From: Myxococcota bacterium
GTDB taxonomy: Bacteria > Myxococcota_A > UBA9042 > PHBI01 > JAWLBL01
Length of the DNA stretch: 64,000 bases
Reading direction: 5' to 3'
NCBI GenBank assembly: GCA_041687695.1
Contig: JAWLBL010000017.1
Span: 1 to 64,000 of the forward strand
Shown here in pieces: positions 1 through 64,000 of the stretch. Position 1 is the stretch's first letter; the number at the start of each line of letters is the position of its first letter. Below the pieces are notes generated by a model, which made no database searches, was not told the origin of the DNA, and saw only the letters and a program-made list of their open reading frames with translations. Both the position numbers and the translations under genes were made by a program.

Positions 1-98
1 GCTCTACTGGGCCACACGAGCACGGCTGACGCCTCGCTTCGCTAGCCGGGCGGCCCCACAAGCCGAGCGCCTCGGTGCAATTCCCTACAGGCTCCTAG
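1..98. mobile_element. Possible end of an IS5/IS701-like insertion sequence (terminal inverted repeat plus CTAG target site)
   Basis: AATTCCCTACAGGCTC (79-94; GAGCCTGTAGGGAATT on minus) abuts CTAG (95-98) where the SIR2-like ORF terminates. GAGCCTGT-type ends and YTAR targets are typical of these IS families. No transposase is recognisable in the window. Confidence 0.35.
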
Positions 99-279
99 CA
101 CCGATCGTACGACCGACCTGTGCCGCGAGCTCGGCGTCGAGCGCGGGCGTCTCGGCCAGCTGCCGGATGAGTGACGTCCACTGGGGCAACTTCGCTTCGG
201 CCGAGAAGCCGGCGCCGACGAAGGCGACACAACGCCCTTGCTGAATGTCGTCGATGAGGCTCTGGGGCAGGTTCACCAT
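85..279 (-). pseudogene. Truncated SIR2-like (SIR2_2) protein, N-terminal fragment
   Basis: GRCVAFVGAGFSAEAKLPQWTSLIRQL is the typical SIR2_2 N-terminal motif, but the ORF stops after 64 aa. Confidence 0.7.
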
Positions 280-394
280 GGGGCGGCTCCGGGAACGTCG
301 AACCTGGGGCCCGAGGGTTCGGCGTGGGTGGGGCCGGCGCAGCTCAGGTCGAGCCGGGCGACGGCGGCAACGCGGCCCGGGATGGGCCGGGGAG

Positions 395-964
395 TCAGTC
401 GCGGCTGGGGTACTTGGAGAGCTTGCGTTGCAGGGAGCGGCGGTGCAGGCCGAGGCGGCGGGCGGCCTCGGAGATGTTGCCGCCGCAGTCGGCCAGGACG
501 CGGTTGATGTGCTCCCACTCGGCGCGGGCGAGGGTGGGGGCGCGGAAGTCGGCGGTGGTGGGGGTCAGCGGCGGGGCGGCGGACTTGTCGAAGGCGGCGA
601 GCAGGTCGTCGACGTCGGCGGGTTTGGGCAGGTAGTGGACGGCGCCGAGACGGATGGCCTCGACCGCGGTGGCGATGCTGCCGTAGCCGGTCAGGACGAC
701 GATGCGGGTGGTGGGGTCGAGCGCGAGCAGGTCGCGGACCAGCTCGAGGCCCGACAGGCCGGGCATGCGCAGGTCGACGACGGCCAGCTCGGGCATGTCG
801 TCGCGGGCCGAGGCCATGGCCTGGTCGTAGTCGGCGGCGGCGCGGACGTCGAAGCCACGGCGGGTGAAGGCGCGGACCAGGCTGGCGCGGAAGACGTCGT
901 CGTCGTCGACCACCAGGATGGACGGAGGCGAGTCGGCGGCGGCGGGGGGCGGCGGTGGGGTCAT
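395..964 (-). CDS. regA: RegA/PrrA/ActR-family response regulator
   Basis: REC domain (ILVVDDD, VVDLRMPG, LTGYGSIATAVEAIRLGA) and Fis-type HTH (EWEHINRVLADCGGNISEAARRLGLHRRSLQRKL). ATG at 964 overlaps the regB stop. Confidence 0.93.
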   Translation of the reverse strand: MTPPPPPAAADSPPSILVVDDDDVFRASLVRAFTRRGFDVRAAADYDQAMASARDDMPELAVVDLRMPGLSGLELVRDLLALDPTTRIVVLTGYGSIATAVEAIRLGAVHYLPKPADVDDLLAAFDKSAAPPLTPTTADFRAPTLARAEWEHINRVLADCGGNISEAARRLGLHRRSLQRKLSKYPSRD

Positions 965-2298
965 CGGGCCCTCGGGGGTGGGGACAGGGGCAGCTCGACG
1001 TGGGCGCGGGTGCCGGCGCCGGGCTCCGAGGTCAGCTGCAGCCGGCCGCCGTGGGCCGCGACGACGGCGCGGGCCAGGAAGACGCCGAGGCCCATGCCCT
1101 TGCCGGTGGGGCGGGTGGTGAAGAAGGGCTCGCCGACGCGGTCGAGCAGGTCCGGGGGGATGCCGGGGCCCCGGTCGGCGATGTCGAGGGACAGGGTGTC
1201 CGCGTCGGCGCGGGCGGTGAGGGAGACGCCCTGGGGGCCGGCGGCGGCGATGGCGTTGTCGAGCAGGCCGCGGAGGGCGCGGGCGAGGTTGCCGGCTTGC
1301 ACCGTCAGCGTGCGCGCGGCGAGGTCCGGGGGCACCTCGGGGGCGATCTGATGGCCCGCGGGGGACTCGGCGAGCGTGGCGGTGACCAGCTCGGCGACGG
1401 TGAGCTGCGTGACGGGCTCGCCGCGGGGCTGTCCGGCGTCGCCCGCCAGGCGGTCGAGCACGGCACGGCAGCGGCCCACCTCGGCGCGGATGAGGCGAGC
1501 GTCCTCGCGGGCGTCGTCGTCGGGGGGGGCGGCCAGGGCTTGCTCGAGCTCCTTGGAGAGCACGGCGATGGTGGACAGCGGGGTCGACAGCTCGTGGGCG
1601 GCGCCGGCGGCGAGGGTGCCCAGGGCGGCAAGGCGCTCGCTGCGGGCGGCCTGGTCGCGGGCGCGGGCCAGCTCGGCGTCGCGGGCGGCCAGGGCGCGGT
1701 TGATGCGGCTGGTGAAGTAGACGATGAACAGGGCGGCGACCGCGAAGGCGACCCACATCCCGCGCATGTGGACGTCCATGGCGACGTCGTGGCCGGCCGC
1801 GGCCTGGGCGTGCGAGTGGGCGTGGTGGGCGTGGGCGGCGGCGGGGGCTGCGAAGCGCATCGGGACGTGGTCGACGAAGAGCAGGGCGAACAGGCCCGCC
1901 GAGAGCGCCGCCAGCGGCCAGGTCCAGCGGGTGTCGAGGACGACCGCGGCCAGGGCGATGAAGACCAGGTAGAGGAAGTTGAAGGGGTTGCTGGGACCGC
2001 CGGTGAAGTAGAGCAGGGCGGTCAAGGCGATGACGTCGACGACCAGGACGGCGGCGACGTGGCGCGCGGCGATGGGGCGGTCCGAGTCCGAGTGGAGCCG
2101 CGCGTGGGCGATGACGTTCGAGAGCAGCTCGGCGCCCACGATGGCCATCAGCGGGCCCCAGGGCAGCATGAGGTCCACCAGGGCCACGGCCGCCAGCATG
2201 GTGAGCACCTGACCGATGAGCGCAGCCCAGCGCAGGCGGACCAGCCAGCGGAGGTTGGTCGCGTGGGCGTGGGCCGGCGTCGGGAGAGGCGAGGTCAC
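961..2298 (-). CDS. regB: RegB/PrrB/ActS-family sensor histidine kinase
   Basis: LRW in TM1, GGPSNPF quinone motif, H-box AAHELSTPL, RCR cysteine, HATPase DRGPG and GMGLG. GTG start overlaps the upstream stop. Confidence 0.9.
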   Translation of the reverse strand: MTSPLPTPAHAHATNLRWLVRLRWAALIGQVLTMLAAVALVDLMLPWGPLMAIVGAELLSNVIAHARLHSDSDRPIAARHVAAVLVVDVIALTALLYFTGGPSNPFNFLYLVFIALAAVVLDTRWTWPLAALSAGLFALLFVDHVPMRFAAPAAAHAHHAHSHAQAAAGHDVAMDVHMRGMWVAFAVAALFIVYFTSRINRALAARDAELARARDQAARSERLAALGTLAAGAAHELSTPLSTIAVLSKELEQALAAPPDDDAREDARLIRAEVGRCRAVLDRLAGDAGQPRGEPVTQLTVAELVTATLAESPAGHQIAPEVPPDLAARTLTVQAGNLARALRGLLDNAIAAAGPQGVSLTARADADTLSLDIADRGPGIPPDLLDRVGEPFFTTRPTGKGMGLGVFLARAVVAAHGGRLQLTSEPGAGTRAHVELPLSPPPRAR

Positions 2299-2942
2299 GG
2301 GGACGTGGAGGCCTTCTGGGTGCCGCAATCGGTCGGTTCGGAGAGCGAGCGGGTGATCATGCAGCCCCAGGCCGGGGTCTGGCGCTGGGGCGGGGCGCCG
2401 GCGAGTGTGGCATCGAGCGCGTCGGCGAGCCAGGGCTGGCGATCGGGGGCGCCGGGGAGGCGCTCGTTGTCGATCCAGCCGCGGAAGGCGACCACGCCGT
2501 CGGGGGTGAGGACGACGGCGGTGGGGGTGCTGACGACGCCCAGGCGGCGGGCCAGGGCGCCGTGAGGGTCGTGCAGCAGGGGAAGCGGGGCGGACGCTGC
2601 GTGCCGGGCGAGGGTGGCCGGGTCGTCGTCGGCGTTGCTGGCGACGAAGACGAGGGCGACGCCGCGGGGGGCGTAGCGGTCGCGCAGGTCGGCGATGCGG
2701 TCGAGGTAGCGGCCGACGCAGGGGCAGCGGCTGGACCACCAGATGAGGACGGTCGCCGAGTGGGAGCGGGCGGTCTGGGCGAGGTCGAACGGGGCGCCGT
2801 CGGGGGCCAGCAGCGGGGCGGCGTCGGCGGGGAGGCGGTCGGCGGGGGCGGTGGTGGCGCAGGCTGCGAGCATGCTGGCGAGGGCGAAGGCGGCGGCGGC
2901 GAGGGCGGCGGCGAGGGCGGCGGCGAGGGAGCGTTTCATCAT
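2295..2942 (-). CDS. Exported thioredoxin-fold redoxin (AhpC/TSA, PRX-like) lipoprotein
   Basis: Signal peptide with LAAC, WWSSRCPCV, TPTAVVL, FRGWIDN and C-terminal GCMI. Confidence 0.8.
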   Translation of the reverse strand: MMKRSLAAALAAALAAAAFALASMLAACATTAPADRLPADAAPLLAPDGAPFDLAQTARSHSATVLIWWSSRCPCVGRYLDRIADLRDRYAPRGVALVFVASNADDDPATLARHAASAPLPLLHDPHGALARRLGVVSTPTAVVLTPDGVVAFRGWIDNERLPGAPDRQPWLADALDATLAGAPPQRQTPAWGCMITRSLSEPTDCGTQKASTSP

Positions 2943-3874
2943 TAGAAGTGTCCGTAGCGCAGGCCGAGGGTGGTCGTGATGCGTCCCGGATGATTGTCAC
3001 CGAGGCCGTCGAGGAACAGCCCGGAGTCGAGCGCGGCCTGGGCGGTCCAGTTGGGGGTGAGGCGCCACGAGGCGGCCAGGCCCAGGCCCAGATCGGCGCG
3101 GTCGGAGCCCTCGATGGAGCGGCCGGCGAGGGTCAGCGGGGCCTGCCAGGAGGCGCGGGTGACGAGGCTCAGGACCAGATCCCGGGACAGCTCGGCGCCG
3201 CCAGCGGCCACGGCGGAGAGCTCGACGCCGTAGCGTTGGGTGGCGTCGACGTCGGGGCGGTGGGCCGGGAGGGGGACCGAGACGCCGAGGTCGAGGCGGG
3301 CGTACCAGGGCAGGTGGGTGCGCTCGAGGCTGAGGCCGGCGGAGGCGACCCAGGCGCCGCGGCCGGTGACGTCGACGCCCAGCGGGGTCGTGGCGTCGTG
3401 GGTGGCGCGGCCGGTGGGGGCGGTGACCGTCGCGGTGAGGGCGACGGCGGGCAGCTCGACGTACTCGCCGACGGCCAGCAGCTCGTAGCGCAGGCCCGCG
3501 GAGACGTCGGCGAGGCCGGTGCCCAGGTCGTCGGTGGGCGTGGCGCCCTGGGAGGCTCGGCGGTTGACCAGCCAGGGGACGCGGGCGAAGGCGGAGGCGC
3601 GGCGGGAGAGGGCGGCCATGCCCCACAGCTCGGTGCGCCACTCGAGGTCGGCGTAGTCGCGATAGGGGCGCCAGCGGCCGGCCTGGTCCCAGTCGCCCAG
3701 CGCGGGCGAGACGGAGGTGCGCAGGCCCACCGCGAAGTCCTCCCAGATGAGCAGGCGCCCCGCGCCGAAGGCGGTCGCCGACATGCAGCAGGCGGCGGCG
3801 TGGGCGGCGGCGGGGGCGGCGACGGCGGCGAGCAGGGTCGCCGCCGCGGCCAGGCTGGCGCGGTGGGGGCGCAT
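2942..3874 (-). CDS. Outer-membrane beta-barrel, putative transporter with N-terminal CCM motif
   Basis: Signal peptide ending AHA-AACCM, GLADVSAGLRY, APTG motif, amphipathic strands and C-terminal LGLRYGHF. Confidence 0.7.
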   Translation of the reverse strand: MRPHRASLAAAATLLAAVAAPAAAHAAACCMSATAFGAGRLLIWEDFAVGLRTSVSPALGDWDQAGRWRPYRDYADLEWRTELWGMAALSRRASAFARVPWLVNRRASQGATPTDDLGTGLADVSAGLRYELLAVGEYVELPAVALTATVTAPTGRATHDATTPLGVDVTGRGAWVASAGLSLERTHLPWYARLDLGVSVPLPAHRPDVDATQRYGVELSAVAAGGAELSRDLVLSLVTRASWQAPLTLAGRSIEGSDRADLGLGLAASWRLTPNWTAQAALDSGLFLDGLGDNHPGRITTTLGLRYGHF

Positions 3875-3878
3875 GGGG

Positions 3879-4286
3879 TCAGTTCACCTCGACCGGGAGG
3901 TCGAGCGACCCCTCGCGGCCGGCGCCGTCGGTGGCGGTGACGTGGACGACCCAGGGGCCCTTCATCTGGAAGGTGACCGGGAAGGCCTGGTAGTCGCCGG
4001 CGCCGAGGTCGGTCACGGTCGGGGTCTCGGTGGAGCCGTGGCCGTGCGAGGGCATCTGGGGGTCGACGACGACCGTGGCGCCGGCGATCGGGTCGCCGTC
4101 GGGGTCGGTGAGGTGGATGTCGAGGGTGTTCTGGCCGACGGCGGCGGTGGCCGTGAGCGTGGCCGTGACGGTGAGGGTCTGGGGGGTGGGGGTGGGGTCG
4201 GAGCCGTCGCTGTCGCAGGCGGCGGCCAGCAGGGGCAGGGTGAGGGCGAACAAGGCGGCGAGCAGGGGCAGGGGGCGTGGGCGCAT
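3879..4286 (-). CDS. YtkA/FixH-family lipoprotein
   Basis: Lipobox AAAC, VGQN, PQMPSHGHGS and FQMKGPW. Confidence 0.85.
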   Translation of the reverse strand: MRPRPLPLLAALFALTLPLLAAACDSDGSDPTPTPQTLTVTATLTATAAVGQNTLDIHLTDPDGDPIAGATVVVDPQMPSHGHGSTETPTVTDLGAGDYQAFPVTFQMKGPWVVHVTATDGAGREGSLDLPVEVN

Positions 4287-4364
4287 GGGGGCTCCGGGGT
4301 CGGGCGGACGCGTGGCCCGCGTGGGTGGTGTCCGACTGATACCAACCCAGGGGCGCGGCGGGGA

Positions 4365-4381
4365 TGTGACACGTTGTCGCA
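4365..4381. promoter_or_regulatory. RegR/RegA-type binding box
   Basis: Imperfect palindrome TGTGAC-ACGTT-GTCGCA matching GNG(A/G)C-N5-GTCGC, ~80 bp upstream of the ytkA..regA operon. Confidence 0.65.
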
Positions 4382-4500
4382 GTGCGTGATCGGGGCGGCT
4401 GGGGGACGGGGCGCGGAGGTGCGTGCCGGGTCGGGGGGCTTGGTGCGGTCGGGGCGGGTGAGGGCGCGGGCGGTGGGGCGGTCGGGGTCCAGGGCGCCGG

Positions 4501-4630
4501 CGGCACGGGCCGGAGCGCTGGCGGGCGGCGCGGGTCGGGGGCCGGCGGGCGGCACGGGCCGGAGCGCTGGCGGGCGGCGCGGGTCGGGGGCCGGCGGGCG
4601 GCGCGGGTCGGGGGCCGGCGGGCGGCGCGG
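4501..4630. repeat. Intergenic GC-rich tandem repeat (49-bp unit x2 with an extra 24-bp subunit)
   Basis: ggcacgggccggagcgctggcgggc and ggcgcgggtcgggggccggcgggc are reiterated. Confidence 0.85.
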
Positions 4631-4804
4631 TGGGGTCGCGGGGCCTCACCGGGTGGGGACTGCCGGTCCTGACGCGGTCGGGCGTGGTGGGCGCGGTCCG
4701 TCCAGGGTCGGCGGTTCCTGGTGGGTGGGGTCGGGTGTCCCCAGAGTGGGGGACGTGGGGGCTGGATGGGCCTGAACGCATGCGCAGTTTGGTGGGGGCC
4801 CAGG

Positions 4805-4820
4805 TGGCACGGCACGTGCT
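4805..4820 (+). promoter_or_regulatory. Putative sigma-54 promoter
   Basis: TGGCACGGCACGTGCT has GG-N10-GC spacing and one mismatch to TGGCACG-N4-TTGCW. Confidence 0.45.
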
Positions 4821-5141
4821 TTGGACGGGGCGCGCGTCGAGGTGCGGGCGGCGGGAGAGGGCGGGGAGCGCGGAGGCGGAGGAAGGCGGATGGGTGCGCA
4901 GGGGCGGGAGCAGCAAGGGAGGAGCGCGCGTCGGGTGTGGTCGGGGCACGCTGGGTACGGGAAGGGGAGCCGTGGTGGTGAGGTTGGTGGCGAGCCGGTG
5001 CGAGTCGACGGCCGACGCGGGCTTGGGACGCCACGGAGCGGCGGCGCGCCGAGGATCGACGAAGGCGGTTGTCTGGGAGCGGGCGCGGTGGCAGGGTCTC
5101 GGGCGTCCCGTTCGAGGCTCAGCGGTCCGGGAGCAGTCGAG

Positions 5142-8100
5142 ATGGTGGTCAGTCAACGCAACGAGACGGCGGCGGCGCGAATCCGAGAGGCCGAGACGCT
5201 CGAGGGCATGTACCGGACGATCGCGGCGGCGCGGCTGCAGTATCTGGCTGATGCGCCGGTGACCGCCTTCAGCGACAGCCCCGGCGCACGGGACAAGGTG
5301 CTGATCCAGGCCTGGGAGGCGGCCGCGCAGCTGTCGAGGTGCAAAACCCTGGGGCAAGCGCTGGCGAGCGAGGCCTTCGAGGAGCGGCTGGTGTCCCTGC
5401 TCGGTTTCGACCGCGGGGGCGAGCTGCTGGGGCTGCTGCGGGACTGGCTGGCCGAGGTGGCGAAGCGAGGGCGGCTCGATGAGGGCGTCGACGAGGGGCC
5501 GACGCCAACACGAAGTGCTCCAGAGCTGTCAGCGTGGGCCAAGGACGAGGGTTTGGGGGACGCGCTCCAGGCTTCCGTGTACACGGTCGTGGAGCGGCAC
5601 TCGCCCGACGCGCGATGGGCGGCCAAGCGACGGCTCTCCACGGTGGCGGCGCTCCTGACGCAGTCCAGACTGCCGACCCACCTGCTGGGCGCCGCTCAGG
5701 CCTATCTCGAGGCCGAGCATCGCAGGAGGCGCGAGCTGCTGGACCGCGAGGCTGCGTGGCTAGAGGGGCTGACCCCGCCAGCGTCACCCCGCGTCCGCGA
5801 GGCCTTCGAGCGCCTGCTCGTCCTGCGTCGGCAGCTGCGACAACGGACCGTGGCTAGACACCAGGGCGAGGCCGGGGCGCTGCAGGTCGCTCTGGATCGC
5901 GACGGGCCCTCGGTGGTGGTGTCCGAGGGCGCCTACTACTGGGAGCAGCATCGGACGACGCTGGGCGTCTCGGCCGAGCGCGTGCACATCGGCTGCTCGT
6001 GCCCGGGTGACCTCCCGAGTCGATGCAGCAAGGCGGTCACCGCCCTGGACCACGTGATCGCGTTGCTCTCCCAACCTCCATCCGGTTCCGAGGCGTTGGC
6101 CGGGCAGCTGGCGGCCGAGCTGGAGCGGCCCGCATGGAGCCGGCTGCTGGCGGAGCTCGAGGGCGCGCTGACGGGTGCAGAGGACCCCCGGGGGGCCCAG
6201 GCCGCCGAGGCCTTCGAGGTGGGTTGGCGGGTGCGGTCGAATGGCGGCGGCTACACGATCAACCCGCTGGAGTGCCGGTCCAAGGCGAAGGGGGCTGGCT
6301 GGCGGGTGACAGCGGCGCGGTTCGCGGCCCTGTGGGCGAACTCCGACGGTGGCCTGCATGGCGCGGACCACGCGGTGCTCTCGATGCTGATGCCGGGACC
6401 CGACTCGACGCCGCCGGAGGACCGGCGGTGTTTCGTCGACCGCGCGACCGCCCACCTGGTGCTGGCGCGCCTGGTGGGCCACCCGCGGGTGTTCGGCGCG
6501 CGGAGCACGCCTGTCGCCGTGAGCCGGGCCCAGTGCGAGATCGCGGTCTCGCGCGACGAGGAAGGGCGCATGCACCTCCAGCCGCAGCTCGACGGGCGGC
6601 CGCTCGACCCGGGGGAGCTGATGCGTGTCGCATCGCTGCCGGTGGCGAACGGCTGGGCGGTGAAGGAGGACGCCACTGGGGACTTCGTCCTCATCCCGAT
6701 GACCCGGGCGCTCAAGCGGACCCTGGATGTCCTGAGCCGACGCGGGCTGCGCGTCGACGGAGACGGGGCTCGCGCCCTCATCGAGCGGCTGCCCACCATG
6801 GGGGACGTGCTGCCGATGGCGCTGGCGCCCGAACTCAGGGGAGTCGAGGTCGTCGCGGACCCGCGGCCGCACGTGGGCCTGGGGTTGGTCGGTGACGGGC
6901 AGCTGTTGGTGCGCGCGTGGGTGCATCCCCTCCCTGAGGGAGGCGTGCGGACGCCCGGCCGCGGAGCGCGCGAGGTCTACGCGGTGCGCGACGGCGAGCC
7001 GGTCCATGCGGTCCGAGACCTCGACGAGGAGCGTCGGAGGCTGCTGGCGCTGGCGCTGCCCGAGGGCACCTCGAGCCAGGAGGGGGCGCTCGTCTCCGAT
7101 GTCGCCGAAGCCCTGATGCTGACGGAGCGCTTGGAGGCGGCGCAGGACGAAGCCGTCGTGACCTGGGGCGAACGGCGTCTGCGTGTGCTCCAGGCGTCCA
7201 GCGCCGGCCAGGTGCGCTTCGCCGTGCGCGACATGAAGCACTGGTTCGGCGTGGCGGGCGCCATCGAGGTCGACGGCGGCGAGGTGTCGCTGGACGAGGT
7301 ACTGAAGGCGCTGGGCAGCGGCCAGCGCCACGTGCGGGTGAAGGGCGACCTGTGGGTGCGGCTCGAGCAGCAGCTGGTCGACGCGCTGGCGCCGACGTTG
7401 GACGGCCTTCATAGCGGTCGACATGGGCTCGAGGTGTCGGCGGGGCTGGCTCCCGTCGTCGAAGCGCTGGCCGAGGCCGGGGCCGTCGTCGAGGCGCCGC
7501 CGTCGTGGGTGGGACGCGTCGGGCGGATGCGCGAAGCGCAGGGTTGGGAGGCGCCGCTGCCAGAGGGCTTGCGGGCCGAGCTGCGCGACTATCAGCTCGC
7601 TGGGTATCGCTGGTTGGCGAGGCTGGCGCGCTGGGCGGACGGGGCGTGCCTGGCCGATGACATGGGGCTCGGCAAGACCCTGCAAGCGCTGACGCTGCTG
7701 CTGCACCGGCAGGCGCAGGGGCCGGCGTTGGTCGTGGCGCCGACCTCGGTCGGCTTCAACTGGCTGCGCGAGGCCGAGCGCTTCGCGCCCTCTCTGCGCG
7801 TGAACGCCTATCGCGGGGCCGGCCGCGAGCGACTGCTCGAGGGACTGGCGGCCGGGGACGTGCTGGTCACCAGCTACGATCTGTTGGCGCGCGATGCCGA
7901 GGTGTTGGCCGGGGTCGCGTGGGCGACCGTGGTGTTCGACGAGGCGCAGGCCATCAAGAACGCCGACACTCGCCGGGCCAAGGCGGCCTTCCGGCTGGAG
8001 GCGTCGTTCCGGCTGGCCCTGACCGGCACGCCGGTCGAGAACCGGACCGGAGAGCTGTGGAGCCTGTTCCGCGTCATCGCGCCGGGGCTGCTGGGCAGCC

Positions 8101-9443
8101 TGGAGGCCTTCACGAAGAGGTGGGTGGCGCCCATCGATCGCGATCAGGACGTCGACGCGCGGGCGCGTCTGGGGCGGCTGGTGCGGCCCTTCATCTTGAG
8201 GCGGCTCAAGGGCGAGGTAGCGCGCGAGCTGCCCGAGCGGACCGAGGTAGTGGTCGAGGTCGAGCTGTCCTCGGCGGAGCGGCGGCTGTACGAGGACGTC
8301 CGCAAGGCCGCGCTGCAGGTGCTGACCGACGAGACGCTGGGGCTCGCGCCCAACGAGCGGCGCTTCAAGGCACTGGCAGCAATCACGCGGCTGCGGCAGC
8401 TGGCCTGCCACCCCAAGCTGGTGGACGAGGGGGCGAGCGTAGGCTCGTCGAAGCTGAAGCGGGTCGTGGAGCTGCTGGGCGAGCTGCGCGACGAAGGGCA
8501 CCGGGCGCTGGTGTTCAGCCAGTTCACGGGGCACCTGGCGCTGGTGAGGCAGGCGCTCGAGGCCGAGGGGTTCGCGATCCGGTACCTGGACGGATCCACT
8601 CCCGAGGCGAAGCGCCGGGAAGAGGTGGACGCGTTCCAGGCCGGCGGGGGGGACGTGTTCCTCATCTCGCTGAAGGCGGGCGGGACGGGGCTGAACCTGA
8701 CGGCCGCGACCTATGTGCTGCACCTGGACCCGTGGTGGAACCCGGCGGTCGAGGACCAGGCCACCGACCGCGCGCACCGCATCGGCCAGACCGAGGCCGT
8801 GACTGTGTATCGGCTGGTCGCGACGGGCACGATCGAGGAGTCCATCCTGGCGCTGCACGAGTCCAAGCGCGCGCTGATGGCGGCGCTGATGGATGGGACC
8901 GGCTCGTCCGCGGCCCTGTCGGCCGACGAGCTCGTGGCGCTGATCGCCTCGGAGGGGAGCGCCACGTTCGGGTCGGAGGGCGACGCGGAAGAGGAACCGA
9001 CTGAGCAGCAGGCGGCGGCGGCAGGACCGGGCGGCGAGGGGCATGACCGTGTGAGCACGCGCTCGGAGCCGGCAGCGGCGGAGCGGAAGCGCGCCGACCA
9101 AGCAGCGGCACCAGCGAAGGGAGGCCGCCCTGTGGGGTCGGAACCGGTCGCTGCGGCCGCGGTCCCAGAGGGAGCGCTGAGCCTGCAGGCGCTGGAGGAG
9201 GCGTTCGTTCTGGCGCTGGCCGACTCGTCGTTGGGGGCGGCGTCGCGGCGCAACTACGAGCGCAACGGCCGACGCTTTCTCGAGGTCCTGCGCGAGCAGG
9301 GGTACGAGCACTTGACCGCCGCGCAGCTGTCGGAGGCGACCTGGCAGGTCGTCGAGCTGCTGGCCGAGGGCGCGATCGAGGCGCCCGCGTCGGCGGTCAA
9401 GCTCTACCCGATGCTGGCTCGCAAGATGCTGGACCTGTTGTAG
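5142..9443 (+). CDS. SWIM-SNF2 family helicase/ATPase with C-terminal extension (start uncertain; frame open from 4821)
   Basis: CSC-x7-C SWIM-like motif, LRDYQ, LADDMGLGKT, FDEAQAIKN, LTGTPVEN, VFSQF, ISLKAGGTGLNL, DPWWNP and QATDRAHRIGQ. Confidence 0.93.
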   Translation: MVVSQRNETAAARIREAETLEGMYRTIAAARLQYLADAPVTAFSDSPGARDKVLIQAWEAAAQLSRCKTLGQALASEAFEERLVSLLGFDRGGELLGLLRDWLAEVAKRGRLDEGVDEGPTPTRSAPELSAWAKDEGLGDALQASVYTVVERHSPDARWAAKRRLSTVAALLTQSRLPTHLLGAAQAYLEAEHRRRRELLDREAAWLEGLTPPASPRVREAFERLLVLRRQLRQRTVARHQGEAGALQVALDRDGPSVVVSEGAYYWEQHRTTLGVSAERVHIGCSCPGDLPSRCSKAVTALDHVIALLSQPPSGSEALAGQLAAELERPAWSRLLAELEGALTGAEDPRGAQAAEAFEVGWRVRSNGGGYTINPLECRSKAKGAGWRVTAARFAALWANSDGGLHGADHAVLSMLMPGPDSTPPEDRRCFVDRATAHLVLARLVGHPRVFGARSTPVAVSRAQCEIAVSRDEEGRMHLQPQLDGRPLDPGELMRVASLPVANGWAVKEDATGDFVLIPMTRALKRTLDVLSRRGLRVDGDGARALIERLPTMGDVLPMALAPELRGVEVVADPRPHVGLGLVGDGQLLVRAWVHPLPEGGVRTPGRGAREVYAVRDGEPVHAVRDLDEERRRLLALALPEGTSSQEGALVSDVAEALMLTERLEAAQDEAVVTWGERRLRVLQASSAGQVRFAVRDMKHWFGVAGAIEVDGGEVSLDEVLKALGSGQRHVRVKGDLWVRLEQQLVDALAPTLDGLHSGRHGLEVSAGLAPVVEALAEAGAVVEAPPSWVGRVGRMREAQGWEAPLPEGLRAELRDYQLAGYRWLARLARWADGACLADDMGLGKTLQALTLLLHRQAQGPALVVAPTSVGFNWLREAERFAPSLRVNAYRGAGRERLLEGLAAGDVLVTSYDLLARDAEVLAGVAWATVVFDEAQAIKNADTRRAKAAFRLEASFRLALTGTPVENRTGELWSLFRVIAPGLLGSLEAFTKRWVAPIDRDQDVDARARLGRLVRPFILRRLKGEVARELPERTEVVVEVELSSAERRLYEDVRKAALQVLTDETLGLAPNERRFKALAAITRLRQLACHPKLVDEGASVGSSKLKRVVELLGELRDEGHRALVFSQFTGHLALVRQALEAEGFAIRYLDGSTPEAKRREEVDAFQAGGGDVFLISLKAGGTGLNLTAATYVLHLDPWWNPAVEDQATDRAHRIGQTEAVTVYRLVATGTIEESILALHESKRALMAALMDGTGSSAALSADELVALIASEGSATFGSEGDAEEEPTEQQAAAAGPGGEGHDRVSTRSEPAAAERKRADQAAAPAKGGRPVGSEPVAAAAVPEGALSLQALEEAFVLALADSSLGAASRRNYERNGRRFLEVLREQGYEHLTAAQLSEATWQVVELLAEGAIEAPASAVKLYPMLARKMLDLL

Positions 9444-9539
9444 CCCTCATCCCATCGCCGGGTGAGGTCGGGACTTGGTAGCGCGCCGTCGGTGCGAGCG
9501 CCGACGGCGCGGGTGTGGGCGTGTCGATGCGGCTTGGGC

Positions 9540-9609
9540 GTGCGGTGGGGCGGCGCCGGCGAGGGGCTTGTCCCTAGGGAGTGCGGTGGGGCGGCGCCGG
9601 CGAGGGGCT
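9540..9609. repeat. 29-bp direct repeat pair flanking the palindrome TCCCTAGGGA
   Basis: gtgcggtggggcggcgccggcgaggggct occurs at 9540-9568 and 9581-9609. Confidence 0.85.
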
Positions 9610-9653
9610 CGCTGCGGCATGCCGGTCCGGGTGTGACGAGTGGGTTGGTGGGC

Positions 9654-11765
9654 TCAGGTGGGCTCGGGCAGGGACAAGAGGACCTGCAGCCCCGAGGCGC
9701 GGGTGATGGTGCGGGAGAGGGTCAGCTCGAGCTGGTTCCCGGTGGCCAGGAAGGAGGCGCGATGTTTGGCGCGGGTGAGCGCGGTGTAGACGAGCTCGCG
9801 GGTGAGGATGGGCGACGGAGGTTGATCGGGATCGGGGAGGACCACGAGCGCCTCCCTGAACTCGGAGCCCTGGCTCTTGTGGACCGTCATGGCGAAGCAA
9901 GTGTCGTGCGGGGGCATGCGCGAGCGCGGCAGGTAGGCGAGGTCGGGGCCGTCGGCGAAGACGGCCTCGAGCTGCCCGTCGGCGCGGCGGACGACCACGC
10001 CGACATCGCCGTTCATGCGGCCCACGACGTAGCTGTTCTCGGTGACGATCACCGGCCGGCCGGCGTACCAGTCGCCCCTGGGGTCGAAGCGCCGGGAGGC
10101 GGGGGCGTCCGCGGTGGCCTGGGCCAGGGCGTCGGCCACGGCCCGGTTGAGCCCCGCCACGCCATAGGGGCCGCGGCGCAGCGCGCAGAGCACCCGGAAG
10201 GCGTCGAGCGCCCTGAGGACGTCGCGATGGTGGGCTCGCTCGGCGTCGCCGGTGGGCGGCGTTTGGCTGGTGGCGAGGTGGACGAGCGAAAGATACTGGC
10301 TCGCGGCGTGGGTGAGTGCTCGGCTGCGAGCCTCGGCGGTCGAGCCGGCGCTCGACGGCGAAAAGTGCGTGAAGGGCGCATAGCCGGCCTGAGGGGCCGC
10401 CGACAGCAACGTGGACAGCGCCAAGGGCACGTCGCCGCGGGCCAGGGCGTGGGCCACGTCGGCGATGGGGTTGGGGCGCTCGGCCTCGGGGAGCGCGCCG
10501 GCGGCGCCACCGCTGTAGCGATGGAACTTGACCAGGTGGGCGGCGCCGTCGGCCAGCGGCGCGTCGGTGGACGTGGTCGTGGGCAACGTCCCGGTGACGA
10601 CCGAGCCGAGCTGCTGGGCCACGGCCGGGCTGTATCCATCGGCCGCGCGGACGCTGGCGCGGAGATCGGCCAGCACCGAGCCCGCCTCGACGCTGGCGAG
10701 CTGGTCGGGGTCGCCGACCAGGATGAGGCGCGCGTCGTCGCGCACCGCCTCGATGAGCTTGGTCATCAGGGCCAGGTCGACCATCGAGCTCTCGTCGACG
10801 ATGACCACGTCCTGAGGCAGGCGACGGGCTGGGCCATGCCGGAAGCGGGACGGGTTGGCGGGGTTGAAGCCGAGCAGGCGGTGAAGGGTCGAGGCCTCGA
10901 GGTTCTTCATGGCCGACCGGCTGCGCTCGTCGAGGAGCTCGGAGGGCAGGGCGGCGAGCGCCTGGCCCAGCGACTCCTTCATGCGCACGGCGGCCTTGCC
11001 GGTCGGAGCGGCCAGGGCGATGTCGAGGCTGCGAGGGCTCCCCTGCACCTGGTGGAGCAGGGCGCCGAGCGTGCGCGCGACGGTGGTCGTCTTGCCCGTG
11101 CCGGGGCCGCCGGTGAGCAGGACCAGCGGCCGCAGGGCGGTCAGCGCGGCGGCGACCTGCTGCCAGTCGGGGGCTCCGTCGGCGCCGGCATTCGGGAAAA
11201 GGGCCGTCAGGGCCTGACGCAGGCGTTCCATGTCCACGGCGGCGCCGGCGAGCTGGGCGGCGCCCGTGGAGCGCGAGCGGCGGCGCAGGGCGGCGGCCAA
11301 CCGGGCCTGGTAGTCCCAGTAGCGGTGCGTGTACAGCAGGCGGCCGTCGAAGACGAAGGGCGTGCGGTCGGTCACCTCTGCGGGCCCGTCGGTCCGCGTC
11401 AGGAGGGGGGCACCGACGGCGACGACGCGATCGCGCCACGCGACGAGGTCCTCTGGCCATTCGAGCGGTTGCGGCGTCGCGGTGTCCTCGGCGACGCCCG
11501 CGTCGGCGTCGACTTCGGTCGCCGGGCTCGGGCGCTCGTCGCGGACGACGGTCTGGTCGAGGCGCTCGAGGGCGACGCCGACGTGTCCGGTCCGGGGTCC
11601 ACGGACCACGAACGCCAGGCCGAGCAGCACTTCCGGGTCTCGCACGCCAGCGCGGTCGGCCAGCGTGTCGACCACGTGCAGGTCCGTCAGGTCCAGCAGC
11701 CGGGCCTCGATGAAGCATTGGGCGCGGCTCGCGAGGTCGGCGTTGATGAGGGTGGGCGTCCTCAT
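9654..11765 (-). CDS. recD: Exodeoxyribonuclease V alpha subunit
   Basis: TGGPGTGKTT, APTGKAA, STLHRLLG, VDESSMVD, GDPDQLASVEAG, MTVHKSQGSEF and RELVYTALTRA. Confidence 0.95.
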   Translation of the reverse strand: MRTPTLINADLASRAQCFIEARLLDLTDLHVVDTLADRAGVRDPEVLLGLAFVVRGPRTGHVGVALERLDQTVVRDERPSPATEVDADAGVAEDTATPQPLEWPEDLVAWRDRVVAVGAPLLTRTDGPAEVTDRTPFVFDGRLLYTHRYWDYQARLAAALRRRSRSTGAAQLAGAAVDMERLRQALTALFPNAGADGAPDWQQVAAALTALRPLVLLTGGPGTGKTTTVARTLGALLHQVQGSPRSLDIALAAPTGKAAVRMKESLGQALAALPSELLDERSRSAMKNLEASTLHRLLGFNPANPSRFRHGPARRLPQDVVIVDESSMVDLALMTKLIEAVRDDARLILVGDPDQLASVEAGSVLADLRASVRAADGYSPAVAQQLGSVVTGTLPTTTSTDAPLADGAAHLVKFHRYSGGAAGALPEAERPNPIADVAHALARGDVPLALSTLLSAAPQAGYAPFTHFSPSSAGSTAEARSRALTHAASQYLSLVHLATSQTPPTGDAERAHHRDVLRALDAFRVLCALRRGPYGVAGLNRAVADALAQATADAPASRRFDPRGDWYAGRPVIVTENSYVVGRMNGDVGVVVRRADGQLEAVFADGPDLAYLPRSRMPPHDTCFAMTVHKSQGSEFREALVVLPDPDQPPSPILTRELVYTALTRAKHRASFLATGNQLELTLSRTITRASGLQVLLSLPEPT

Positions 11766-14700
11766 GGGGCGACCTCCAGGCGCTCGTCGGCGGCGCGGTC
11801 GAAGCAGTCGGAGAGGGCCGCGATCACCCGGGCGGGCGGGGCGTCGAAGAAGACGCCGAGGGGGCCAGCGCCGGGCGCCTCCGTGTCGCTCATGCCGCGG
11901 ATGAAAGCGTAGTAGGCGCCGCCGACGTGGGTGTCGTAGTCGTAATCGCGGATACGCGTGCGGAGATAACGGTGCAGGGCGACCAGATAGAAGTGGTACT
12001 GCAGGACGTAGTTGTGCCGCGCCATCTCGACTTCGAGGAAGTCGCGTCGGTAGTGGCCGGCGCGGGAGACGGCGCGAGCGCCGTCGGTGGGGCGCTGGCC
12101 GACGATGCGGTTGGTCTTGTAGTCGAGCACGTAGTAGCGGCCAACGCGGTCCCGGAAGACGAGATCGATGGAGCCGGTGAACCATCCGCGCATCGCGCCG
12201 AACCGCATCTCGTCCAAGCTGGCGAGGTAGCGCGACCAGAAGGGCGAAGGGTCGGCCCGCAGGTGCAGCGCGCGGCGGATCTCGTCGCCGTCGACCGTGC
12301 CGTACGCGCCGCCCGCGCGATGGGCGAGCGTGAAGTCGAACTGCAGCTCGTCGAGTCGCTCCGTCAGCGGCAGGTCGGCCAAGGCCAGGTCGCCGACCGG
12401 TCCGCCGAGCGGCGCGCGGAGGATGGACGGCAGCACGTCGGCCAACAGCTCGTGCTGCGCCGCGTCGGGGAAGCCGTTGCGGACACCCAGCGCGCCGATG
12501 AGCGCCAGGGCCTCGCGGCCCGCGGTCGGCGCGCCGGCGGCGTCCCAGGCGCGTTCACGCAGGGTGCCGTCGTGCGCCGGCCGGAAGTCGAGCTGTTCGA
12601 AGACGGCGTGGACCCAGGTGCCCGCCTCCTTGCCGCTGCGCAGCGTGTCGAGAGGGACGGGGTCCCCCTCGACAGGGCGGTCGGGCCACCGCCAGGCGTC
12701 GGTGAGGGCCGGCGCGTCGCCGTCGGTGTCCTTGGCGAGGGCGTCGGCGTCGGCGCCCACCTGGGGCGTCGGCTCGAGGGCGATGTCCTTGCCGCGGGTC
12801 AGGGCCGTGTAGGACAGGCGGCGCCAGGACAAGTCCAGGCCGTCGCGCTCGAAGACGCGGACCTCGTGCGTCGGCGAGGCGGCCGGGGTCGCGGGGCCTC
12901 TCCAGAGGACGGGCTGCCGTGGTGGCGGCTCGCAGTGAGCCAACGCGATGCGGCCTCGCGAAGTGGCGGCCAGTCGCTCCAGGTGATCGACGAGCGCCGC
13001 TCGTGCCGCGCTCACCGCGTCGGGATCCTTGCCGCCGAGGGCAGCTCTCACCGCGGCTTCCGCCCGCTCGCGGCGGGTAGGGGCGTCGCCCGGCGAGTCG
13101 CCGTGCAGCAGGTGGGCCAACGGCGAGCAGTCCGAGCCCGAGCCCCCTTTGCCGCCAGCCAGCCCCCAGTAGACGACGCATTGGTGGACCGCGCGAGTGA
13201 GGGCGACATACAGCAGCCGCAGGTTCTCCTCGTGCGCCTCACGCGCCGCGGCCTCGCGCAGGGCCATGCGTCGCGTGCTCTTGGTGTCCAGGCCCAGATC
13301 CAGCCGCACCGCGAAGCCGCCGTCGGCCAGGCGCTCGTGGTAGTGCAGCGGCGCGGTGCCATCGCGTCCCAGCCGGCTGCCGTCCCAGAAGAACGGCACG
13401 AACACGATGGGGTACTGCAGCCCCTTGGACTTGTGGACCGTCACGATACGGACCGCGTCGGCGTCGGTCTCGAGGCGAAGCTCGGCGCCCTCGCCGGCCT
13501 CCTCGCCCTTGTGGCGGCGTTCGCGCAGCCAGTGGAGCAGCCCCGCGGGAGAGAGCCGGTCCCGCAGCCAGGCTTGGTGCGCCAGCTCGGCCAGATGCCT
13601 GAGGTTGGTCAGGTGGCGTTCGCCGCCCTCCAGGGCCAGAAGGCGCGCCACGCCATCGCCACCGCCGTCGGTCTCGCGGTGCACGCGGTCCATCGGCGCC
13701 TCGGCGCCTTCGGCCGGCGCCTCGCAGCGCGGGTCGGCATCCGCCAGGGCGTGTTCCCAAGCGACGATGAAGCCGCGGGCCTCGAATCGCTCGCGCCAGC
13801 GGCGCACCTTGTCCATCCAGGCCGCCCAGCGGCGCTCGGCGGCGCCGTCGGTCTGCTGGCCGCCGTTGCTCGGCTGGCCGCCGGCGCTCCCACCGATCAT
13901 CTCGTCCGCCCGCCAGCCGAACAGCGGCGTCGCGGCCAACGCGCGGGCCGGGCCGTCCTTGCCGCGCTCGTCCAGGGCCGCCAGCCAGCGCTCGAGCCAG
14001 GTCGCCTCCTCGCTATCGTAGACACTCCCGGCCGAGGAGATGACGGCGGGGATGGCGCGATCGGTCAGCGCCCGGTGAAGCAGGCGAGCCTGTCGATTGG
14101 TGCGGACCAGGATGGCCACGTCGCCGGGTCCCGCCGGCCGGCGGCGGTCCTTGCCATCGCTCAGCGTCGGCGGCGCCTCGAGGAGATCGCGCACGTCGTT
14201 GGCCACGGTCTGGGTCAGCAGCCTCGTCGCCAGCCCCTTGCTCGGGGCCTTGTCGCGACCCGCCCAGTCACCGTCGAACCAGCGCAGCCCGAGCGGAGCG
14301 TCCAGTCCGGTCGGGGCGGCGGCGGGCCACTCGATGCGTTCGGGTTTGGCCGCGCCGACCTCGGGGAAGCCGATCGCGTCGTCGTCGACGAAGATCCCTT
14401 CGCGGTCCAGGTACAGCTGCCCGATCGCCTCGACGAGCGACGGGTCCGAGCGGTGATTGGTGTCCAGCGTGCAGCGGTCGGCGACCGAGTGGGCGGCGCC
14501 CCGGTACACGAAGATGTCCGCGCCGCGAAAGCCGTAGATGGCCTGCTTGGGATCCCCGATGAGGAACAGGTAGCGATCTCTTGCGAACACCGTTTCGAAG
14601 ATCGCCCACTGGACCGAGTCCGTGTCCTGGAACTCGTCGATGAGGGCCGCCTGGTAGGTCTCGCGCAGGGCGCGCGCGAGCTCGCCGTCGGCGCCGGTCG

Positions 14701-15823
14701 CGCGCAGGCGGTCGGCCACGCCCACCAGCAGGTCGTCGAAGGACATGGCGTTCTGGCGCGCCATGCGGGTTTGGAGCTGCTCGCGCGCATGGCGCGCGAA
14801 GTACAGCCGCATCGCCAGCGAGAGCCGCTGGGCCAGCAGTGGCAGCTCGACAAGCGCGTGCAGGACGGCCGGGATGGGCGGCAGCTGCTTGTTCTTGAGC
14901 GGGATCATGCGCTCGGGTGTGAGGCACTTCAGGTCGATGTCGCAGCCGATGGCCACGCCGGGTTCGGCCGTCAGCCAGGCGTCCACCTCGTCGATGCGCT
15001 TGTTCACTGTGGTTGGCCGGTAGCTTCTCTGGTCGAGGATCCGGCCTTCGGCGCAGCGAGCGAAGAACGCCTCGACCGCGTCGCGTCCCCCTCGGCGCCA
15101 GGCATCGGCGACCGGCCGGCTGGCCGCATCCCAGGCGGCCAGCACCTCGGGTCCGGACATGGGCGACACTGGCGCTTGCTCGCCGTCGTCGGCTTCGACC
15201 AACTCGGGCCCCAGCAGCGCGTCACGCGTGTGAGTGACGGCGCGCGCCAGCTTCAGCGCCTTGTCGCGATCGAGCCGGCACGTGTGAGCTACGAAACGCG
15301 CGAGGCGGACGTCCTGGTGGCGTTCGCGGCTGAGGAAGTCGTCGACGATCTCCTCGAGCAGGGCCGAGGTGTCCTCGAGGAGCGTCGCCTCGAGGCGAGC
15401 GCCGGCCTCGAAGGCGTGCTTGGCCAGCACGCGCTGGCAGAAGCCGTGGATGGTGAAGATCGAGGCGGCGTCGAAGCTCTCGGCCGCGACCCGCAGGCGG
15501 CGGGCGCGGCGGGTCCGCTCGTCGGGGGGGCAGTCCGCCAGCAACGCCAGGACCGCGTCTGTGCCGGGCTCTGGGCTCGGCGCGGTCAGCGCGTCCGAGA
15601 GGCGGCCCAGCTCGGCCCGGATGCGGGCGCGCAGCTCCGCCGTCGCCGCCTTGGTGAAGGTGACCACCAGGATGTCGGCGATGGGCAGGGCGGCCTCGGC
15701 GACCAGCCGCATCACGATGGCCGTGATGTTCCAGGTCTTTCCGGTGCCGGCGCTGGCCTCGAGCAGCACCGGACGGGGCGTCAGCGTACGGTCGATGCGC
15801 CAGGGGGCGAGTTGGTGGGTCAC
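11762..15823 (-). CDS. recB: Exodeoxyribonuclease V beta subunit
   Basis: EASAGTGKT, VTFTKAATAEL, DEFQDTD, IGDPKQAIYGFRGAD, TVHKSKGLQY, LLYVALTRA and nuclease motif GSIDL...LDYKTN. Confidence 0.95.
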   Translation of the reverse strand: MTHQLAPWRIDRTLTPRPVLLEASAGTGKTWNITAIVMRLVAEAALPIADILVVTFTKAATAELRARIRAELGRLSDALTAPSPEPGTDAVLALLADCPPDERTRRARRLRVAAESFDAASIFTIHGFCQRVLAKHAFEAGARLEATLLEDTSALLEEIVDDFLSRERHQDVRLARFVAHTCRLDRDKALKLARAVTHTRDALLGPELVEADDGEQAPVSPMSGPEVLAAWDAASRPVADAWRRGGRDAVEAFFARCAEGRILDQRSYRPTTVNKRIDEVDAWLTAEPGVAIGCDIDLKCLTPERMIPLKNKQLPPIPAVLHALVELPLLAQRLSLAMRLYFARHAREQLQTRMARQNAMSFDDLLVGVADRLRATGADGELARALRETYQAALIDEFQDTDSVQWAIFETVFARDRYLFLIGDPKQAIYGFRGADIFVYRGAAHSVADRCTLDTNHRSDPSLVEAIGQLYLDREGIFVDDDAIGFPEVGAAKPERIEWPAAAPTGLDAPLGLRWFDGDWAGRDKAPSKGLATRLLTQTVANDVRDLLEAPPTLSDGKDRRRPAGPGDVAILVRTNRQARLLHRALTDRAIPAVISSAGSVYDSEEATWLERWLAALDERGKDGPARALAATPLFGWRADEMIGGSAGGQPSNGGQQTDGAAERRWAAWMDKVRRWRERFEARGFIVAWEHALADADPRCEAPAEGAEAPMDRVHRETDGGGDGVARLLALEGGERHLTNLRHLAELAHQAWLRDRLSPAGLLHWLRERRHKGEEAGEGAELRLETDADAVRIVTVHKSKGLQYPIVFVPFFWDGSRLGRDGTAPLHYHERLADGGFAVRLDLGLDTKSTRRMALREAAAREAHEENLRLLYVALTRAVHQCVVYWGLAGGKGGSGSDCSPLAHLLHGDSPGDAPTRRERAEAAVRAALGGKDPDAVSAARAALVDHLERLAATSRGRIALAHCEPPPRQPVLWRGPATPAASPTHEVRVFERDGLDLSWRRLSYTALTRGKDIALEPTPQVGADADALAKDTDGDAPALTDAWRWPDRPVEGDPVPLDTLRSGKEAGTWVHAVFEQLDFRPAHDGTLRERAWDAAGAPTAGREALALIGALGVRNGFPDAAQHELLADVLPSILRAPLGGPVGDLALADLPLTERLDELQFDFTLAHRAGGAYGTVDGDEIRRALHLRADPSPFWSRYLASLDEMRFGAMRGWFTGSIDLVFRDRVGRYYVLDYKTNRIVGQRPTDGARAVSRAGHYRRDFLEVEMARHNYVLQYHFYLVALHRYLRTRIRDYDYDTHVGGAYYAFIRGMSDTEAPGAGPLGVFFDAPPARVIAALSDCFDRAADERLEVAP

Positions 15824-18800
15824 GCGGCACCTCCAGACTTGGCACTTCCGGCGCTCTTCGACGGGGCCGCCTCGGCCCTGGCACGCAGCATGGGAGTCCA
15901 GAGCCACTCGGCGAGGCGGGCGAAGCGCTCGGTCCGAGGGTCCGCTTGCGTCTCGAAGGGAGCGGTCAGCCCCCAGACCGCGGCGATGAACGGATCCTCG
16001 ACGTCCCCGGAGGCGGCATGATCGTGGTCCCCTGGCTCCCACGCTTCTATCGCGCCCTCGATGGCGCTGGCTCGCAACGCCTCGTCGGCGTCGTCCCAGG
16101 GACACTGCTCCTGGTACAGGCAAGTCGCGAGCGCTTGGGAGCTGGACATGAACAGAGGCAGCGGCTCGCACAGGCCGCGCGTGCGCTCCTCCAGCATCTG
16201 CGTCAGCAGCTCGCGCGCTGCGTCGGCGGCATCGGGGCCGCTCGGCGTCGGCAGTCGCAGCGCGAGCTCACACGCCCTGTCCCCGGCGTACCCGACCAGC
16301 CGAACGGTCAGAGGTTCGCCGGGCAGGCTGCACTGGGCGGCCAGCAGCAGCACCCACGCGCGGAGCAGGTGCTTGGGCCGGTCGATGTTGCTGGTCTGCA
16401 GGTAGAGCACGGTGTCGCCGCACACGTGATCGATCTGGCCGCGCAGCGTGACGCCGCCCAGTGGCAGCGAGACCTCGAGGGGCCGCGAGACGACCAGGTC
16501 GTCGCGGCACAGGTCGAGGATGGCTTCGACCTTGGCGCGTTGCTCTTCGAGAAAGTCGCCGGCGGCGGCGCCCAGCGGCAAGCGCCCCTCGGCTCGGAGG
16601 CGCCGGGCGGCTCTTTCCCAGGCCGCTCTCGGCTCGCGTCGCTCGAGCTCGGCGCGCACCCGCGTCTCCAGCAACGCGTTTCGGACGCTCCACGACGCGA
16701 GGTGGTCGAGCACGACGGGCTCGCGGTCCTGCAGCTCGTCGGTCCCGTCCCGCAGCCAGAGTTGCAGCCGCTCGCGCAACAGCTGGCGGGTCGGGTTCTC
16801 GAGGAAGCGCGTCAGCTCGTCCAGCGTCACCGAGGCCAGGTTGCCCTCGGGGGGGGGCAGCGTGCGTCCTCCGTCGAACAGCAGCGACCGGGGGCGGCGC
16901 TCGCCATCCATGGAGGCGCGGGCGGCGAGCAGGGCGCGGTCGAAGCTCCACGCGTGCCGCAGCCGCCCATCGACGGCGCCAGGTCGGAAGTTGGCGGTGC
17001 TGAAGGGCTGCAGCGGGTGGTGGACCAACAAGCGCCTGGACGGAGGAACGTTGTCCTCGCCCCAGACGAAGCGGGCGTCGATGGCCTCGAGCAGCTCGGC
17101 GACGGGGACCGCCGGGGGGATCTCTTCGGACGTGCGCACGTCGCGGCCCGAGTAGAGGACGAGGAAGTGATCACGCGCCGACAACAGCGCCTCGAGGAAC
17201 AGGTGACGGTCCTCGTCGCGGCCGTCGCGGTCGCCGGGGAGCGGACGTCGCGCGGTCAGGTCGAAGCTGGGGCGCTGTGGGCGGCGCGGGAAGGCGTCGT
17301 CGTCGAGGCCCAGCAAGCAGACCACCCGGAAGGGGACGCTTCGCATGGGTTGCAGGGCGCAAACCGTGACCGCGCCGGTGACCACCCGGTCGCCCTTGGC
17401 GGGATTGTCCATCTGCCCTTCGAGCAGCGCGCGCACGGCGGCGGCGGCGACCGGGCCGTCGTACAGCTCGCCCGAGCGCGTCAGGCCTTCGAGGACCTGC
17501 TGGACCTGCTGGGTCAGCCAGGCGGCCGCGTCCGACGGGGCGGTCACGGTCTCGATTGCGCGGGTCAGCTCGGTGGCCCACTCTGCCAGCGGGCGGGGGC
17601 GCCGCAGGCTCTTTCGGACCGCGAACAGGGTACGCAGCGCCTCGGCGAATCGGCCGAAGCGCCGCGCCCCGTCTCCTTCCATCGCGTCGACCGGCAGGAT
17701 GTCCTGCCACAGCGAGTCGCCGTCGTCGGCCATCACCACGCCGAGCGCCAGCCGGTCGAGGCCGAAGGCCAAGGTGTTGTGGCGATCGGCGGGCTGGTCG
17801 GCGGCCGCTCGCTCGGCCTCGTCCTCGGCCCACCGCATGCCCACGGTTCGGAGCCACTCACGAACCGCCTCGAGGTCCTCGGCGCCGAGGCCGAAGCGTC
17901 GCTGGACCGGGTCGATGGACAGCAGCTGGTCGACCGCGGTGACGGTCAGCCGCGCCTCGACCAGCTCGAGCAGCCGGATCAGCGCGTCGGCGACCGGGTT
18001 GAGGCGCCGCAGCCCGAGGTCGCTGATCTCGACCGGGATGGCAGGGGCTCCCGCCGTGCCCCAGGCCAGGTCGTCCCGGCGAGGCTCGCCGCCGCGCGTC
18101 CGGCGCCGCTCGGAACCGCGCGCGAAGGCCGCCTGGATGAGCGGCGCGTAGGTCTCGACGTCGGGCGTCATCACGACCACGTCGCGGGGCGACAGCGTGG
18201 GGTCGTCCTGGAACAGGTGCAGGAGGGCCTCGCGCAACGCATCGACCTGGCGGGCCGGCCCATAACACGCGTGCACGGAGACGGAGGTGTCGTCGGTCGA
18301 TGCGACGCGGCGCTCGGAGCCGGCGTGGGCGCGGTTTTCGACCAGGTCGTCCTGCAGTCGACGCAGCAGGCTCGGGCGAACGGGCGCGCCGGACGTCATC
18401 GAGAAGGCGTCGTGCTCGAAGGCCCCGTCGAGGCGGTCGAGCATCAGGATCTGCATCTCGCGCGACAGGCGCCCGAACGAGACGAGCAGCGGGTCGTGGG
18501 TCGCGGCCCCTTCGCGGACCTCCTCGTCGACCTCCTCGCGGGGCACGCGCTGCTCGACGACGCGCCTGGCCCAAGCCCTGCCGTCGCCGCGGGTGACGAG
18601 ATCGCCCAGGTAGTCGGCCGTGGCCGCCAGCATATAGAGGTGAACCGGAATCCGGCGGCCCAGGTCGGCCAGGATGCCGACGACGGCCGGGGCCAGCCGC
18701 GAGACCCCGAAGACGTGCAGGGCGTCGAGGGGCAGGGCCGACTCAGGCGCCGGGCGGCCCGCACGCAAGCCCGCGCGCAGCGCCTCGAGCCGCGCCGGGA

Positions 18801-19401
18801 AGTGGTGCTGGTCCAGGCGCTCCTCGAGAAGGCGCCACAGGTGCAGCTGCCACCCGCTGTCCTGCCAATCGGCGTCCGGCCGGCCCAGGAACCACTCGGG
18901 GCGCTCGTGGTGATAGCGGTCGAACAGATCGGCCACGGTCCGCGCGAACGCGAAACGCTGCTGGTCGACGACTCCGTCCGCCGCTGCGCCTCCAGCCTCG
19001 AGGGCCGACCACACCTCGTCCAGCTCGGGGGCGCCGGCGTGCGCGCGCAGCGCCTCCATCACGGCCCAGGTCAGCTGCTCGGGTTGCCATCGCTGGGCCA
19101 GGCGAGCGGCCTCGGGGTCGTGCAGCGTCCGCCCGAACCCTCGCTCGATGCGGGCCAACATGGGCGCGAGGAAGCGGCACGCGATGTTGGCCGAGATGTT
19201 CATGCGCTCGGCGATGGCGAGGCGCAGATAACGCTCCATGCCCCGGCTGCCCACCAGGATCTCGACCGGGCGCATGGGGTCGGCCGGAGGGGCCGCCCGC
19301 AGCTGCTCGGCCAGCGCGTCGGCCAGCGCTTCGACTCGGTTCGAGCGGTGAATCCAGACCCCCGGCATGACGGCCGAGGTCGGTTCGATGGATGGCGTCA
19401 T
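15820..19401 (-). CDS. recC: Exodeoxyribonuclease V gamma subunit
   Basis: SNRVEAL, DLFDRY, VHACYGPARQV, PRDVVVMTPD, PMRSVPFRVVCLLGL, DRHLFLEALLSAR and HPLQPF. GGAG RBS present. Confidence 0.95.
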   Translation of the reverse strand: MTPSIEPTSAVMPGVWIHRSNRVEALADALAEQLRAAPPADPMRPVEILVGSRGMERYLRLAIAERMNISANIACRFLAPMLARIERGFGRTLHDPEAARLAQRWQPEQLTWAVMEALRAHAGAPELDEVWSALEAGGAAADGVVDQQRFAFARTVADLFDRYHHERPEWFLGRPDADWQDSGWQLHLWRLLEERLDQHHFPARLEALRAGLRAGRPAPESALPLDALHVFGVSRLAPAVVGILADLGRRIPVHLYMLAATADYLGDLVTRGDGRAWARRVVEQRVPREEVDEEVREGAATHDPLLVSFGRLSREMQILMLDRLDGAFEHDAFSMTSGAPVRPSLLRRLQDDLVENRAHAGSERRVASTDDTSVSVHACYGPARQVDALREALLHLFQDDPTLSPRDVVVMTPDVETYAPLIQAAFARGSERRRTRGGEPRRDDLAWGTAGAPAIPVEISDLGLRRLNPVADALIRLLELVEARLTVTAVDQLLSIDPVQRRFGLGAEDLEAVREWLRTVGMRWAEDEAERAAADQPADRHNTLAFGLDRLALGVVMADDGDSLWQDILPVDAMEGDGARRFGRFAEALRTLFAVRKSLRRPRPLAEWATELTRAIETVTAPSDAAAWLTQQVQQVLEGLTRSGELYDGPVAAAAVRALLEGQMDNPAKGDRVVTGAVTVCALQPMRSVPFRVVCLLGLDDDAFPRRPQRPSFDLTARRPLPGDRDGRDEDRHLFLEALLSARDHFLVLYSGRDVRTSEEIPPAVPVAELLEAIDARFVWGEDNVPPSRRLLVHHPLQPFSTANFRPGAVDGRLRHAWSFDRALLAARASMDGERRPRSLLFDGGRTLPPPEGNLASVTLDELTRFLENPTRQLLRERLQLWLRDGTDELQDREPVVLDHLASWSVRNALLETRVRAELERREPRAAWERAARRLRAEGRLPLGAAAGDFLEEQRAKVEAILDLCRDDLVVSRPLEVSLPLGGVTLRGQIDHVCGDTVLYLQTSNIDRPKHLLRAWVLLLAAQCSLPGEPLTVRLVGYAGDRACELALRLPTPSGPDAADAARELLTQMLEERTRGLCEPLPLFMSSSQALATCLYQEQCPWDDADEALRASAIEGAIEAWEPGDHDHAASGDVEDPFIAAVWGLTAPFETQADPRTERFARLAEWLWTPMLRARAEAAPSKSAGSAKSGGAA

Positions 19402-19562
19402 GGCTGGACTCCCGCAGCAGGCGACCGCGCGGTACTACCACCTTCGCGACACGAGCGCCACCGGGCGCGTGACGGCCCTCGAAGGGGCCTGGTTGTCCGG
19501 GTCGCGGCGGTGGCGATGTTGAGATACTCCGGGGCGCGCGCGTCGGGGGGCGCCGGAGAGAG

Positions 19563-20204
19563 GTGACGAGGATGAAGGCGATCGCCAAGGCCCTCCTGCT
19601 GAGGGAGTTGGGGTATGGGGGCTCGCTCGAGCAGGTCGAGCCCTTGCTCGAGGCGGCGGGGCTCAGCCGCGCTGGCAAGCCGAACATCGCGCCCGCCAAA
19701 GCGGCGGCGGTCGAGGCGCTGTTGGCCGCTCACTTCGTGCTCGTCTGCGGGCGTGGGGACTGCCGCGACACCGCCGAGAGCGAGCGGGGGACGCGTGCGC
19801 TGGCACCGGCCGCCAGCGAGGACGATTGCGCGGTCTGTGGTGGTTCCGCGACGCAGCGCGCCATCGAGGCGATGATCGCCGCCTGCTCCCAACGAGGCTG
19901 GAGGCGTCTGTGCGTCGTCGGCGGCTCGCCCAACGCCCGGGAGCGGCTCGAGTCCGGCGTCGCCGGCCGGGTCGAGCTGCGTTTGATCTCGGGCACCGAG
20001 CGACGCACCCGCTCCAGCGCCCAGGCCGACCTCACCTGGGCCGACCGCGTCGTCGTCTGGGGCAGCACGCAGCTCGACCATACCGTCAGCAATCACTACG
20101 CGGGCCGCAATGTGTCGAGCATAGCGCGGCGGAGCATTCAGGCCGTATGTGACGAAGTCGTCCGATGTGCCATGGGGGCGCGCAAGGGTGTCACTGTAGT
20201 CTGA
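19563..20204 (+). CDS. DUF2325-like protein with Cys-rich linker
   Basis: C-terminal LCVVGGS...ADRVVVWGSTQLDH resembles DUF2325, preceded by CxxxxC...CxxC. Confidence 0.65.
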   Translation: MTRMKAIAKALLLRELGYGGSLEQVEPLLEAAGLSRAGKPNIAPAKAAAVEALLAAHFVLVCGRGDCRDTAESERGTRALAPAASEDDCAVCGGSATQRAIEAMIAACSQRGWRRLCVVGGSPNARERLESGVAGRVELRLISGTERRTRSSAQADLTWADRVVVWGSTQLDHTVSNHYAGRNVSSIARRSIQAVCDEVVRCAMGARKGVTVV

Positions 20205-20477
20205 AGTCGTGCCCGCGAATTCCGCTCGTAGCCACGGGCGCACGAGGTGTCTGGGAGCGTGTGGACGCAGCGGACCTCGGTCGTGCGCGAGACGGCTGTC
20301 GGCGATGAACATCGCTTCTCCTGGGGCCAGGACCACCGGGGCAAGCTGAGCGTCCCAGCCCGGGTCACTGGAGGCCACGGCACGCGCGATGCGCGCCGCG
20401 TCGCAGCCTGTGGGCAGAGCGTGCGAGCGCCGCGCGGCGGCGGCGAGGTCGACCGACAGAGTGGACGAGCCAGTCAT
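20205..20477 (-). pseudogene. Possible remnant of a TauD/TfdA-family dioxygenase C-terminus
   Basis: VLAPGEAMFIADSRLAHDR..PRHLVRPWL resembles LxPGDxxxxxNxxxxHxR..RHLxRxWL. GGAG RBS precedes the ATG at 20477, and there is no stop before the frame runs antisense into the neighbour. Confidence 0.4.
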
Positions 20478-20553
20478 GACGGACTCCTGAAGAGAGGCCC
20501 GCCCTCGCGGAACGGGCTGCGGGCGCGGAGACCGTCTCCGCGCGCCAGGAGGC

Positions 20554-20856
20554 TCACGCCGCCCGGAAGCGGCGGAACATCGTCGCGGCATCGCAGCGAT
20601 AGGCTGCCACGACCTCCGTGCCGGTCGGGTCGACGACGGCGGCGATCTCCAGCGCGCAGGTCACCGCGAGGCCCCGCCCCTGGGCGACGCCGGCCGCCAC
20701 CGGATCCATGTAATAGATGACCTCGCCGGAGGGCAGCGGCCATACGCGTCCGTAGGCGACGGCGAGGTGCACCTGGGAGACGCGGATGTTGCGTTCGGCG
20801 CAGCGGGCGGCGGCGTGAGCGCTGAGACGGAGACGGTCGGGGTGGGGGCGCGACAT
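20554..20856 (-). CDS. DUF4258-like small protein
   Basis: LSAHAAARCAERNI..VHLAVAYGR pattern, followed by beta-strands ending VVAAYR; 100 aa. Confidence 0.7.
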   Translation of the reverse strand: MSRPHPDRLRLSAHAAARCAERNIRVSQVHLAVAYGRVWPLPSGEVIYYMDPVAAGVAQGRGLAVTCALEIAAVVDPTGTEVVAAYRCDAATMFRRFRAA

Positions 20857-20892
20857 GGGGTCCCTGTCGAAGCGGGTTCGGGCGACGACGTA

Positions 20893-21410
20893 GCGAGGCG
20901 GGCGCGCGAAGCGAGCTGACAGATGTGCTTCACCTTTCGGGGGCCGGGTGCACAGGCGGGGTCGAACCGGTGTGGCCGGGCGAACGGAGTGCTGGCAGCG
21001 TCGACTGGGCCATGTTCTGTCGAGCCGAGCGCGAGGCGGGGTCCGACAGATGTGCTTCACCCTTCGCGGTCGGGCGCACAGGTCGAGGCAATCCGCCGTG
21101 GTGGCGCGAACGGCCATGTCGGTGGGAGTCGTGAGGTCCATGCCCTGTCGAGTCGGTCGCGCGTCAGGTTCGGACAGAAACGCTGCAAGGGTCGTGACCG
21201 GGGCGACGAGGCGGAGGTCGTTCGCGGAAGGGGCGGACGGCCATCTCGGCCATGTTGGTGAGGGGTGCTACGTCCATGGTCCGTTGGGTCGGTTCCGCGT
21301 CGGGTTCTGGCGGATGCGCTGCCATGGGCGTGACCGGGGCGCCGAGGCGGACGGTCGTTCGCGGGTGGAGCGGACGGCCATCTCGGCCATGTTGGTGACG
21401 GTCGTGAGCT
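20893..21410. repeat. Two pairs of degenerate direct repeats in a long non-coding region
   Basis: gacagatgtgcttcacc occurs at ~20918 and ~21045 (127-bp period). A ~80-bp unit ending gcggacggccatctcggccatgttggtga occurs at ~21181 and ~21317 (136-bp period). Confidence 0.8.
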
Positions 21411-22391
21411 CCAGGCCCCGTCGAGCCAATCGCGGGTCGCCGGCTGACAGCAGCCGGCGAGACCGCAGCCGTCTGGGCGAAGACCCTGATGCTTTCGTAT
21501 GGAAGCGCTTCATCGATCGAGGTCTGTGCGCCGAGCCGGCGCTGCGGGCGAGTAGGTGCGGACGACCTTGCAAGCGAGCGTCTGCAAGGGCCATGACCGG
21601 TCGAGTCGGTCGCGAGTGGCCGTATGACACAAGCGCTACGTCGGTCGCGCCTGAGGCGCCGAGGACAAGGAGGTGCGGCGCAGTGCGAAGAGGACCTGCT
21701 GGCGGGATGTCGTAGGGCCAAGCCCTCGTCGAGCCGGCGCTCCGTTGGGTCGCGAGCATGGGGCCGAGGCGCAGGCGCTCGAGAGCGAGCGACGGACCGA
21801 CCGGCGGATGAGAGTCGAAGAGGCCCTGGCTGGTCGAGGCGGCTGGGGTCTGGACCTGTGACAGACGGGCTCTCGGCAGCTGTCGCCTGGGCGCCGAGCC
21901 CGCTGAGGTCTATCGTGGCGGCGTTCAGAGCGCGGGACCCTGGGTCGAGGGTGGAGGACGAACGAACCCCGGGGGGGACCGCCGCAAGCCTGATGAACCA
22001 GGAGCGGCCAGGATTCCGAAGGCGCAGCGACAGGGGCGCCGCGCCGACTTCTGGAGCAACTGTCAGACCATCGGTCCGTGAGGGCTCTACGTGAACGGCG
22101 GCCGGGGGGCAGGCAAGGGGCCCGCTCAACGACCTGGCCGCGAGCTCCACCGCCACGGGGCAGCCGCGAAGGGTGCGATGGCCCGGGCGCTCGGGTTCCC
22201 GCTTGGCAGGCAAGTGGGATGCGGTCCAGAAGCTCCAACAGAGGAAGCGCTCACCAGCGCGTCGCCTGGTCGGCGTGGGTTCGGCGGGCAAGGCACCAGA
22301 ACCAAGCGACGCGCAGCATCCAACGCTCGCGTGGCCCCCGTTGCGGGCGGCCCCGGGATGGCCCTAGCCTGAGGGCGTCGCAGGAGGCGAC

Positions 22392-23684
22392 ATGGATGGA
22401 ACAGGTCTGAAGCCTGAACGGAGGTACGTCGCGGTGCGCCGTGGCCGCGGGACGGTCGGAGAGGACGACGTCGAGGTCGACGCCGAGGCGCTCGAAACCC
22501 TGAGGCGAAAGGAAGCCGATGCTCGGCGGGCCTGCGGAGCGGTCATGAGTCAGGAAGGGACGCGAGAGGAGCTGGACGCGCTCGGCTTGGCCGAGGTCAC
22601 GGTGGGGTGCTCGTTCGCCCAGCCCGAGGGCCCCGCCGAGTCGATCGCGCGTGAGCGGGGGGGCAGCGTCGCCGACGTGGGCGACCCGGAGGCCTGGGCC
22701 GCGCCTGCGCCGATCGCGCCGCGGAGCGAACGGGCCTGGTCCACCCTCGGTCGCGCGTGCCACGACGGACGCTGGTTCGTCGCGCGTGAGCGGGGGGCCG
22801 GCGTCGCCGGTGTGGGCGACCCGGAGGCCTGGGCCGCGCCTGCGCCGATCGCGCCGCGGACCGGACGGGCCCGGTCCACCCTCGGACGTGCCTGCCACGA
22901 CGCGCGCTGGGCCGTCGTGCATCCGGCCGAGCCGGGGCGGGCCATGCACGTGCACCACGAGCGAGGGCTGCCTGGTCTACGCTGCGCGGACGATGAGGTG
23001 TGGACGGGCACAGCCGCGTCGCGCTCAGCGGTGACCGCGTTCCTCGACGACATCGGCCTCGGCATCGGCCCCCATGCTGGCGTGGCCGGGGTCGTTGCGG
23101 GTCCCGTGGACCTGGCTCCGCTGTCCGCCCCCGGCCCGCTCGAGCTGTTCGCGCGCGCCGAGGCCTGGCGCGCCGGGCTCTACGGCGAGGGGCTGGTGAC
23201 GCCGGCGCGCGAGCGGCTGGCGGTCGGGGATGAGTGGGCGCAGCTCGTCGCCGCTGGGCAGGTCGTCAGGCAGGGGGCGAGGGACGAGGGCGCCTCAGGC
23301 GAAGCGGTGGCCGCGCAAGTCTCGGCGAGATCGTCGGACGCGCGGGCGAGCCAGGCCGCTTCGGCGCGCCTCCGGGTGGCCGTGTCCGATCGCCAGGAGG
23401 CCCACGCGAGCGGGGCGACCTCGGCCGCACGGCACGAGGCCGTCCGGCACCAATCGCTGGTTGCCGTGTCTTACGCGCGCGCCGACCTCGCGAGGTTGGC
23501 GCTGCTGCTCGAGTCGGGGGACGGCGGGGACGCGGTCGCTCCAGCGCTGGCGGCGCTCGACGAGCTCGGCGAGACTTGGACTCGTGCGCTGCCCAGCGTT
23601 CTCGAGATCGTAGACGATGAGCGCCTGCTGCGCGCCTTGGTGGCGAGCCCGATGGGTTGGTCGACGGAGTCGGTTCGATGGTGA
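22392..23684 (+). CDS. Hypothetical protein with in-frame 45-aa tandem duplication
   Basis: AGGAGG RBS; 135-bp duplication at 22645-22914; its stop overlaps the next ATG (TGATG). Confidence 0.65.
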   Translation: MDGTGLKPERRYVAVRRGRGTVGEDDVEVDAEALETLRRKEADARRACGAVMSQEGTREELDALGLAEVTVGCSFAQPEGPAESIARERGGSVADVGDPEAWAAPAPIAPRSERAWSTLGRACHDGRWFVARERGAGVAGVGDPEAWAAPAPIAPRTGRARSTLGRACHDARWAVVHPAEPGRAMHVHHERGLPGLRCADDEVWTGTAASRSAVTAFLDDIGLGIGPHAGVAGVVAGPVDLAPLSAPGPLELFARAEAWRAGLYGEGLVTPARERLAVGDEWAQLVAAGQVVRQGARDEGASGEAVAAQVSARSSDARASQAASARLRVAVSDRQEAHASGATSAARHEAVRHQSLVAVSYARADLARLALLLESGDGGDAVAPALAALDELGETWTRALPSVLEIVDDERLLRALVASPMGWSTESVRW

Positions 23685-25453
23685 TGAGCGTCGTCGGGAT
23701 CCCGGTGGGGTCCACACGAGCGAGCCAGCGGCGCAAGCTGGAGCGCGTGCTCGGGGCTGGGCCCTGGTGCTGGCCCGAGGACGCCGAAGCTCGGGCGTGG
23801 CTGGCCGCGTTGGGGCTGGTCTGTCCGCCGGCCGTGGTGGTCGGGCAGGTGCCGCTGGTCGCGGTCGGCCCGGCGGGCGGCTCGCTGTGGTCCCTGGGAG
23901 GGGCAGGGGAGGGCTGCGTCACCGTGGGGTTCGGGCCCGAGGCCGAGCGCGCGTGGGCTCGGGCCGGGCGCGCGCTGGCCCGGGCCCTGCCGGTGGCGTG
24001 GCGATCGCTGCGCGACGCGGTGCAGGCGATGCCTCGCGCGACGTACCTGGGGCAGTCGGTGGTGCCCCACCAGGCCGAGCGGCCCGAGCCGCTGCTGGAC
24101 GGCGCGTCGTTCGGGTTGGCGTTCGCGATGGCGCTGACCTCGCGCGTGACGGGGCGCGCCCTGGCGGGCGACTGGGCGGCCAGCGCGTGCGTGGACGAGG
24201 AGGGGTGCCTCGGGCCGGTCGACGGCCTCGAGCAGAAGCTGCAGGTCGTGACGACGCAAGCGCCGCAGGTGGCGCGCTTCCTGGTCGCCGAGTCGCAGCG
24301 GGACGAGGCCGAGGCGCTCTCGGAGGGACGCGGCCTCCAGGTCGTCGGCGTCGCGACGCTCGCTCAGGCGCTGGTCGAGCTCGCGCCCGATCTCGAGCAG
24401 TGGATGGTCGACGTGGCGCGTCCCGAGTCGAGGCGCGAGCGCGTGGAAGCCATCCACCGGCTTGCGCTGGGCGGGCGGGCGGCGCTGGTCGAGTGGGCGC
24501 CGGTGGGGCGAGCGGCGGCGCGCATGCTGGCCGCCTGGTCGGACCTGACGCCCGAGCTCGCGGCGATGTTGCGGTTCGCCGAGAGCGTGGCCGCACGCCA
24601 TCAGGGGCTGCGGCGGCCCCAACCGCTGCCGACCCAGGCGGTGCTGGCCACGTTGCCGCAGCCTCATCGGACGCGAACGGTGGCGCACGCGGTGCAGAAC
24701 GCGGCCGACGCGGGCTGCGACGACCTCGACGCCCTCGAGGCGCTGGCGCGGGCGTACGCGCCCGAGGCGCTCGCGGACTGCTTCCCCGCCCAGCTCGAGC
24801 TGCGGGGTGCGCTGGCGAGGCTGTGGGCGGTCACCGGGCGCCCGCGAGAGGCCGCCCTGGCGCAGCTGGCGCTCGCCGCGGCCTGGACGGACCGTGGCGA
24901 CAGCGCCGAAGGGACCTACAACCTCAGCGAGCTGTTTCGGCTCGCCGGAGCGCTGCGGGACGAGTTCCTCTTCGCCTCCGCCGAAGCGGCACGCGATCGC
25001 GCCGCCACCCTCGGCGAGCTGAACCGGCTCGGGGGGGACCCCTATGTCCACGTCGCGCGTGGGCGCGCCTTGACCTTGCTGGGCCGCCACGCCGAGGCGG
25101 CCGCTGTGCTCGAGCCCTGGGGAACGCGCGCCGACCTCCCCGACCACCTGCGGCTCATGGCCCTCCGTTGGCGCGTCCGCTCCGGGCGATGGCTCGCCCG
25201 AGACGCTGGCCAGCCCATCCACGAAGAGGCGCTGGCAGCCGGGTCTCCGCGCGGCTCGCACCTGACTCGGCGCGTCCGGGCCCTGGTCGAGCTCGACGCA
25301 GCCCTGTTCGCCGGGGACACCGACGGCGCGACCCAGGCCGTGGACGCGCTGGCCGTCATCGAGCCGCAGCCGCTCTCACAGCTCCGCCGCGCCTGGCGTC
25401 CAGAGCTGTGCTCTGACCCGCTCGACTACGTCGCGCGCTTCTACCCCTACTGA
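23684..25453 (+). CDS. ATPase-less Lon (S16) protease domain fused to a helical/TPR-like C-terminal region
   Basis: LDGASFG...ASACVDEEGCLGPVDGLEQK. Ser (24107) and Lys (24236) are 43 residues apart, as in the canonical Lon of this window. Confidence 0.8.
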   Translation: MSVVGIPVGSTRASQRRKLERVLGAGPWCWPEDAEARAWLAALGLVCPPAVVVGQVPLVAVGPAGGSLWSLGGAGEGCVTVGFGPEAERAWARAGRALARALPVAWRSLRDAVQAMPRATYLGQSVVPHQAERPEPLLDGASFGLAFAMALTSRVTGRALAGDWAASACVDEEGCLGPVDGLEQKLQVVTTQAPQVARFLVAESQRDEAEALSEGRGLQVVGVATLAQALVELAPDLEQWMVDVARPESRRERVEAIHRLALGGRAALVEWAPVGRAAARMLAAWSDLTPELAAMLRFAESVAARHQGLRRPQPLPTQAVLATLPQPHRTRTVAHAVQNAADAGCDDLDALEALARAYAPEALADCFPAQLELRGALARLWAVTGRPREAALAQLALAAAWTDRGDSAEGTYNLSELFRLAGALRDEFLFASAEAARDRAATLGELNRLGGDPYVHVARGRALTLLGRHAEAAAVLEPWGTRADLPDHLRLMALRWRVRSGRWLARDAGQPIHEEALAAGSPRGSHLTRRVRALVELDAALFAGDTDGATQAVDALAVIEPQPLSQLRRAWRPELCSDPLDYVARFYPY

Positions 25454-27018
25454 GCCCCGGTCGGCACCAGCTCGACCCACGCGTGCCGCCTGGCGTTCGC
25501 CTCGGACCAGAAGCGCTTCTTGGCATCCGGGCCGCCATTCTCGACCAGCGCCCGCTCGAAGCTGGCGTCGGCGCCGAACGCACGCAATACGACCTTGTTG
25601 GGGTTGGGTATGGCCTCGAGTACGGCCACCATCTCGGTGCCGGCGTGGTCCACCGCCACGAGGGGCGCCAGGTTCAGGGCTCGGCCCGACGGCCGATCGA
25701 GCAGGACGCAGGTCTTGGAGGGCAGCAGACCGCGCCAACGCTCCAGATGCGGCCACGGCTCGCGCTCCTTGCCCCTGAACACGGTCCAATGGCCGCACAG
25801 GATCTCGTCCTCCAAGACTTCGACGGTGGGGACCTCGAGCAGCTCGTACCTCGCCAGCCACCGCAACGTGTTCAGATACTCCCGAAGGTGGTGCTCCAGC
25901 TGCTCGGCCGCGGAGCGAGTCGCCGCCGCCGAGCCGCCGAGCCGCCCGTGCGCGACGGCGTTGCGCAGCCCGACCAGGGAGACCGCGAGTTGGCGTGGCG
26001 AGGGGCCGACGCTGGGGTTCAGCCACGCTCCCAACTCGGCGAAGAAGGGGCTGGGCGCCGTCCGAGCCGCGAGGAGCTCGGCCAACCCGTCTACCGCCTT
26101 GCTCAGGTCCCCCAGCGTCGGCTTGCGCAGCGCCTTCACCAACGCCAACGCGCGCGCGTCGCATGGCCCGGCCAGGTAGTCGGCCAGCAGGAACGACGTC
26201 ATCGTCCGAAAGACGGCCTCGAGCGCCGGCTTGAGCCGCTGGATCCGCTGCTCGGGTCCGACGCTCCGGAGCACGGTGTGCCAGGGATAGGCAAGCGGGA
26301 AGGGCAGGTGCTGGGTCAGCCAGGCGTCGGCTCCCGCAGGCGACCGCGCGTTCGCGCTCCCAATGTCCTCGACCTCGCCTCTGGGTTCGCTCGATGGGAC
26401 CGCTGCCTCCGATGGTCTGGGTGGCTTCGCGGGACGAGGCCTCACCTCTCGAGCGAGCCCGGGGGCGGAGCAAGCCTCCTTGAGCGCCTCGGCAAACGCC
26501 CGGGCGCGCCTGCGGTCCTCGCCGACGCAGACGTACAGGCGCTCGACCGCAGGTCCCGGGATCCGCAGCGCCGACACCGCGCCCTCGCAGAACGCCTCGA
26601 ATCGCCTGCGGTCATCCTCGGGCCGCGCCGCCGGCTCGAAGAGCGGCACGGCGACGCTCGACGCGCTCCACTTGCGCGCCTCCTGCACCATGCTGCTCCC
26701 CGCCCGTCGCAGCGCCTCTCGGATGGCCATCTCTCGGGCGGCGTCGGGGGCACCCGCGCCCCCACGCCACTCCAAGCAGTAGTCCACCCAGAAGCTCCCG
26801 GCGCGCGTCCGCCGCGTCCGCACGACGGCGTCGCCCGGGCACTGCGGGATCTCTTTGGCCCCCGGCGCGCACCCAGCCTCCTCGCCGGCTCTCGGCGCCT
26901 GGAAACGCTCGACCAGCTCGTCCAGGTTCGCGAAGAAGCGCACCACGGCCACCGCCCCCACGGCGTCGGGCCCGCGGCTCGTCATCCGAATCGTCGTGGC
27001 CCCGATCTCCAGCCCCAT
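25447..27018 (-). CDS. Divergent Macro-like domain plus helical domain with HEPN-type RxxxxH motif
   Basis: N-terminal GDAVV...SSVAVPLF...VERLYVCV has Macro-like topology. The C-terminal part has LPFPLAYPW, KPTLG and LVGLRNAVAHG. Confidence 0.6.
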   Translation of the reverse strand: MGLEIGATTIRMTSRGPDAVGAVAVVRFFANLDELVERFQAPRAGEEAGCAPGAKEIPQCPGDAVVRTRRTRAGSFWVDYCLEWRGGAGAPDAAREMAIREALRRAGSSMVQEARKWSASSVAVPLFEPAARPEDDRRRFEAFCEGAVSALRIPGPAVERLYVCVGEDRRRARAFAEALKEACSAPGLAREVRPRPAKPPRPSEAAVPSSEPRGEVEDIGSANARSPAGADAWLTQHLPFPLAYPWHTVLRSVGPEQRIQRLKPALEAVFRTMTSFLLADYLAGPCDARALALVKALRKPTLGDLSKAVDGLAELLAARTAPSPFFAELGAWLNPSVGPSPRQLAVSLVGLRNAVAHGRLGGSAAATRSAAEQLEHHLREYLNTLRWLARYELLEVPTVEVLEDEILCGHWTVFRGKEREPWPHLERWRGLLPSKTCVLLDRPSGRALNLAPLVAVDHAGTEMVAVLEAIPNPNKVVLRAFGADASFERALVENGGPDAKKRFWSEANARRHAWVELVPTGAQ

Positions 27019-27156
27019 CCCGGCGGTCCCCCTTCAGGTCGCGTCCGCCAGTCTCGTCCGACGCCCGGAAGTCCGTCAACGCGTTCGCTCGGCTTCCGGG
27101 TTGGTCGTCCGTCCCGGCCGCGCTATACGACCCCCATCCCCCACCACGAGGCATCC

Positions 27157-27516
27157 ATGCGACCGACCATCTGGCACAACCCCCGCTGCAGCAAGTCCCG
27201 CGAGACGCTGACCCTGCTCCGCGAGCACGGGCTCGAGCCCGAGATCCGCAAGTACCTCGAGGACCCGCCCGACGCGGCGACCCTCGCCCAGGTCCTCGAC
27301 CTCCTCGGCCTCGAGCCGCGCGACCTCATGCGTCGCAAGGAGCCCCTCTACGCCGAACTCGCCCTCGACGACCCGACCCTCACGCGCGAGGCGCTCATCG
27401 ACGCCATGACCCGCCACCCGGTCCTCATCGAGCGTCCGGTCGTCCTCGTCGGCGACCGCGCCGCCCTCGGCCGCCCACCCGAGCGCGTTCTCGCCGTCCT
27501 GCCCCCCAAGGACTGA
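27157..27516 (+). CDS. arsC: Arsenate reductase (glutaredoxin-type, ArsC family)
   Basis: HNPRCSKSR, LIERPVV and GRPPE. Confidence 0.92.
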   Translation: MRPTIWHNPRCSKSRETLTLLREHGLEPEIRKYLEDPPDAATLAQVLDLLGLEPRDLMRRKEPLYAELALDDPTLTREALIDAMTRHPVLIERPVVLVGDRAALGRPPERVLAVLPPKD

Positions 27517-27576
27517 ACCGCCCGCCCATGGCGTCCCTGCCGGAGGGGAGGGACGCGGAGCGCTACCGTCTCTCGG

Positions 27577-27648
27577 GTTGGGACTCGGGAGGTCCGGGGC
27601 CGCCCTACTTGGGACCTTACTTGGGACCCCGGCTCCCGACTTGGGACC
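27577..27648. repeat. ACTTGGGACC direct repeats (x3 plus one degenerate), possible integrase arm-type sites
   Basis: Copies at 27607, 27619 and 27639, with degenerate GTTGGGACTC at 27577; 60-130 bp from the tRNA 3' end. Confidence 0.6.
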
Positions 27649-27677
27649 TCGGGGCCCGGAGCCTGGGCTTCGAAAGA

Positions 27678-27708
27678 CGAAAAGCCCAGGGGTTACCTGG
27701 GCTTTTCG
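27678..27708 (-). terminator. Hairpin/terminator downstream of tRNA-Gly
   Basis: CGAAAAGCCCAGG-ggtta-CCTGGGCTTTTCG is a perfect 13-bp stem. Confidence 0.75.
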
Positions 27709-27783
<75 letters not shown>

Positions 27784-27834
27784 GGAGGTGGCGTCTGCGC
27801 CTCGGAGGCCGGGGCCGTCGCGAGGACGAGGCGG

Positions 27835-27863
27835 TATGTAAGGCAGGGTGGCGGGGGTGTCAA
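27835..27863 (-). promoter_or_regulatory. Sigma-70 promoter of tRNA-Gly
   Basis: TTGACA-N17-TACATA on the minus strand. Confidence 0.6.
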
Positions 27864-28022
27864 CCAGAAAAATGAGCGAGGCGCGAAGCTGGCTCGTTGT
27901 CCCCAGTGATGACGCGCCAGCGGGTCGCGTGGGACGCGGCCCGGCCCGGAGGGCGACCCCGCTCTGTGCCGTCGAAGGCCTGAGGCGGGGAGGGCGAACG
28001 TCTGGAGGCCAGGGAGGCGGTG

Positions 28023-28214
28023 GCCGACCTGGTGAGGGGGCTGTTGGAGGCCTTCGAAACGATGAAGGGCCGGCGCCAAGGCCGACCCTTCGAGGTGCGG
28101 TGCGTCAGGGGCGGCAGGGAGGCGGCGGCCGACCTCGTGAGGGGCCGCTGGGGCCTTCGAAACGACGAAGGGCCGGCGCCAAGGCCGACCCTTCGAGGTG
28201 TGGTGCGTCAGGGG
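28023..28214 (-). repeat. Tandem duplication (~104-bp period) of a terminator-containing segment downstream of the kinase gene
   Basis: Hairpin gaagggccggcgccaaggccgacccttc plus cgaaacga appears twice. Confidence 0.8.
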
Positions 28215-28218
28215 CCGC

Positions 28219-30552
<2,334 letters not shown>

Positions 30553-30615
30553 GCTGACCTGCGCGATTTGATTGGGATTTCAAGCCATTACGGCTTGGCG
30601 CCGGAGGCAGCTTAA

Positions 30616-32070
<1,455 letters not shown>

Positions 32071-32079
32071 GCGCGCGCG

Positions 32080-33342
32080 TCAGCGTCTGAGCTGCTCGAC
32101 CAGGGCCCAGGCCTGCTCGCGGGTCGTGACCCGGCCCTCGAGCTGCGCGTCCTCGAGCGCCGACAGGGCTTCGGCGAAGAAGGGGCCGGGCGCGAAGCCG
32201 GCCTGCTTGAGGTCCTGGCCCCCTAGCAGGCGAGGCGGCGCCAGGGCCCGGCGGGACCACACGGCCAGGTCCCGCGCCGCGGCGCCGAGGCCGTGGCCGT
32301 CCGACTGCCCGGCGCGCGCCACCAGGCGGGCGGCGGCCAGGGCGGTGGGCAGCTCGGGACGCCTCAGGAGGCGCTTGCGCCCCGGGACGCCGAGCGCCGC
32401 GTAGCGGGCCAGCGCGTGCGCCATGTCCAGCGCGTGGGTGACGTGGCGCACGAGGGCGGTCGACCAGCGGAGCCGGCGTCCGAGCGCCTCGATCGACTCG
32501 GGCCAGCCCTCCAGGTCGTACAGGACCGTCGTCCACGCCACCTGAGGCGAGAGCGGGCCGGCGCCATCGAAGCGGAGGGCGGCCCGCTCGGGGTCGGCGA
32601 GCTCGCGGAGCACCCGCGGGAGCAGGGCCGAGCGCGTCAGCAGGCGGAGGCCTCGGGCTGCGCCGCCCTCGGTGAGGATGCGCTCGAGCTCGGCGTGGAT
32701 GCGCTCGGGGCTGACCGCGCCGATCTCGGGCGCGTGGAGGAGCAGGGCGCGCCAGGTCTCGGGTTCGACCTGGAAGCCGAAGCGGGCCGCGAACCGGATG
32801 GCGCGGATGAGGCGGAGGCGGTCCTCGGCGAAGCGGGCCTCGGGAGCGCCGATGGCGCGCACGACGCCGCGGCGCAGGTCATCGACGCCCTCGACGAAGT
32901 CGGCGATGCGGTGGTCGACCGGGTCGTAGAGGAGGCCGTTGATGGTGAAGTCGCGGCGGAGCACGTCCTCGCGAGCGTCCGTCCAGGCGACGGCGTCGGG
33001 GCGCCGGCCGTCGGAGTAGCCGAGGTCCGCGCGGAAGGTGGCGATCTCGAACTCGAGGCGCCCGAGCAGGACGCGGACGACGCCGAACTGCACGCCGACG
33101 GGGATGGACCTTTCGAATAGGTCGATGATCCGCTGCGGGTCGGCGTCCGTGGTGACGTCGTAGTCCTTGGGGCGCAGGCCGAGCAGCTGGTCGCGGACGC
33201 AGCCGCCCGCCCAGTAGGCCTCGTGGCCGGCGGCGCGCAGGCGCTCGACGACGGCGACGGCCCCGGTGCGCAGGGGGTCGGCCCTCGGCACGGCAGCGTC
33301 GGCGCGGTCGGTGGCGTCGGAAACGGGAGGCTGGTAGGTCAC
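32080..33342 (-). CDS. cca: tRNA nucleotidyltransferase (CCA-adding / poly(A) polymerase family)
   Basis: GGCVRD, KDYDV, EIATFR, RRDFTING and EDRLRLIRAIRF; no HD domain. Confidence 0.88.
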   Translation of the reverse strand: MTYQPPVSDATDRADAAVPRADPLRTGAVAVVERLRAAGHEAYWAGGCVRDQLLGLRPKDYDVTTDADPQRIIDLFERSIPVGVQFGVVRVLLGRLEFEIATFRADLGYSDGRRPDAVAWTDAREDVLRRDFTINGLLYDPVDHRIADFVEGVDDLRRGVVRAIGAPEARFAEDRLRLIRAIRFAARFGFQVEPETWRALLLHAPEIGAVSPERIHAELERILTEGGAARGLRLLTRSALLPRVLRELADPERAALRFDGAGPLSPQVAWTTVLYDLEGWPESIEALGRRLRWSTALVRHVTHALDMAHALARYAALGVPGRKRLLRRPELPTALAAARLVARAGQSDGHGLGAAARDLAVWSRRALAPPRLLGGQDLKQAGFAPGPFFAEALSALEDAQLEGRVTTREQAWALVEQLRR

Positions 33343-33467
33343 GGGCCCTCAGTACACGGTTTGGAGGGGCGCCGCCACGGCCCAGCACGTCGTCCATGGA
33401 AACGGCGTGGATCCATCGGGTCGGGTTTGTGTACAGTACGCGCCTTCGACGCCCTGAGGCGGAGCGA

Positions 33468-36400
33468 ATGATGAAGCATCCTACAGAGTTCCGGTCCCCC
33501 TGGTCGCCCCGCGCGCGGCTCCTGCTGACCCTCGCGGCGGCCCTGTCGCTCGGCCTTTCGGCCTGCGACGAGACGACGGTGGGTGCGCCCGACGTCGTGG
33601 ACACGGAGGACACCAAGGAGCCCGAGATCGGACCACTGCCGACGTTCGGGGTCCGGGTGACCGCGACGCCGCTCAGCGGGAACGCGCCGCTGGCGGTACA
33701 GCTGAGCGCCAGCGTCGTGGGCGACGAGGTCACGCTGGACGACCTCGAGCTGAAGTGGCAGGTGGGCGACACCGCGACCTACGACGGGCCCGAGGTCGAG
33801 CACACGTTCCCGCTCAAGGGCAACGCGACGGTCAAGCTCACCGGCACCTTCCGGACGAGCGACGGACGGGTGAAGACCGAGCAGGACGAGGTGCTGGTCC
33901 GCGTCGCGGGCTGCGCCGGGCTGCGCTTCACCCAGGTGTCGGTCGCCCAGCCGGTCGAGCTGGCGCCGGGCGACACGCTCACCCTGCAGCAGGGCAAGCT
34001 CATCAACGACGGCGACGTCATCGAGTCCCCCTTCGAGGTGCGCCTGGTCGCCTCGCTCGACGACAAGTACGACCCCGACACCGACCTCGTCATCAGCGCC
34101 TGGCAGGTGGACTCGATGGCCGCGGGCGTCTTCAGCGAGTCGTCGATCGATCTCGCCGGGCAGGGCTTCACGGTCCCCGACATCGAGGACGGCAGCTACG
34201 TCGTCTTCCTGGTCGCCGACGCCCTGAACACGGTCAACGAGTGCTCCGAGGACGACAACGTCGCGACGTCGACCAACGCCATCACCATCGACACCTCGGT
34301 GACCTACAAGGCCGACCTGCAGATCGTCGACGTGTCCTTCCCGGCCGGCCTGCAGCTCAAGCACGGCCAGATCTTCAACTACTCCTACCGGGTCAAGAAC
34401 GTCGGGCTCGGCGACGCGGGCAAGTTCTCGCTCGGCTTCTGGCTGTCCGAGGATCAGGTGCTCGACCCGGAGACCGACACCGTCATCCTGTCGCCGACCG
34501 ACAACGGGTCGTCGATGAAGGAGCTGAAGGCGGGCGGCTCGCAGAGCTTCTTCCGCTCGTGGAAGGTCCCCGAGGGGCTGCCCGACGGTGAGTACTACAT
34601 CATCGGCAAGGCCGACGTGGGTCAGACCGTGGTCGAGGACGACGAGGACAACAACGTCGGGATCTCGCCCGAGCCGCTGACCGTCAAGTTCGTCGAGGTG
34701 CAGTGCTTCGACCTGGCGCTCGACGAGATCGTCGTGTCGCCGCTCAGCTCGTACTGGAACGGGTCGGTTCAGCTGACCGCGAAGGTCACCAACGGCGGCA
34801 CGCAGCCGACGCCCGATGGGTGGCCGGCGCGCGCGTATCTGTCGAACCAGCCGTCGCTGAACCCGGCGAGCGCCACCGTCGTCGGCAACTGGTCGCTGCC
34901 GTCCATCCCGGCCGGGCAGACCGTCGTCATCGACCAGGTGGTCAAGATCCCCTCGGGCATCCCCGTGTCGCCCCACTGGGTCGGCCTGCAGCTCGACCCA
35001 GAGACCAAGCTGGCCGAGTGCAACGAGGGCAACAACGCCAAGGTGTTCGGCGAGTCGGTCAGCATCGCCTCCAAGGCGCAGGTCGACCTGGCCGTCAGCC
35101 AGATCCAGTTCCACCCGCAGGTGGCGGCGGCCGGCGAGAGCATCAAGGTCACCTACAACCTGAGCAACAACGGCTCGACGGCCGCGACCGCCTTCAAGCT
35201 GGGCGTCGTCTTCAGCCAGGACGCGACCATCAACGCGACCGACGCCAAGAACGGCAAGGACTACCTGGTCCACGACATCATCATCGGGACCGTGCCGGCC
35301 GGGGCGACGCTGCAGCGGGTCGAGGACGTGGTCGTGCCGCTGGCGCTGCCCAACACGCTGGACACCTTCTGGGTCGGCGTCGTCGCCGACCTGGACAACA
35401 ACCAGCCGTCGGACACCAACAAGAACAACAACGTGGCCGTGGCGACGCAGACCCTGACGGTGCAGGGCGCGATGGGCGGCTGCTTCGAGGACGACGTCGA
35501 GCCGAACAACACGGCCAGCGCGGCCCAGGTGCTCGAGCCTGGCCTGCACGAGGGCATGGGCAGCTGCGGCAACGACGACTGGTGGCGGGTGCAGGTCCCG
35601 GCGGGCCACAGCCTGGTGGTCGACATGGCCATCTCGCCCATCCTGAGCATCCAGCCGGTGCCGTCGGACATCGATCTGGTCCTGCTGGACGCCGCGCAGA
35701 AGGTGGTCAAGAGCTCGACCAACGCTGGCGACGCCGAGAGCGTCCATGTGTTCACGGTCCCCGAGGACGGCGAGTACTTCCTGCGTGTGCATGGCAAGAC
35801 CGCGGCGGTCCGCGCCCACTACGATCTGCACATCACCTTGATGCCGCCCGTCGAGGGCATCGACCTGCTGGTGGCCGACGTGGCCGCGCTGCCCGGCACC
35901 CTGTATCCGGGCGGCGTCATCAACGTGGCGTGGAGCGACGTCAACCTGGGTGACACCCCGGCGCCGCCTCACCTGGCGCGCATCTGGGCCTCCAAGGACA
36001 TCGCCATCGACGCGGGCGACACCGTCGTCGCCGAGGTCATGGTCGACGGCACCCCCGCCCTGACGACGCTGAAGAAGTCGGTCGACCTCAAGCTCCCCGA
36101 GGACATCGCCGGCGGCAACTGGTGGTTCATCGTCGAGACCGACGCGGACGACGACGTGGTCGAGGCGAGCGAGACCAACAACCGCAGCTTCTCCGACAAG
36201 GTCTTCCTCGACGCGGGTCTGACCTGCGCCGACGACGCGCTGGAGCCCAACGACACCAGCGGCCTCGCGAGCCTGCTCACCTTCAACGGCACCACGGCCA
36301 AGGCGAACGGGAGCGTCGTGTGCCCCAAGCTCGACGACTGGTACGCCTTCGACGTCGAGGCCGGTCAGGCGGTGACCGTGCAGGCGAGCTACACCTACGA

Positions 36401-37691
36401 CGCCACCAAGGGCTTGCTGGCGCTGGAGCTGTGGGACCCTTCCGAGACGGCCCTGCTGCTCAAGAACTCGAGCTCGGGCAACGCGCAGGTGACCTTGCCC
36501 TGGGTGTGGCGCTCGGGCCGCTACTACGTGCGGGTCGGCAACCAGGCGCAGAACGGCAAGCAGGGGCCGTACACCTACAACCTGACCGTGACGGCGACCA
36601 CGGCCGACCCCGGCCAGCAGTGCGACGCCGACCTCTTCGAGGACAACAACAGCTTCCAGACCGCCGAGGTCCTGGGCTGCGGCTACCAGACGGCGACCCT
36701 GTGCAAGGGGGACTACGACGTCTACCGGATGGAGGTCACGGGCGGCCAGCAGCTCGAGGTCACGCTCAATCAGGCCAAGAGCGAGCTCAGCATGGCGCTG
36801 TACGGCGACCCGCTCGCGCCGGCGCTCGCGAGCAAGGTGGGCAACGGCAAGCTGGTCTGGACAGCGCCTCAGGACCAGCTGGTGTACCTGCGCGTGTCGG
36901 CCAAGTCGGATCCCATGGCCGTGACCGACGTGAACTACAGCCTCCTCGTCGACGGCGTGCCCGGCGTGGACCTCAGCGCCACGGAGCCGTCGCTGTTCCT
37001 CACCGAGGTCTACCAGGGCGAGGACACGCTGGTGGACTTCTCGGTGGTCAACTCGTGCCAGGACCCCAGCACCGCCTTCATGACGACGCTCTGGCTGTCC
37101 AAGGACGAGCGCCTGGACGCGACCGACATCGACCTGTCGACGGTCGAGCTCCCCGGCGTCGGGGCCAAGGGCTCGCTCGCGCTCAGCCAGAAGCTCTCGG
37201 TGCCCTTCTCGACGACGCCGGGCAACTACCACGTCATCGTCGAGGTCGACTCGATGGCGGACGTCCACGAGAGCAACGAGGACAACAACACCCGCGGCGC
37301 GCCGCTCACGGTCGCCAAGCTCTGCCTGCCGGACGCGTACGAGCCCAACGATCTGCTGATGCCGGCGGCGCCCCACGCGCCCGTGGTCGAGCCCCCGGGC
37401 GCGACCGATCTGGCGCTGTGCCCGTTCGAGATCGACTGGTTCGCCATCGAGGTCGTCGAGCCCGGCTCCGTGCTGACGGTCGCGGCCCGCTTCAGCCATG
37501 CCGAGGGCGACCTGGATCTGCGCCTGTACGACCCGGTCAACTCGAAGACCATCCCGGTGGCGGTCGCGACGTCGAAGGACGACGACGAGGTCATCACCTG
37601 GGACGTCGCGGCGCCCGGGGTCTACCTGGTCCGCGTGCACGGCTTCGACGGCGCCAGCGCCGACTACGACCTCGAGGTCTTCATCGAATAG
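33468..37691 (+). CDS. Large surface lipoprotein with PKD, CARDB and PPC-like repeats
   Basis: Lipobox LSAC, GNAPLAV PKD, repeated DL...E.nE.NN CARDB ends, and C..D..EPN(D/N) followed by D.DW modules. Confidence 0.85.
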   Translation: MMKHPTEFRSPWSPRARLLLTLAAALSLGLSACDETTVGAPDVVDTEDTKEPEIGPLPTFGVRVTATPLSGNAPLAVQLSASVVGDEVTLDDLELKWQVGDTATYDGPEVEHTFPLKGNATVKLTGTFRTSDGRVKTEQDEVLVRVAGCAGLRFTQVSVAQPVELAPGDTLTLQQGKLINDGDVIESPFEVRLVASLDDKYDPDTDLVISAWQVDSMAAGVFSESSIDLAGQGFTVPDIEDGSYVVFLVADALNTVNECSEDDNVATSTNAITIDTSVTYKADLQIVDVSFPAGLQLKHGQIFNYSYRVKNVGLGDAGKFSLGFWLSEDQVLDPETDTVILSPTDNGSSMKELKAGGSQSFFRSWKVPEGLPDGEYYIIGKADVGQTVVEDDEDNNVGISPEPLTVKFVEVQCFDLALDEIVVSPLSSYWNGSVQLTAKVTNGGTQPTPDGWPARAYLSNQPSLNPASATVVGNWSLPSIPAGQTVVIDQVVKIPSGIPVSPHWVGLQLDPETKLAECNEGNNAKVFGESVSIASKAQVDLAVSQIQFHPQVAAAGESIKVTYNLSNNGSTAATAFKLGVVFSQDATINATDAKNGKDYLVHDIIIGTVPAGATLQRVEDVVVPLALPNTLDTFWVGVVADLDNNQPSDTNKNNNVAVATQTLTVQGAMGGCFEDDVEPNNTASAAQVLEPGLHEGMGSCGNDDWWRVQVPAGHSLVVDMAISPILSIQPVPSDIDLVLLDAAQKVVKSSTNAGDAESVHVFTVPEDGEYFLRVHGKTAAVRAHYDLHITLMPPVEGIDLLVADVAALPGTLYPGGVINVAWSDVNLGDTPAPPHLARIWASKDIAIDAGDTVVAEVMVDGTPALTTLKKSVDLKLPEDIAGGNWWFIVETDADDDVVEASETNNRSFSDKVFLDAGLTCADDALEPNDTSGLASLLTFNGTTAKANGSVVCPKLDDWYAFDVEAGQAVTVQASYTYDATKGLLALELWDPSETALLLKNSSSGNAQVTLPWVWRSGRYYVRVGNQAQNGKQGPYTYNLTVTATTADPGQQCDADLFEDNNSFQTAEVLGCGYQTATLCKGDYDVYRMEVTGGQQLEVTLNQAKSELSMALYGDPLAPALASKVGNGKLVWTAPQDQLVYLRVSAKSDPMAVTDVNYSLLVDGVPGVDLSATEPSLFLTEVYQGEDTLVDFSVVNSCQDPSTAFMTTLWLSKDERLDATDIDLSTVELPGVGAKGSLALSQKLSVPFSTTPGNYHVIVEVDSMADVHESNEDNNTRGAPLTVAKLCLPDAYEPNDLLMPAAPHAPVVEPPGATDLALCPFEIDWFAIEVVEPGSVLTVAARFSHAEGDLDLRLYDPVNSKTIPVAVATSKDDDEVITWDVAAPGVYLVRVHGFDGASADYDLEVFIE

Positions 37692-37782
37692 GCGAACGTC
37701 GGACGGCGTGGCGGGGTAGACCCGTCGCGCCGGTCCGACGCGTGAACCGCGGGACCGCGGACGACGGTCGCCCGCGCGGGCT

Positions 37783-38400
37783 TCAGGGTCGCCGCAGCAG
37801 GTCCAGGAAGTTGGTCAGGATGGCGGCGGTGACGCCCCAGACGACCTCTTCCCCGGTGTCGTAGAAGTACAGGCGCTCCTCGAACGCGCCGCGCGTCATG
37901 CGGGCGGTGCGGACGCGCTCGGGGCGCAGCACGTGCGCGAGCGGCACGGTGAAGACGCGCTCGACCTCGCCGGGGTCGGGCACCAGCTCGAGATCCCGTG
38001 GCAGGAGGCCGACGCACGGCGTCACGTGGAACTGCGTGATGGTCGGGTAGTCGTCGAGCTGACCCAGCGGGCGGACGACCTCGGGCGGGATGCTCAGCTC
38101 TTCGTGCGCCTCGCGCAGGGCCGTGTGCCAGCGGTCGCGATCGCCCGTGGCGACGCCGCCGCCCGGGAACGAGACCTGGCCCGCGTGGTGGGGCAGGTGG
38201 CGCGGGCGCAGCGTCAGGACCAGGTGCAGGCCCTCGGGGCGCTCGATGAGTGGCACCAAGACCGAGGCTGGCCGCAGGGGGCCCACGGGCACCAGGCGGC
38301 GCTCGTAGGCAGCCAGGGCGTCGGCGATGCGTTCGGGGTCGGGCGGCGAGGGGGCGTCACCCGCCTCGTCGCGCTCGGGGTTATCGTCCGCTGTGTCCAC
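37783..38400 (-). CDS. Nudix hydrolase, CoA pyrophosphatase (NudL-like)
   Basis: [25 protein letters not shown] and VWGVTA. Confidence 0.9.
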
Positions 38401-38941
38401 GCGTGCCGACGATACTGAAGAACTCGGCGCGCGTCGCGGGGTTGTCCTTGAACTCGCCGAGCATGGACGACGTGACGGTGATGGCGTTGGCCTTCTCGAC
38501 GCCGCGCATGACCATGCACAGGTGCGTCGCCTCGAGCACGACCGCCACGCCATGGGGGTTGAGGTGCTCCATCAGGGTCTGCGCGATCTGCCGGGTCATG
38601 CGCTCCTGCACCTGCAGGCGCCGCGCGTAGATCTCGGTGATGCGCGCCAGCTTGGACAGGCCGACGACCCGCTTTCGGGGGATGTAGGCGATGTGCGCCC
38701 ACCCGAAGAACGGGATCATGTGGTGCTCGCAGACGCTGAAGAAGTCGATGTCCTTGCACAGGACCATCTCGTCGTGATCTTCCTCGAAGATCGCGCCGTT
38801 GATGACCTCGTTGGGGTCCTCCTGGTAGCCCTTGGTCAGGAACTTCCAGGCCTCGGCCACGCGGTGGGGCGTTCGGCGGAGGCCGTCTCGCTCGGGATCC
38901 TCGCCGAGCTGCACCAGCATCTGGCGGATGAGGTCGTCCAT
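38381..38941 (-). CDS. folE: GTP cyclohydrolase I
   Basis: [21 protein letters not shown] and HLCMVMRG. Confidence 0.97.
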
Positions 38942-38944
38942 CGG

Positions 38945-39439
38945 TCAGTCGAGCGTGACGTCGATGCGCGGGTCGTAGCCCTCGGGCTTGACGCTGATGA
39001 CGTCGCAGGGCGCGCGACGGACGACCTTCTCGGCCTGGCTGCCCATGAAGATGTGCTTGAAGCCGGTGTGGCCGTGGGTGCCCATCACGATGAGGTCGAC
39101 ATCGTTCTTGCTGGCGAAGCGAAGGATCTCGAGATAGGGCCGGCCGCCGCGGATCTCGAGGCTCATCCGGTCGCGCTCCTCGCGGGTGACCTTGCCGTCA
39201 CGCTCGAGCTCGTCCAGGCGGCGGACGAGGCCCTTCTCGAGGCGGGTCAGCTCCTCGTCCTCGGCCTCGATGTCGTCGAAGGAGCTTTGCGCCATGCGGT
39301 CCTCGCGGACGTGCAGGACGACGAGCTCGGAGCCGAAGAGCTTGCAGTAGCCCACGGCCTTGTAGAAGGCGCGGCGGCTGCAGTCGGAGAAGTCGACGGG
39401 GCAGAGGATCTTCTTGTAGTGGATCTGGATGTCGTTCAC
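38945..39439 (-). CDS. Universal stress protein
   Basis: KILCPVDFS, DLIVMGTHG..G....MGSQAEKVVRRAPCDV. Confidence 0.93.
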   Translation of the reverse strand: MNDIQIHYKKILCPVDFSDCSRRAFYKAVGYCKLFGSELVVLHVREDRMAQSSFDDIEAEDEELTRLEKGLVRRLDELERDGKVTREERDRMSLEIRGGRPYLEILRFASKNDVDLIVMGTHGHTGFKHIFMGSQAEKVVRRAPCDVISVKPEGYDPRIDVTLD

Positions 39440-39474
39440 GGGGTCCTCGGACGGATGGACGGGGCGCGCGCGGG

Positions 39475-41016
<1,542 letters not shown>

Positions 41017-41248
41017 CTCTCCTCCGTGGGGCTGTGGACCCGCGCTGACTACCACAGAAGTGTGTGGGATCAGTAGAGGAAAGCGGGCCGCCGTCCACGC
41101 CGGCGGCGGCGGGCGGCGAAGGCGCGAGGAGGAGACGATGCCCGGCCCGGGACGTCGTGTGCGCGCTGTCCGACAGGTGTTCTGTGACGCCGCCCCCAAC
41201 GGGGTCGACATCGTCCTGCGCTCGGGCCGGGCAACCGGAGCAGGCCTA

Positions 41249-41264
41249 TGCATCCCTCGTGCCA
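41249..41264 (-). promoter_or_regulatory. Putative sigma-54 promoter upstream of pccB-usp-folE-nudix
   Basis: TGGCACGAGGGATGCA on minus has GG-N10-GC spacing. Confidence 0.5.
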
Positions 41265-41525
41265 TGTGCCCACAGGCGCTCGGACGCGGGCGTGATCAGA
41301 GCCTGGCGCGGGCCTCCCGGGAGCAGCTCGGGCGGTCGGCGCGGCCGCGCGCGGGGACACTCGGGACGGGCAGGGCTGCGCGGCGGGAGGGGTCGTCCGG
41401 CCCCGGTGGGGTGCGTTGACCCCGGTTCGCCGTCGGCGCCGGCGCAGCGGCTGGCTCCGGGCTCGACACGGCGCGCGAGGGGCGGTAGGACTCCCCGGCG
41501 ACGCTCGCCGATGAGGATGTCCGAC

Positions 41526-42485
41526 ATGCGCAAGCTCCTGGTCACCATCTGCTCCCTGCCCCTGCTCGCCGCCGCCTGCGCCGAGCCGCCGCCCGACACC
41601 CGGGTCGCCGCCCAGCCCTCGGCCACGCCGCCGCCGGCCGAGTCACCCACCCCCTCGCCCCCGCCTGAACCGGCCAAGGCCGAGGCGCCCGCACCGACCC
41701 CGCCGTCCGCGGCGCCGACCCCGCCGCCCGCCGAGCCCCCGTCGGCCGTGCTGCCCGGCGCCGGCGCGACCGAGGCGGAGGTGCGGGATCTCGAGGGTCA
41801 GGCCGGCAAGACGCCCGCGCCACCGGCCGTGCTGACGCCGGTCGGACACAAGGCGCCCGGGCTCGACGGCGCCCCCGGGCAGTCCCCGGCGATGGGCCCG
41901 AACGACGCCAAGGTGAAGGTCTACGTCTTCAGCGACTTCCAGTGCCCGGTCTGCCGGCGCGTCGTCGAGCCGATGAAGGTGCTCGCGCGGACCTACCCGA
42001 AGGACGTGCAGATCATCTTCAAGCACAACGCGCTCGAGATGCATCGGCAGGCCGACATCGCCGCGCGCGCCGCCATCGCGGCCCAGCGCCAGGGCAAGTT
42101 CTGGGAGTACCACGACAAGCTCTTCCAGAATCAGCAGAACCTGCACGAGCAGGACCTGCTCTCGTACGCCGAGGAGCTGAAGCTCGACGTCGCGAAGTTC
42201 CAGGCCGACATGAACGACGAGGCGGTCAAGGCGCAGGTGCTCTACGAGCGCAAGCTCGCCGAGGCGCTCGAGGCGCGCGGGACGCCGGGCTTCTTCATCA
42301 ACGGCCAGAAGATCGTCGGCTGGGGCAGCTACGGGGGCGTCAAGTCGATGGTCGAGCGCGCGCTGCGCGAGGTCGACGTGCAGGTGGGCAAGGGGCTGCC
42401 CGTCGACGAGGCGCTCGTCGAGGCGACCAAGGCGGCCGGCGAGGACGGCAAGCGCTTCGCCAAGCTGGTCTTCGGGGCCGAGTAG
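41526..42485 (+). CDS. DsbA-family (thioredoxin_4) lipoprotein
   Basis: Lipobox AAAC, Pro-rich linker, FSDFQCPVC and GTPGFFING. Confidence 0.9.
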   Translation: MRKLLVTICSLPLLAAACAEPPPDTRVAAQPSATPPPAESPTPSPPPEPAKAEAPAPTPPSAAPTPPPAEPPSAVLPGAGATEAEVRDLEGQAGKTPAPPAVLTPVGHKAPGLDGAPGQSPAMGPNDAKVKVYVFSDFQCPVCRRVVEPMKVLARTYPKDVQIIFKHNALEMHRQADIAARAAIAAQRQGKFWEYHDKLFQNQQNLHEQDLLSYAEELKLDVAKFQADMNDEAVKAQVLYERKLAEALEARGTPGFFINGQKIVGWGSYGGVKSMVERALREVDVQVGKGLPVDEALVEATKAAGEDGKRFAKLVFGAE

Positions 42486-42532
42486 CCGGGCGAAGGACGA
42501 GGCCTGGGCACGGGCACGCCGAGGTCGCGTGC

Positions 42533-44641
42533 TCAGGCGTCGTCGTCCTCGGGAGCGGCCAGCGGGAGGCGGAGCTCGACGGCCGTCCCGGTGCCCTGGG
42601 CGGGGGCGAGCGAGATGCGCCAGCCGTGCGCGTCCGCGATGCGCTTGACGATGGGCAGGCCCAGCCCGGCGCCGGGGACCACCCGGGCGGCGTGTCGCGA
42701 GTGGTAGAAGCGCTCGAACAGGTGGGGCCGCTCGCGCTCGGGGTGGCCGGGGCCGTCGTCGACCAGGCGCAGCAGCGCCGCGTCCGCTCGCTCCAGGGTG
42801 AGGGTGACCGCGAGGTGGCCGCCGCTGTGGATGAAGCGGAGCGAGTGGCCGGCGAGGTTGTGCATCAGCTGGGCGAGCAGGCCGGGATCGGCGTGGACCG
42901 GGACCGCGTCCTCGGGCGTCTCGACCGCCAGCGTGATGGCCAGCTCGCGGCACAGGGGGGCGAAGAACTGGTGCAGCTCGTGCACCGCGAGCCGGGCGTC
43001 GATGACCCGCGTGTGCGGCTTGGCGCGGCCGGCCTCGAGGCGGGTCATGGCGAGCATGTCCTCGATGAGCGTGCCCAGCCGCTGGGCCTCGCGGTCGATG
43101 ATGCGCAGGAAGTCGATGCGGTCGACCAGCGTCATCTCGGCGTCCTCGAGCATGGTCAGGGCGACGCCGCGCAGGGTGGCGATGGGCGTGCGCAGCTCGT
43201 GGCTGACGTTCGAGAAGAACTCGTCGCGCATCCGGTCGGCCTGCTTGAGCGGCGTGATGTCGCGGAGCGTGACGACCCAGCCCTCGGAGCCGCTGCCGGC
43301 GGCGCTCATCGGCGCGACCGAGAGCAGCGAGTCGCTGATGCGCGCGCCGGGGACGCGGATCTCCTCGACCACGCGGGTGACGCGGCCGGCGCGCAGGGCG
43401 TCGAGCTCGTCGCGTAGCCAGGCGCTCGCGGGGAGCAGGTCGAGCAGGTGGCGGCCCTCGAGGTCGCGTGGGCCGGCGCCGAAGAGGGCGCGCGCGGCGG
43501 GGTTGGTCAGGACGATGCGGCCGTCGCCGTCGGTGACCAGCAGCCCCTCGCCCATCGAGTCCAGGATGTGGGCGAGCCGGTGGCGTTCGTTGGCGAGTTC
43601 GAAGGCGTGCGCGTGGTAGCGCGCTTCGAGGCGACGTTGCGCGGTCACGTCGCGGAGGACGACCATCGTGCCCGTCTCGCCGGGCAGGTCGGGCGTGCGC
43701 ACGGGATAGGAGCTGACGACGAACACCCGGTGTCGCCACACGACCTCGCGGCGGCGGATCCCGCGGGTCGCCTCCCCTCGGGGGAAGCTCGTCTGGCGAG
43801 GGCAGGCCGTGCAGGGGACGCGCTCGCTGCCGCAGACCTCGTCGCAGCGCAGGCCCATGAGCGGGTGCCGCAGCCAATCGCGGACGGTCTCGTTGGCCCC
43901 GTGGATCACGCCGGAGGCGTCGATCAGGAGCGTGCCCTCGAGCGGCAGCTGATCGATGCGCGCCTGGAGGTCGGCGCCGAGCGCCTGCAGCTCGAAGACG
44001 TCGTCGGGTCGGCGCCGGCCGAGGATGTGGCGCAGGTACCAGGTCTGCGAGAGCTGCGACGACAGGTCGGCGGAGAGATCGCCGAGCAGGTTGTGGACGA
44101 GGACGATGACGTCTTCGCTGAGCACGTCGGGGAGGGACTCGCTGGACGGTCGCCCCGGGGCTTCGGGGCCGTGGCGGCTATCGGCGGATTCGTCAGGGCC
44201 GAGGCGGATGCCGCTCGGCACCCCGACGACGAGGCAGCCGAGGGCGCGAGGCCCGTCCTCGGGCTCGACCACCAGCGGCCAGGCCACGATGTTCCATTGG
44301 GCGTCGGGGCTGGGGCCGTCGCGGCGGGCGCCGCGCAGCATGGCCGCGTGACAGACCTCGGCGATGCGCTCGAGCGCGGCGTGTTGCTGCGCCACGTCGG
44401 CGTTGGCCGCGGCGAACCTGGGCTCGGGGCCGACGAGGCGCAGGGTGCCGGGGAGCCGCTCGTCGCCCCGGGCGACGACGTAGAGCCCCATCGGGAGGTG
44501 GGCCAGATCCCCGAGGTCCTGCAAGGTCGACAGGATGCGCTCGGGATCGATCAGCTGGTCCAGGGTCACGTCCGGCTGCGCTCGACCGGAGGGCTGGGGC
44601 GCGCCGGGTGGCGCGACATCGACGACGGGTTCCGTGGCCAT
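42533..44641 (-). CDS. Cytoplasmic PAS-domain sensor histidine kinase
   Basis: Two PAS domains, SHELRTP, DDGPG, LFERFY and GAGLGL; N-box atypical. Confidence 0.88.
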   Translation of the reverse strand: MATEPVVDVAPPGAPQPSGRAQPDVTLDQLIDPERILSTLQDLGDLAHLPMGLYVVARGDERLPGTLRLVGPEPRFAAANADVAQQHAALERIAEVCHAAMLRGARRDGPSPDAQWNIVAWPLVVEPEDGPRALGCLVVGVPSGIRLGPDESADSRHGPEAPGRPSSESLPDVLSEDVIVLVHNLLGDLSADLSSQLSQTWYLRHILGRRRPDDVFELQALGADLQARIDQLPLEGTLLIDASGVIHGANETVRDWLRHPLMGLRCDEVCGSERVPCTACPRQTSFPRGEATRGIRRREVVWRHRVFVVSSYPVRTPDLPGETGTMVVLRDVTAQRRLEARYHAHAFELANERHRLAHILDSMGEGLLVTDGDGRIVLTNPAARALFGAGPRDLEGRHLLDLLPASAWLRDELDALRAGRVTRVVEEIRVPGARISDSLLSVAPMSAAGSGSEGWVVTLRDITPLKQADRMRDEFFSNVSHELRTPIATLRGVALTMLEDAEMTLVDRIDFLRIIDREAQRLGTLIEDMLAMTRLEAGRAKPHTRVIDARLAVHELHQFFAPLCRELAITLAVETPEDAVPVHADPGLLAQLMHNLAGHSLRFIHSGGHLAVTLTLERADAALLRLVDDGPGHPERERPHLFERFYHSRHAARVVPGAGLGLPIVKRIADAHGWRISLAPAQGTGTAVELRLPLAAPEDDDA

Positions 44642-44713
44642 TTCGACTCTCCCGGCGGGTTGGGCTACAGTACACCGCCGAATCCTCTCACGCGACCTGT
44701 GCGGGAGCTCAGC

Positions 44714-46144
44714 TTGGCCAAGCGTCAGATCCTCATCATAGACGACGAGCCCGACCTCGGTCGGACCATCGAGTACAACCTCCGCAAGCAGGGCTACGAA
44801 GTCCAGACCGTCCACACGGCCGCCGCCGGCCGCGCCACGGTCGAGGCCGGCTTCGACGGCGTCATCCTGCTGGACCTGCGGCTGCCGGACCAGGATGGGC
44901 TCGAGCTGGTCGAGCCGCTGATGATCGCCAACCCCCACAACCGCATCATCATCATGACCGCGCACGGCTCGACCGACGCGGCGGTCGAGGCGACCAAGAA
45001 GGGCGCCTACGACTTCGTGAACAAGACCGGCGACCTGCTCAGCCGCATCATCGTCGCGGTCAAGAACGCGTTCCGCGACCGGGAAATGTCCTGGCGCGTG
45101 AGCGCGCTCGAGGAGGAGGTCTCGTCCCGGTACCAGTTCGGGATGATCGTCGCGCGCAGCCCGCAGATGCGCAACGTGTTCGACCGGCTGCAGAACGTCG
45201 TCGACTCGCGGGTGACGGTCCTGGTGACGGGCGAGAGCGGCACGGGCAAGGAGCTCGTGGCCAAGGCGATTCACTTCAACGGCCCGCGAAAGGCGGGGGC
45301 CTTCGTGGCCCTCAACTGCGCCGGCATCCCGGACACGCTGCTCGAGACCGAGCTGTTCGGCCACGAGCGCGGCGCCTTCACGGGGGCCGTCACCGCCAAG
45401 AAGGGCAAGTTCGAGGTGGCCGACGGCGGCACGATCTTCCTCGACGAGATCGGCGAGATGCCGCTGCAGCTGCAGGCCAAGATCCTGCGCGTCATCCAGG
45501 AGCGCACCATCGAGCGGGTCGGCGGCACCGAGCCGCGCCACGTCGACGTCCGCATCATCAGCGCCACCCACCGCAACCTGTTGCAGATGGTCGAGGAGGG
45601 GCGCTTCCGCGAGGACCTGTACTACCGGCTCGCGGTGTTCCCGGTGCACCTGCCTTCGCTGCGCGAGCGAGAGGGCGACGTGCCGTTGCTGGCGAACTAC
45701 TTCCTGCGCAAGTACGCGCAGGAAGAGGGCAAGAACCTGGCGGGGATCTCGCCGGCGGCGATGCGCATCCTCGAGGTCTACGCGTTCCCCGGCAACGTGC
45801 GCGAGCTCGAGAACATCATCAGCCACGCGGTCCTGGTCGCCTCCGGCGCCGAGCTGCGTCCGGACGACCTGCCCGCGTCGGTGGTCGACGCGACGCGGCA
45901 CTATCGATTGACCGAAGGGCCCGAGGCCGGCCTGCGGGACCTGACGCTCGAGCGCGCCTTCGAGCTGCTGTTCCAGGCGCCCGAGGAGCTGCCGACCATG
46001 GAGACCCTCGAGCACGAGCTACTGCGGCGAGCCTTGCGGCTGTGCGACGGCAACATCGTCCAGGCGGCCAAGCTGCTGGGACTGTCGCGCGCCACCATCT
46101 ACCGGCGGCTGGACCGGTTCGGGGGCAAGGACGAGCTGCTCTAG
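44714..46144 (+). CDS. NtrC-family sigma-54-dependent response regulator
   Basis: REC, GESGTGKE, GAFTGA, FLDEIGEM, FREDLYYRL, FPGNVREL and Fis HTH; TTG start. Confidence 0.95.
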   Translation: MAKRQILIIDDEPDLGRTIEYNLRKQGYEVQTVHTAAAGRATVEAGFDGVILLDLRLPDQDGLELVEPLMIANPHNRIIIMTAHGSTDAAVEATKKGAYDFVNKTGDLLSRIIVAVKNAFRDREMSWRVSALEEEVSSRYQFGMIVARSPQMRNVFDRLQNVVDSRVTVLVTGESGTGKELVAKAIHFNGPRKAGAFVALNCAGIPDTLLETELFGHERGAFTGAVTAKKGKFEVADGGTIFLDEIGEMPLQLQAKILRVIQERTIERVGGTEPRHVDVRIISATHRNLLQMVEEGRFREDLYYRLAVFPVHLPSLREREGDVPLLANYFLRKYAQEEGKNLAGISPAAMRILEVYAFPGNVRELENIISHAVLVASGAELRPDDLPASVVDATRHYRLTEGPEAGLRDLTLERAFELLFQAPEELPTMETLEHELLRRALRLCDGNIVQAAKLLGLSRATIYRRLDRFGGKDELL

Positions 46145-46169
46145 CCGGCGCGGCCGGGGCGCGCGACGG

Positions 46170-47006
46170 TCAGTCCGCCAGCAGCGCGTCGAGGGCCGCG
46201 GCGCGGGCGGGATCGAGCGCGGGCCGGGACAGGGCCAGGGCCGTCGTCGCCAGGGCGCGATACGTGGCGGCGAGGTGGGGGTCCAGCGCGTCGAGGCGCG
46301 TCAGGTGACCGGCGACGGTCTCGACGTCGCCGCGCGCGATGGGGCCGGTGACGACCGCCTCCGGCAGGCCGGCGGCCAGGTTGACCAGGGCGCCACGGGC
46401 GAGCGGGAGCAGGGCGTCGCGGGCCTCGGGGCGGGTGAGGCCGCAAGCCTCGAGCATGGTGACGGCCTGCGCGAACAGGGCCGTGGCGTGGCCGGCGACC
46501 GAGACGGCGGCCGCGTGGTAGAGCGGCTTGGTGCCCGGGGCGAGGCGGCGCGGGACCATGCCCAGGCGCTGGGCGATGTGTTCGGCCATGGCCAGCGCGC
46601 GCGGGTCGCCGTCGAGGCCGGCCGTGGCGCCGGCGAGGTGGTCGGGCGGGACGAGCGGGCCCGGCAGGGCTTGCAGGGGGTGGAGTGCGCCAGCGGCGCC
46701 GGGCACGCGGGCGTCGACGCGGACCACGTCGCCGGGGCGGGAGCCCGAGGCGTGCAGCCAGACCTCGCGCGAGGCGCTGGGCCGAGCGGCCATGCGGGTC
46801 GCGGCGGCCTCGATGGCGGCGTCGGCCACGACGAACCAGACGACGTCGACCTCGGGCAGGTCGAGCGGGTCGAGCGCGTCGCCGCGGCTCCAGTGCCAGG
46901 ACGGCGTCAGTCCGGCGCGCTCGAGCAGGACGGCCAGGCTCTGTCCGGCACGTCCGCGCCCGACGAGGCCGACGCGCGGCCATCCGGGGTCAGCGGTACA
47001 GGCCAT
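46170..47006 (-). CDS. Rossmann-like + DUF2520 oxidoreductase (PanG-like)
   Basis: GRGRAG, HASGS, HPLQ, YHAAAV and TGPIARGD. Confidence 0.85.
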   Translation of the reverse strand: MACTADPGWPRVGLVGRGRAGQSLAVLLERAGLTPSWHWSRGDALDPLDLPEVDVVWFVVADAAIEAAATRMAARPSASREVWLHASGSRPGDVVRVDARVPGAAGALHPLQALPGPLVPPDHLAGATAGLDGDPRALAMAEHIAQRLGMVPRRLAPGTKPLYHAAAVSVAGHATALFAQAVTMLEACGLTRPEARDALLPLARGALVNLAAGLPEAVVTGPIARGDVETVAGHLTRLDALDPHLAATYRALATTALALSRPALDPARAAALDALLAD

Positions 47007-47562
47007 GGGCTTCGATGAGGTCCAGTGCGCCCGGCGGGACCAGGTGTCCGACGGGCTGCCCGCTGGCGATGCGCGCGCGGATGTCCGTCGAGGAGACCGG
47101 AGGCAGGCGCGCCGCGATGGTGGCTCCCGGCGGGTCAGGCTCGCCGTCGCGGCCGAGGATGATGAAGCGCATCAGGCGTTGGAGGTCGTCCCAGCGCTTC
47201 CAGCGGTGGCGATCCCGGAACAGGTCCGTGCCGCCGACGAAGGCGAGCTCGGCGCCGGGGTGCTCGGCCAACAGGGCCTCGACGGTGTCGATGGTGTAGC
47301 TGGTCCCGCCGCGGCGCTGCTCGACGCGATCGACCCGGATCCGGGGGCCGAGGTGAGCCATGGCGGCCTCTATCATCGCGCAGCGCAGCTCGAACGGGGC
47401 CATGCGCTTGCCGAAGGCGTGCTGGAAGACCGGCACGACGCGCAACTCGTCGACGTCCTCGCGGCAGAGCACCCAGGTGGCGGCGAGCACGTGACAGATG
47501 TGCGGCGGGTCGAAGCTGCCGCCGTACAGCGCGATGCGCGGCGGGCGCGCCTCAGGGCGCAT
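46990..47562 (-). CDS. nadD: Nicotinate-nucleotide adenylyltransferase
   Basis: YGGSFDPPHICH, SYTIDT and VSSTDIR. Confidence 0.92.
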   Translation of the reverse strand: MRPEARPPRIALYGGSFDPPHICHVLAATWVLCREDVDELRVVPVFQHAFGKRMAPFELRCAMIEAAMAHLGPRIRVDRVEQRRGGTSYTIDTVEALLAEHPGAELAFVGGTDLFRDRHRWKRWDDLQRLMRFIILGRDGEPDPPGATIAARLPPVSSTDIRARIASGQPVGHLVPPGALDLIEAHGLYR

Positions 47563-48679
47563 CCGGCTTCCAGGCCGCCGCCTCGGCGGAGGCCTGCTCG
47601 AGCACCTTGTCGACGTCCTGGCCCTTGTCGAGCGCCTTGCGGAGCGACTCGGAGCCCCACAGGAGGTCGATGGCGGGCACCCCCGGCGGTCCGCCCCAGG
47701 TCGCCGCGTCGGCGTCTCGCCAGGCGAAGGCGGCGGGGGCGACGCTCTTGACGGCGTGCAGGACGAACAGGCCGGTCGCCACTGCGTTTGCGACCGTGCG
47801 GTCGTAGATGCGCACGAACACGCCGGTGCAGCGCTCGCCGGCGTGCGGCCCGGCGGTCGGCCGGAAGACCTGGGGGACGAAGTCGACCCCAGGGTTGTCG
47901 CGCTTGCGAAGGGCGTCGACCAGGGCGACGGGGTCGAGCCCCGGCGCGCCGACGAGCAGGTAGGGCGTGGTCGTGCCGAGGCCCACGGACAGGGTCGTGG
48001 CCTCGAGCAGCCCGATGCCCGCGTAGGCGACGGCGGCCTCGAGCGAAGGGAGCCGTGGGACCGGCGGGACGTAGGCGATGCGTCCGTGGCGATCGCAGGC
48101 GACCACGCGCAGGTCGGCTCGGGTCGCGGCATCATGGCCGGAGGCCAGCCACTGCGCGAGCTGTCCGCCGGTCAGCCCGTGACGCAGGGGAAGGCCCGGC
48201 GCGACGCCGCGAGCGCTCTCGAAGCCGGAGCGGAGGACGGGGCCCTCGCGCTTGAGGCCGATGGGGTTCGGGCGGTCGAGGACCCACACGGGCACCTGCT
48301 TGGCGGCGGCCTGCGTCAGCAGCGCGTCCAGGCAGCGCGAGGTCGCGGCCGTGCGCGTCCCCGGGTCGCGCAGGTCACAGACGACCGCGTCGACGTCCGC
48401 GAACGCCGGGTCGGCCCAGCCGCCCTGACCCCGCGCCTCGAAGCGCGCCACGGGCAGCCCGAACACCGGATCGACGGCCTCGTCGTCGGCGCCGGCGGCC
48501 CAAAGGCCATGTGGCGGCGCCAACAGCCGAAGCACGCGCACTCCCGGGATGCCACGAAGGACCTGGGCGGCGTGCCGTCCCCACATGTCGACGGCGGTCG
48601 CGTCGGCCAGCAGCGCCACACGCCGCCCCGCCAGCCCCTCGTCGAACCCCGATGCCAGCTTGTCGAGTCCGGTCTGCAT
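47552..48679 (-). CDS. DUF1343/NamZ-like protein with degenerate motifs
   Basis: QTGLD, VLDRPNPIG, PLRHGLT, SVGLGTTTP and IDLLWGS. Confidence 0.8.
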   Translation of the reverse strand: MQTGLDKLASGFDEGLAGRRVALLADATAVDMWGRHAAQVLRGIPGVRVLRLLAPPHGLWAAGADDEAVDPVFGLPVARFEARGQGGWADPAFADVDAVVCDLRDPGTRTAATSRCLDALLTQAAAKQVPVWVLDRPNPIGLKREGPVLRSGFESARGVAPGLPLRHGLTGGQLAQWLASGHDAATRADLRVVACDRHGRIAYVPPVPRLPSLEAAVAYAGIGLLEATTLSVGLGTTTPYLLVGAPGLDPVALVDALRKRDNPGVDFVPQVFRPTAGPHAGERCTGVFVRIYDRTVANAVATGLFVLHAVKSVAPAAFAWRDADAATWGGPPGVPAIDLLWGSESLRKALDKGQDVDKVLEQASAEAAAWKPDAP

Positions 48680-48685
48680 GCGCCC

Positions 48686-49483
48686 CTACTGGTTCCGATG
48701 CCACTCCCGCCACAGCGGGTAGTCCTCGCCGAAGTTCTTGCCGGTCTGGTGCGTCAGCGCCCCGGCCACCGATCGCCGCATCAGCGTGTCCTCGGTGTTC
48801 AGCGCCTCGATGAGCGGCTTGACGGCCGGCGCGTACTTCACCCACTTGAGGCCGTCGGCCGCTACGCGTCGGATCTCGTCGTCCACGTCGTGGAGCGCCT
48901 TGACGAGCGCCGGTCCGCACTCGGGCCGCCCCGACAGCCCCAGGCCCAGGACGGCCTCGCGCCGGACGTTCTTGTCCCGGTCCAGCGCCGCGTGGGCCAG
49001 CGCCTTGAGGATCCTGGCGTCTCCGCCGTGTGGCCAGTTGCCCAGCACGCGAATCACCGCCGCTCGGACGCTGGCGTCGGGGTCCTCGACCAGCTTGAGC
49101 AGCGCCCGCTGCACCTGCTTGTCGCGTCGCTCGGCCAGCAGGCTCACCGCCAGCGAGCGGATGAGCGGCGGCATCTTCCGATCGGCGAGCAGGTTCACCA
49201 ACAGCTGCGTGCTGGCGGCGGACTCGTCGGCCCCGAGGACGGTCATCGACAGGATCTGGCCCGGCTGTCCCATCCTCGGCAGCGCCTGGTAGGTCGGCCG
49301 CAGCCCCGCGGGTCCGGCGTTGGTCAGCGTCGCCGCCGCGTACACGCACACCGGCGCGCCCATGTCCTTGCATGCGACCAGGCGCTCGACCGCCTCGGCG
49401 AGATCCTCGCGCGGAGGGAGCCCGAGCAGCAGCGAGACGATGAGAGCGCCCATGGAGGTCATGGGCGACATCGTAGACGACAT
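48686..49483 (-). CDS. HEAT-repeat protein (start uncertain)
   Basis: Repeated L.D.D..VR..A...LG and C-terminal LT..TGKNFGED...W..W. Confidence 0.8.
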   Translation of the reverse strand: MSSTMSPMTSMGALIVSLLLGLPPREDLAEAVERLVACKDMGAPVCVYAAATLTNAGPAGLRPTYQALPRMGQPGQILSMTVLGADESAASTQLLVNLLADRKMPPLIRSLAVSLLAERRDKQVQRALLKLVEDPDASVRAAVIRVLGNWPHGGDARILKALAHAALDRDKNVRREAVLGLGLSGRPECGPALVKALHDVDDEIRRVAADGLKWVKYAPAVKPLIEALNTEDTLMRRSVAGALTHQTGKNFGEDYPLWREWHRNQ

Positions 49484-49503
49484 CGCTCGGCGCGGCCAGC
49501 GCG

Positions 49504-50166
49504 CTATCCGGTGACGGCGGCCTCGACGGCGCGGACGAAGGCGCTCATCAGGGCCGTGCTCTTGACCCCGGGGCGCGTCTCGATGCCGCTGGCGACGTCG
49601 ACCCCGAAGGGCGCGAGCTGGCGCACCACGGCGCCCACGTTCTCGGGCGTCAAGCCGCCTGCCAGAAAGCCCCTCGGGTGCGCCAACGCGAGGCGCGCCA
49701 GCTCGGTCCGCAGCATGCGGCCCGTGCCTCCCGGCGAGGTCGGGCTGAACGCGTCGACCAGGTAGCCGACCGACGGCTCGCCCAGGTAGCGGGGGATGCC
49801 GTCGACGTCCTGCGCGCCGCGCAACCGAAACGCCTTGATGAAGCGGTGGCCGTGGCGGGCGCACTGCTCGGGCGTCTCGTCGCCGTGGAATTGCAGGATG
49901 TCGGGCTTGACGTGTTCGAGGACGCCCTGGACCAGGTCTTCGTGGGCATCGACGAAGACGGCGACGACCCGCGCGCGGGCGGCGGGGCGGCGCGGGTGGG
50001 CGAGGCGGCGCACGGCGGCGGCGATGGTGACGGCCTGGCCGAAGCTGACGGCGCGCGGCGAGCCGGGCCAGAAGTTCAGGCCGACGAGGTCCGCGCCGGC
50101 CGCGACCGCGTCGCGCGCGTCCTCGGCGCTGGTGATGCCGCACATCTTGATGAGTGGGCGCTTCAC
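49504..50166 (-). CDS. trpF: Phosphoribosylanthranilate isomerase
   Basis: KMCGIT, QFHGDE, LAGGLTPENV and DVASGIE. Confidence 0.95.
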   Translation of the reverse strand: MKRPLIKMCGITSAEDARDAVAAGADLVGLNFWPGSPRAVSFGQAVTIAAAVRRLAHPRRPAARARVVAVFVDAHEDLVQGVLEHVKPDILQFHGDETPEQCARHGHRFIKAFRLRGAQDVDGIPRYLGEPSVGYLVDAFSPTSPGGTGRMLRTELARLALAHPRGFLAGGLTPENVGAVVRQLAPFGVDVASGIETRPGVKSTALMSAFVRAVEAAVTG

Positions 50167-50978
50167 CGCACGGGCTCCGGGGTGTCCGCCGCGAGCAGCG
50201 CGCCCAGGGCCGCGCCTGGATCGCCAGCCGCCATCAGGCTCGAGCCGACCAGGAACACGTCGTAGCCGGCCGCACGCAGCCGGCGCACGTCGGCGGCGGT
50301 GGCGACCCCGCTCTCGGTGACGGCCACCGCGTGCGGCGGGATGAGCGGGCGCAACCGCTCGCTGGTGGCGAGGTCGATGTGGAAGCTGCGCAGATCGCGG
50401 TTGTTGACGCCGATGAGGCGGGCGCCGATGTCGACCGCGCGACGGACCTCGTCCTCGTCGTGGGCCTCGACCAGCATCGTCAGCCCGGCCCGCTGCCCGG
50501 CCTCGTGCAGGCGGGCGAGGGTGGTGTCGTCGAGGGCCGCGACGATGAGCAGCGCCATGGCCGCGCCGGCCGCGCGGGCTTCGAGCAGCTGGACCTCGTC
50601 GACGACGAAGTCCTTCCGAAGGCAGGGCAGGGGGACGGCGCCGGCGACCTCGACCAGGTCCTCGAGGCTGCCGCCGAAGTACTCGGGCTCGGTCAGCACG
50701 CTGATGGCCGCTGCTCCGTGCGTGGCGTAGGCGCGCGCCACCGCGACGGGGTCGGCGTCGGTCCGGATGGCGCCCGCGCTGGGGCTGCGGCGCTTGACCT
50801 CGGCGATGACGCGAACGCCGGGGGCGCGCAGGGAGGCGAGGGCGTCGGGCGGCGGGGGCGCGTCGGCGGCGGCCCGCTCGAGGGCGCCGCGGTCGAAGGG
50901 GAAGGCCGCCAGGCGGCGGCGGGTGCGCGCGACGATGCGGTCCAGGATGGTCTCGGCGGCCGAGCCGGCGGAGGTCAT
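50163..50978 (-). CDS. trpC: Indole-3-glycerol phosphate synthase
   Basis: IAEVKRRSPS, SVLTE, LRKDF, GVNNRDL and TESG. Confidence 0.95.
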   Translation of the reverse strand: MTSAGSAAETILDRIVARTRRRLAAFPFDRGALERAAADAPPPPDALASLRAPGVRVIAEVKRRSPSAGAIRTDADPVAVARAYATHGAAAISVLTEPEYFGGSLEDLVEVAGAVPLPCLRKDFVVDEVQLLEARAAGAAMALLIVAALDDTTLARLHEAGQRAGLTMLVEAHDEDEVRRAVDIGARLIGVNNRDLRSFHIDLATSERLRPLIPPHAVAVTESGVATAADVRRLRAAGYDVFLVGSSLMAAGDPGAALGALLAADTPEPVR

Positions 50979-52012
50979 GGCGCGAGCTCCTGCGAGAGGG
51001 TGGCGAGCGCGAGCAGGCGCTGCGCGGCGGCCCCGCTGGCGAGCACGTCGGTGGCCAGCGCCACGCCGCTGGCGAGATCGGCGGCGACCTCGGCGGCGAA
51101 GAGGGCGGCGCCCGCGTTCAGGCGGACGATGTCGGCGCAGGGGCCGCGGCCGCCCTCGAGCACGCCTCTGACGATGCGAGCGTTGTCCTGGACGTCTCCG
51201 CCAGCGACGGCGCGGATGGGGGCGCGGGCGATGCCGAACGTCTCGGGCGCGACGGTGAGCTCTCGGACCTCTCCGCCGTCGAGCACAGCGACGTGGCTGG
51301 GCCCAGTCAGCGTCAGCTCGTCCAGGCCGTCGCTGCCGTGGACGACCATGGCCCGGCGCGTGCCGAGCCGTCCGAGGACGGACGCGACCGTTGCCAGGCG
51401 TCGGTGATCGAAGACGCCTACCAGCTGGTGCGTGGCGCGCGCCGGGTTGGTCATCGGCCCCAGGAGGTTCAGCAGCGTGCGGAAGCCTAGGGCGCGGCGG
51501 GCCTCGGCGGCGTGGCGCAGCGCGCTGTGGTGCATGGGCGCGAACATGAAGCCGATGCCGACCTCGTCGATGCAGCGCGTCACGGCCTCGGGGCCCAGAT
51601 CCACGCGCACGCCCAGCGCCTCGAGGACGTCGGCCGAGCCCACGCGCGACGAGATGGCGCGGTTGCCGTGCTTGGCGACGGTGACCCCGGCGGCGGCGCA
51701 GACGAAGGCGACCGCGGTCGAGACGTTGAAGGTCCCGGCCCCGTCGCCGCCCGTGCCGCAGGTGTCCAAGAGCCGCTCGGCACGCGGCTGGATGGGGACG
51801 ACGCGGGAACGCATCGCGCGGACGGCGCCCGCGATCTCGTCGACCGTCTCGCCCTTCATGCGCAGCGCGGTCAGCAGCCCGGCGATCTGCCCCTCGGACG
51901 CCTGTCCGTCCATCACCGCGCCCAGGGCGTCGGCCATCTCGTCCTCGGACAGCGAGCCGCCCTCGACGACGCGGGCCAGCGCGGTCCGAATCGCCTCGTC
52001 AGGTCGCGTCAT
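50975..52012 (-). CDS. trpD: Anthranilate phosphoribosyltransferase
   Basis: [24 protein letters not shown] and GLDE. Confidence 0.96.
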
Positions 52013-52629
52013 CGTGCGCCCTCCGACGTCTCGGGGCCGCGCACGAGGCCCAGGAAGTTGCCGAGCAGCGGCTTGCCCGCCTCGGTCAGGATGGACTCGG
52101 GGTGGAACTGCACGCCCCAGGTCGGGTGCTCGCGGTGCGCGACGCCCATGATGGTCCTGCCGGCAGGGTCTTCGGTCCAGGCCGTCACCTCGAGGCAGGC
52201 CGGCAGCGTCGCCGAGGCGATGGCCAGGCTGTGGTACCGCGTGGCCGCGAAAGGATCGGGGAGGCCCCGGAACACGTCGCTGTCTCGGTGGAACACCGGC
52301 GAGGTCTTGCCGTGCATGATGACGCCTGCGCGGACGATGTCGCCGCCGAAGGCCGCGCCGATGGACTGATGGCCCAGGCAGACGCCAAGGATGGGGCGGA
52401 TCCCGGAGCCGCGCCGGATGAGCTCGACCGAGATCCCCGCCTCGTTGGGGCTGCAGGGGCCGGGCGAGACGACGTACGCGTCGACCTCGCGCTCGAGGGC
52501 CTCGTCGACGGTCAGGCTGTCGTTGCGGACGACCTCGACCTCGGCCCCCAGCTCACCCAGGTACTGCACCAGGTTCCAGGTGAAGCTGTCGTAGTTGTCG
52601 ACCATCAGCAGACGTACCGCGCCGCTCAT
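52009..52629 (-). CDS. trpG: Anthranilate synthase component II (GATase)
   Basis: DNYDSFT, SPGPC, GVCLGHQ and QFHPES. Confidence 0.93.
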
Positions 52630-54119
52630 GGCTGCCGCTCCGCGAACTGCTGGCGAGCCAGCTCGATGGCGCGCAGGACCGCGCGCGCCTTGCTGCGCGT
52701 CTCGTCCGCTTCGCGCTGGGGGACCGAGTCGTAGACGATGCCGGCGCCGGCCTGCACGTCGAAGCGGTCGCCGCTCGCGACCATCATGCGGATGGCGATG
52801 GCGAGATCCAGGTCGCCCTCGGCGCCGAGGGTGCCGACCGCGCCGCCATAGAAGCCGCGCCGCTCGGGCTCGAGCGCCTCGATGATCTCCATGGCGCGGA
52901 TCTTCGGCGCGCCGCTGAGCGTGCCGGCCGGGAAGGTGGCGCGGACGACGTCGGCGGGGCCGACCTCGGGCCGCGCGAGGCCGCGGGTGTGGCTGACGAG
53001 GTGCATGACGTGGCTGTAGCGCTCGATGATCATCTGGTGGGGGATCTCGACCGAGCCGGTCTCGGCGATGCGCCCGATGTCGTTGCGGGCGAGGTCGACC
53101 AGCATGACGTGCTCGGCGACCTCTTTGGGATCAGCCCGGAGCTCGGCGGCGAGGGCGGCGTCCTCCTCGGGCGTCGCGCCGCGCGGCCGCGTCCCGGCGA
53201 TGGGCCGCGTCTCTACGAGCGGGCCCGTCTTGCGGACGAGGACCTCGGGCGAGGCGCCAAGCAGCGTGAGCTCGCCCAGGTCCAGATAGAACATGTACGG
53301 CGACGGATTCAGCCCGCGCAGCGTGCGATAGACGAGAAAGGGGTGGAGGCCGGCCGCGGGCTGGTGGAAGCGCCGGCTGAGGACGACCTGGATGATGTCG
53401 CCCGCCGCGATGAGCTCGCGCGCCGCCTCGACGGCTGCGCCGTAGGCCTCGTCCGACATCGTCGAGCGGGGCTCGGGCGAGGGGCCTGCCGGGCTGAGGG
53501 GGAGAGCGGGCAACGGGCCGCCCAGGCGCGCTTCGGCCTCGTCGAGGGCGGCCTGCGCCTCGTCCCAGGCGCGATCGGCGTCCGCCGGTCCGGCGACCTC
53601 GGCCAGGACCACCAGCATGGCGCGGTGCTTGAGGTTGTCCCACACCAGGACGAGCCGCGTCTCCATGAAGACGAGGTCGGGGATCTCGGGACGCGGCGCG
53701 TTGCGTCGAGGCAGGCGCTCCATGAAGCGAACGGCGTCGTAGGCCAGCGCGCCGACGAGACCGCCGACGAAGCGCGGCAGGCCGGGGACGCGCGCCATGC
53801 GACGCTGGCCGACGCGGCGCGTCACCTCGGCCAGCGGGTCGGCGACGTCGACCGTCTCGACCGGCCGAGCGCCGTCGGGTCGATGGACCTCGAGCCGCCC
53901 CTCGCGCGCCACGTACACGGCCCTCGGCTCGGTCCCCATGAAGGTGTAGCGCGCCCACTGCTCGCCGCCCTCGACGCTCTCGAGCAGGAAGCTCCAGCGG
54001 CCGCGCCGCAGCTTCCAGAAGGCGGTGACCGGCGTCTCGAGGTCGGCGAAGACCTCGCGGGTGACCGGGATGAGCGTGTGGTCCGCGGCCAGGGCGCGGA
54101 AGGCGTCGCGATCCGTCAT
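52626..54119 (-). CDS. trpE: Anthranilate synthase component I
   Basis: [31 protein letters not shown] and [11 protein letters not shown]. Confidence 0.95.
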
Positions 54120-54183
54120 GGCGCGCACGATAACGCGAACCCCGCCCGAGCACTACGCCCTGCGCGGGGCCCCTCGCCCGGAC

Positions 54184-56436
54184 TCAATAACGATGGCGCA
54201 GCAAGGCCCCGAGCGCCTCGCGGATGGCGCGGCGCGGGTAGCGGTGCTGCTCCACGAGCCGGGCGATGATCTGCGCCCCGCGCTCGCGCTCGCTCGCGTC
54301 GAGCCGCTGGGCGGCCGGGTGCTTCTTGTCCGGCTCCTCTTCCTCGGCCAGCAGATCGAGCACCTGCTCGCTGAGCTTGCGGATGGTCGCCTTCTGCCGC
54401 TCGTAGTAGTCGCGCTCGAGCGCCTCGAAGAGCTTCGGGAACAGCCGCCGGTAGTTGATGGGCTCGCCCGGGAAGTCGATGCGCCACGCCCCGACCCGCG
54501 CGACGAGGTCGCGCCGGAACCGCGCCCGGTCGCTCGGCGCGTCCCAGATGCGCTCGAGGCGGTCCATCAGGTGCGTGTCGGGCGGCTCGGACTTGCCGGT
54601 CTTCTCGTTGTAGATCTTCTCGCCCTTGAGCAGATACGACACGTGCAGGATGTAGCGGCCGAACAGCTCCTCGTACTGCTCCTCGCTCACCAGCCCCATC
54701 GACGCCCGCACGTCGTTGTTCACGCGGTCCAGATACCGCTGGAACACCTGGTCGATGAAGGCGCCGTGATCGTGGTAGCCGCCCTGCGGCTCGATCTTCA
54801 GGAACTCGTAGACGCTGCGGTTCTTCACCAGGGCGCGCAGCTCGTCGAAGATGGCCAGCGCGCTGAGCCCGTAGTAGCGCTCGTTCTGGTAGGCATGCAG
54901 CATCGCCTGCTTCATCTCGCGCGGTGACGCGCCGAAGGCCCCCTCGTAGTCGGGGTCGTCCTGACCTTCGGCCAGCATGTCCGCCAGGATCGCGCGGAGC
55001 TCTCGCGACTGCTCCGGCGTCAGGTCGGGGGGCTCGCGCTCGCCGGCGTACAGCTCGGCCTTCTCGATGGGCTTGAGCCGCGCGACCACCTCTCGGATCC
55101 CGCTCGGGTAGTTCTCGGCCCGCGGTCGCTTCAGGCGCGTCAGCACGGCCCACAGGGCGACGATGAACGTCGCGTGCGGTCCGACCATGTCCTCCATCCC
55201 GCCGGCGCGGATCTGCTCGTCGTAGATGGCCTGCTCGACCTTGTAGTCGCGCAGGTAAGGCATCTTGACCAGATCCATGCGTCCCTTGAACGAGGTGAAG
55301 TCCTGGTACTCCTTGAAGGCGTTCAGGTGCTTCTCGTTGGAGCTCGCCAGGAACAGCTCGTCGAGGTGCAGGATGGCGTTGGGCAGCGTCACCGTGCCCT
55401 TCTCGCAGGTCGCCAGCAGGTACTTGAAGGCGTCGAGCGGCTTCTTCAGGAGATCGTTGTACTCGACCACGCCGCGGTTGCCGTCCACGAGGTCGCCCGC
55501 GGGCTCGTAGAGACTCAGCGAGCGCAACGACGGCGGCAGCGCGTGCAGGCCCTGGTCCATCGTCAGCTGCCGAATGGTGGCGTCGACGTGCATCTGGGGC
55601 TCGATGGTCACGGCCCCGACCCGATAGCGACGCGAGAAGTAGAACCGCTCGACCTGGATGTGCTGGAGGACGCGCTGCAGGTCCCCGGAGTAGGCGGTCA
55701 GAAGGGCGTCCGCGATGGAGCGCGAGCGCGGCGACAGATCCCCGTCCAGCAAGTACTCGCCGATCTGCATGCTCTCGGGCAGGCGCCCCCGCTCGCGCAG
55801 CTCGTCGAACACCCGCCGCCGGTCCTCGCGCGGCAGCAGCAGCAGCGGGTGATCCTTGAGGTCGCCCTGTAGCCGCGCGTCCACGTCCTCGTCCTCGAGG
55901 TGCGCGAAGCTGGTCAGCGAGCGCGAGCCCTCGCCCGAGAAGCCGAGGCGCTTTTTGGCCACGTTCGCCGACGGGAACACCCAGTTGAACCGGTAGATCG
56001 CCCCCTCGTCGGTCCCCGAGTAGTGCTCGAGGGCGCGCATGATGCACTGGATGAACGAGCTCTTGGCCGAGCCGTTGGGACCGTGCAGGAGCAGCAGCCG
56101 GGTCACCCGCCCGTCGCGGATGAAGTTGGTGAGGAGCCGGAAGATCGCGTTCTGGGCCGACTCTTGACCGACCAGTCGGTACTTGCCGTCGTCCCACGGG
56201 CAATCGAACAGCCGGAACCGCGTCACGGTCCCTTCGGGCCGCGTCAGCTCGACCCGGCCGTAGTGGTCCATGCAGTCGAGGACGTACTGCGCCGCCGTCC
56301 GACAGTGCGGGACGGGGTTGTCGCAGAACGCCTCGAAGAACTCGTCGAAGCTGAGCACGCGCCGATTGGCCGCGAAGGCCCGCCGGGTGTCCGCCTCGAT
56401 TCTCCTGAGAACGTCGAGCGCTTCCGCCGATGCCAT
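54184..56436 (-). CDS. prkA: PrkA/YeaG-family AAA+ protein
   Basis: LLLHGPNGSAKSS, DHPLLLLP, GNRGVVEY and FGASPRE. Confidence 0.88.
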   Translation of the reverse strand: MASAEALDVLRRIEADTRRAFAANRRVLSFDEFFEAFCDNPVPHCRTAAQYVLDCMDHYGRVELTRPEGTVTRFRLFDCPWDDGKYRLVGQESAQNAIFRLLTNFIRDGRVTRLLLLHGPNGSAKSSFIQCIMRALEHYSGTDEGAIYRFNWVFPSANVAKKRLGFSGEGSRSLTSFAHLEDEDVDARLQGDLKDHPLLLLPREDRRRVFDELRERGRLPESMQIGEYLLDGDLSPRSRSIADALLTAYSGDLQRVLQHIQVERFYFSRRYRVGAVTIEPQMHVDATIRQLTMDQGLHALPPSLRSLSLYEPAGDLVDGNRGVVEYNDLLKKPLDAFKYLLATCEKGTVTLPNAILHLDELFLASSNEKHLNAFKEYQDFTSFKGRMDLVKMPYLRDYKVEQAIYDEQIRAGGMEDMVGPHATFIVALWAVLTRLKRPRAENYPSGIREVVARLKPIEKAELYAGEREPPDLTPEQSRELRAILADMLAEGQDDPDYEGAFGASPREMKQAMLHAYQNERYYGLSALAIFDELRALVKNRSVYEFLKIEPQGGYHDHGAFIDQVFQRYLDRVNNDVRASMGLVSEEQYEELFGRYILHVSYLLKGEKIYNEKTGKSEPPDTHLMDRLERIWDAPSDRARFRRDLVARVGAWRIDFPGEPINYRRLFPKLFEALERDYYERQKATIRKLSEQVLDLLAEEEEPDKKHPAAQRLDASERERGAQIIARLVEQHRYPRRAIREALGALLRHRY

Positions 56437-56532
56437 GGGGGACCTGCTTTCGTCCGGCCGAGGGGTTGACGGGCCATGGATGCCACCGATCGAGGCGCGG
56501 GGAAAGGGAGCGGTCGACCCACGGGCCCGTCG

Positions 56533-57018
56533 TCAGGGCGTGACCGTCACCTTCACCTCGACGTTGGTCTTCTCGATGAGGCACGTCGTGTCGTTGCACA
56601 CGCTGAAGCGCGCCTCGGCGGTCAACGTCTCCTCGCCCGCCGTCTTGGCGGACACGGGGATGGTGACGGTGGCCTTCTCGTCGGTCGCCTTGAAGTCGCC
56701 CTTGAGCTGGTGGAAGGCCGTCTTGCCAAGCTCGACCTTGCCCCCGGCCTGACCGAACGTCAGCTTGGCCGGATACTCCAGGTTCCACTTGAACCCGGCC
56801 GCCGGCTTGAACGTCACGGTCGCCGTCGCGCTGGCCCCGGCCTTCACCTCGGGGCTGTCGACCGTCACCGTCGCCTTGGGACCGTCCTGCGCGGCGGGCG
56901 CCGCCTCGGGGCTCTGGGCCGGTGCGGTCGCTGGCTCGGCGTTCGGCGTCTCGTTCGCCTGGGACTTGCAGGCGGTGACGACGAGCAGCGTTCCGAGGAC
57001 GATCGAGGACAGCTTCAT
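56533..57018 (-). CDS. Lipoprotein, DsbD-N-like Ig fold
   Basis: Lipobox VTAC, FKWNLEYP and FSVCNDTTC. Confidence 0.7.
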   Translation of the reverse strand: MKLSSIVLGTLLVVTACKSQANETPNAEPATAPAQSPEAAPAAQDGPKATVTVDSPEVKAGASATATVTFKPAAGFKWNLEYPAKLTFGQAGGKVELGKTAFHQLKGDFKATDEKATVTIPVSAKTAGEETLTAEARFSVCNDTTCLIEKTNVEVKVTVTP

Positions 57019-57257
57019 TCGGGTGCTCCAGCGCAACGTGAGGACCTCCCGTGGACCGTTGGTGACCGGCCGGCGACCTGCCTACCGGCGACGGGCCTCG
57101 TGGGCCGGGCGACAGACCCGGGACCTACCAGAAATATTCACCTCAGGCAAACCTCGGGGCCGCGTCCGCCCCCGTCCGTCGCAGCCCCGAGAGGCTTGAA
57201 ATGCAAGCCCTTTCCGAATACTTGCCCCGACCGCCCCCCTGGGTATCATCCCGCGCC

Positions 57258-57920
57258 ATGGCGACCCGACTCCTGCTCCCCCTGGCGGTCTTCGGCGTGG
57301 GCTTCGGCCTGGGCTATGGCCTCACCTTCTTCCTCGTCGACGAACCCGACGCCACCGCGACCCAGGCCAGCGTCGCCGCGACCACGGAGCCGGGCGTGCA
57401 GGTCGACGCACCGAGCGCGCTCGCCAGCGACACCGCCCTTCCGCTTGGGCGGGGCGCGGCCGGTGACGGGGAACTGCCGACGGAAGCCAGCGAGGACGGC
57501 GACGAGGAGCGCGTGAAGGCCACCCCGGACCCCGCCCCGGCGGACGACCAGGGCGACGCCGAGGCCGGTTCCCCAGACAGCCCCCCAGCCCCCCCCGAAG
57601 CCGCCGCGCCGCCCTGGTGGGACGCGTGCCGTGGCAAGCGCTGCCTGGTGGACTTCGGAGGCCTCACGGGGGGGCTCAGCGTGCGGCGAGGCTCGGTCGA
57701 ACACGGCGCGGTGGTCGACTGGGACAAGGACTTCGCGGGGGCCAAGCGCATCGAGGTCCTCCCGACGGACGCGGCCCTGCGGGTTCAGGTGGTCGCCATC
57801 GCGCTCGACGTCCAGGGCCGCCCGGCCGCTGCCCAGATCGAGTGGCGCCGCGGCGGCGACACGCTGGCCGGCGTCATCGCCCTGTCCGTCGGCGACAAGC
57901 AGGTGACGATGCGGCCCTGA
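57258..57920 (+). CDS. Hypothetical membrane-anchored protein
   Basis: N-terminal TM helix, acidic/Pro linker and a beta-rich C-terminal domain with CxxxxC. Confidence 0.65.
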   Translation: MATRLLLPLAVFGVGFGLGYGLTFFLVDEPDATATQASVAATTEPGVQVDAPSALASDTALPLGRGAAGDGELPTEASEDGDEERVKATPDPAPADDQGDAEAGSPDSPPAPPEAAAPPWWDACRGKRCLVDFGGLTGGLSVRRGSVEHGAVVDWDKDFAGAKRIEVLPTDAALRVQVVAIALDVQGRPAAAQIEWRRGGDTLAGVIALSVGDKQVTMRP

Positions 57921-58301
57921 CCCAGCGCCGCCCCCGCGCGCGCCGCGTCGCTTCGGATCGGACCGCCCGTGTCAGCTCGCAACTGAATGATATCCCTAGA
58001 CAAGTCGCCGAACGCGGGCCGCGCGCCACCCGGCTCGACGTGGGCGGATTCCTCAATCGGATCGATCACTTAGCGGTTCCGGGCGACGCCGCGTAAGTCC
58101 GTGATCATTGAGCGATTTTTTCGATCCGAGGGCGTTGACGGCCGATCCGCGTTCTGATCTACTCCCGTTCAAATTTTGACGACGACCTCGCGCGCCCCGA
58201 TAACGGGGCTGGCACTCCGGGATCCCAGCCTCCTTGGGCGGTGGGCGCCGGAGTGTCGCGTCGCGCGGGCCGACGCGACAGGACGGGGAGGGACACGACC
58301 G

Positions 58302-58784
58302 ATGGAGCCGCTACGCAAGGATGACCCGAACGACGCGCCCGGGGGCGAGCGCCGGCAGCGCAAGAGCCGCAACCGCCCGCGCACCATCGCGGGGCGCCGG
58401 CTGTCGCGGGCCGAGATCGAGGAGGGCATCCGCCTCGTCGACGAGATGTGGTACGAGCGGCCGAAGACGCGCGCGGACTGCGCCGAGGGACCGCGTCCCT
58501 GTCCCTTCGTCAGCTGCAAGTATCACCTGTACCTCGACGTCAAGGACGACACGCACTCCATCAAGCTGAACTTCCCCCACCTCGAGGTGTGGGAGATGGA
58601 GCACACCTGCTCGCTCGACCTGGCGGAGCGGGGTGGCATGACGCTCGAGGACGTCGGCCACATCATGAACCTGACGCGCGAGCGCGTGCGCCAGGTCGAG
58701 GTCGCCGGCATCGAGAAGCTGCGCGAGACGGGCCTCATCGAGGACATCGAGCGCGTGTTCGGCTCCCTGCGTAAGTTCCAGTAG
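58302..58784 (+). CDS. Cys/His-rich, sigma-70 region-4-like HTH DNA-binding protein
   Basis: [24 protein letters not shown] followed by [19 protein letters not shown]. Confidence 0.85.
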
Positions 58785-58901
58785 CCCTTCGGGGATCGAG
58801 GGCGGCGCGGGCGTCCCCGTCCACGCCGACGCACCCTTCGGCTTGCCCCACCCGACCGGCCGTGCTACGCGGGCCGCACCCTTTGGCTGGGAGGCGGCCC
58901 C

Positions 58902-60485
58902 ATGCATCGCGTGCGCCGAGCGCTGCTGAGTGTGTCCGACAAGACGGGCCTGGTGGACTTCGCGCGCGCCCTCGCGGCGCGCGGCGTGGCGTTGGTCTCG
59001 ACCGGCGGGACCGCAAGGGCCCTGCGCGAGGCCGACCTCCCCGTGACTCCGGTCCAGGTCGTCACCGGCTTCCCCGAGATGATGGACGGACGCGTCAAGA
59101 CGCTCCATCCCGCCGTCCACGGCGGCATCCTGGCGCGCCGGGATGTCCCGGACGACCTCGAAGCGCTCGAGGGCATCGACGCCGGCTGCATCGATCTGGT
59201 CGTCGTGAACCTCTATCCGTTCCGCGAGACCATCGCCCGGGCCGACGTCACCCCCGACGAGGCCATCGAGCAGATCGACATCGGCGGTCCGGCCATGGTG
59301 CGATCGGCGGCGAAGAACCACGCGTGGGTCGGTGTCGTGACGCGACCCGCCGACTATGCCGAGGTCCTCTCTGGCCTCGACGCCAACGACGGGGTACTCC
59401 CGGAGCCGCTCCGCCGGCGCCTGGCTGCGGCGGCCTTCGCGCACACCGCCGCCTACGACGCCACCGTCGCCGCCTGGATGGCCTCGCAGGTCGCAGCGGA
59501 CGAGGGCGAGCCGGCCGACGCCCCGCCGCGGGTGTGGGGCCAGCCCGTCGAGCGCCTGGCCACCCTGCGCTACGGCGAGAACCCGCACCAGATGGCCGGG
59601 CTCTACGCCGCCGCCGGCCCACGCGTGGGCCTGACCAGCGCCCAACAGCTCCAGGGCAAGGAGCTGTCCTACAACAACTGGCTGGACGCCGACGCGGCCG
59701 TGGCGCTCGCCCGGGACGTGGGCCCCACCGGCGTCGCCATCGTCAAGCACAACAACCCCTGCGGGGCCGCCCGCTCGCCGCGCTCGCTGCTCGAAGCCTA
59801 CGAGCTCGCCCGCGCCTGTGACCCCGTCAGCGCCTTCGGTGGCATCGTGGCGACCTCGGGCGTGCTCGACGTCGAGCTGGCCCAGGCGCTGGCCGACACG
59901 TTCCTCGAGGTCATCGTCGCCTCCGAGGTGACCGCCGAGGCGCGCGCCGTCCTCGGTCGCAAGAAGAACCTGCGCGTCCTCGTCCTCCCGGCTGCAGCCT
60001 GGCCCGTGCAGGGCCGCGTGCTCGAGCCGCGCGCCATCCACGGCGGCCTGCTGGTCCAGGAGCGTGACCCCGGCGGCGTCGACGTGCGTCGAGCCCGCGT
60101 CGTCACGCAGCGCGCTCCCACCGACGAGGAGTGGCGGTCGCTCGAGTTCGCCTGGACCGTGGCCCGGCACGTCAAGTCCAACGCCATCGTGTTCGCCCGC
60201 GGCGACCGCACGGTGGGCGTCGGCGCCGGTCAGATGAGCCGCGTCGACAGCACGCGCATCGCCGCCATCAAGGCGCGCGAGACCGATCCGGCGGGGCTCG
60301 TCGGGTCGGGCGTCGCCTCCGACGCGTTCTTCCCCTTCGCGGACGGCGTGCTCGCCGCCGCCGAGGCCGGCGCCACCGCCCTCATCCAGCCCGGCGGGTC
60401 CATCCGCGACGACGAGGTCATCGCCGCGGCCGACGCCCAGAACCTCGCGATGGTCTTCACCGGGCGCCGGCATTTCAAGCACTGA
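58902..60485 (+). CDS. purH: Bifunctional AICAR transformylase/IMP cyclohydrolase
   Basis: [34 protein letters not shown] and GRRHFKH. Confidence 0.98.
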
Positions 60486-60543
60486 GCGCGCGCCGACGCT
60501 CGCTCCCGAGTTCCCCGACCGCGCTCAGCGAGGAGGCGTCGCG

Positions 60544-61818
60544 ATGAAGATCCTGGTCGTCGGCAACGGCGGGCGCGAGCACGCCCTGGCCTGGAAGCTG
60601 GCTCAATCCCCGCGCTGCTCGCGGCTCTTCGTGACCCGGCCCAACGCGGGCCTGCGGACGCTCGGGACGCCCGTCGACCTCGCCCCCGACGACGTACCGG
60701 GCCTGCTGGCGTTCGCCCGCGCCGAAGGCATCGACCTGACCGTGGTCGGCCCCGAGCGGCCCCTCACCCTGGGGCTGGTCGACGCCTTCGAGGCCGCCGG
60801 CCTGCGCGCGTTCGGGCCGCGTCGCGACGCCGCGCGCCTCGAGGGATCCAAGGCCTTCGCCAAGGCCGTGATGACGACCGCTGGCGTACCCACCGCCGCC
60901 TACGCTGTGTTCGACTCGCTCGACCCCGCGCGCGCCTGGGTCAGGCAGCTGGGTCGGGGCGTAGCCGTCAAGGCGGACGGCCTCGCCGCCGGCAAGGGCG
61001 TCGTCCTGTGCCACACGCCCGACGAGGCCGACCAGGCGCTGGCCGAGATGCTGGAGGGCAGCGCCCTCGGCGAGGCGGGCCGGCGGGTGGTCGTCGAGGA
61101 GCTGCTCGAGGGCGAGGAGGCCAGCTTCATCGCGGTCTGCGACGGCCAGACGGTGGTGCCCCTGGCCTCGAGCCAGGACCACAAGCGGGTGGGGGAGGGC
61201 GACAACGGCCCCAACACCGGGGGCATGGGCGCCTATTCGCCGGCGCCGGTGGTCACCTCGGCGCTGGCCGACGAGATCATGCAGCGGGTGATGATCCCCA
61301 CCGTCGAGGCCCTGCGCGCCGACGGGACGCCCTTCGTCGGGTTCCTGTACGCCGGCGTCATGGTCACGCCCGATGGCATCCGGGTCCTCGAGTTCAACGC
61401 TCGGCTCGGAGACCCCGAGGCTCAGGTGCTGCTCGTCCGGCTGCAAACGGACCTCGTCGACGTGCTCGAGGCGGCGATCGACGAGCGCCTCGACCGCGTC
61501 AGCCTCGACTGGGATCCCCGCTCGGCGCTGACGGTGGTCATGGCGGCCGAGGGCTACCCCGGCACGGTACGGACCGGCGACCCCATCGAGGGTCTCGAGG
61601 CCGCGGCGGCGCTGCCCGACGTCCAGGTCTTTCACGCCGGCGCTCGCGCCCACGAAGGCCAGGCCGTGACCGCGGGCGGCCGGGTCCTGACCGTCACGGG
61701 CCTCGGCGCCTCCGTCGCCGAGGCGGCCCAGCGCGCCTACGCGGCGGTCGACCTCATCACCTGGCCGGGCGTCCACTTCCGCCGCGACATCGGCTGGCGG
61801 GCCATCGGCCGATCCTGA
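60544..61818 (+). CDS. purD: Phosphoribosylamine-glycine ligase
   Basis: [34 protein letters not shown] and [10 protein letters not shown]. Confidence 0.98.
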
Positions 61819-62260
61819 TCCGCCATCGGCCCGCCCCACCGTCCCGCGCCCGGGTCCCTACCTCCGCAGCGCCAACGGCTGGCGCGCCATCGACCCATCC
61901 TGATCCGCCGTCGGCCCGCCCGGCCGTCCCGCGCCCGGGTCCCCACCTCCGCCGCGCCAACGCCTGGGCGCCATCGGCCCATCCTGATCCGCCGTCGGCC
62001 CGCCCCACCGAACCGCGGCCGGGCGTCCACCTCCGCCGCGCCAACGCCTGGCGCGCATGCGGCCCATCCTGACCCGCCGTCGACCCGCCCGGCCGTCCCG
62101 CGCCCGGGCCCCCACCTCCGCCGCGCCAACGCCTGGCGCGCATGCGGCCGATCCTGATCCGCCGTCGGCCCGCCCCACCGAACCGCGGCCGGGCGTCCAC
62201 CTCCGCCGCGCCTACGCCTGGCGCGCATGCGGCCGCTCCTGATCCGCCGTCGGCCCGCCG
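61800..62260. repeat. ~85-bp tandem repeat, ~5.3 copies, starting within the purD 3' end
   Basis: atcctgatccgcc-like anchors at 61812, 61897, 61981, 62066, 62151 and 62236. Confidence 0.92.
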
Positions 62261-62412
62261 TACCGACCTGGGCAGTCTCGAGGGATCCGCGGTGGCGGGC
62301 CCCTCATTCGATTCCCCGCGAGCGACAGCCGCGCCGTCTGGTCGGCTCGGTCCAGGCCTCCCCGCCGTTCGGCTCGTGCGTGGTGCGCGGCTGGCGCGTT
62401 CTTGACCGCCTT

Positions 62413-62451
62413 TCGAAACGACGAAGGCCGACCCTGCTGGGCCGGCCTCCG
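62413..62451 (-). terminator. Intrinsic terminator of lon
   Basis: GGAGGCCGGCCC-agca-GGGTCGGCCTTC followed by GTCGTTTCG on minus. Confidence 0.65.
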
Positions 62452-62474
62452 ATGCAGACAGCGCTGTCCGTGAC

Positions 62475-64000
62475 TCAGTGCACGGCAGCCGGCTTGGTCG
62501 CCGGGGCGGCCTCTTCCTTCTCTTCGCCGCCGCCGAGCAGGATGTTCAGCAGCGGATCGTCCGCGCGCTTGGCCCCCTCGACCACCGGCACCGCGATGTC
62601 CCTGGTCAGGGCCAGGGCGATGACGTCGTCCATGTGGCGCACGGTCACCAGCTTGATGGCGCTACGCACGGCGGGCGGGATGTCGCGGATGTCCTTTCGG
62701 TTCTCGTCGGGCATGACGACCGTCTTGACGCCGGCTCGGTGTGCCGCCAGGACCTTCTCCTTGAGACCGCCGATGGGCAGGACGCGCCCGCGCAGCGTGA
62801 TCTCGCCCGTCATGGCCACGTCCATGCGCACCGGCACGCGGGTCAGCGCGCTGACCAGGCTGGTCGCCATCGTGATGCCCGCCGAGGGCCCGTCCTTGGG
62901 GATGGCGCCTTCGGGGAAGTGGATGTGGACGTCGATCTTCTTGTGGAAGTTCTCGGCGAGCCCCCACATGTAGGCCTTCGAGCGCACGTAAGACAGCGCC
63001 GCGTGCGCCGACTCCTCCATGACCTTGGCCAGGTTGCCCGTCAGCTTGAGCTGACCCGAGCCGGGCATCAGCGAGACCTCGGTCGTCAGCAGCTCTCCGC
63101 CGGCCGCCGTCACCGCGAGTCCGTTGGTCACGCCCACCTCGTCGGTGTCCTCGGCGCGTCCCATCCGGAACCGCGGCGGGCCGAGGTACGACTGCACCTT
63201 GGCCGAGTTCACGCGGAAGTGGATGTCCTTGTCGTCGCGGCCCTCCTGGCGGAAGCCGATGACGTCCTTGGCCATCTTCCGGCTGACGCTGGCGACCTCG
63301 CGCTCGAGGTTACGGACGCCGGCCTCCTTCGTGTACCGGTGCACGATGGTGCGGATGGCCGACTCGGTCCATCGCGCGTCGATCTCCTGGATGCCGTTGG
63401 CCTCGGCCTGCTTGGGGATGAGGTAGCGCCGGGCGATGTTGACCTTGTCGTACTCGGTGTAGCCCGAGATCTGGATGATCTCCATGCGGTCCTGCAGCGG
63501 CGCGGGGATGCCGTGCAGGCTGTTGGCCGTCGCGATGAACATGACGTCCGAGAGATCGTAGTCGAGGTCGAGATAGTGATCGTTGAACGTCGCGTTCTGC
63601 TCCGGGTCGAGCACCTCGAGCAGCGCGCTCGACGGGTCACCGCGGAAGTCCATCGACATCTTGTCGATCTCGTCGAGCAGGAAGACCGGGTTGTTCGAGC
63701 CGGCCTTCTTGAGGCTCTGGATGATCTTGCCGGGCAGGGCGCCGATGTAGGTCCGGCGGTGGCCGCGGATCTCGGCCTCGTCCCGCATGCCGCCGAGGGA
63801 CAGGCGCACGTACTTGCGGCCCGTGGCGCGCGCGATGGAGCGGGCCAGTGACGTCTTACCGACGCCCGGCGGCCCGACGAAGCACAGGATGGGGCCGTTG
63901 AGCTTCTTCACGAGGTGCTGGACGGCCAGGTACTCGAGGATGCGCTCCTTGGCCTTCTTGAGCCCGTAGTGGTCCGCGTCGAGGATCTCCTCGGCCTCGT
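62475..64000 (-). CDS. lon: ATP-dependent Lon protease (5' part outside the window)
   Basis: [33 protein letters not shown] and IGGLKEK. Confidence 0.98.

Follow-up and report, generated by a model that had tools for sequence, protein, structure and literature searches.

What might an ATPase-less Lon protease with a long helical tail do when its gene overlaps that of a protein without obvious relatives? The pair considered here lies in the window (the whole 64,000-nucleotide stretch of DNA that was analysed) and was proposed in the initial annotation to be a coupled two-gene module in which the helical region acts as the sensor and the upstream protein is the substrate or inhibitor of the protease. 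We refer to the upstream gene as the partner gene and to the downstream gene as Lon-TPR. An ORF check upheld both reading frames and their TGATG overlap (Table 1), although an in-frame ATG at position 23678 is a possible alternative start for Lon-TPR. Similar overlaps of 1-8 nt recur across many homologous loci, and the TGATG arrangement suggests that translation of the two genes is coupled. Another database version of the same locus differs by three residues in the partner and one in the protease, which is too few to weigh.

Table 1. Positions of genes, domains and sequence elements at the partner/Lon-TPR locus.
Feature	Position in window	Strand	Description
Partner gene	22392..23684	+	430 aa; N-terminal beta domain and C-terminal helical bundle; predicted anti-sigma / protease substrate family
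AGGAGG of partner gene	22382-22387	+	
In-frame tandem duplication within partner gene	22645..22914	+	2 x 135 nt (45 aa), 90% identity
Stop/start overlap TGATG, partner/Lon-TPR	23682..23686	+	
Lon-TPR gene	23684..25453	+	589 aa; ATPase-less Lon (S16) domain and TPR solenoid; C-terminus F-Y-P-Y
Lon proteolytic domain	23822..24403	+	residues about 47-240; Ser142 codon 24107-24109, Lys185 codon 24236-24238
TPR-like helical solenoid, predicted sensor	24416..25450	+	conserved R305, H306, R379, R495, P588, Y589

The Lon S16 core had been recognized by its catalytic motifs, and the motif positions bear this out. Ser142 (in DGASFG) and Lys185 (in GLEQK) are separated by 43 residues, and the same spacing is found in the housekeeping Lon of the window (near position 62894) and in two more Lon paralogues. 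The description of the protein as ATPase-less also holds, in that a motif scan of its 589 residues found no Walker A pattern and the AlphaFold model (pLDDT 87.0, pTM 0.81) consists solely of a protease domain and helical repeats. Single-sequence Pfam matches are weak and fall below the cut-off (Lon_C, E 0.033; TPR_4, E 0.0027). A profile of the Lon-TPR family detects the protease domain of E. coli Lon with an E value of 5.6e-14, and fold comparison aligns residues 47-237 of the model with LonA (Z 19.3, rmsd 2.5, 167 aligned), as expected for a Lon_C fold. Lon domains were also the only matches in a Foldseek search with the model.

The remainder of the protein is rich in alanine (20.9%), leucine (14.0%) and arginine (12.3%) across residues 241-589, and is entirely helical in the model between residues 247 and 586. 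By fold comparison, residues about 243-580 match TPR proteins, including Rap-Phi105 (Z 13.9, rmsd 5.4, 300 aligned), MalT domain III (Z 13.2), RapH (Z 12.4), AimR and NprR. Composition, model and fold matches all agree with the Ala/Leu-rich, TPR-like tail noted at the outset. The suggestion that a helical region takes the place of SAVED is likewise supported; its role as a sensor remains a prediction.

A word-based search for relatives of Lon-TPR yielded eight homologues, and a profile built on these recovered 599 representatives (50% clustering, E up to 1e-30). In an alignment of 112 family members, Ser142 and Lys185 are each retained in 111 rows, and we therefore infer that the protease is under selection for catalysis. 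Several residues of the solenoid are equally constant, with R305 and R379 present in all 112 rows, H306 in 110 and R495 invariant, as are, to a slightly lesser degree, P588 (108 of 112) and Y589 (106 of 112) at the C-terminus. This pattern of conservation points to a surface of the solenoid that is probably ligand-binding.

To place the gene pair in its wider context, 401 genomes were surveyed from its phylum, which the label of one homologue gives as Myxococcota. Lon-TPR has a patchy distribution, being present in 37 genomes, and flanking sequences were taken for the 36 besides the one studied here. The partner lies directly upstream of Lon-TPR in 30 of these 36 (29 identified by script plus L043, where the genes are adjacent but fall below the overlap threshold); in the remaining loci it adjoins on the opposite strand (L064), is absent (four cases) or could not be judged (one case). 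In 29 of 31 loci the gene immediately before the partner encodes an ECF-like sigma factor, and in 18 loci a DUF3800-like gene stands before the sigma gene. In these counts, one gene split over two contigs (G011) is represented by its N-terminal piece, and L069 was left out of the count of gene order. The conserved operon order is therefore DUF3800-like gene, ECF-like sigma factor, partner and Lon-TPR. The co-occurrence of the two genes and the search for a neighbouring sigma factor proposed in the initial annotation were both borne out, whereas its two-gene extent was not, since the module comprises three to four genes.

The count for the partner is partly circular because 29 of the loci that it covers had also been used to train the partner profile. 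Evidence that is independent of this training comes from L064, L083, L071-L082 and two natural fusions of partner and Lon, namely the partner-Lon-TPR protein P0154 (939 aa, found in several assemblies, its cluster including three entries of this length drawn from JGI, NCBI and ENA) and P0088. A mirror-tree analysis was uninformative, with distance correlations of 0.29 for sigma-partner, 0.31 for sigma-Lon and 0.29 for partner-Lon. The nearest Atlas clusters, which serve as leads only to the phylum, are commonest in Myxococcota, Planctomycetota and Thermodesulfobacteriota.

The partner is present in 41 of the 401 genomes, and 32 of these are among the 37 that carry Lon-TPR. At 13 partner loci without a Lon-TPR match, a sigma gene precedes the partner in 12, and the partner is thus tied more tightly to the sigma factor than to the protease. 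At L076 and L077, the gene downstream of the partner encodes Lon-CARF (PADLOC CARF_m2--CARF_LON, E 1.7e-37 and 2.6e-16, respectively); at L082 it encodes a Lon cut off by the end of the contig and at L072 a NACHT protein, and the other nine partners are followed by unrelated genes. The Lon domain in L077 belongs to the same subfamily as that of Lon-TPR (99 bits). The NACHT protein has a Lon-like Ser...Lys motif that was noticed by eye only, and two Lon profiles gave no match to it. Judging from these sequences, the sensor is exchangeable, TPR for CARF, behind one sigma/partner cassette. The link between partner and protease is not obligatory, given the nine partner loci without a protease downstream and the four Lon-TPR loci without a partner.

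The two additional gene families are recognizable mainly through family-wide comparisons. Pfam Sigma70_r2 (PF04542) matches 8 of 26 members of the sigma family (best E 1.3e-05), and the family profile matches sigma factors in the PDB (best E 0.0032). Pfam gave no match to sigma region 4 among these members; the family has a conserved RHxRxRxxL helix, which we take to resemble region 4.2. The family member encoded in the genome studied here, on a second contig (C35), scores 88 bits against the family profile and has no Pfam match on its own. For the DUF3800-like family, 3 of 16 members match PF12686 weakly (best E 3.7e-04), and the acidic motif (DESG) is conserved throughout, with D10, E11, G13 and D275 invariant. 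PMC12669027 describes DUF3800 as a nuclease with an RNase H fold.

The fold of the partner was taken from the model of a second copy encoded on C35, in which a beta domain (residues about 1-145) is followed by a helical bundle (about 155-335; pLDDT 88.6). A flexible A-x-G loop around residues 35-42 of this copy (pLDDT about 50) is a speculative candidate for the cleavage site. Profile searches of the PDB detected no similarity of the partner to known anti-sigma factors, to CalpT or to Csx30. Foldseek returned nothing at an E value of 0.001, and the best scores elsewhere were a Z of 7.3 and an Atlas value of 0.84. These matches are to generic helical bundles only, and the beta domain was barely probed by such searches.

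Collectively, gene order, domain content and analogy to characterized systems favour, with modest confidence, a mechanism in which the partner, predicted to be an anti-sigma factor, is likely cut by Lon-TPR, with release of the sigma factor. The TPR solenoid would hold the protease off until a trigger is bound. This trigger would most likely be a peptide or a protein, for example one produced by a phage or under stress, because the TPR region resembles peptide-binding Rap/MalT types and the genome lacks Cas10. The partner would bind and inhibit the sigma factor until it is cut, probably with subsequent proteolysis by the host as for CalpT, and the freed sigma factor might then activate a regulon for defence or stress. 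As an optional effector, the module could use the DUF3800-like RNase H-fold protein. Such a module would probably function as an immune or stress alarm.

A different assignment of roles, which we regard as fairly unlikely, would have the partner inhibit the protease or serve as its adaptor instead of acting as an anti-sigma factor, with the sigma factor or the DUF3800-like protein as the substrate. The coupling of the partner to Lon and the natural fusions of the two proteins are compatible with this arrangement, and there is a precedent in Haliangium, where PCaspase, which is held by PCi, cleaves PCc-sigma, according to 10.1101/2023.06.23.546230. However, pairs of sigma factor and partner persist where no protease follows, and a sigma-binding role for the partner consequently fits better than that of a Lon inhibitor.

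The assignment of an immune role to this predicted protease, anti-sigma and sigma cascade depends in part on its genomic surroundings. At least 7 of the 36 loci adjoin cas6, cmr, Cas10, Csx1 or Csx20 genes (L038, L044, L054, L059, L064, L066 and G011), a lower bound because the scan covered 132 proteins, for the most part the closest among some 350 ORFs in the flanks. The scanned flanks of the other 29 contain no CRISPR genes. Of the 36 other genomes with Lon-TPR, 12 contain a strong match to Cas10, and BREX genes follow the Lon gene in L084. The genome studied here (G000, 99.27% complete) has no match to the Cas10 palm domain or Cas1 in searches whose controls were positive, and no Cas7-11 was noticed on inspection of the called ORFs between positions 10000 and 34000. 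A search of this genome for SAVED was also blank but carries no weight, as its controls stayed silent too. The proposed defence role therefore rests on a minority of loci, on patchiness and on analogy.

It is conceivable, if unlikely, that the cascade is real and serves a non-immune purpose, responding to a cell-cell peptide, an envelope signal or a developmental cue through a TPR region that acts as an RRNPP-like receptor. The best TPR matches include Rap-Phi105 with peptide, RapH, AimR and NprR, most loci have no CRISPR neighbour, and PADLOC and NCBIfam hold no model for the TPR form, the partner, the sigma factor or the nuclease. However, Z scores of 11-14 are common for helical repeats, and the variants with CARF sensors, the CRISPR-adjacent loci, the BREX genes of L084 and the DUF3800-like gene all point to conflict systems.

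How the module might operate in this genome is complicated by its arrangement. Profile searches in six frames found a single Lon-TPR, located in the window, two partners, of which one is in the window and one on C35, and one family sigma gene and one DUF3800-like gene, both on C35. The order on C35 is DUF3800-like gene, sigma factor and partner, with no protease behind, and profile searches of the window found no sigma or nuclease remnant. The module is therefore in two pieces, with the partner and Lon-TPR in the window and the DUF3800-like gene, sigma factor and sister partner on C35. The most economical history would be a duplication after which the two copies underwent complementary losses, a single working set now being divided between two sites.

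The two partners are sisters (support 0.99) that share about 36% identity, and they appear to have diverged unequally. The branch leading to the window copy is 2.3 times longer (1.34 versus 0.59), and this copy scores only 54 bits against the partner-family HMM compared to 205 bits for its paralogue. Its N-terminus is longer than that of the family by about 51 residues, and of 35 conserved columns it retains 22, a joint third-lowest figure among 41. Losses include W311, W424 and several leucines, and among the 41 proteins compared it alone lacks the last conserved tryptophan. The window copy is probably decaying, and because other members of the family also have scores of 27-64 bits, this is likely rather than proven. 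The protease in the window, unlike the partner, does not look degraded.

Because the window partner appears to be decaying, the functional substrate in this genome is likely the C35 partner, which is encoded beside the sigma gene. The intact protease would then reach the partner-sigma pair of C35 in trans, and the partner copy next to it would meanwhile decay. It is quite unlikely that the window pair is instead a relic of a broken operon whose protease is cut off from any sigma factor: the window lacks sigma and nuclease matches and its partner shows the losses, the tandem duplication and the divergence noted above, but the protease retains 108 of its 124 conserved columns (the family median is 104) with a GC3 of 0.91, no second Lon-TPR is encoded in this 99% complete genome, which still has an intact sigma-partner pair, and two other genomes (G028 and G184) likewise have a separate sigma-partner pair besides a full operon.

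The sigma-freeing triggered proteases characterized so far (CalpL, Csx29 and PCaspase) are CRISPR ancillaries. The Lon-TPR family is large, mostly not linked to CRISPR and swaps sensors on one protease. We tentatively propose, at somewhat below an even chance, that it represents a third, independently assembled immune switch running from protease through anti-sigma to sigma factor. In such a switch a portable sigma/anti-sigma cassette would be read out, mostly without CRISPR, by a single Lon subfamily whose sensors can be exchanged (TPR to sense proteins directly, CARF to sense CRISPR second messengers and possibly NACHT), and in this genome it would work in trans between separated half-operons. 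The family offers a candidate new anti-sigma family, a candidate ligand-gated, ATP-independent protease and a testable route by which bacteria might answer infection at the level of transcription without using cyclic nucleotides. With its two half-modules apart, this genome provides a natural test of trans action.

No description of the Lon-TPR module was found in the literature searched, which mostly leaves out subscription journals, and a supplementary table may carry a mention; the nearest reports were papers on CalpL, Csx29 and SAVED-CHAT and reviews. The housekeeping LonA/LonB and BrxL share the protease-domain fold (Z 16-19), whereas Lon-TPR has no AAA+ module. BrxL is without the dyad, according to PMC12839542, whereas the Lon-TPR family retains it. 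The SAVED-CHAT/PCaspase/PCc-sigma locus of Haliangium ochraceum, from the same phylum (Myxococcota), is likewise a protease-and-sigma defence cluster. However, its caspase-type proteases, SAVED sensor and kinase have no counterparts in the Lon-TPR module.

A further related family is CARF_m2--CARF_LON (PADLOC PDLC01981), a class whose source classification is cited in PMC11229360. This model detects the Lon domain of the window protein (E 1.6e-05, residues 146-221), and the two full members described above stand behind the same cassette of DUF3800-like gene, sigma factor and partner. The window protein has TPR in place of CARF, the Lon part alone matches, and it does not belong to this class. 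Csx29, the TPR-CHAT protein of type III-E CRISPR systems, also has a TPR regulatory region, the tail of Lon-TPR matching TPR proteins in general, and the protease of Lon-TPR is a Ser-Lys Lon rather than a CHAT/caspase. In PMC10028731, Csx29 is presented as an endopeptidase regulated by its TPR region, Csx30 as its anti-sigma substrate and CASP-sigma as the sigma factor. Lon-TPR, having no CHAT domain, falls outside this class but likely operates in a similar manner.

The CalpL-CalpT-CalpS system provides a parallel for the proposed mechanism. CalpL is also an ATPase-less Lon with a Ser-Lys dyad (7qda; Z 10.5, rmsd 2.5, 124 aligned), with the match confined to residues 53-236 of Lon-TPR, and both systems combine a protease, a middle gene and a sigma factor of ECF-like type in one operon. 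As outlined in 10.1101/2024.05.08.593097, CalpT consists of MazF-like and DUF2080 domains, and its cleavage exposes a degron such that host proteases free the sigma factor. The Lon-TPR module differs in having a TPR solenoid instead of SAVED (no Pfam SAVED match), in its order of sigma factor, partner and protease, in its frequent DUF3800-like fourth gene and in the lack of Cas10 and Cas1 in this genome. The linked sigma factor of the Calp system has its equivalent across the Lon-TPR family, and in this genome on C35, outside the window. Without SAVED or Cas10 the Lon-TPR module is not a member of the Calp class, but by analogy it likely works in the same way.

The partner and Lon-TPR pair lies in a block of orphan genes, which is bounded on one side by genes that we take, from their motifs, to be recBCD-like and on the other by a tRNA-Gly gene that may represent an insertion site. 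A tRNA-Pro call made by ARAGORN within the RecB-like ORF is probably spurious. Two direct repeats of 103-105 nt (92% identity) are also present 3′ of a kinase gene.

Upstream of the pair is a degenerate repeat array with units of about 127-137 nt (61-76% identity), which occurs only once genome-wide and sits immediately upstream of a DUF4258-like gene. Homologues of this gene are close to four further Lon-TPR loci (L040, L046, L056, and L061), and similar repeats are absent beside them. The ORF converging on Lon-TPR overlaps its stop codon. It had no match in Pfam, PADLOC, or NCBIfam searches, and no homologue was found in its own genome or the fetched loci.

Features of the window and of homologous loci (L numbers; G000 is the window's own genome and C35 another of its contigs).
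Feature	Location	Strand	Remarks
recBCD-like genes (presumed)	window 11762-19401
tRNA-Pro call	window 12727-12817
Orphan-gene block	window 19563-27783
DUF4258-like gene	window 20554-20856	-	Pfam E 0.002
Repeat array	window 20894-21735
ORF, 523 aa	window 25447-27018	-
tRNA-Gly gene	window 27709-27783
Direct repeats	window 28010-28218
Sister-partner cassette	G000:C35:74581-77407 (= L001 8582-11411)		DUF3800-like, ECF-like sigma, intact partner
Lon-CARF	L076 6684-7985
Lon-CARF	L077 274-1662
NACHT protein, 1913 aa	L072 2530-8268
Variant cassette	L079 8747-12676		696-aa DUF3800-like/TPR protein, 390-aa gene, short partner
Divergent arrangement	L064 1320-6336

Elsewhere, the DUF3800-sigma-partner cassette precedes Lon-CARF proteins in two cases, one of which (L076) apparently has Thr at the nucleophile position when read by eye. 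An extended partner (504 aa) precedes a NACHT protein, whose N-terminal part includes a Ser...Lys motif with a spacing of 43, also seen by eye; Lon profiles gave no match to this region. The sister cassette on C35 has no protease gene downstream of its partner.

Lon-TPR itself also occurs in other arrangements. At L067 and L084 the partner was not seen, the upstream sequence of L084 being missing; a DEAD-box helicase gene precedes Lon-TPR at L067, and the BREX genes brxE, brxA, and brxB follow it at L084. At L064, the DUF3800-sigma-partner genes are divergent from Lon-TPR, which is the first gene of a Csx1-cmr operon.
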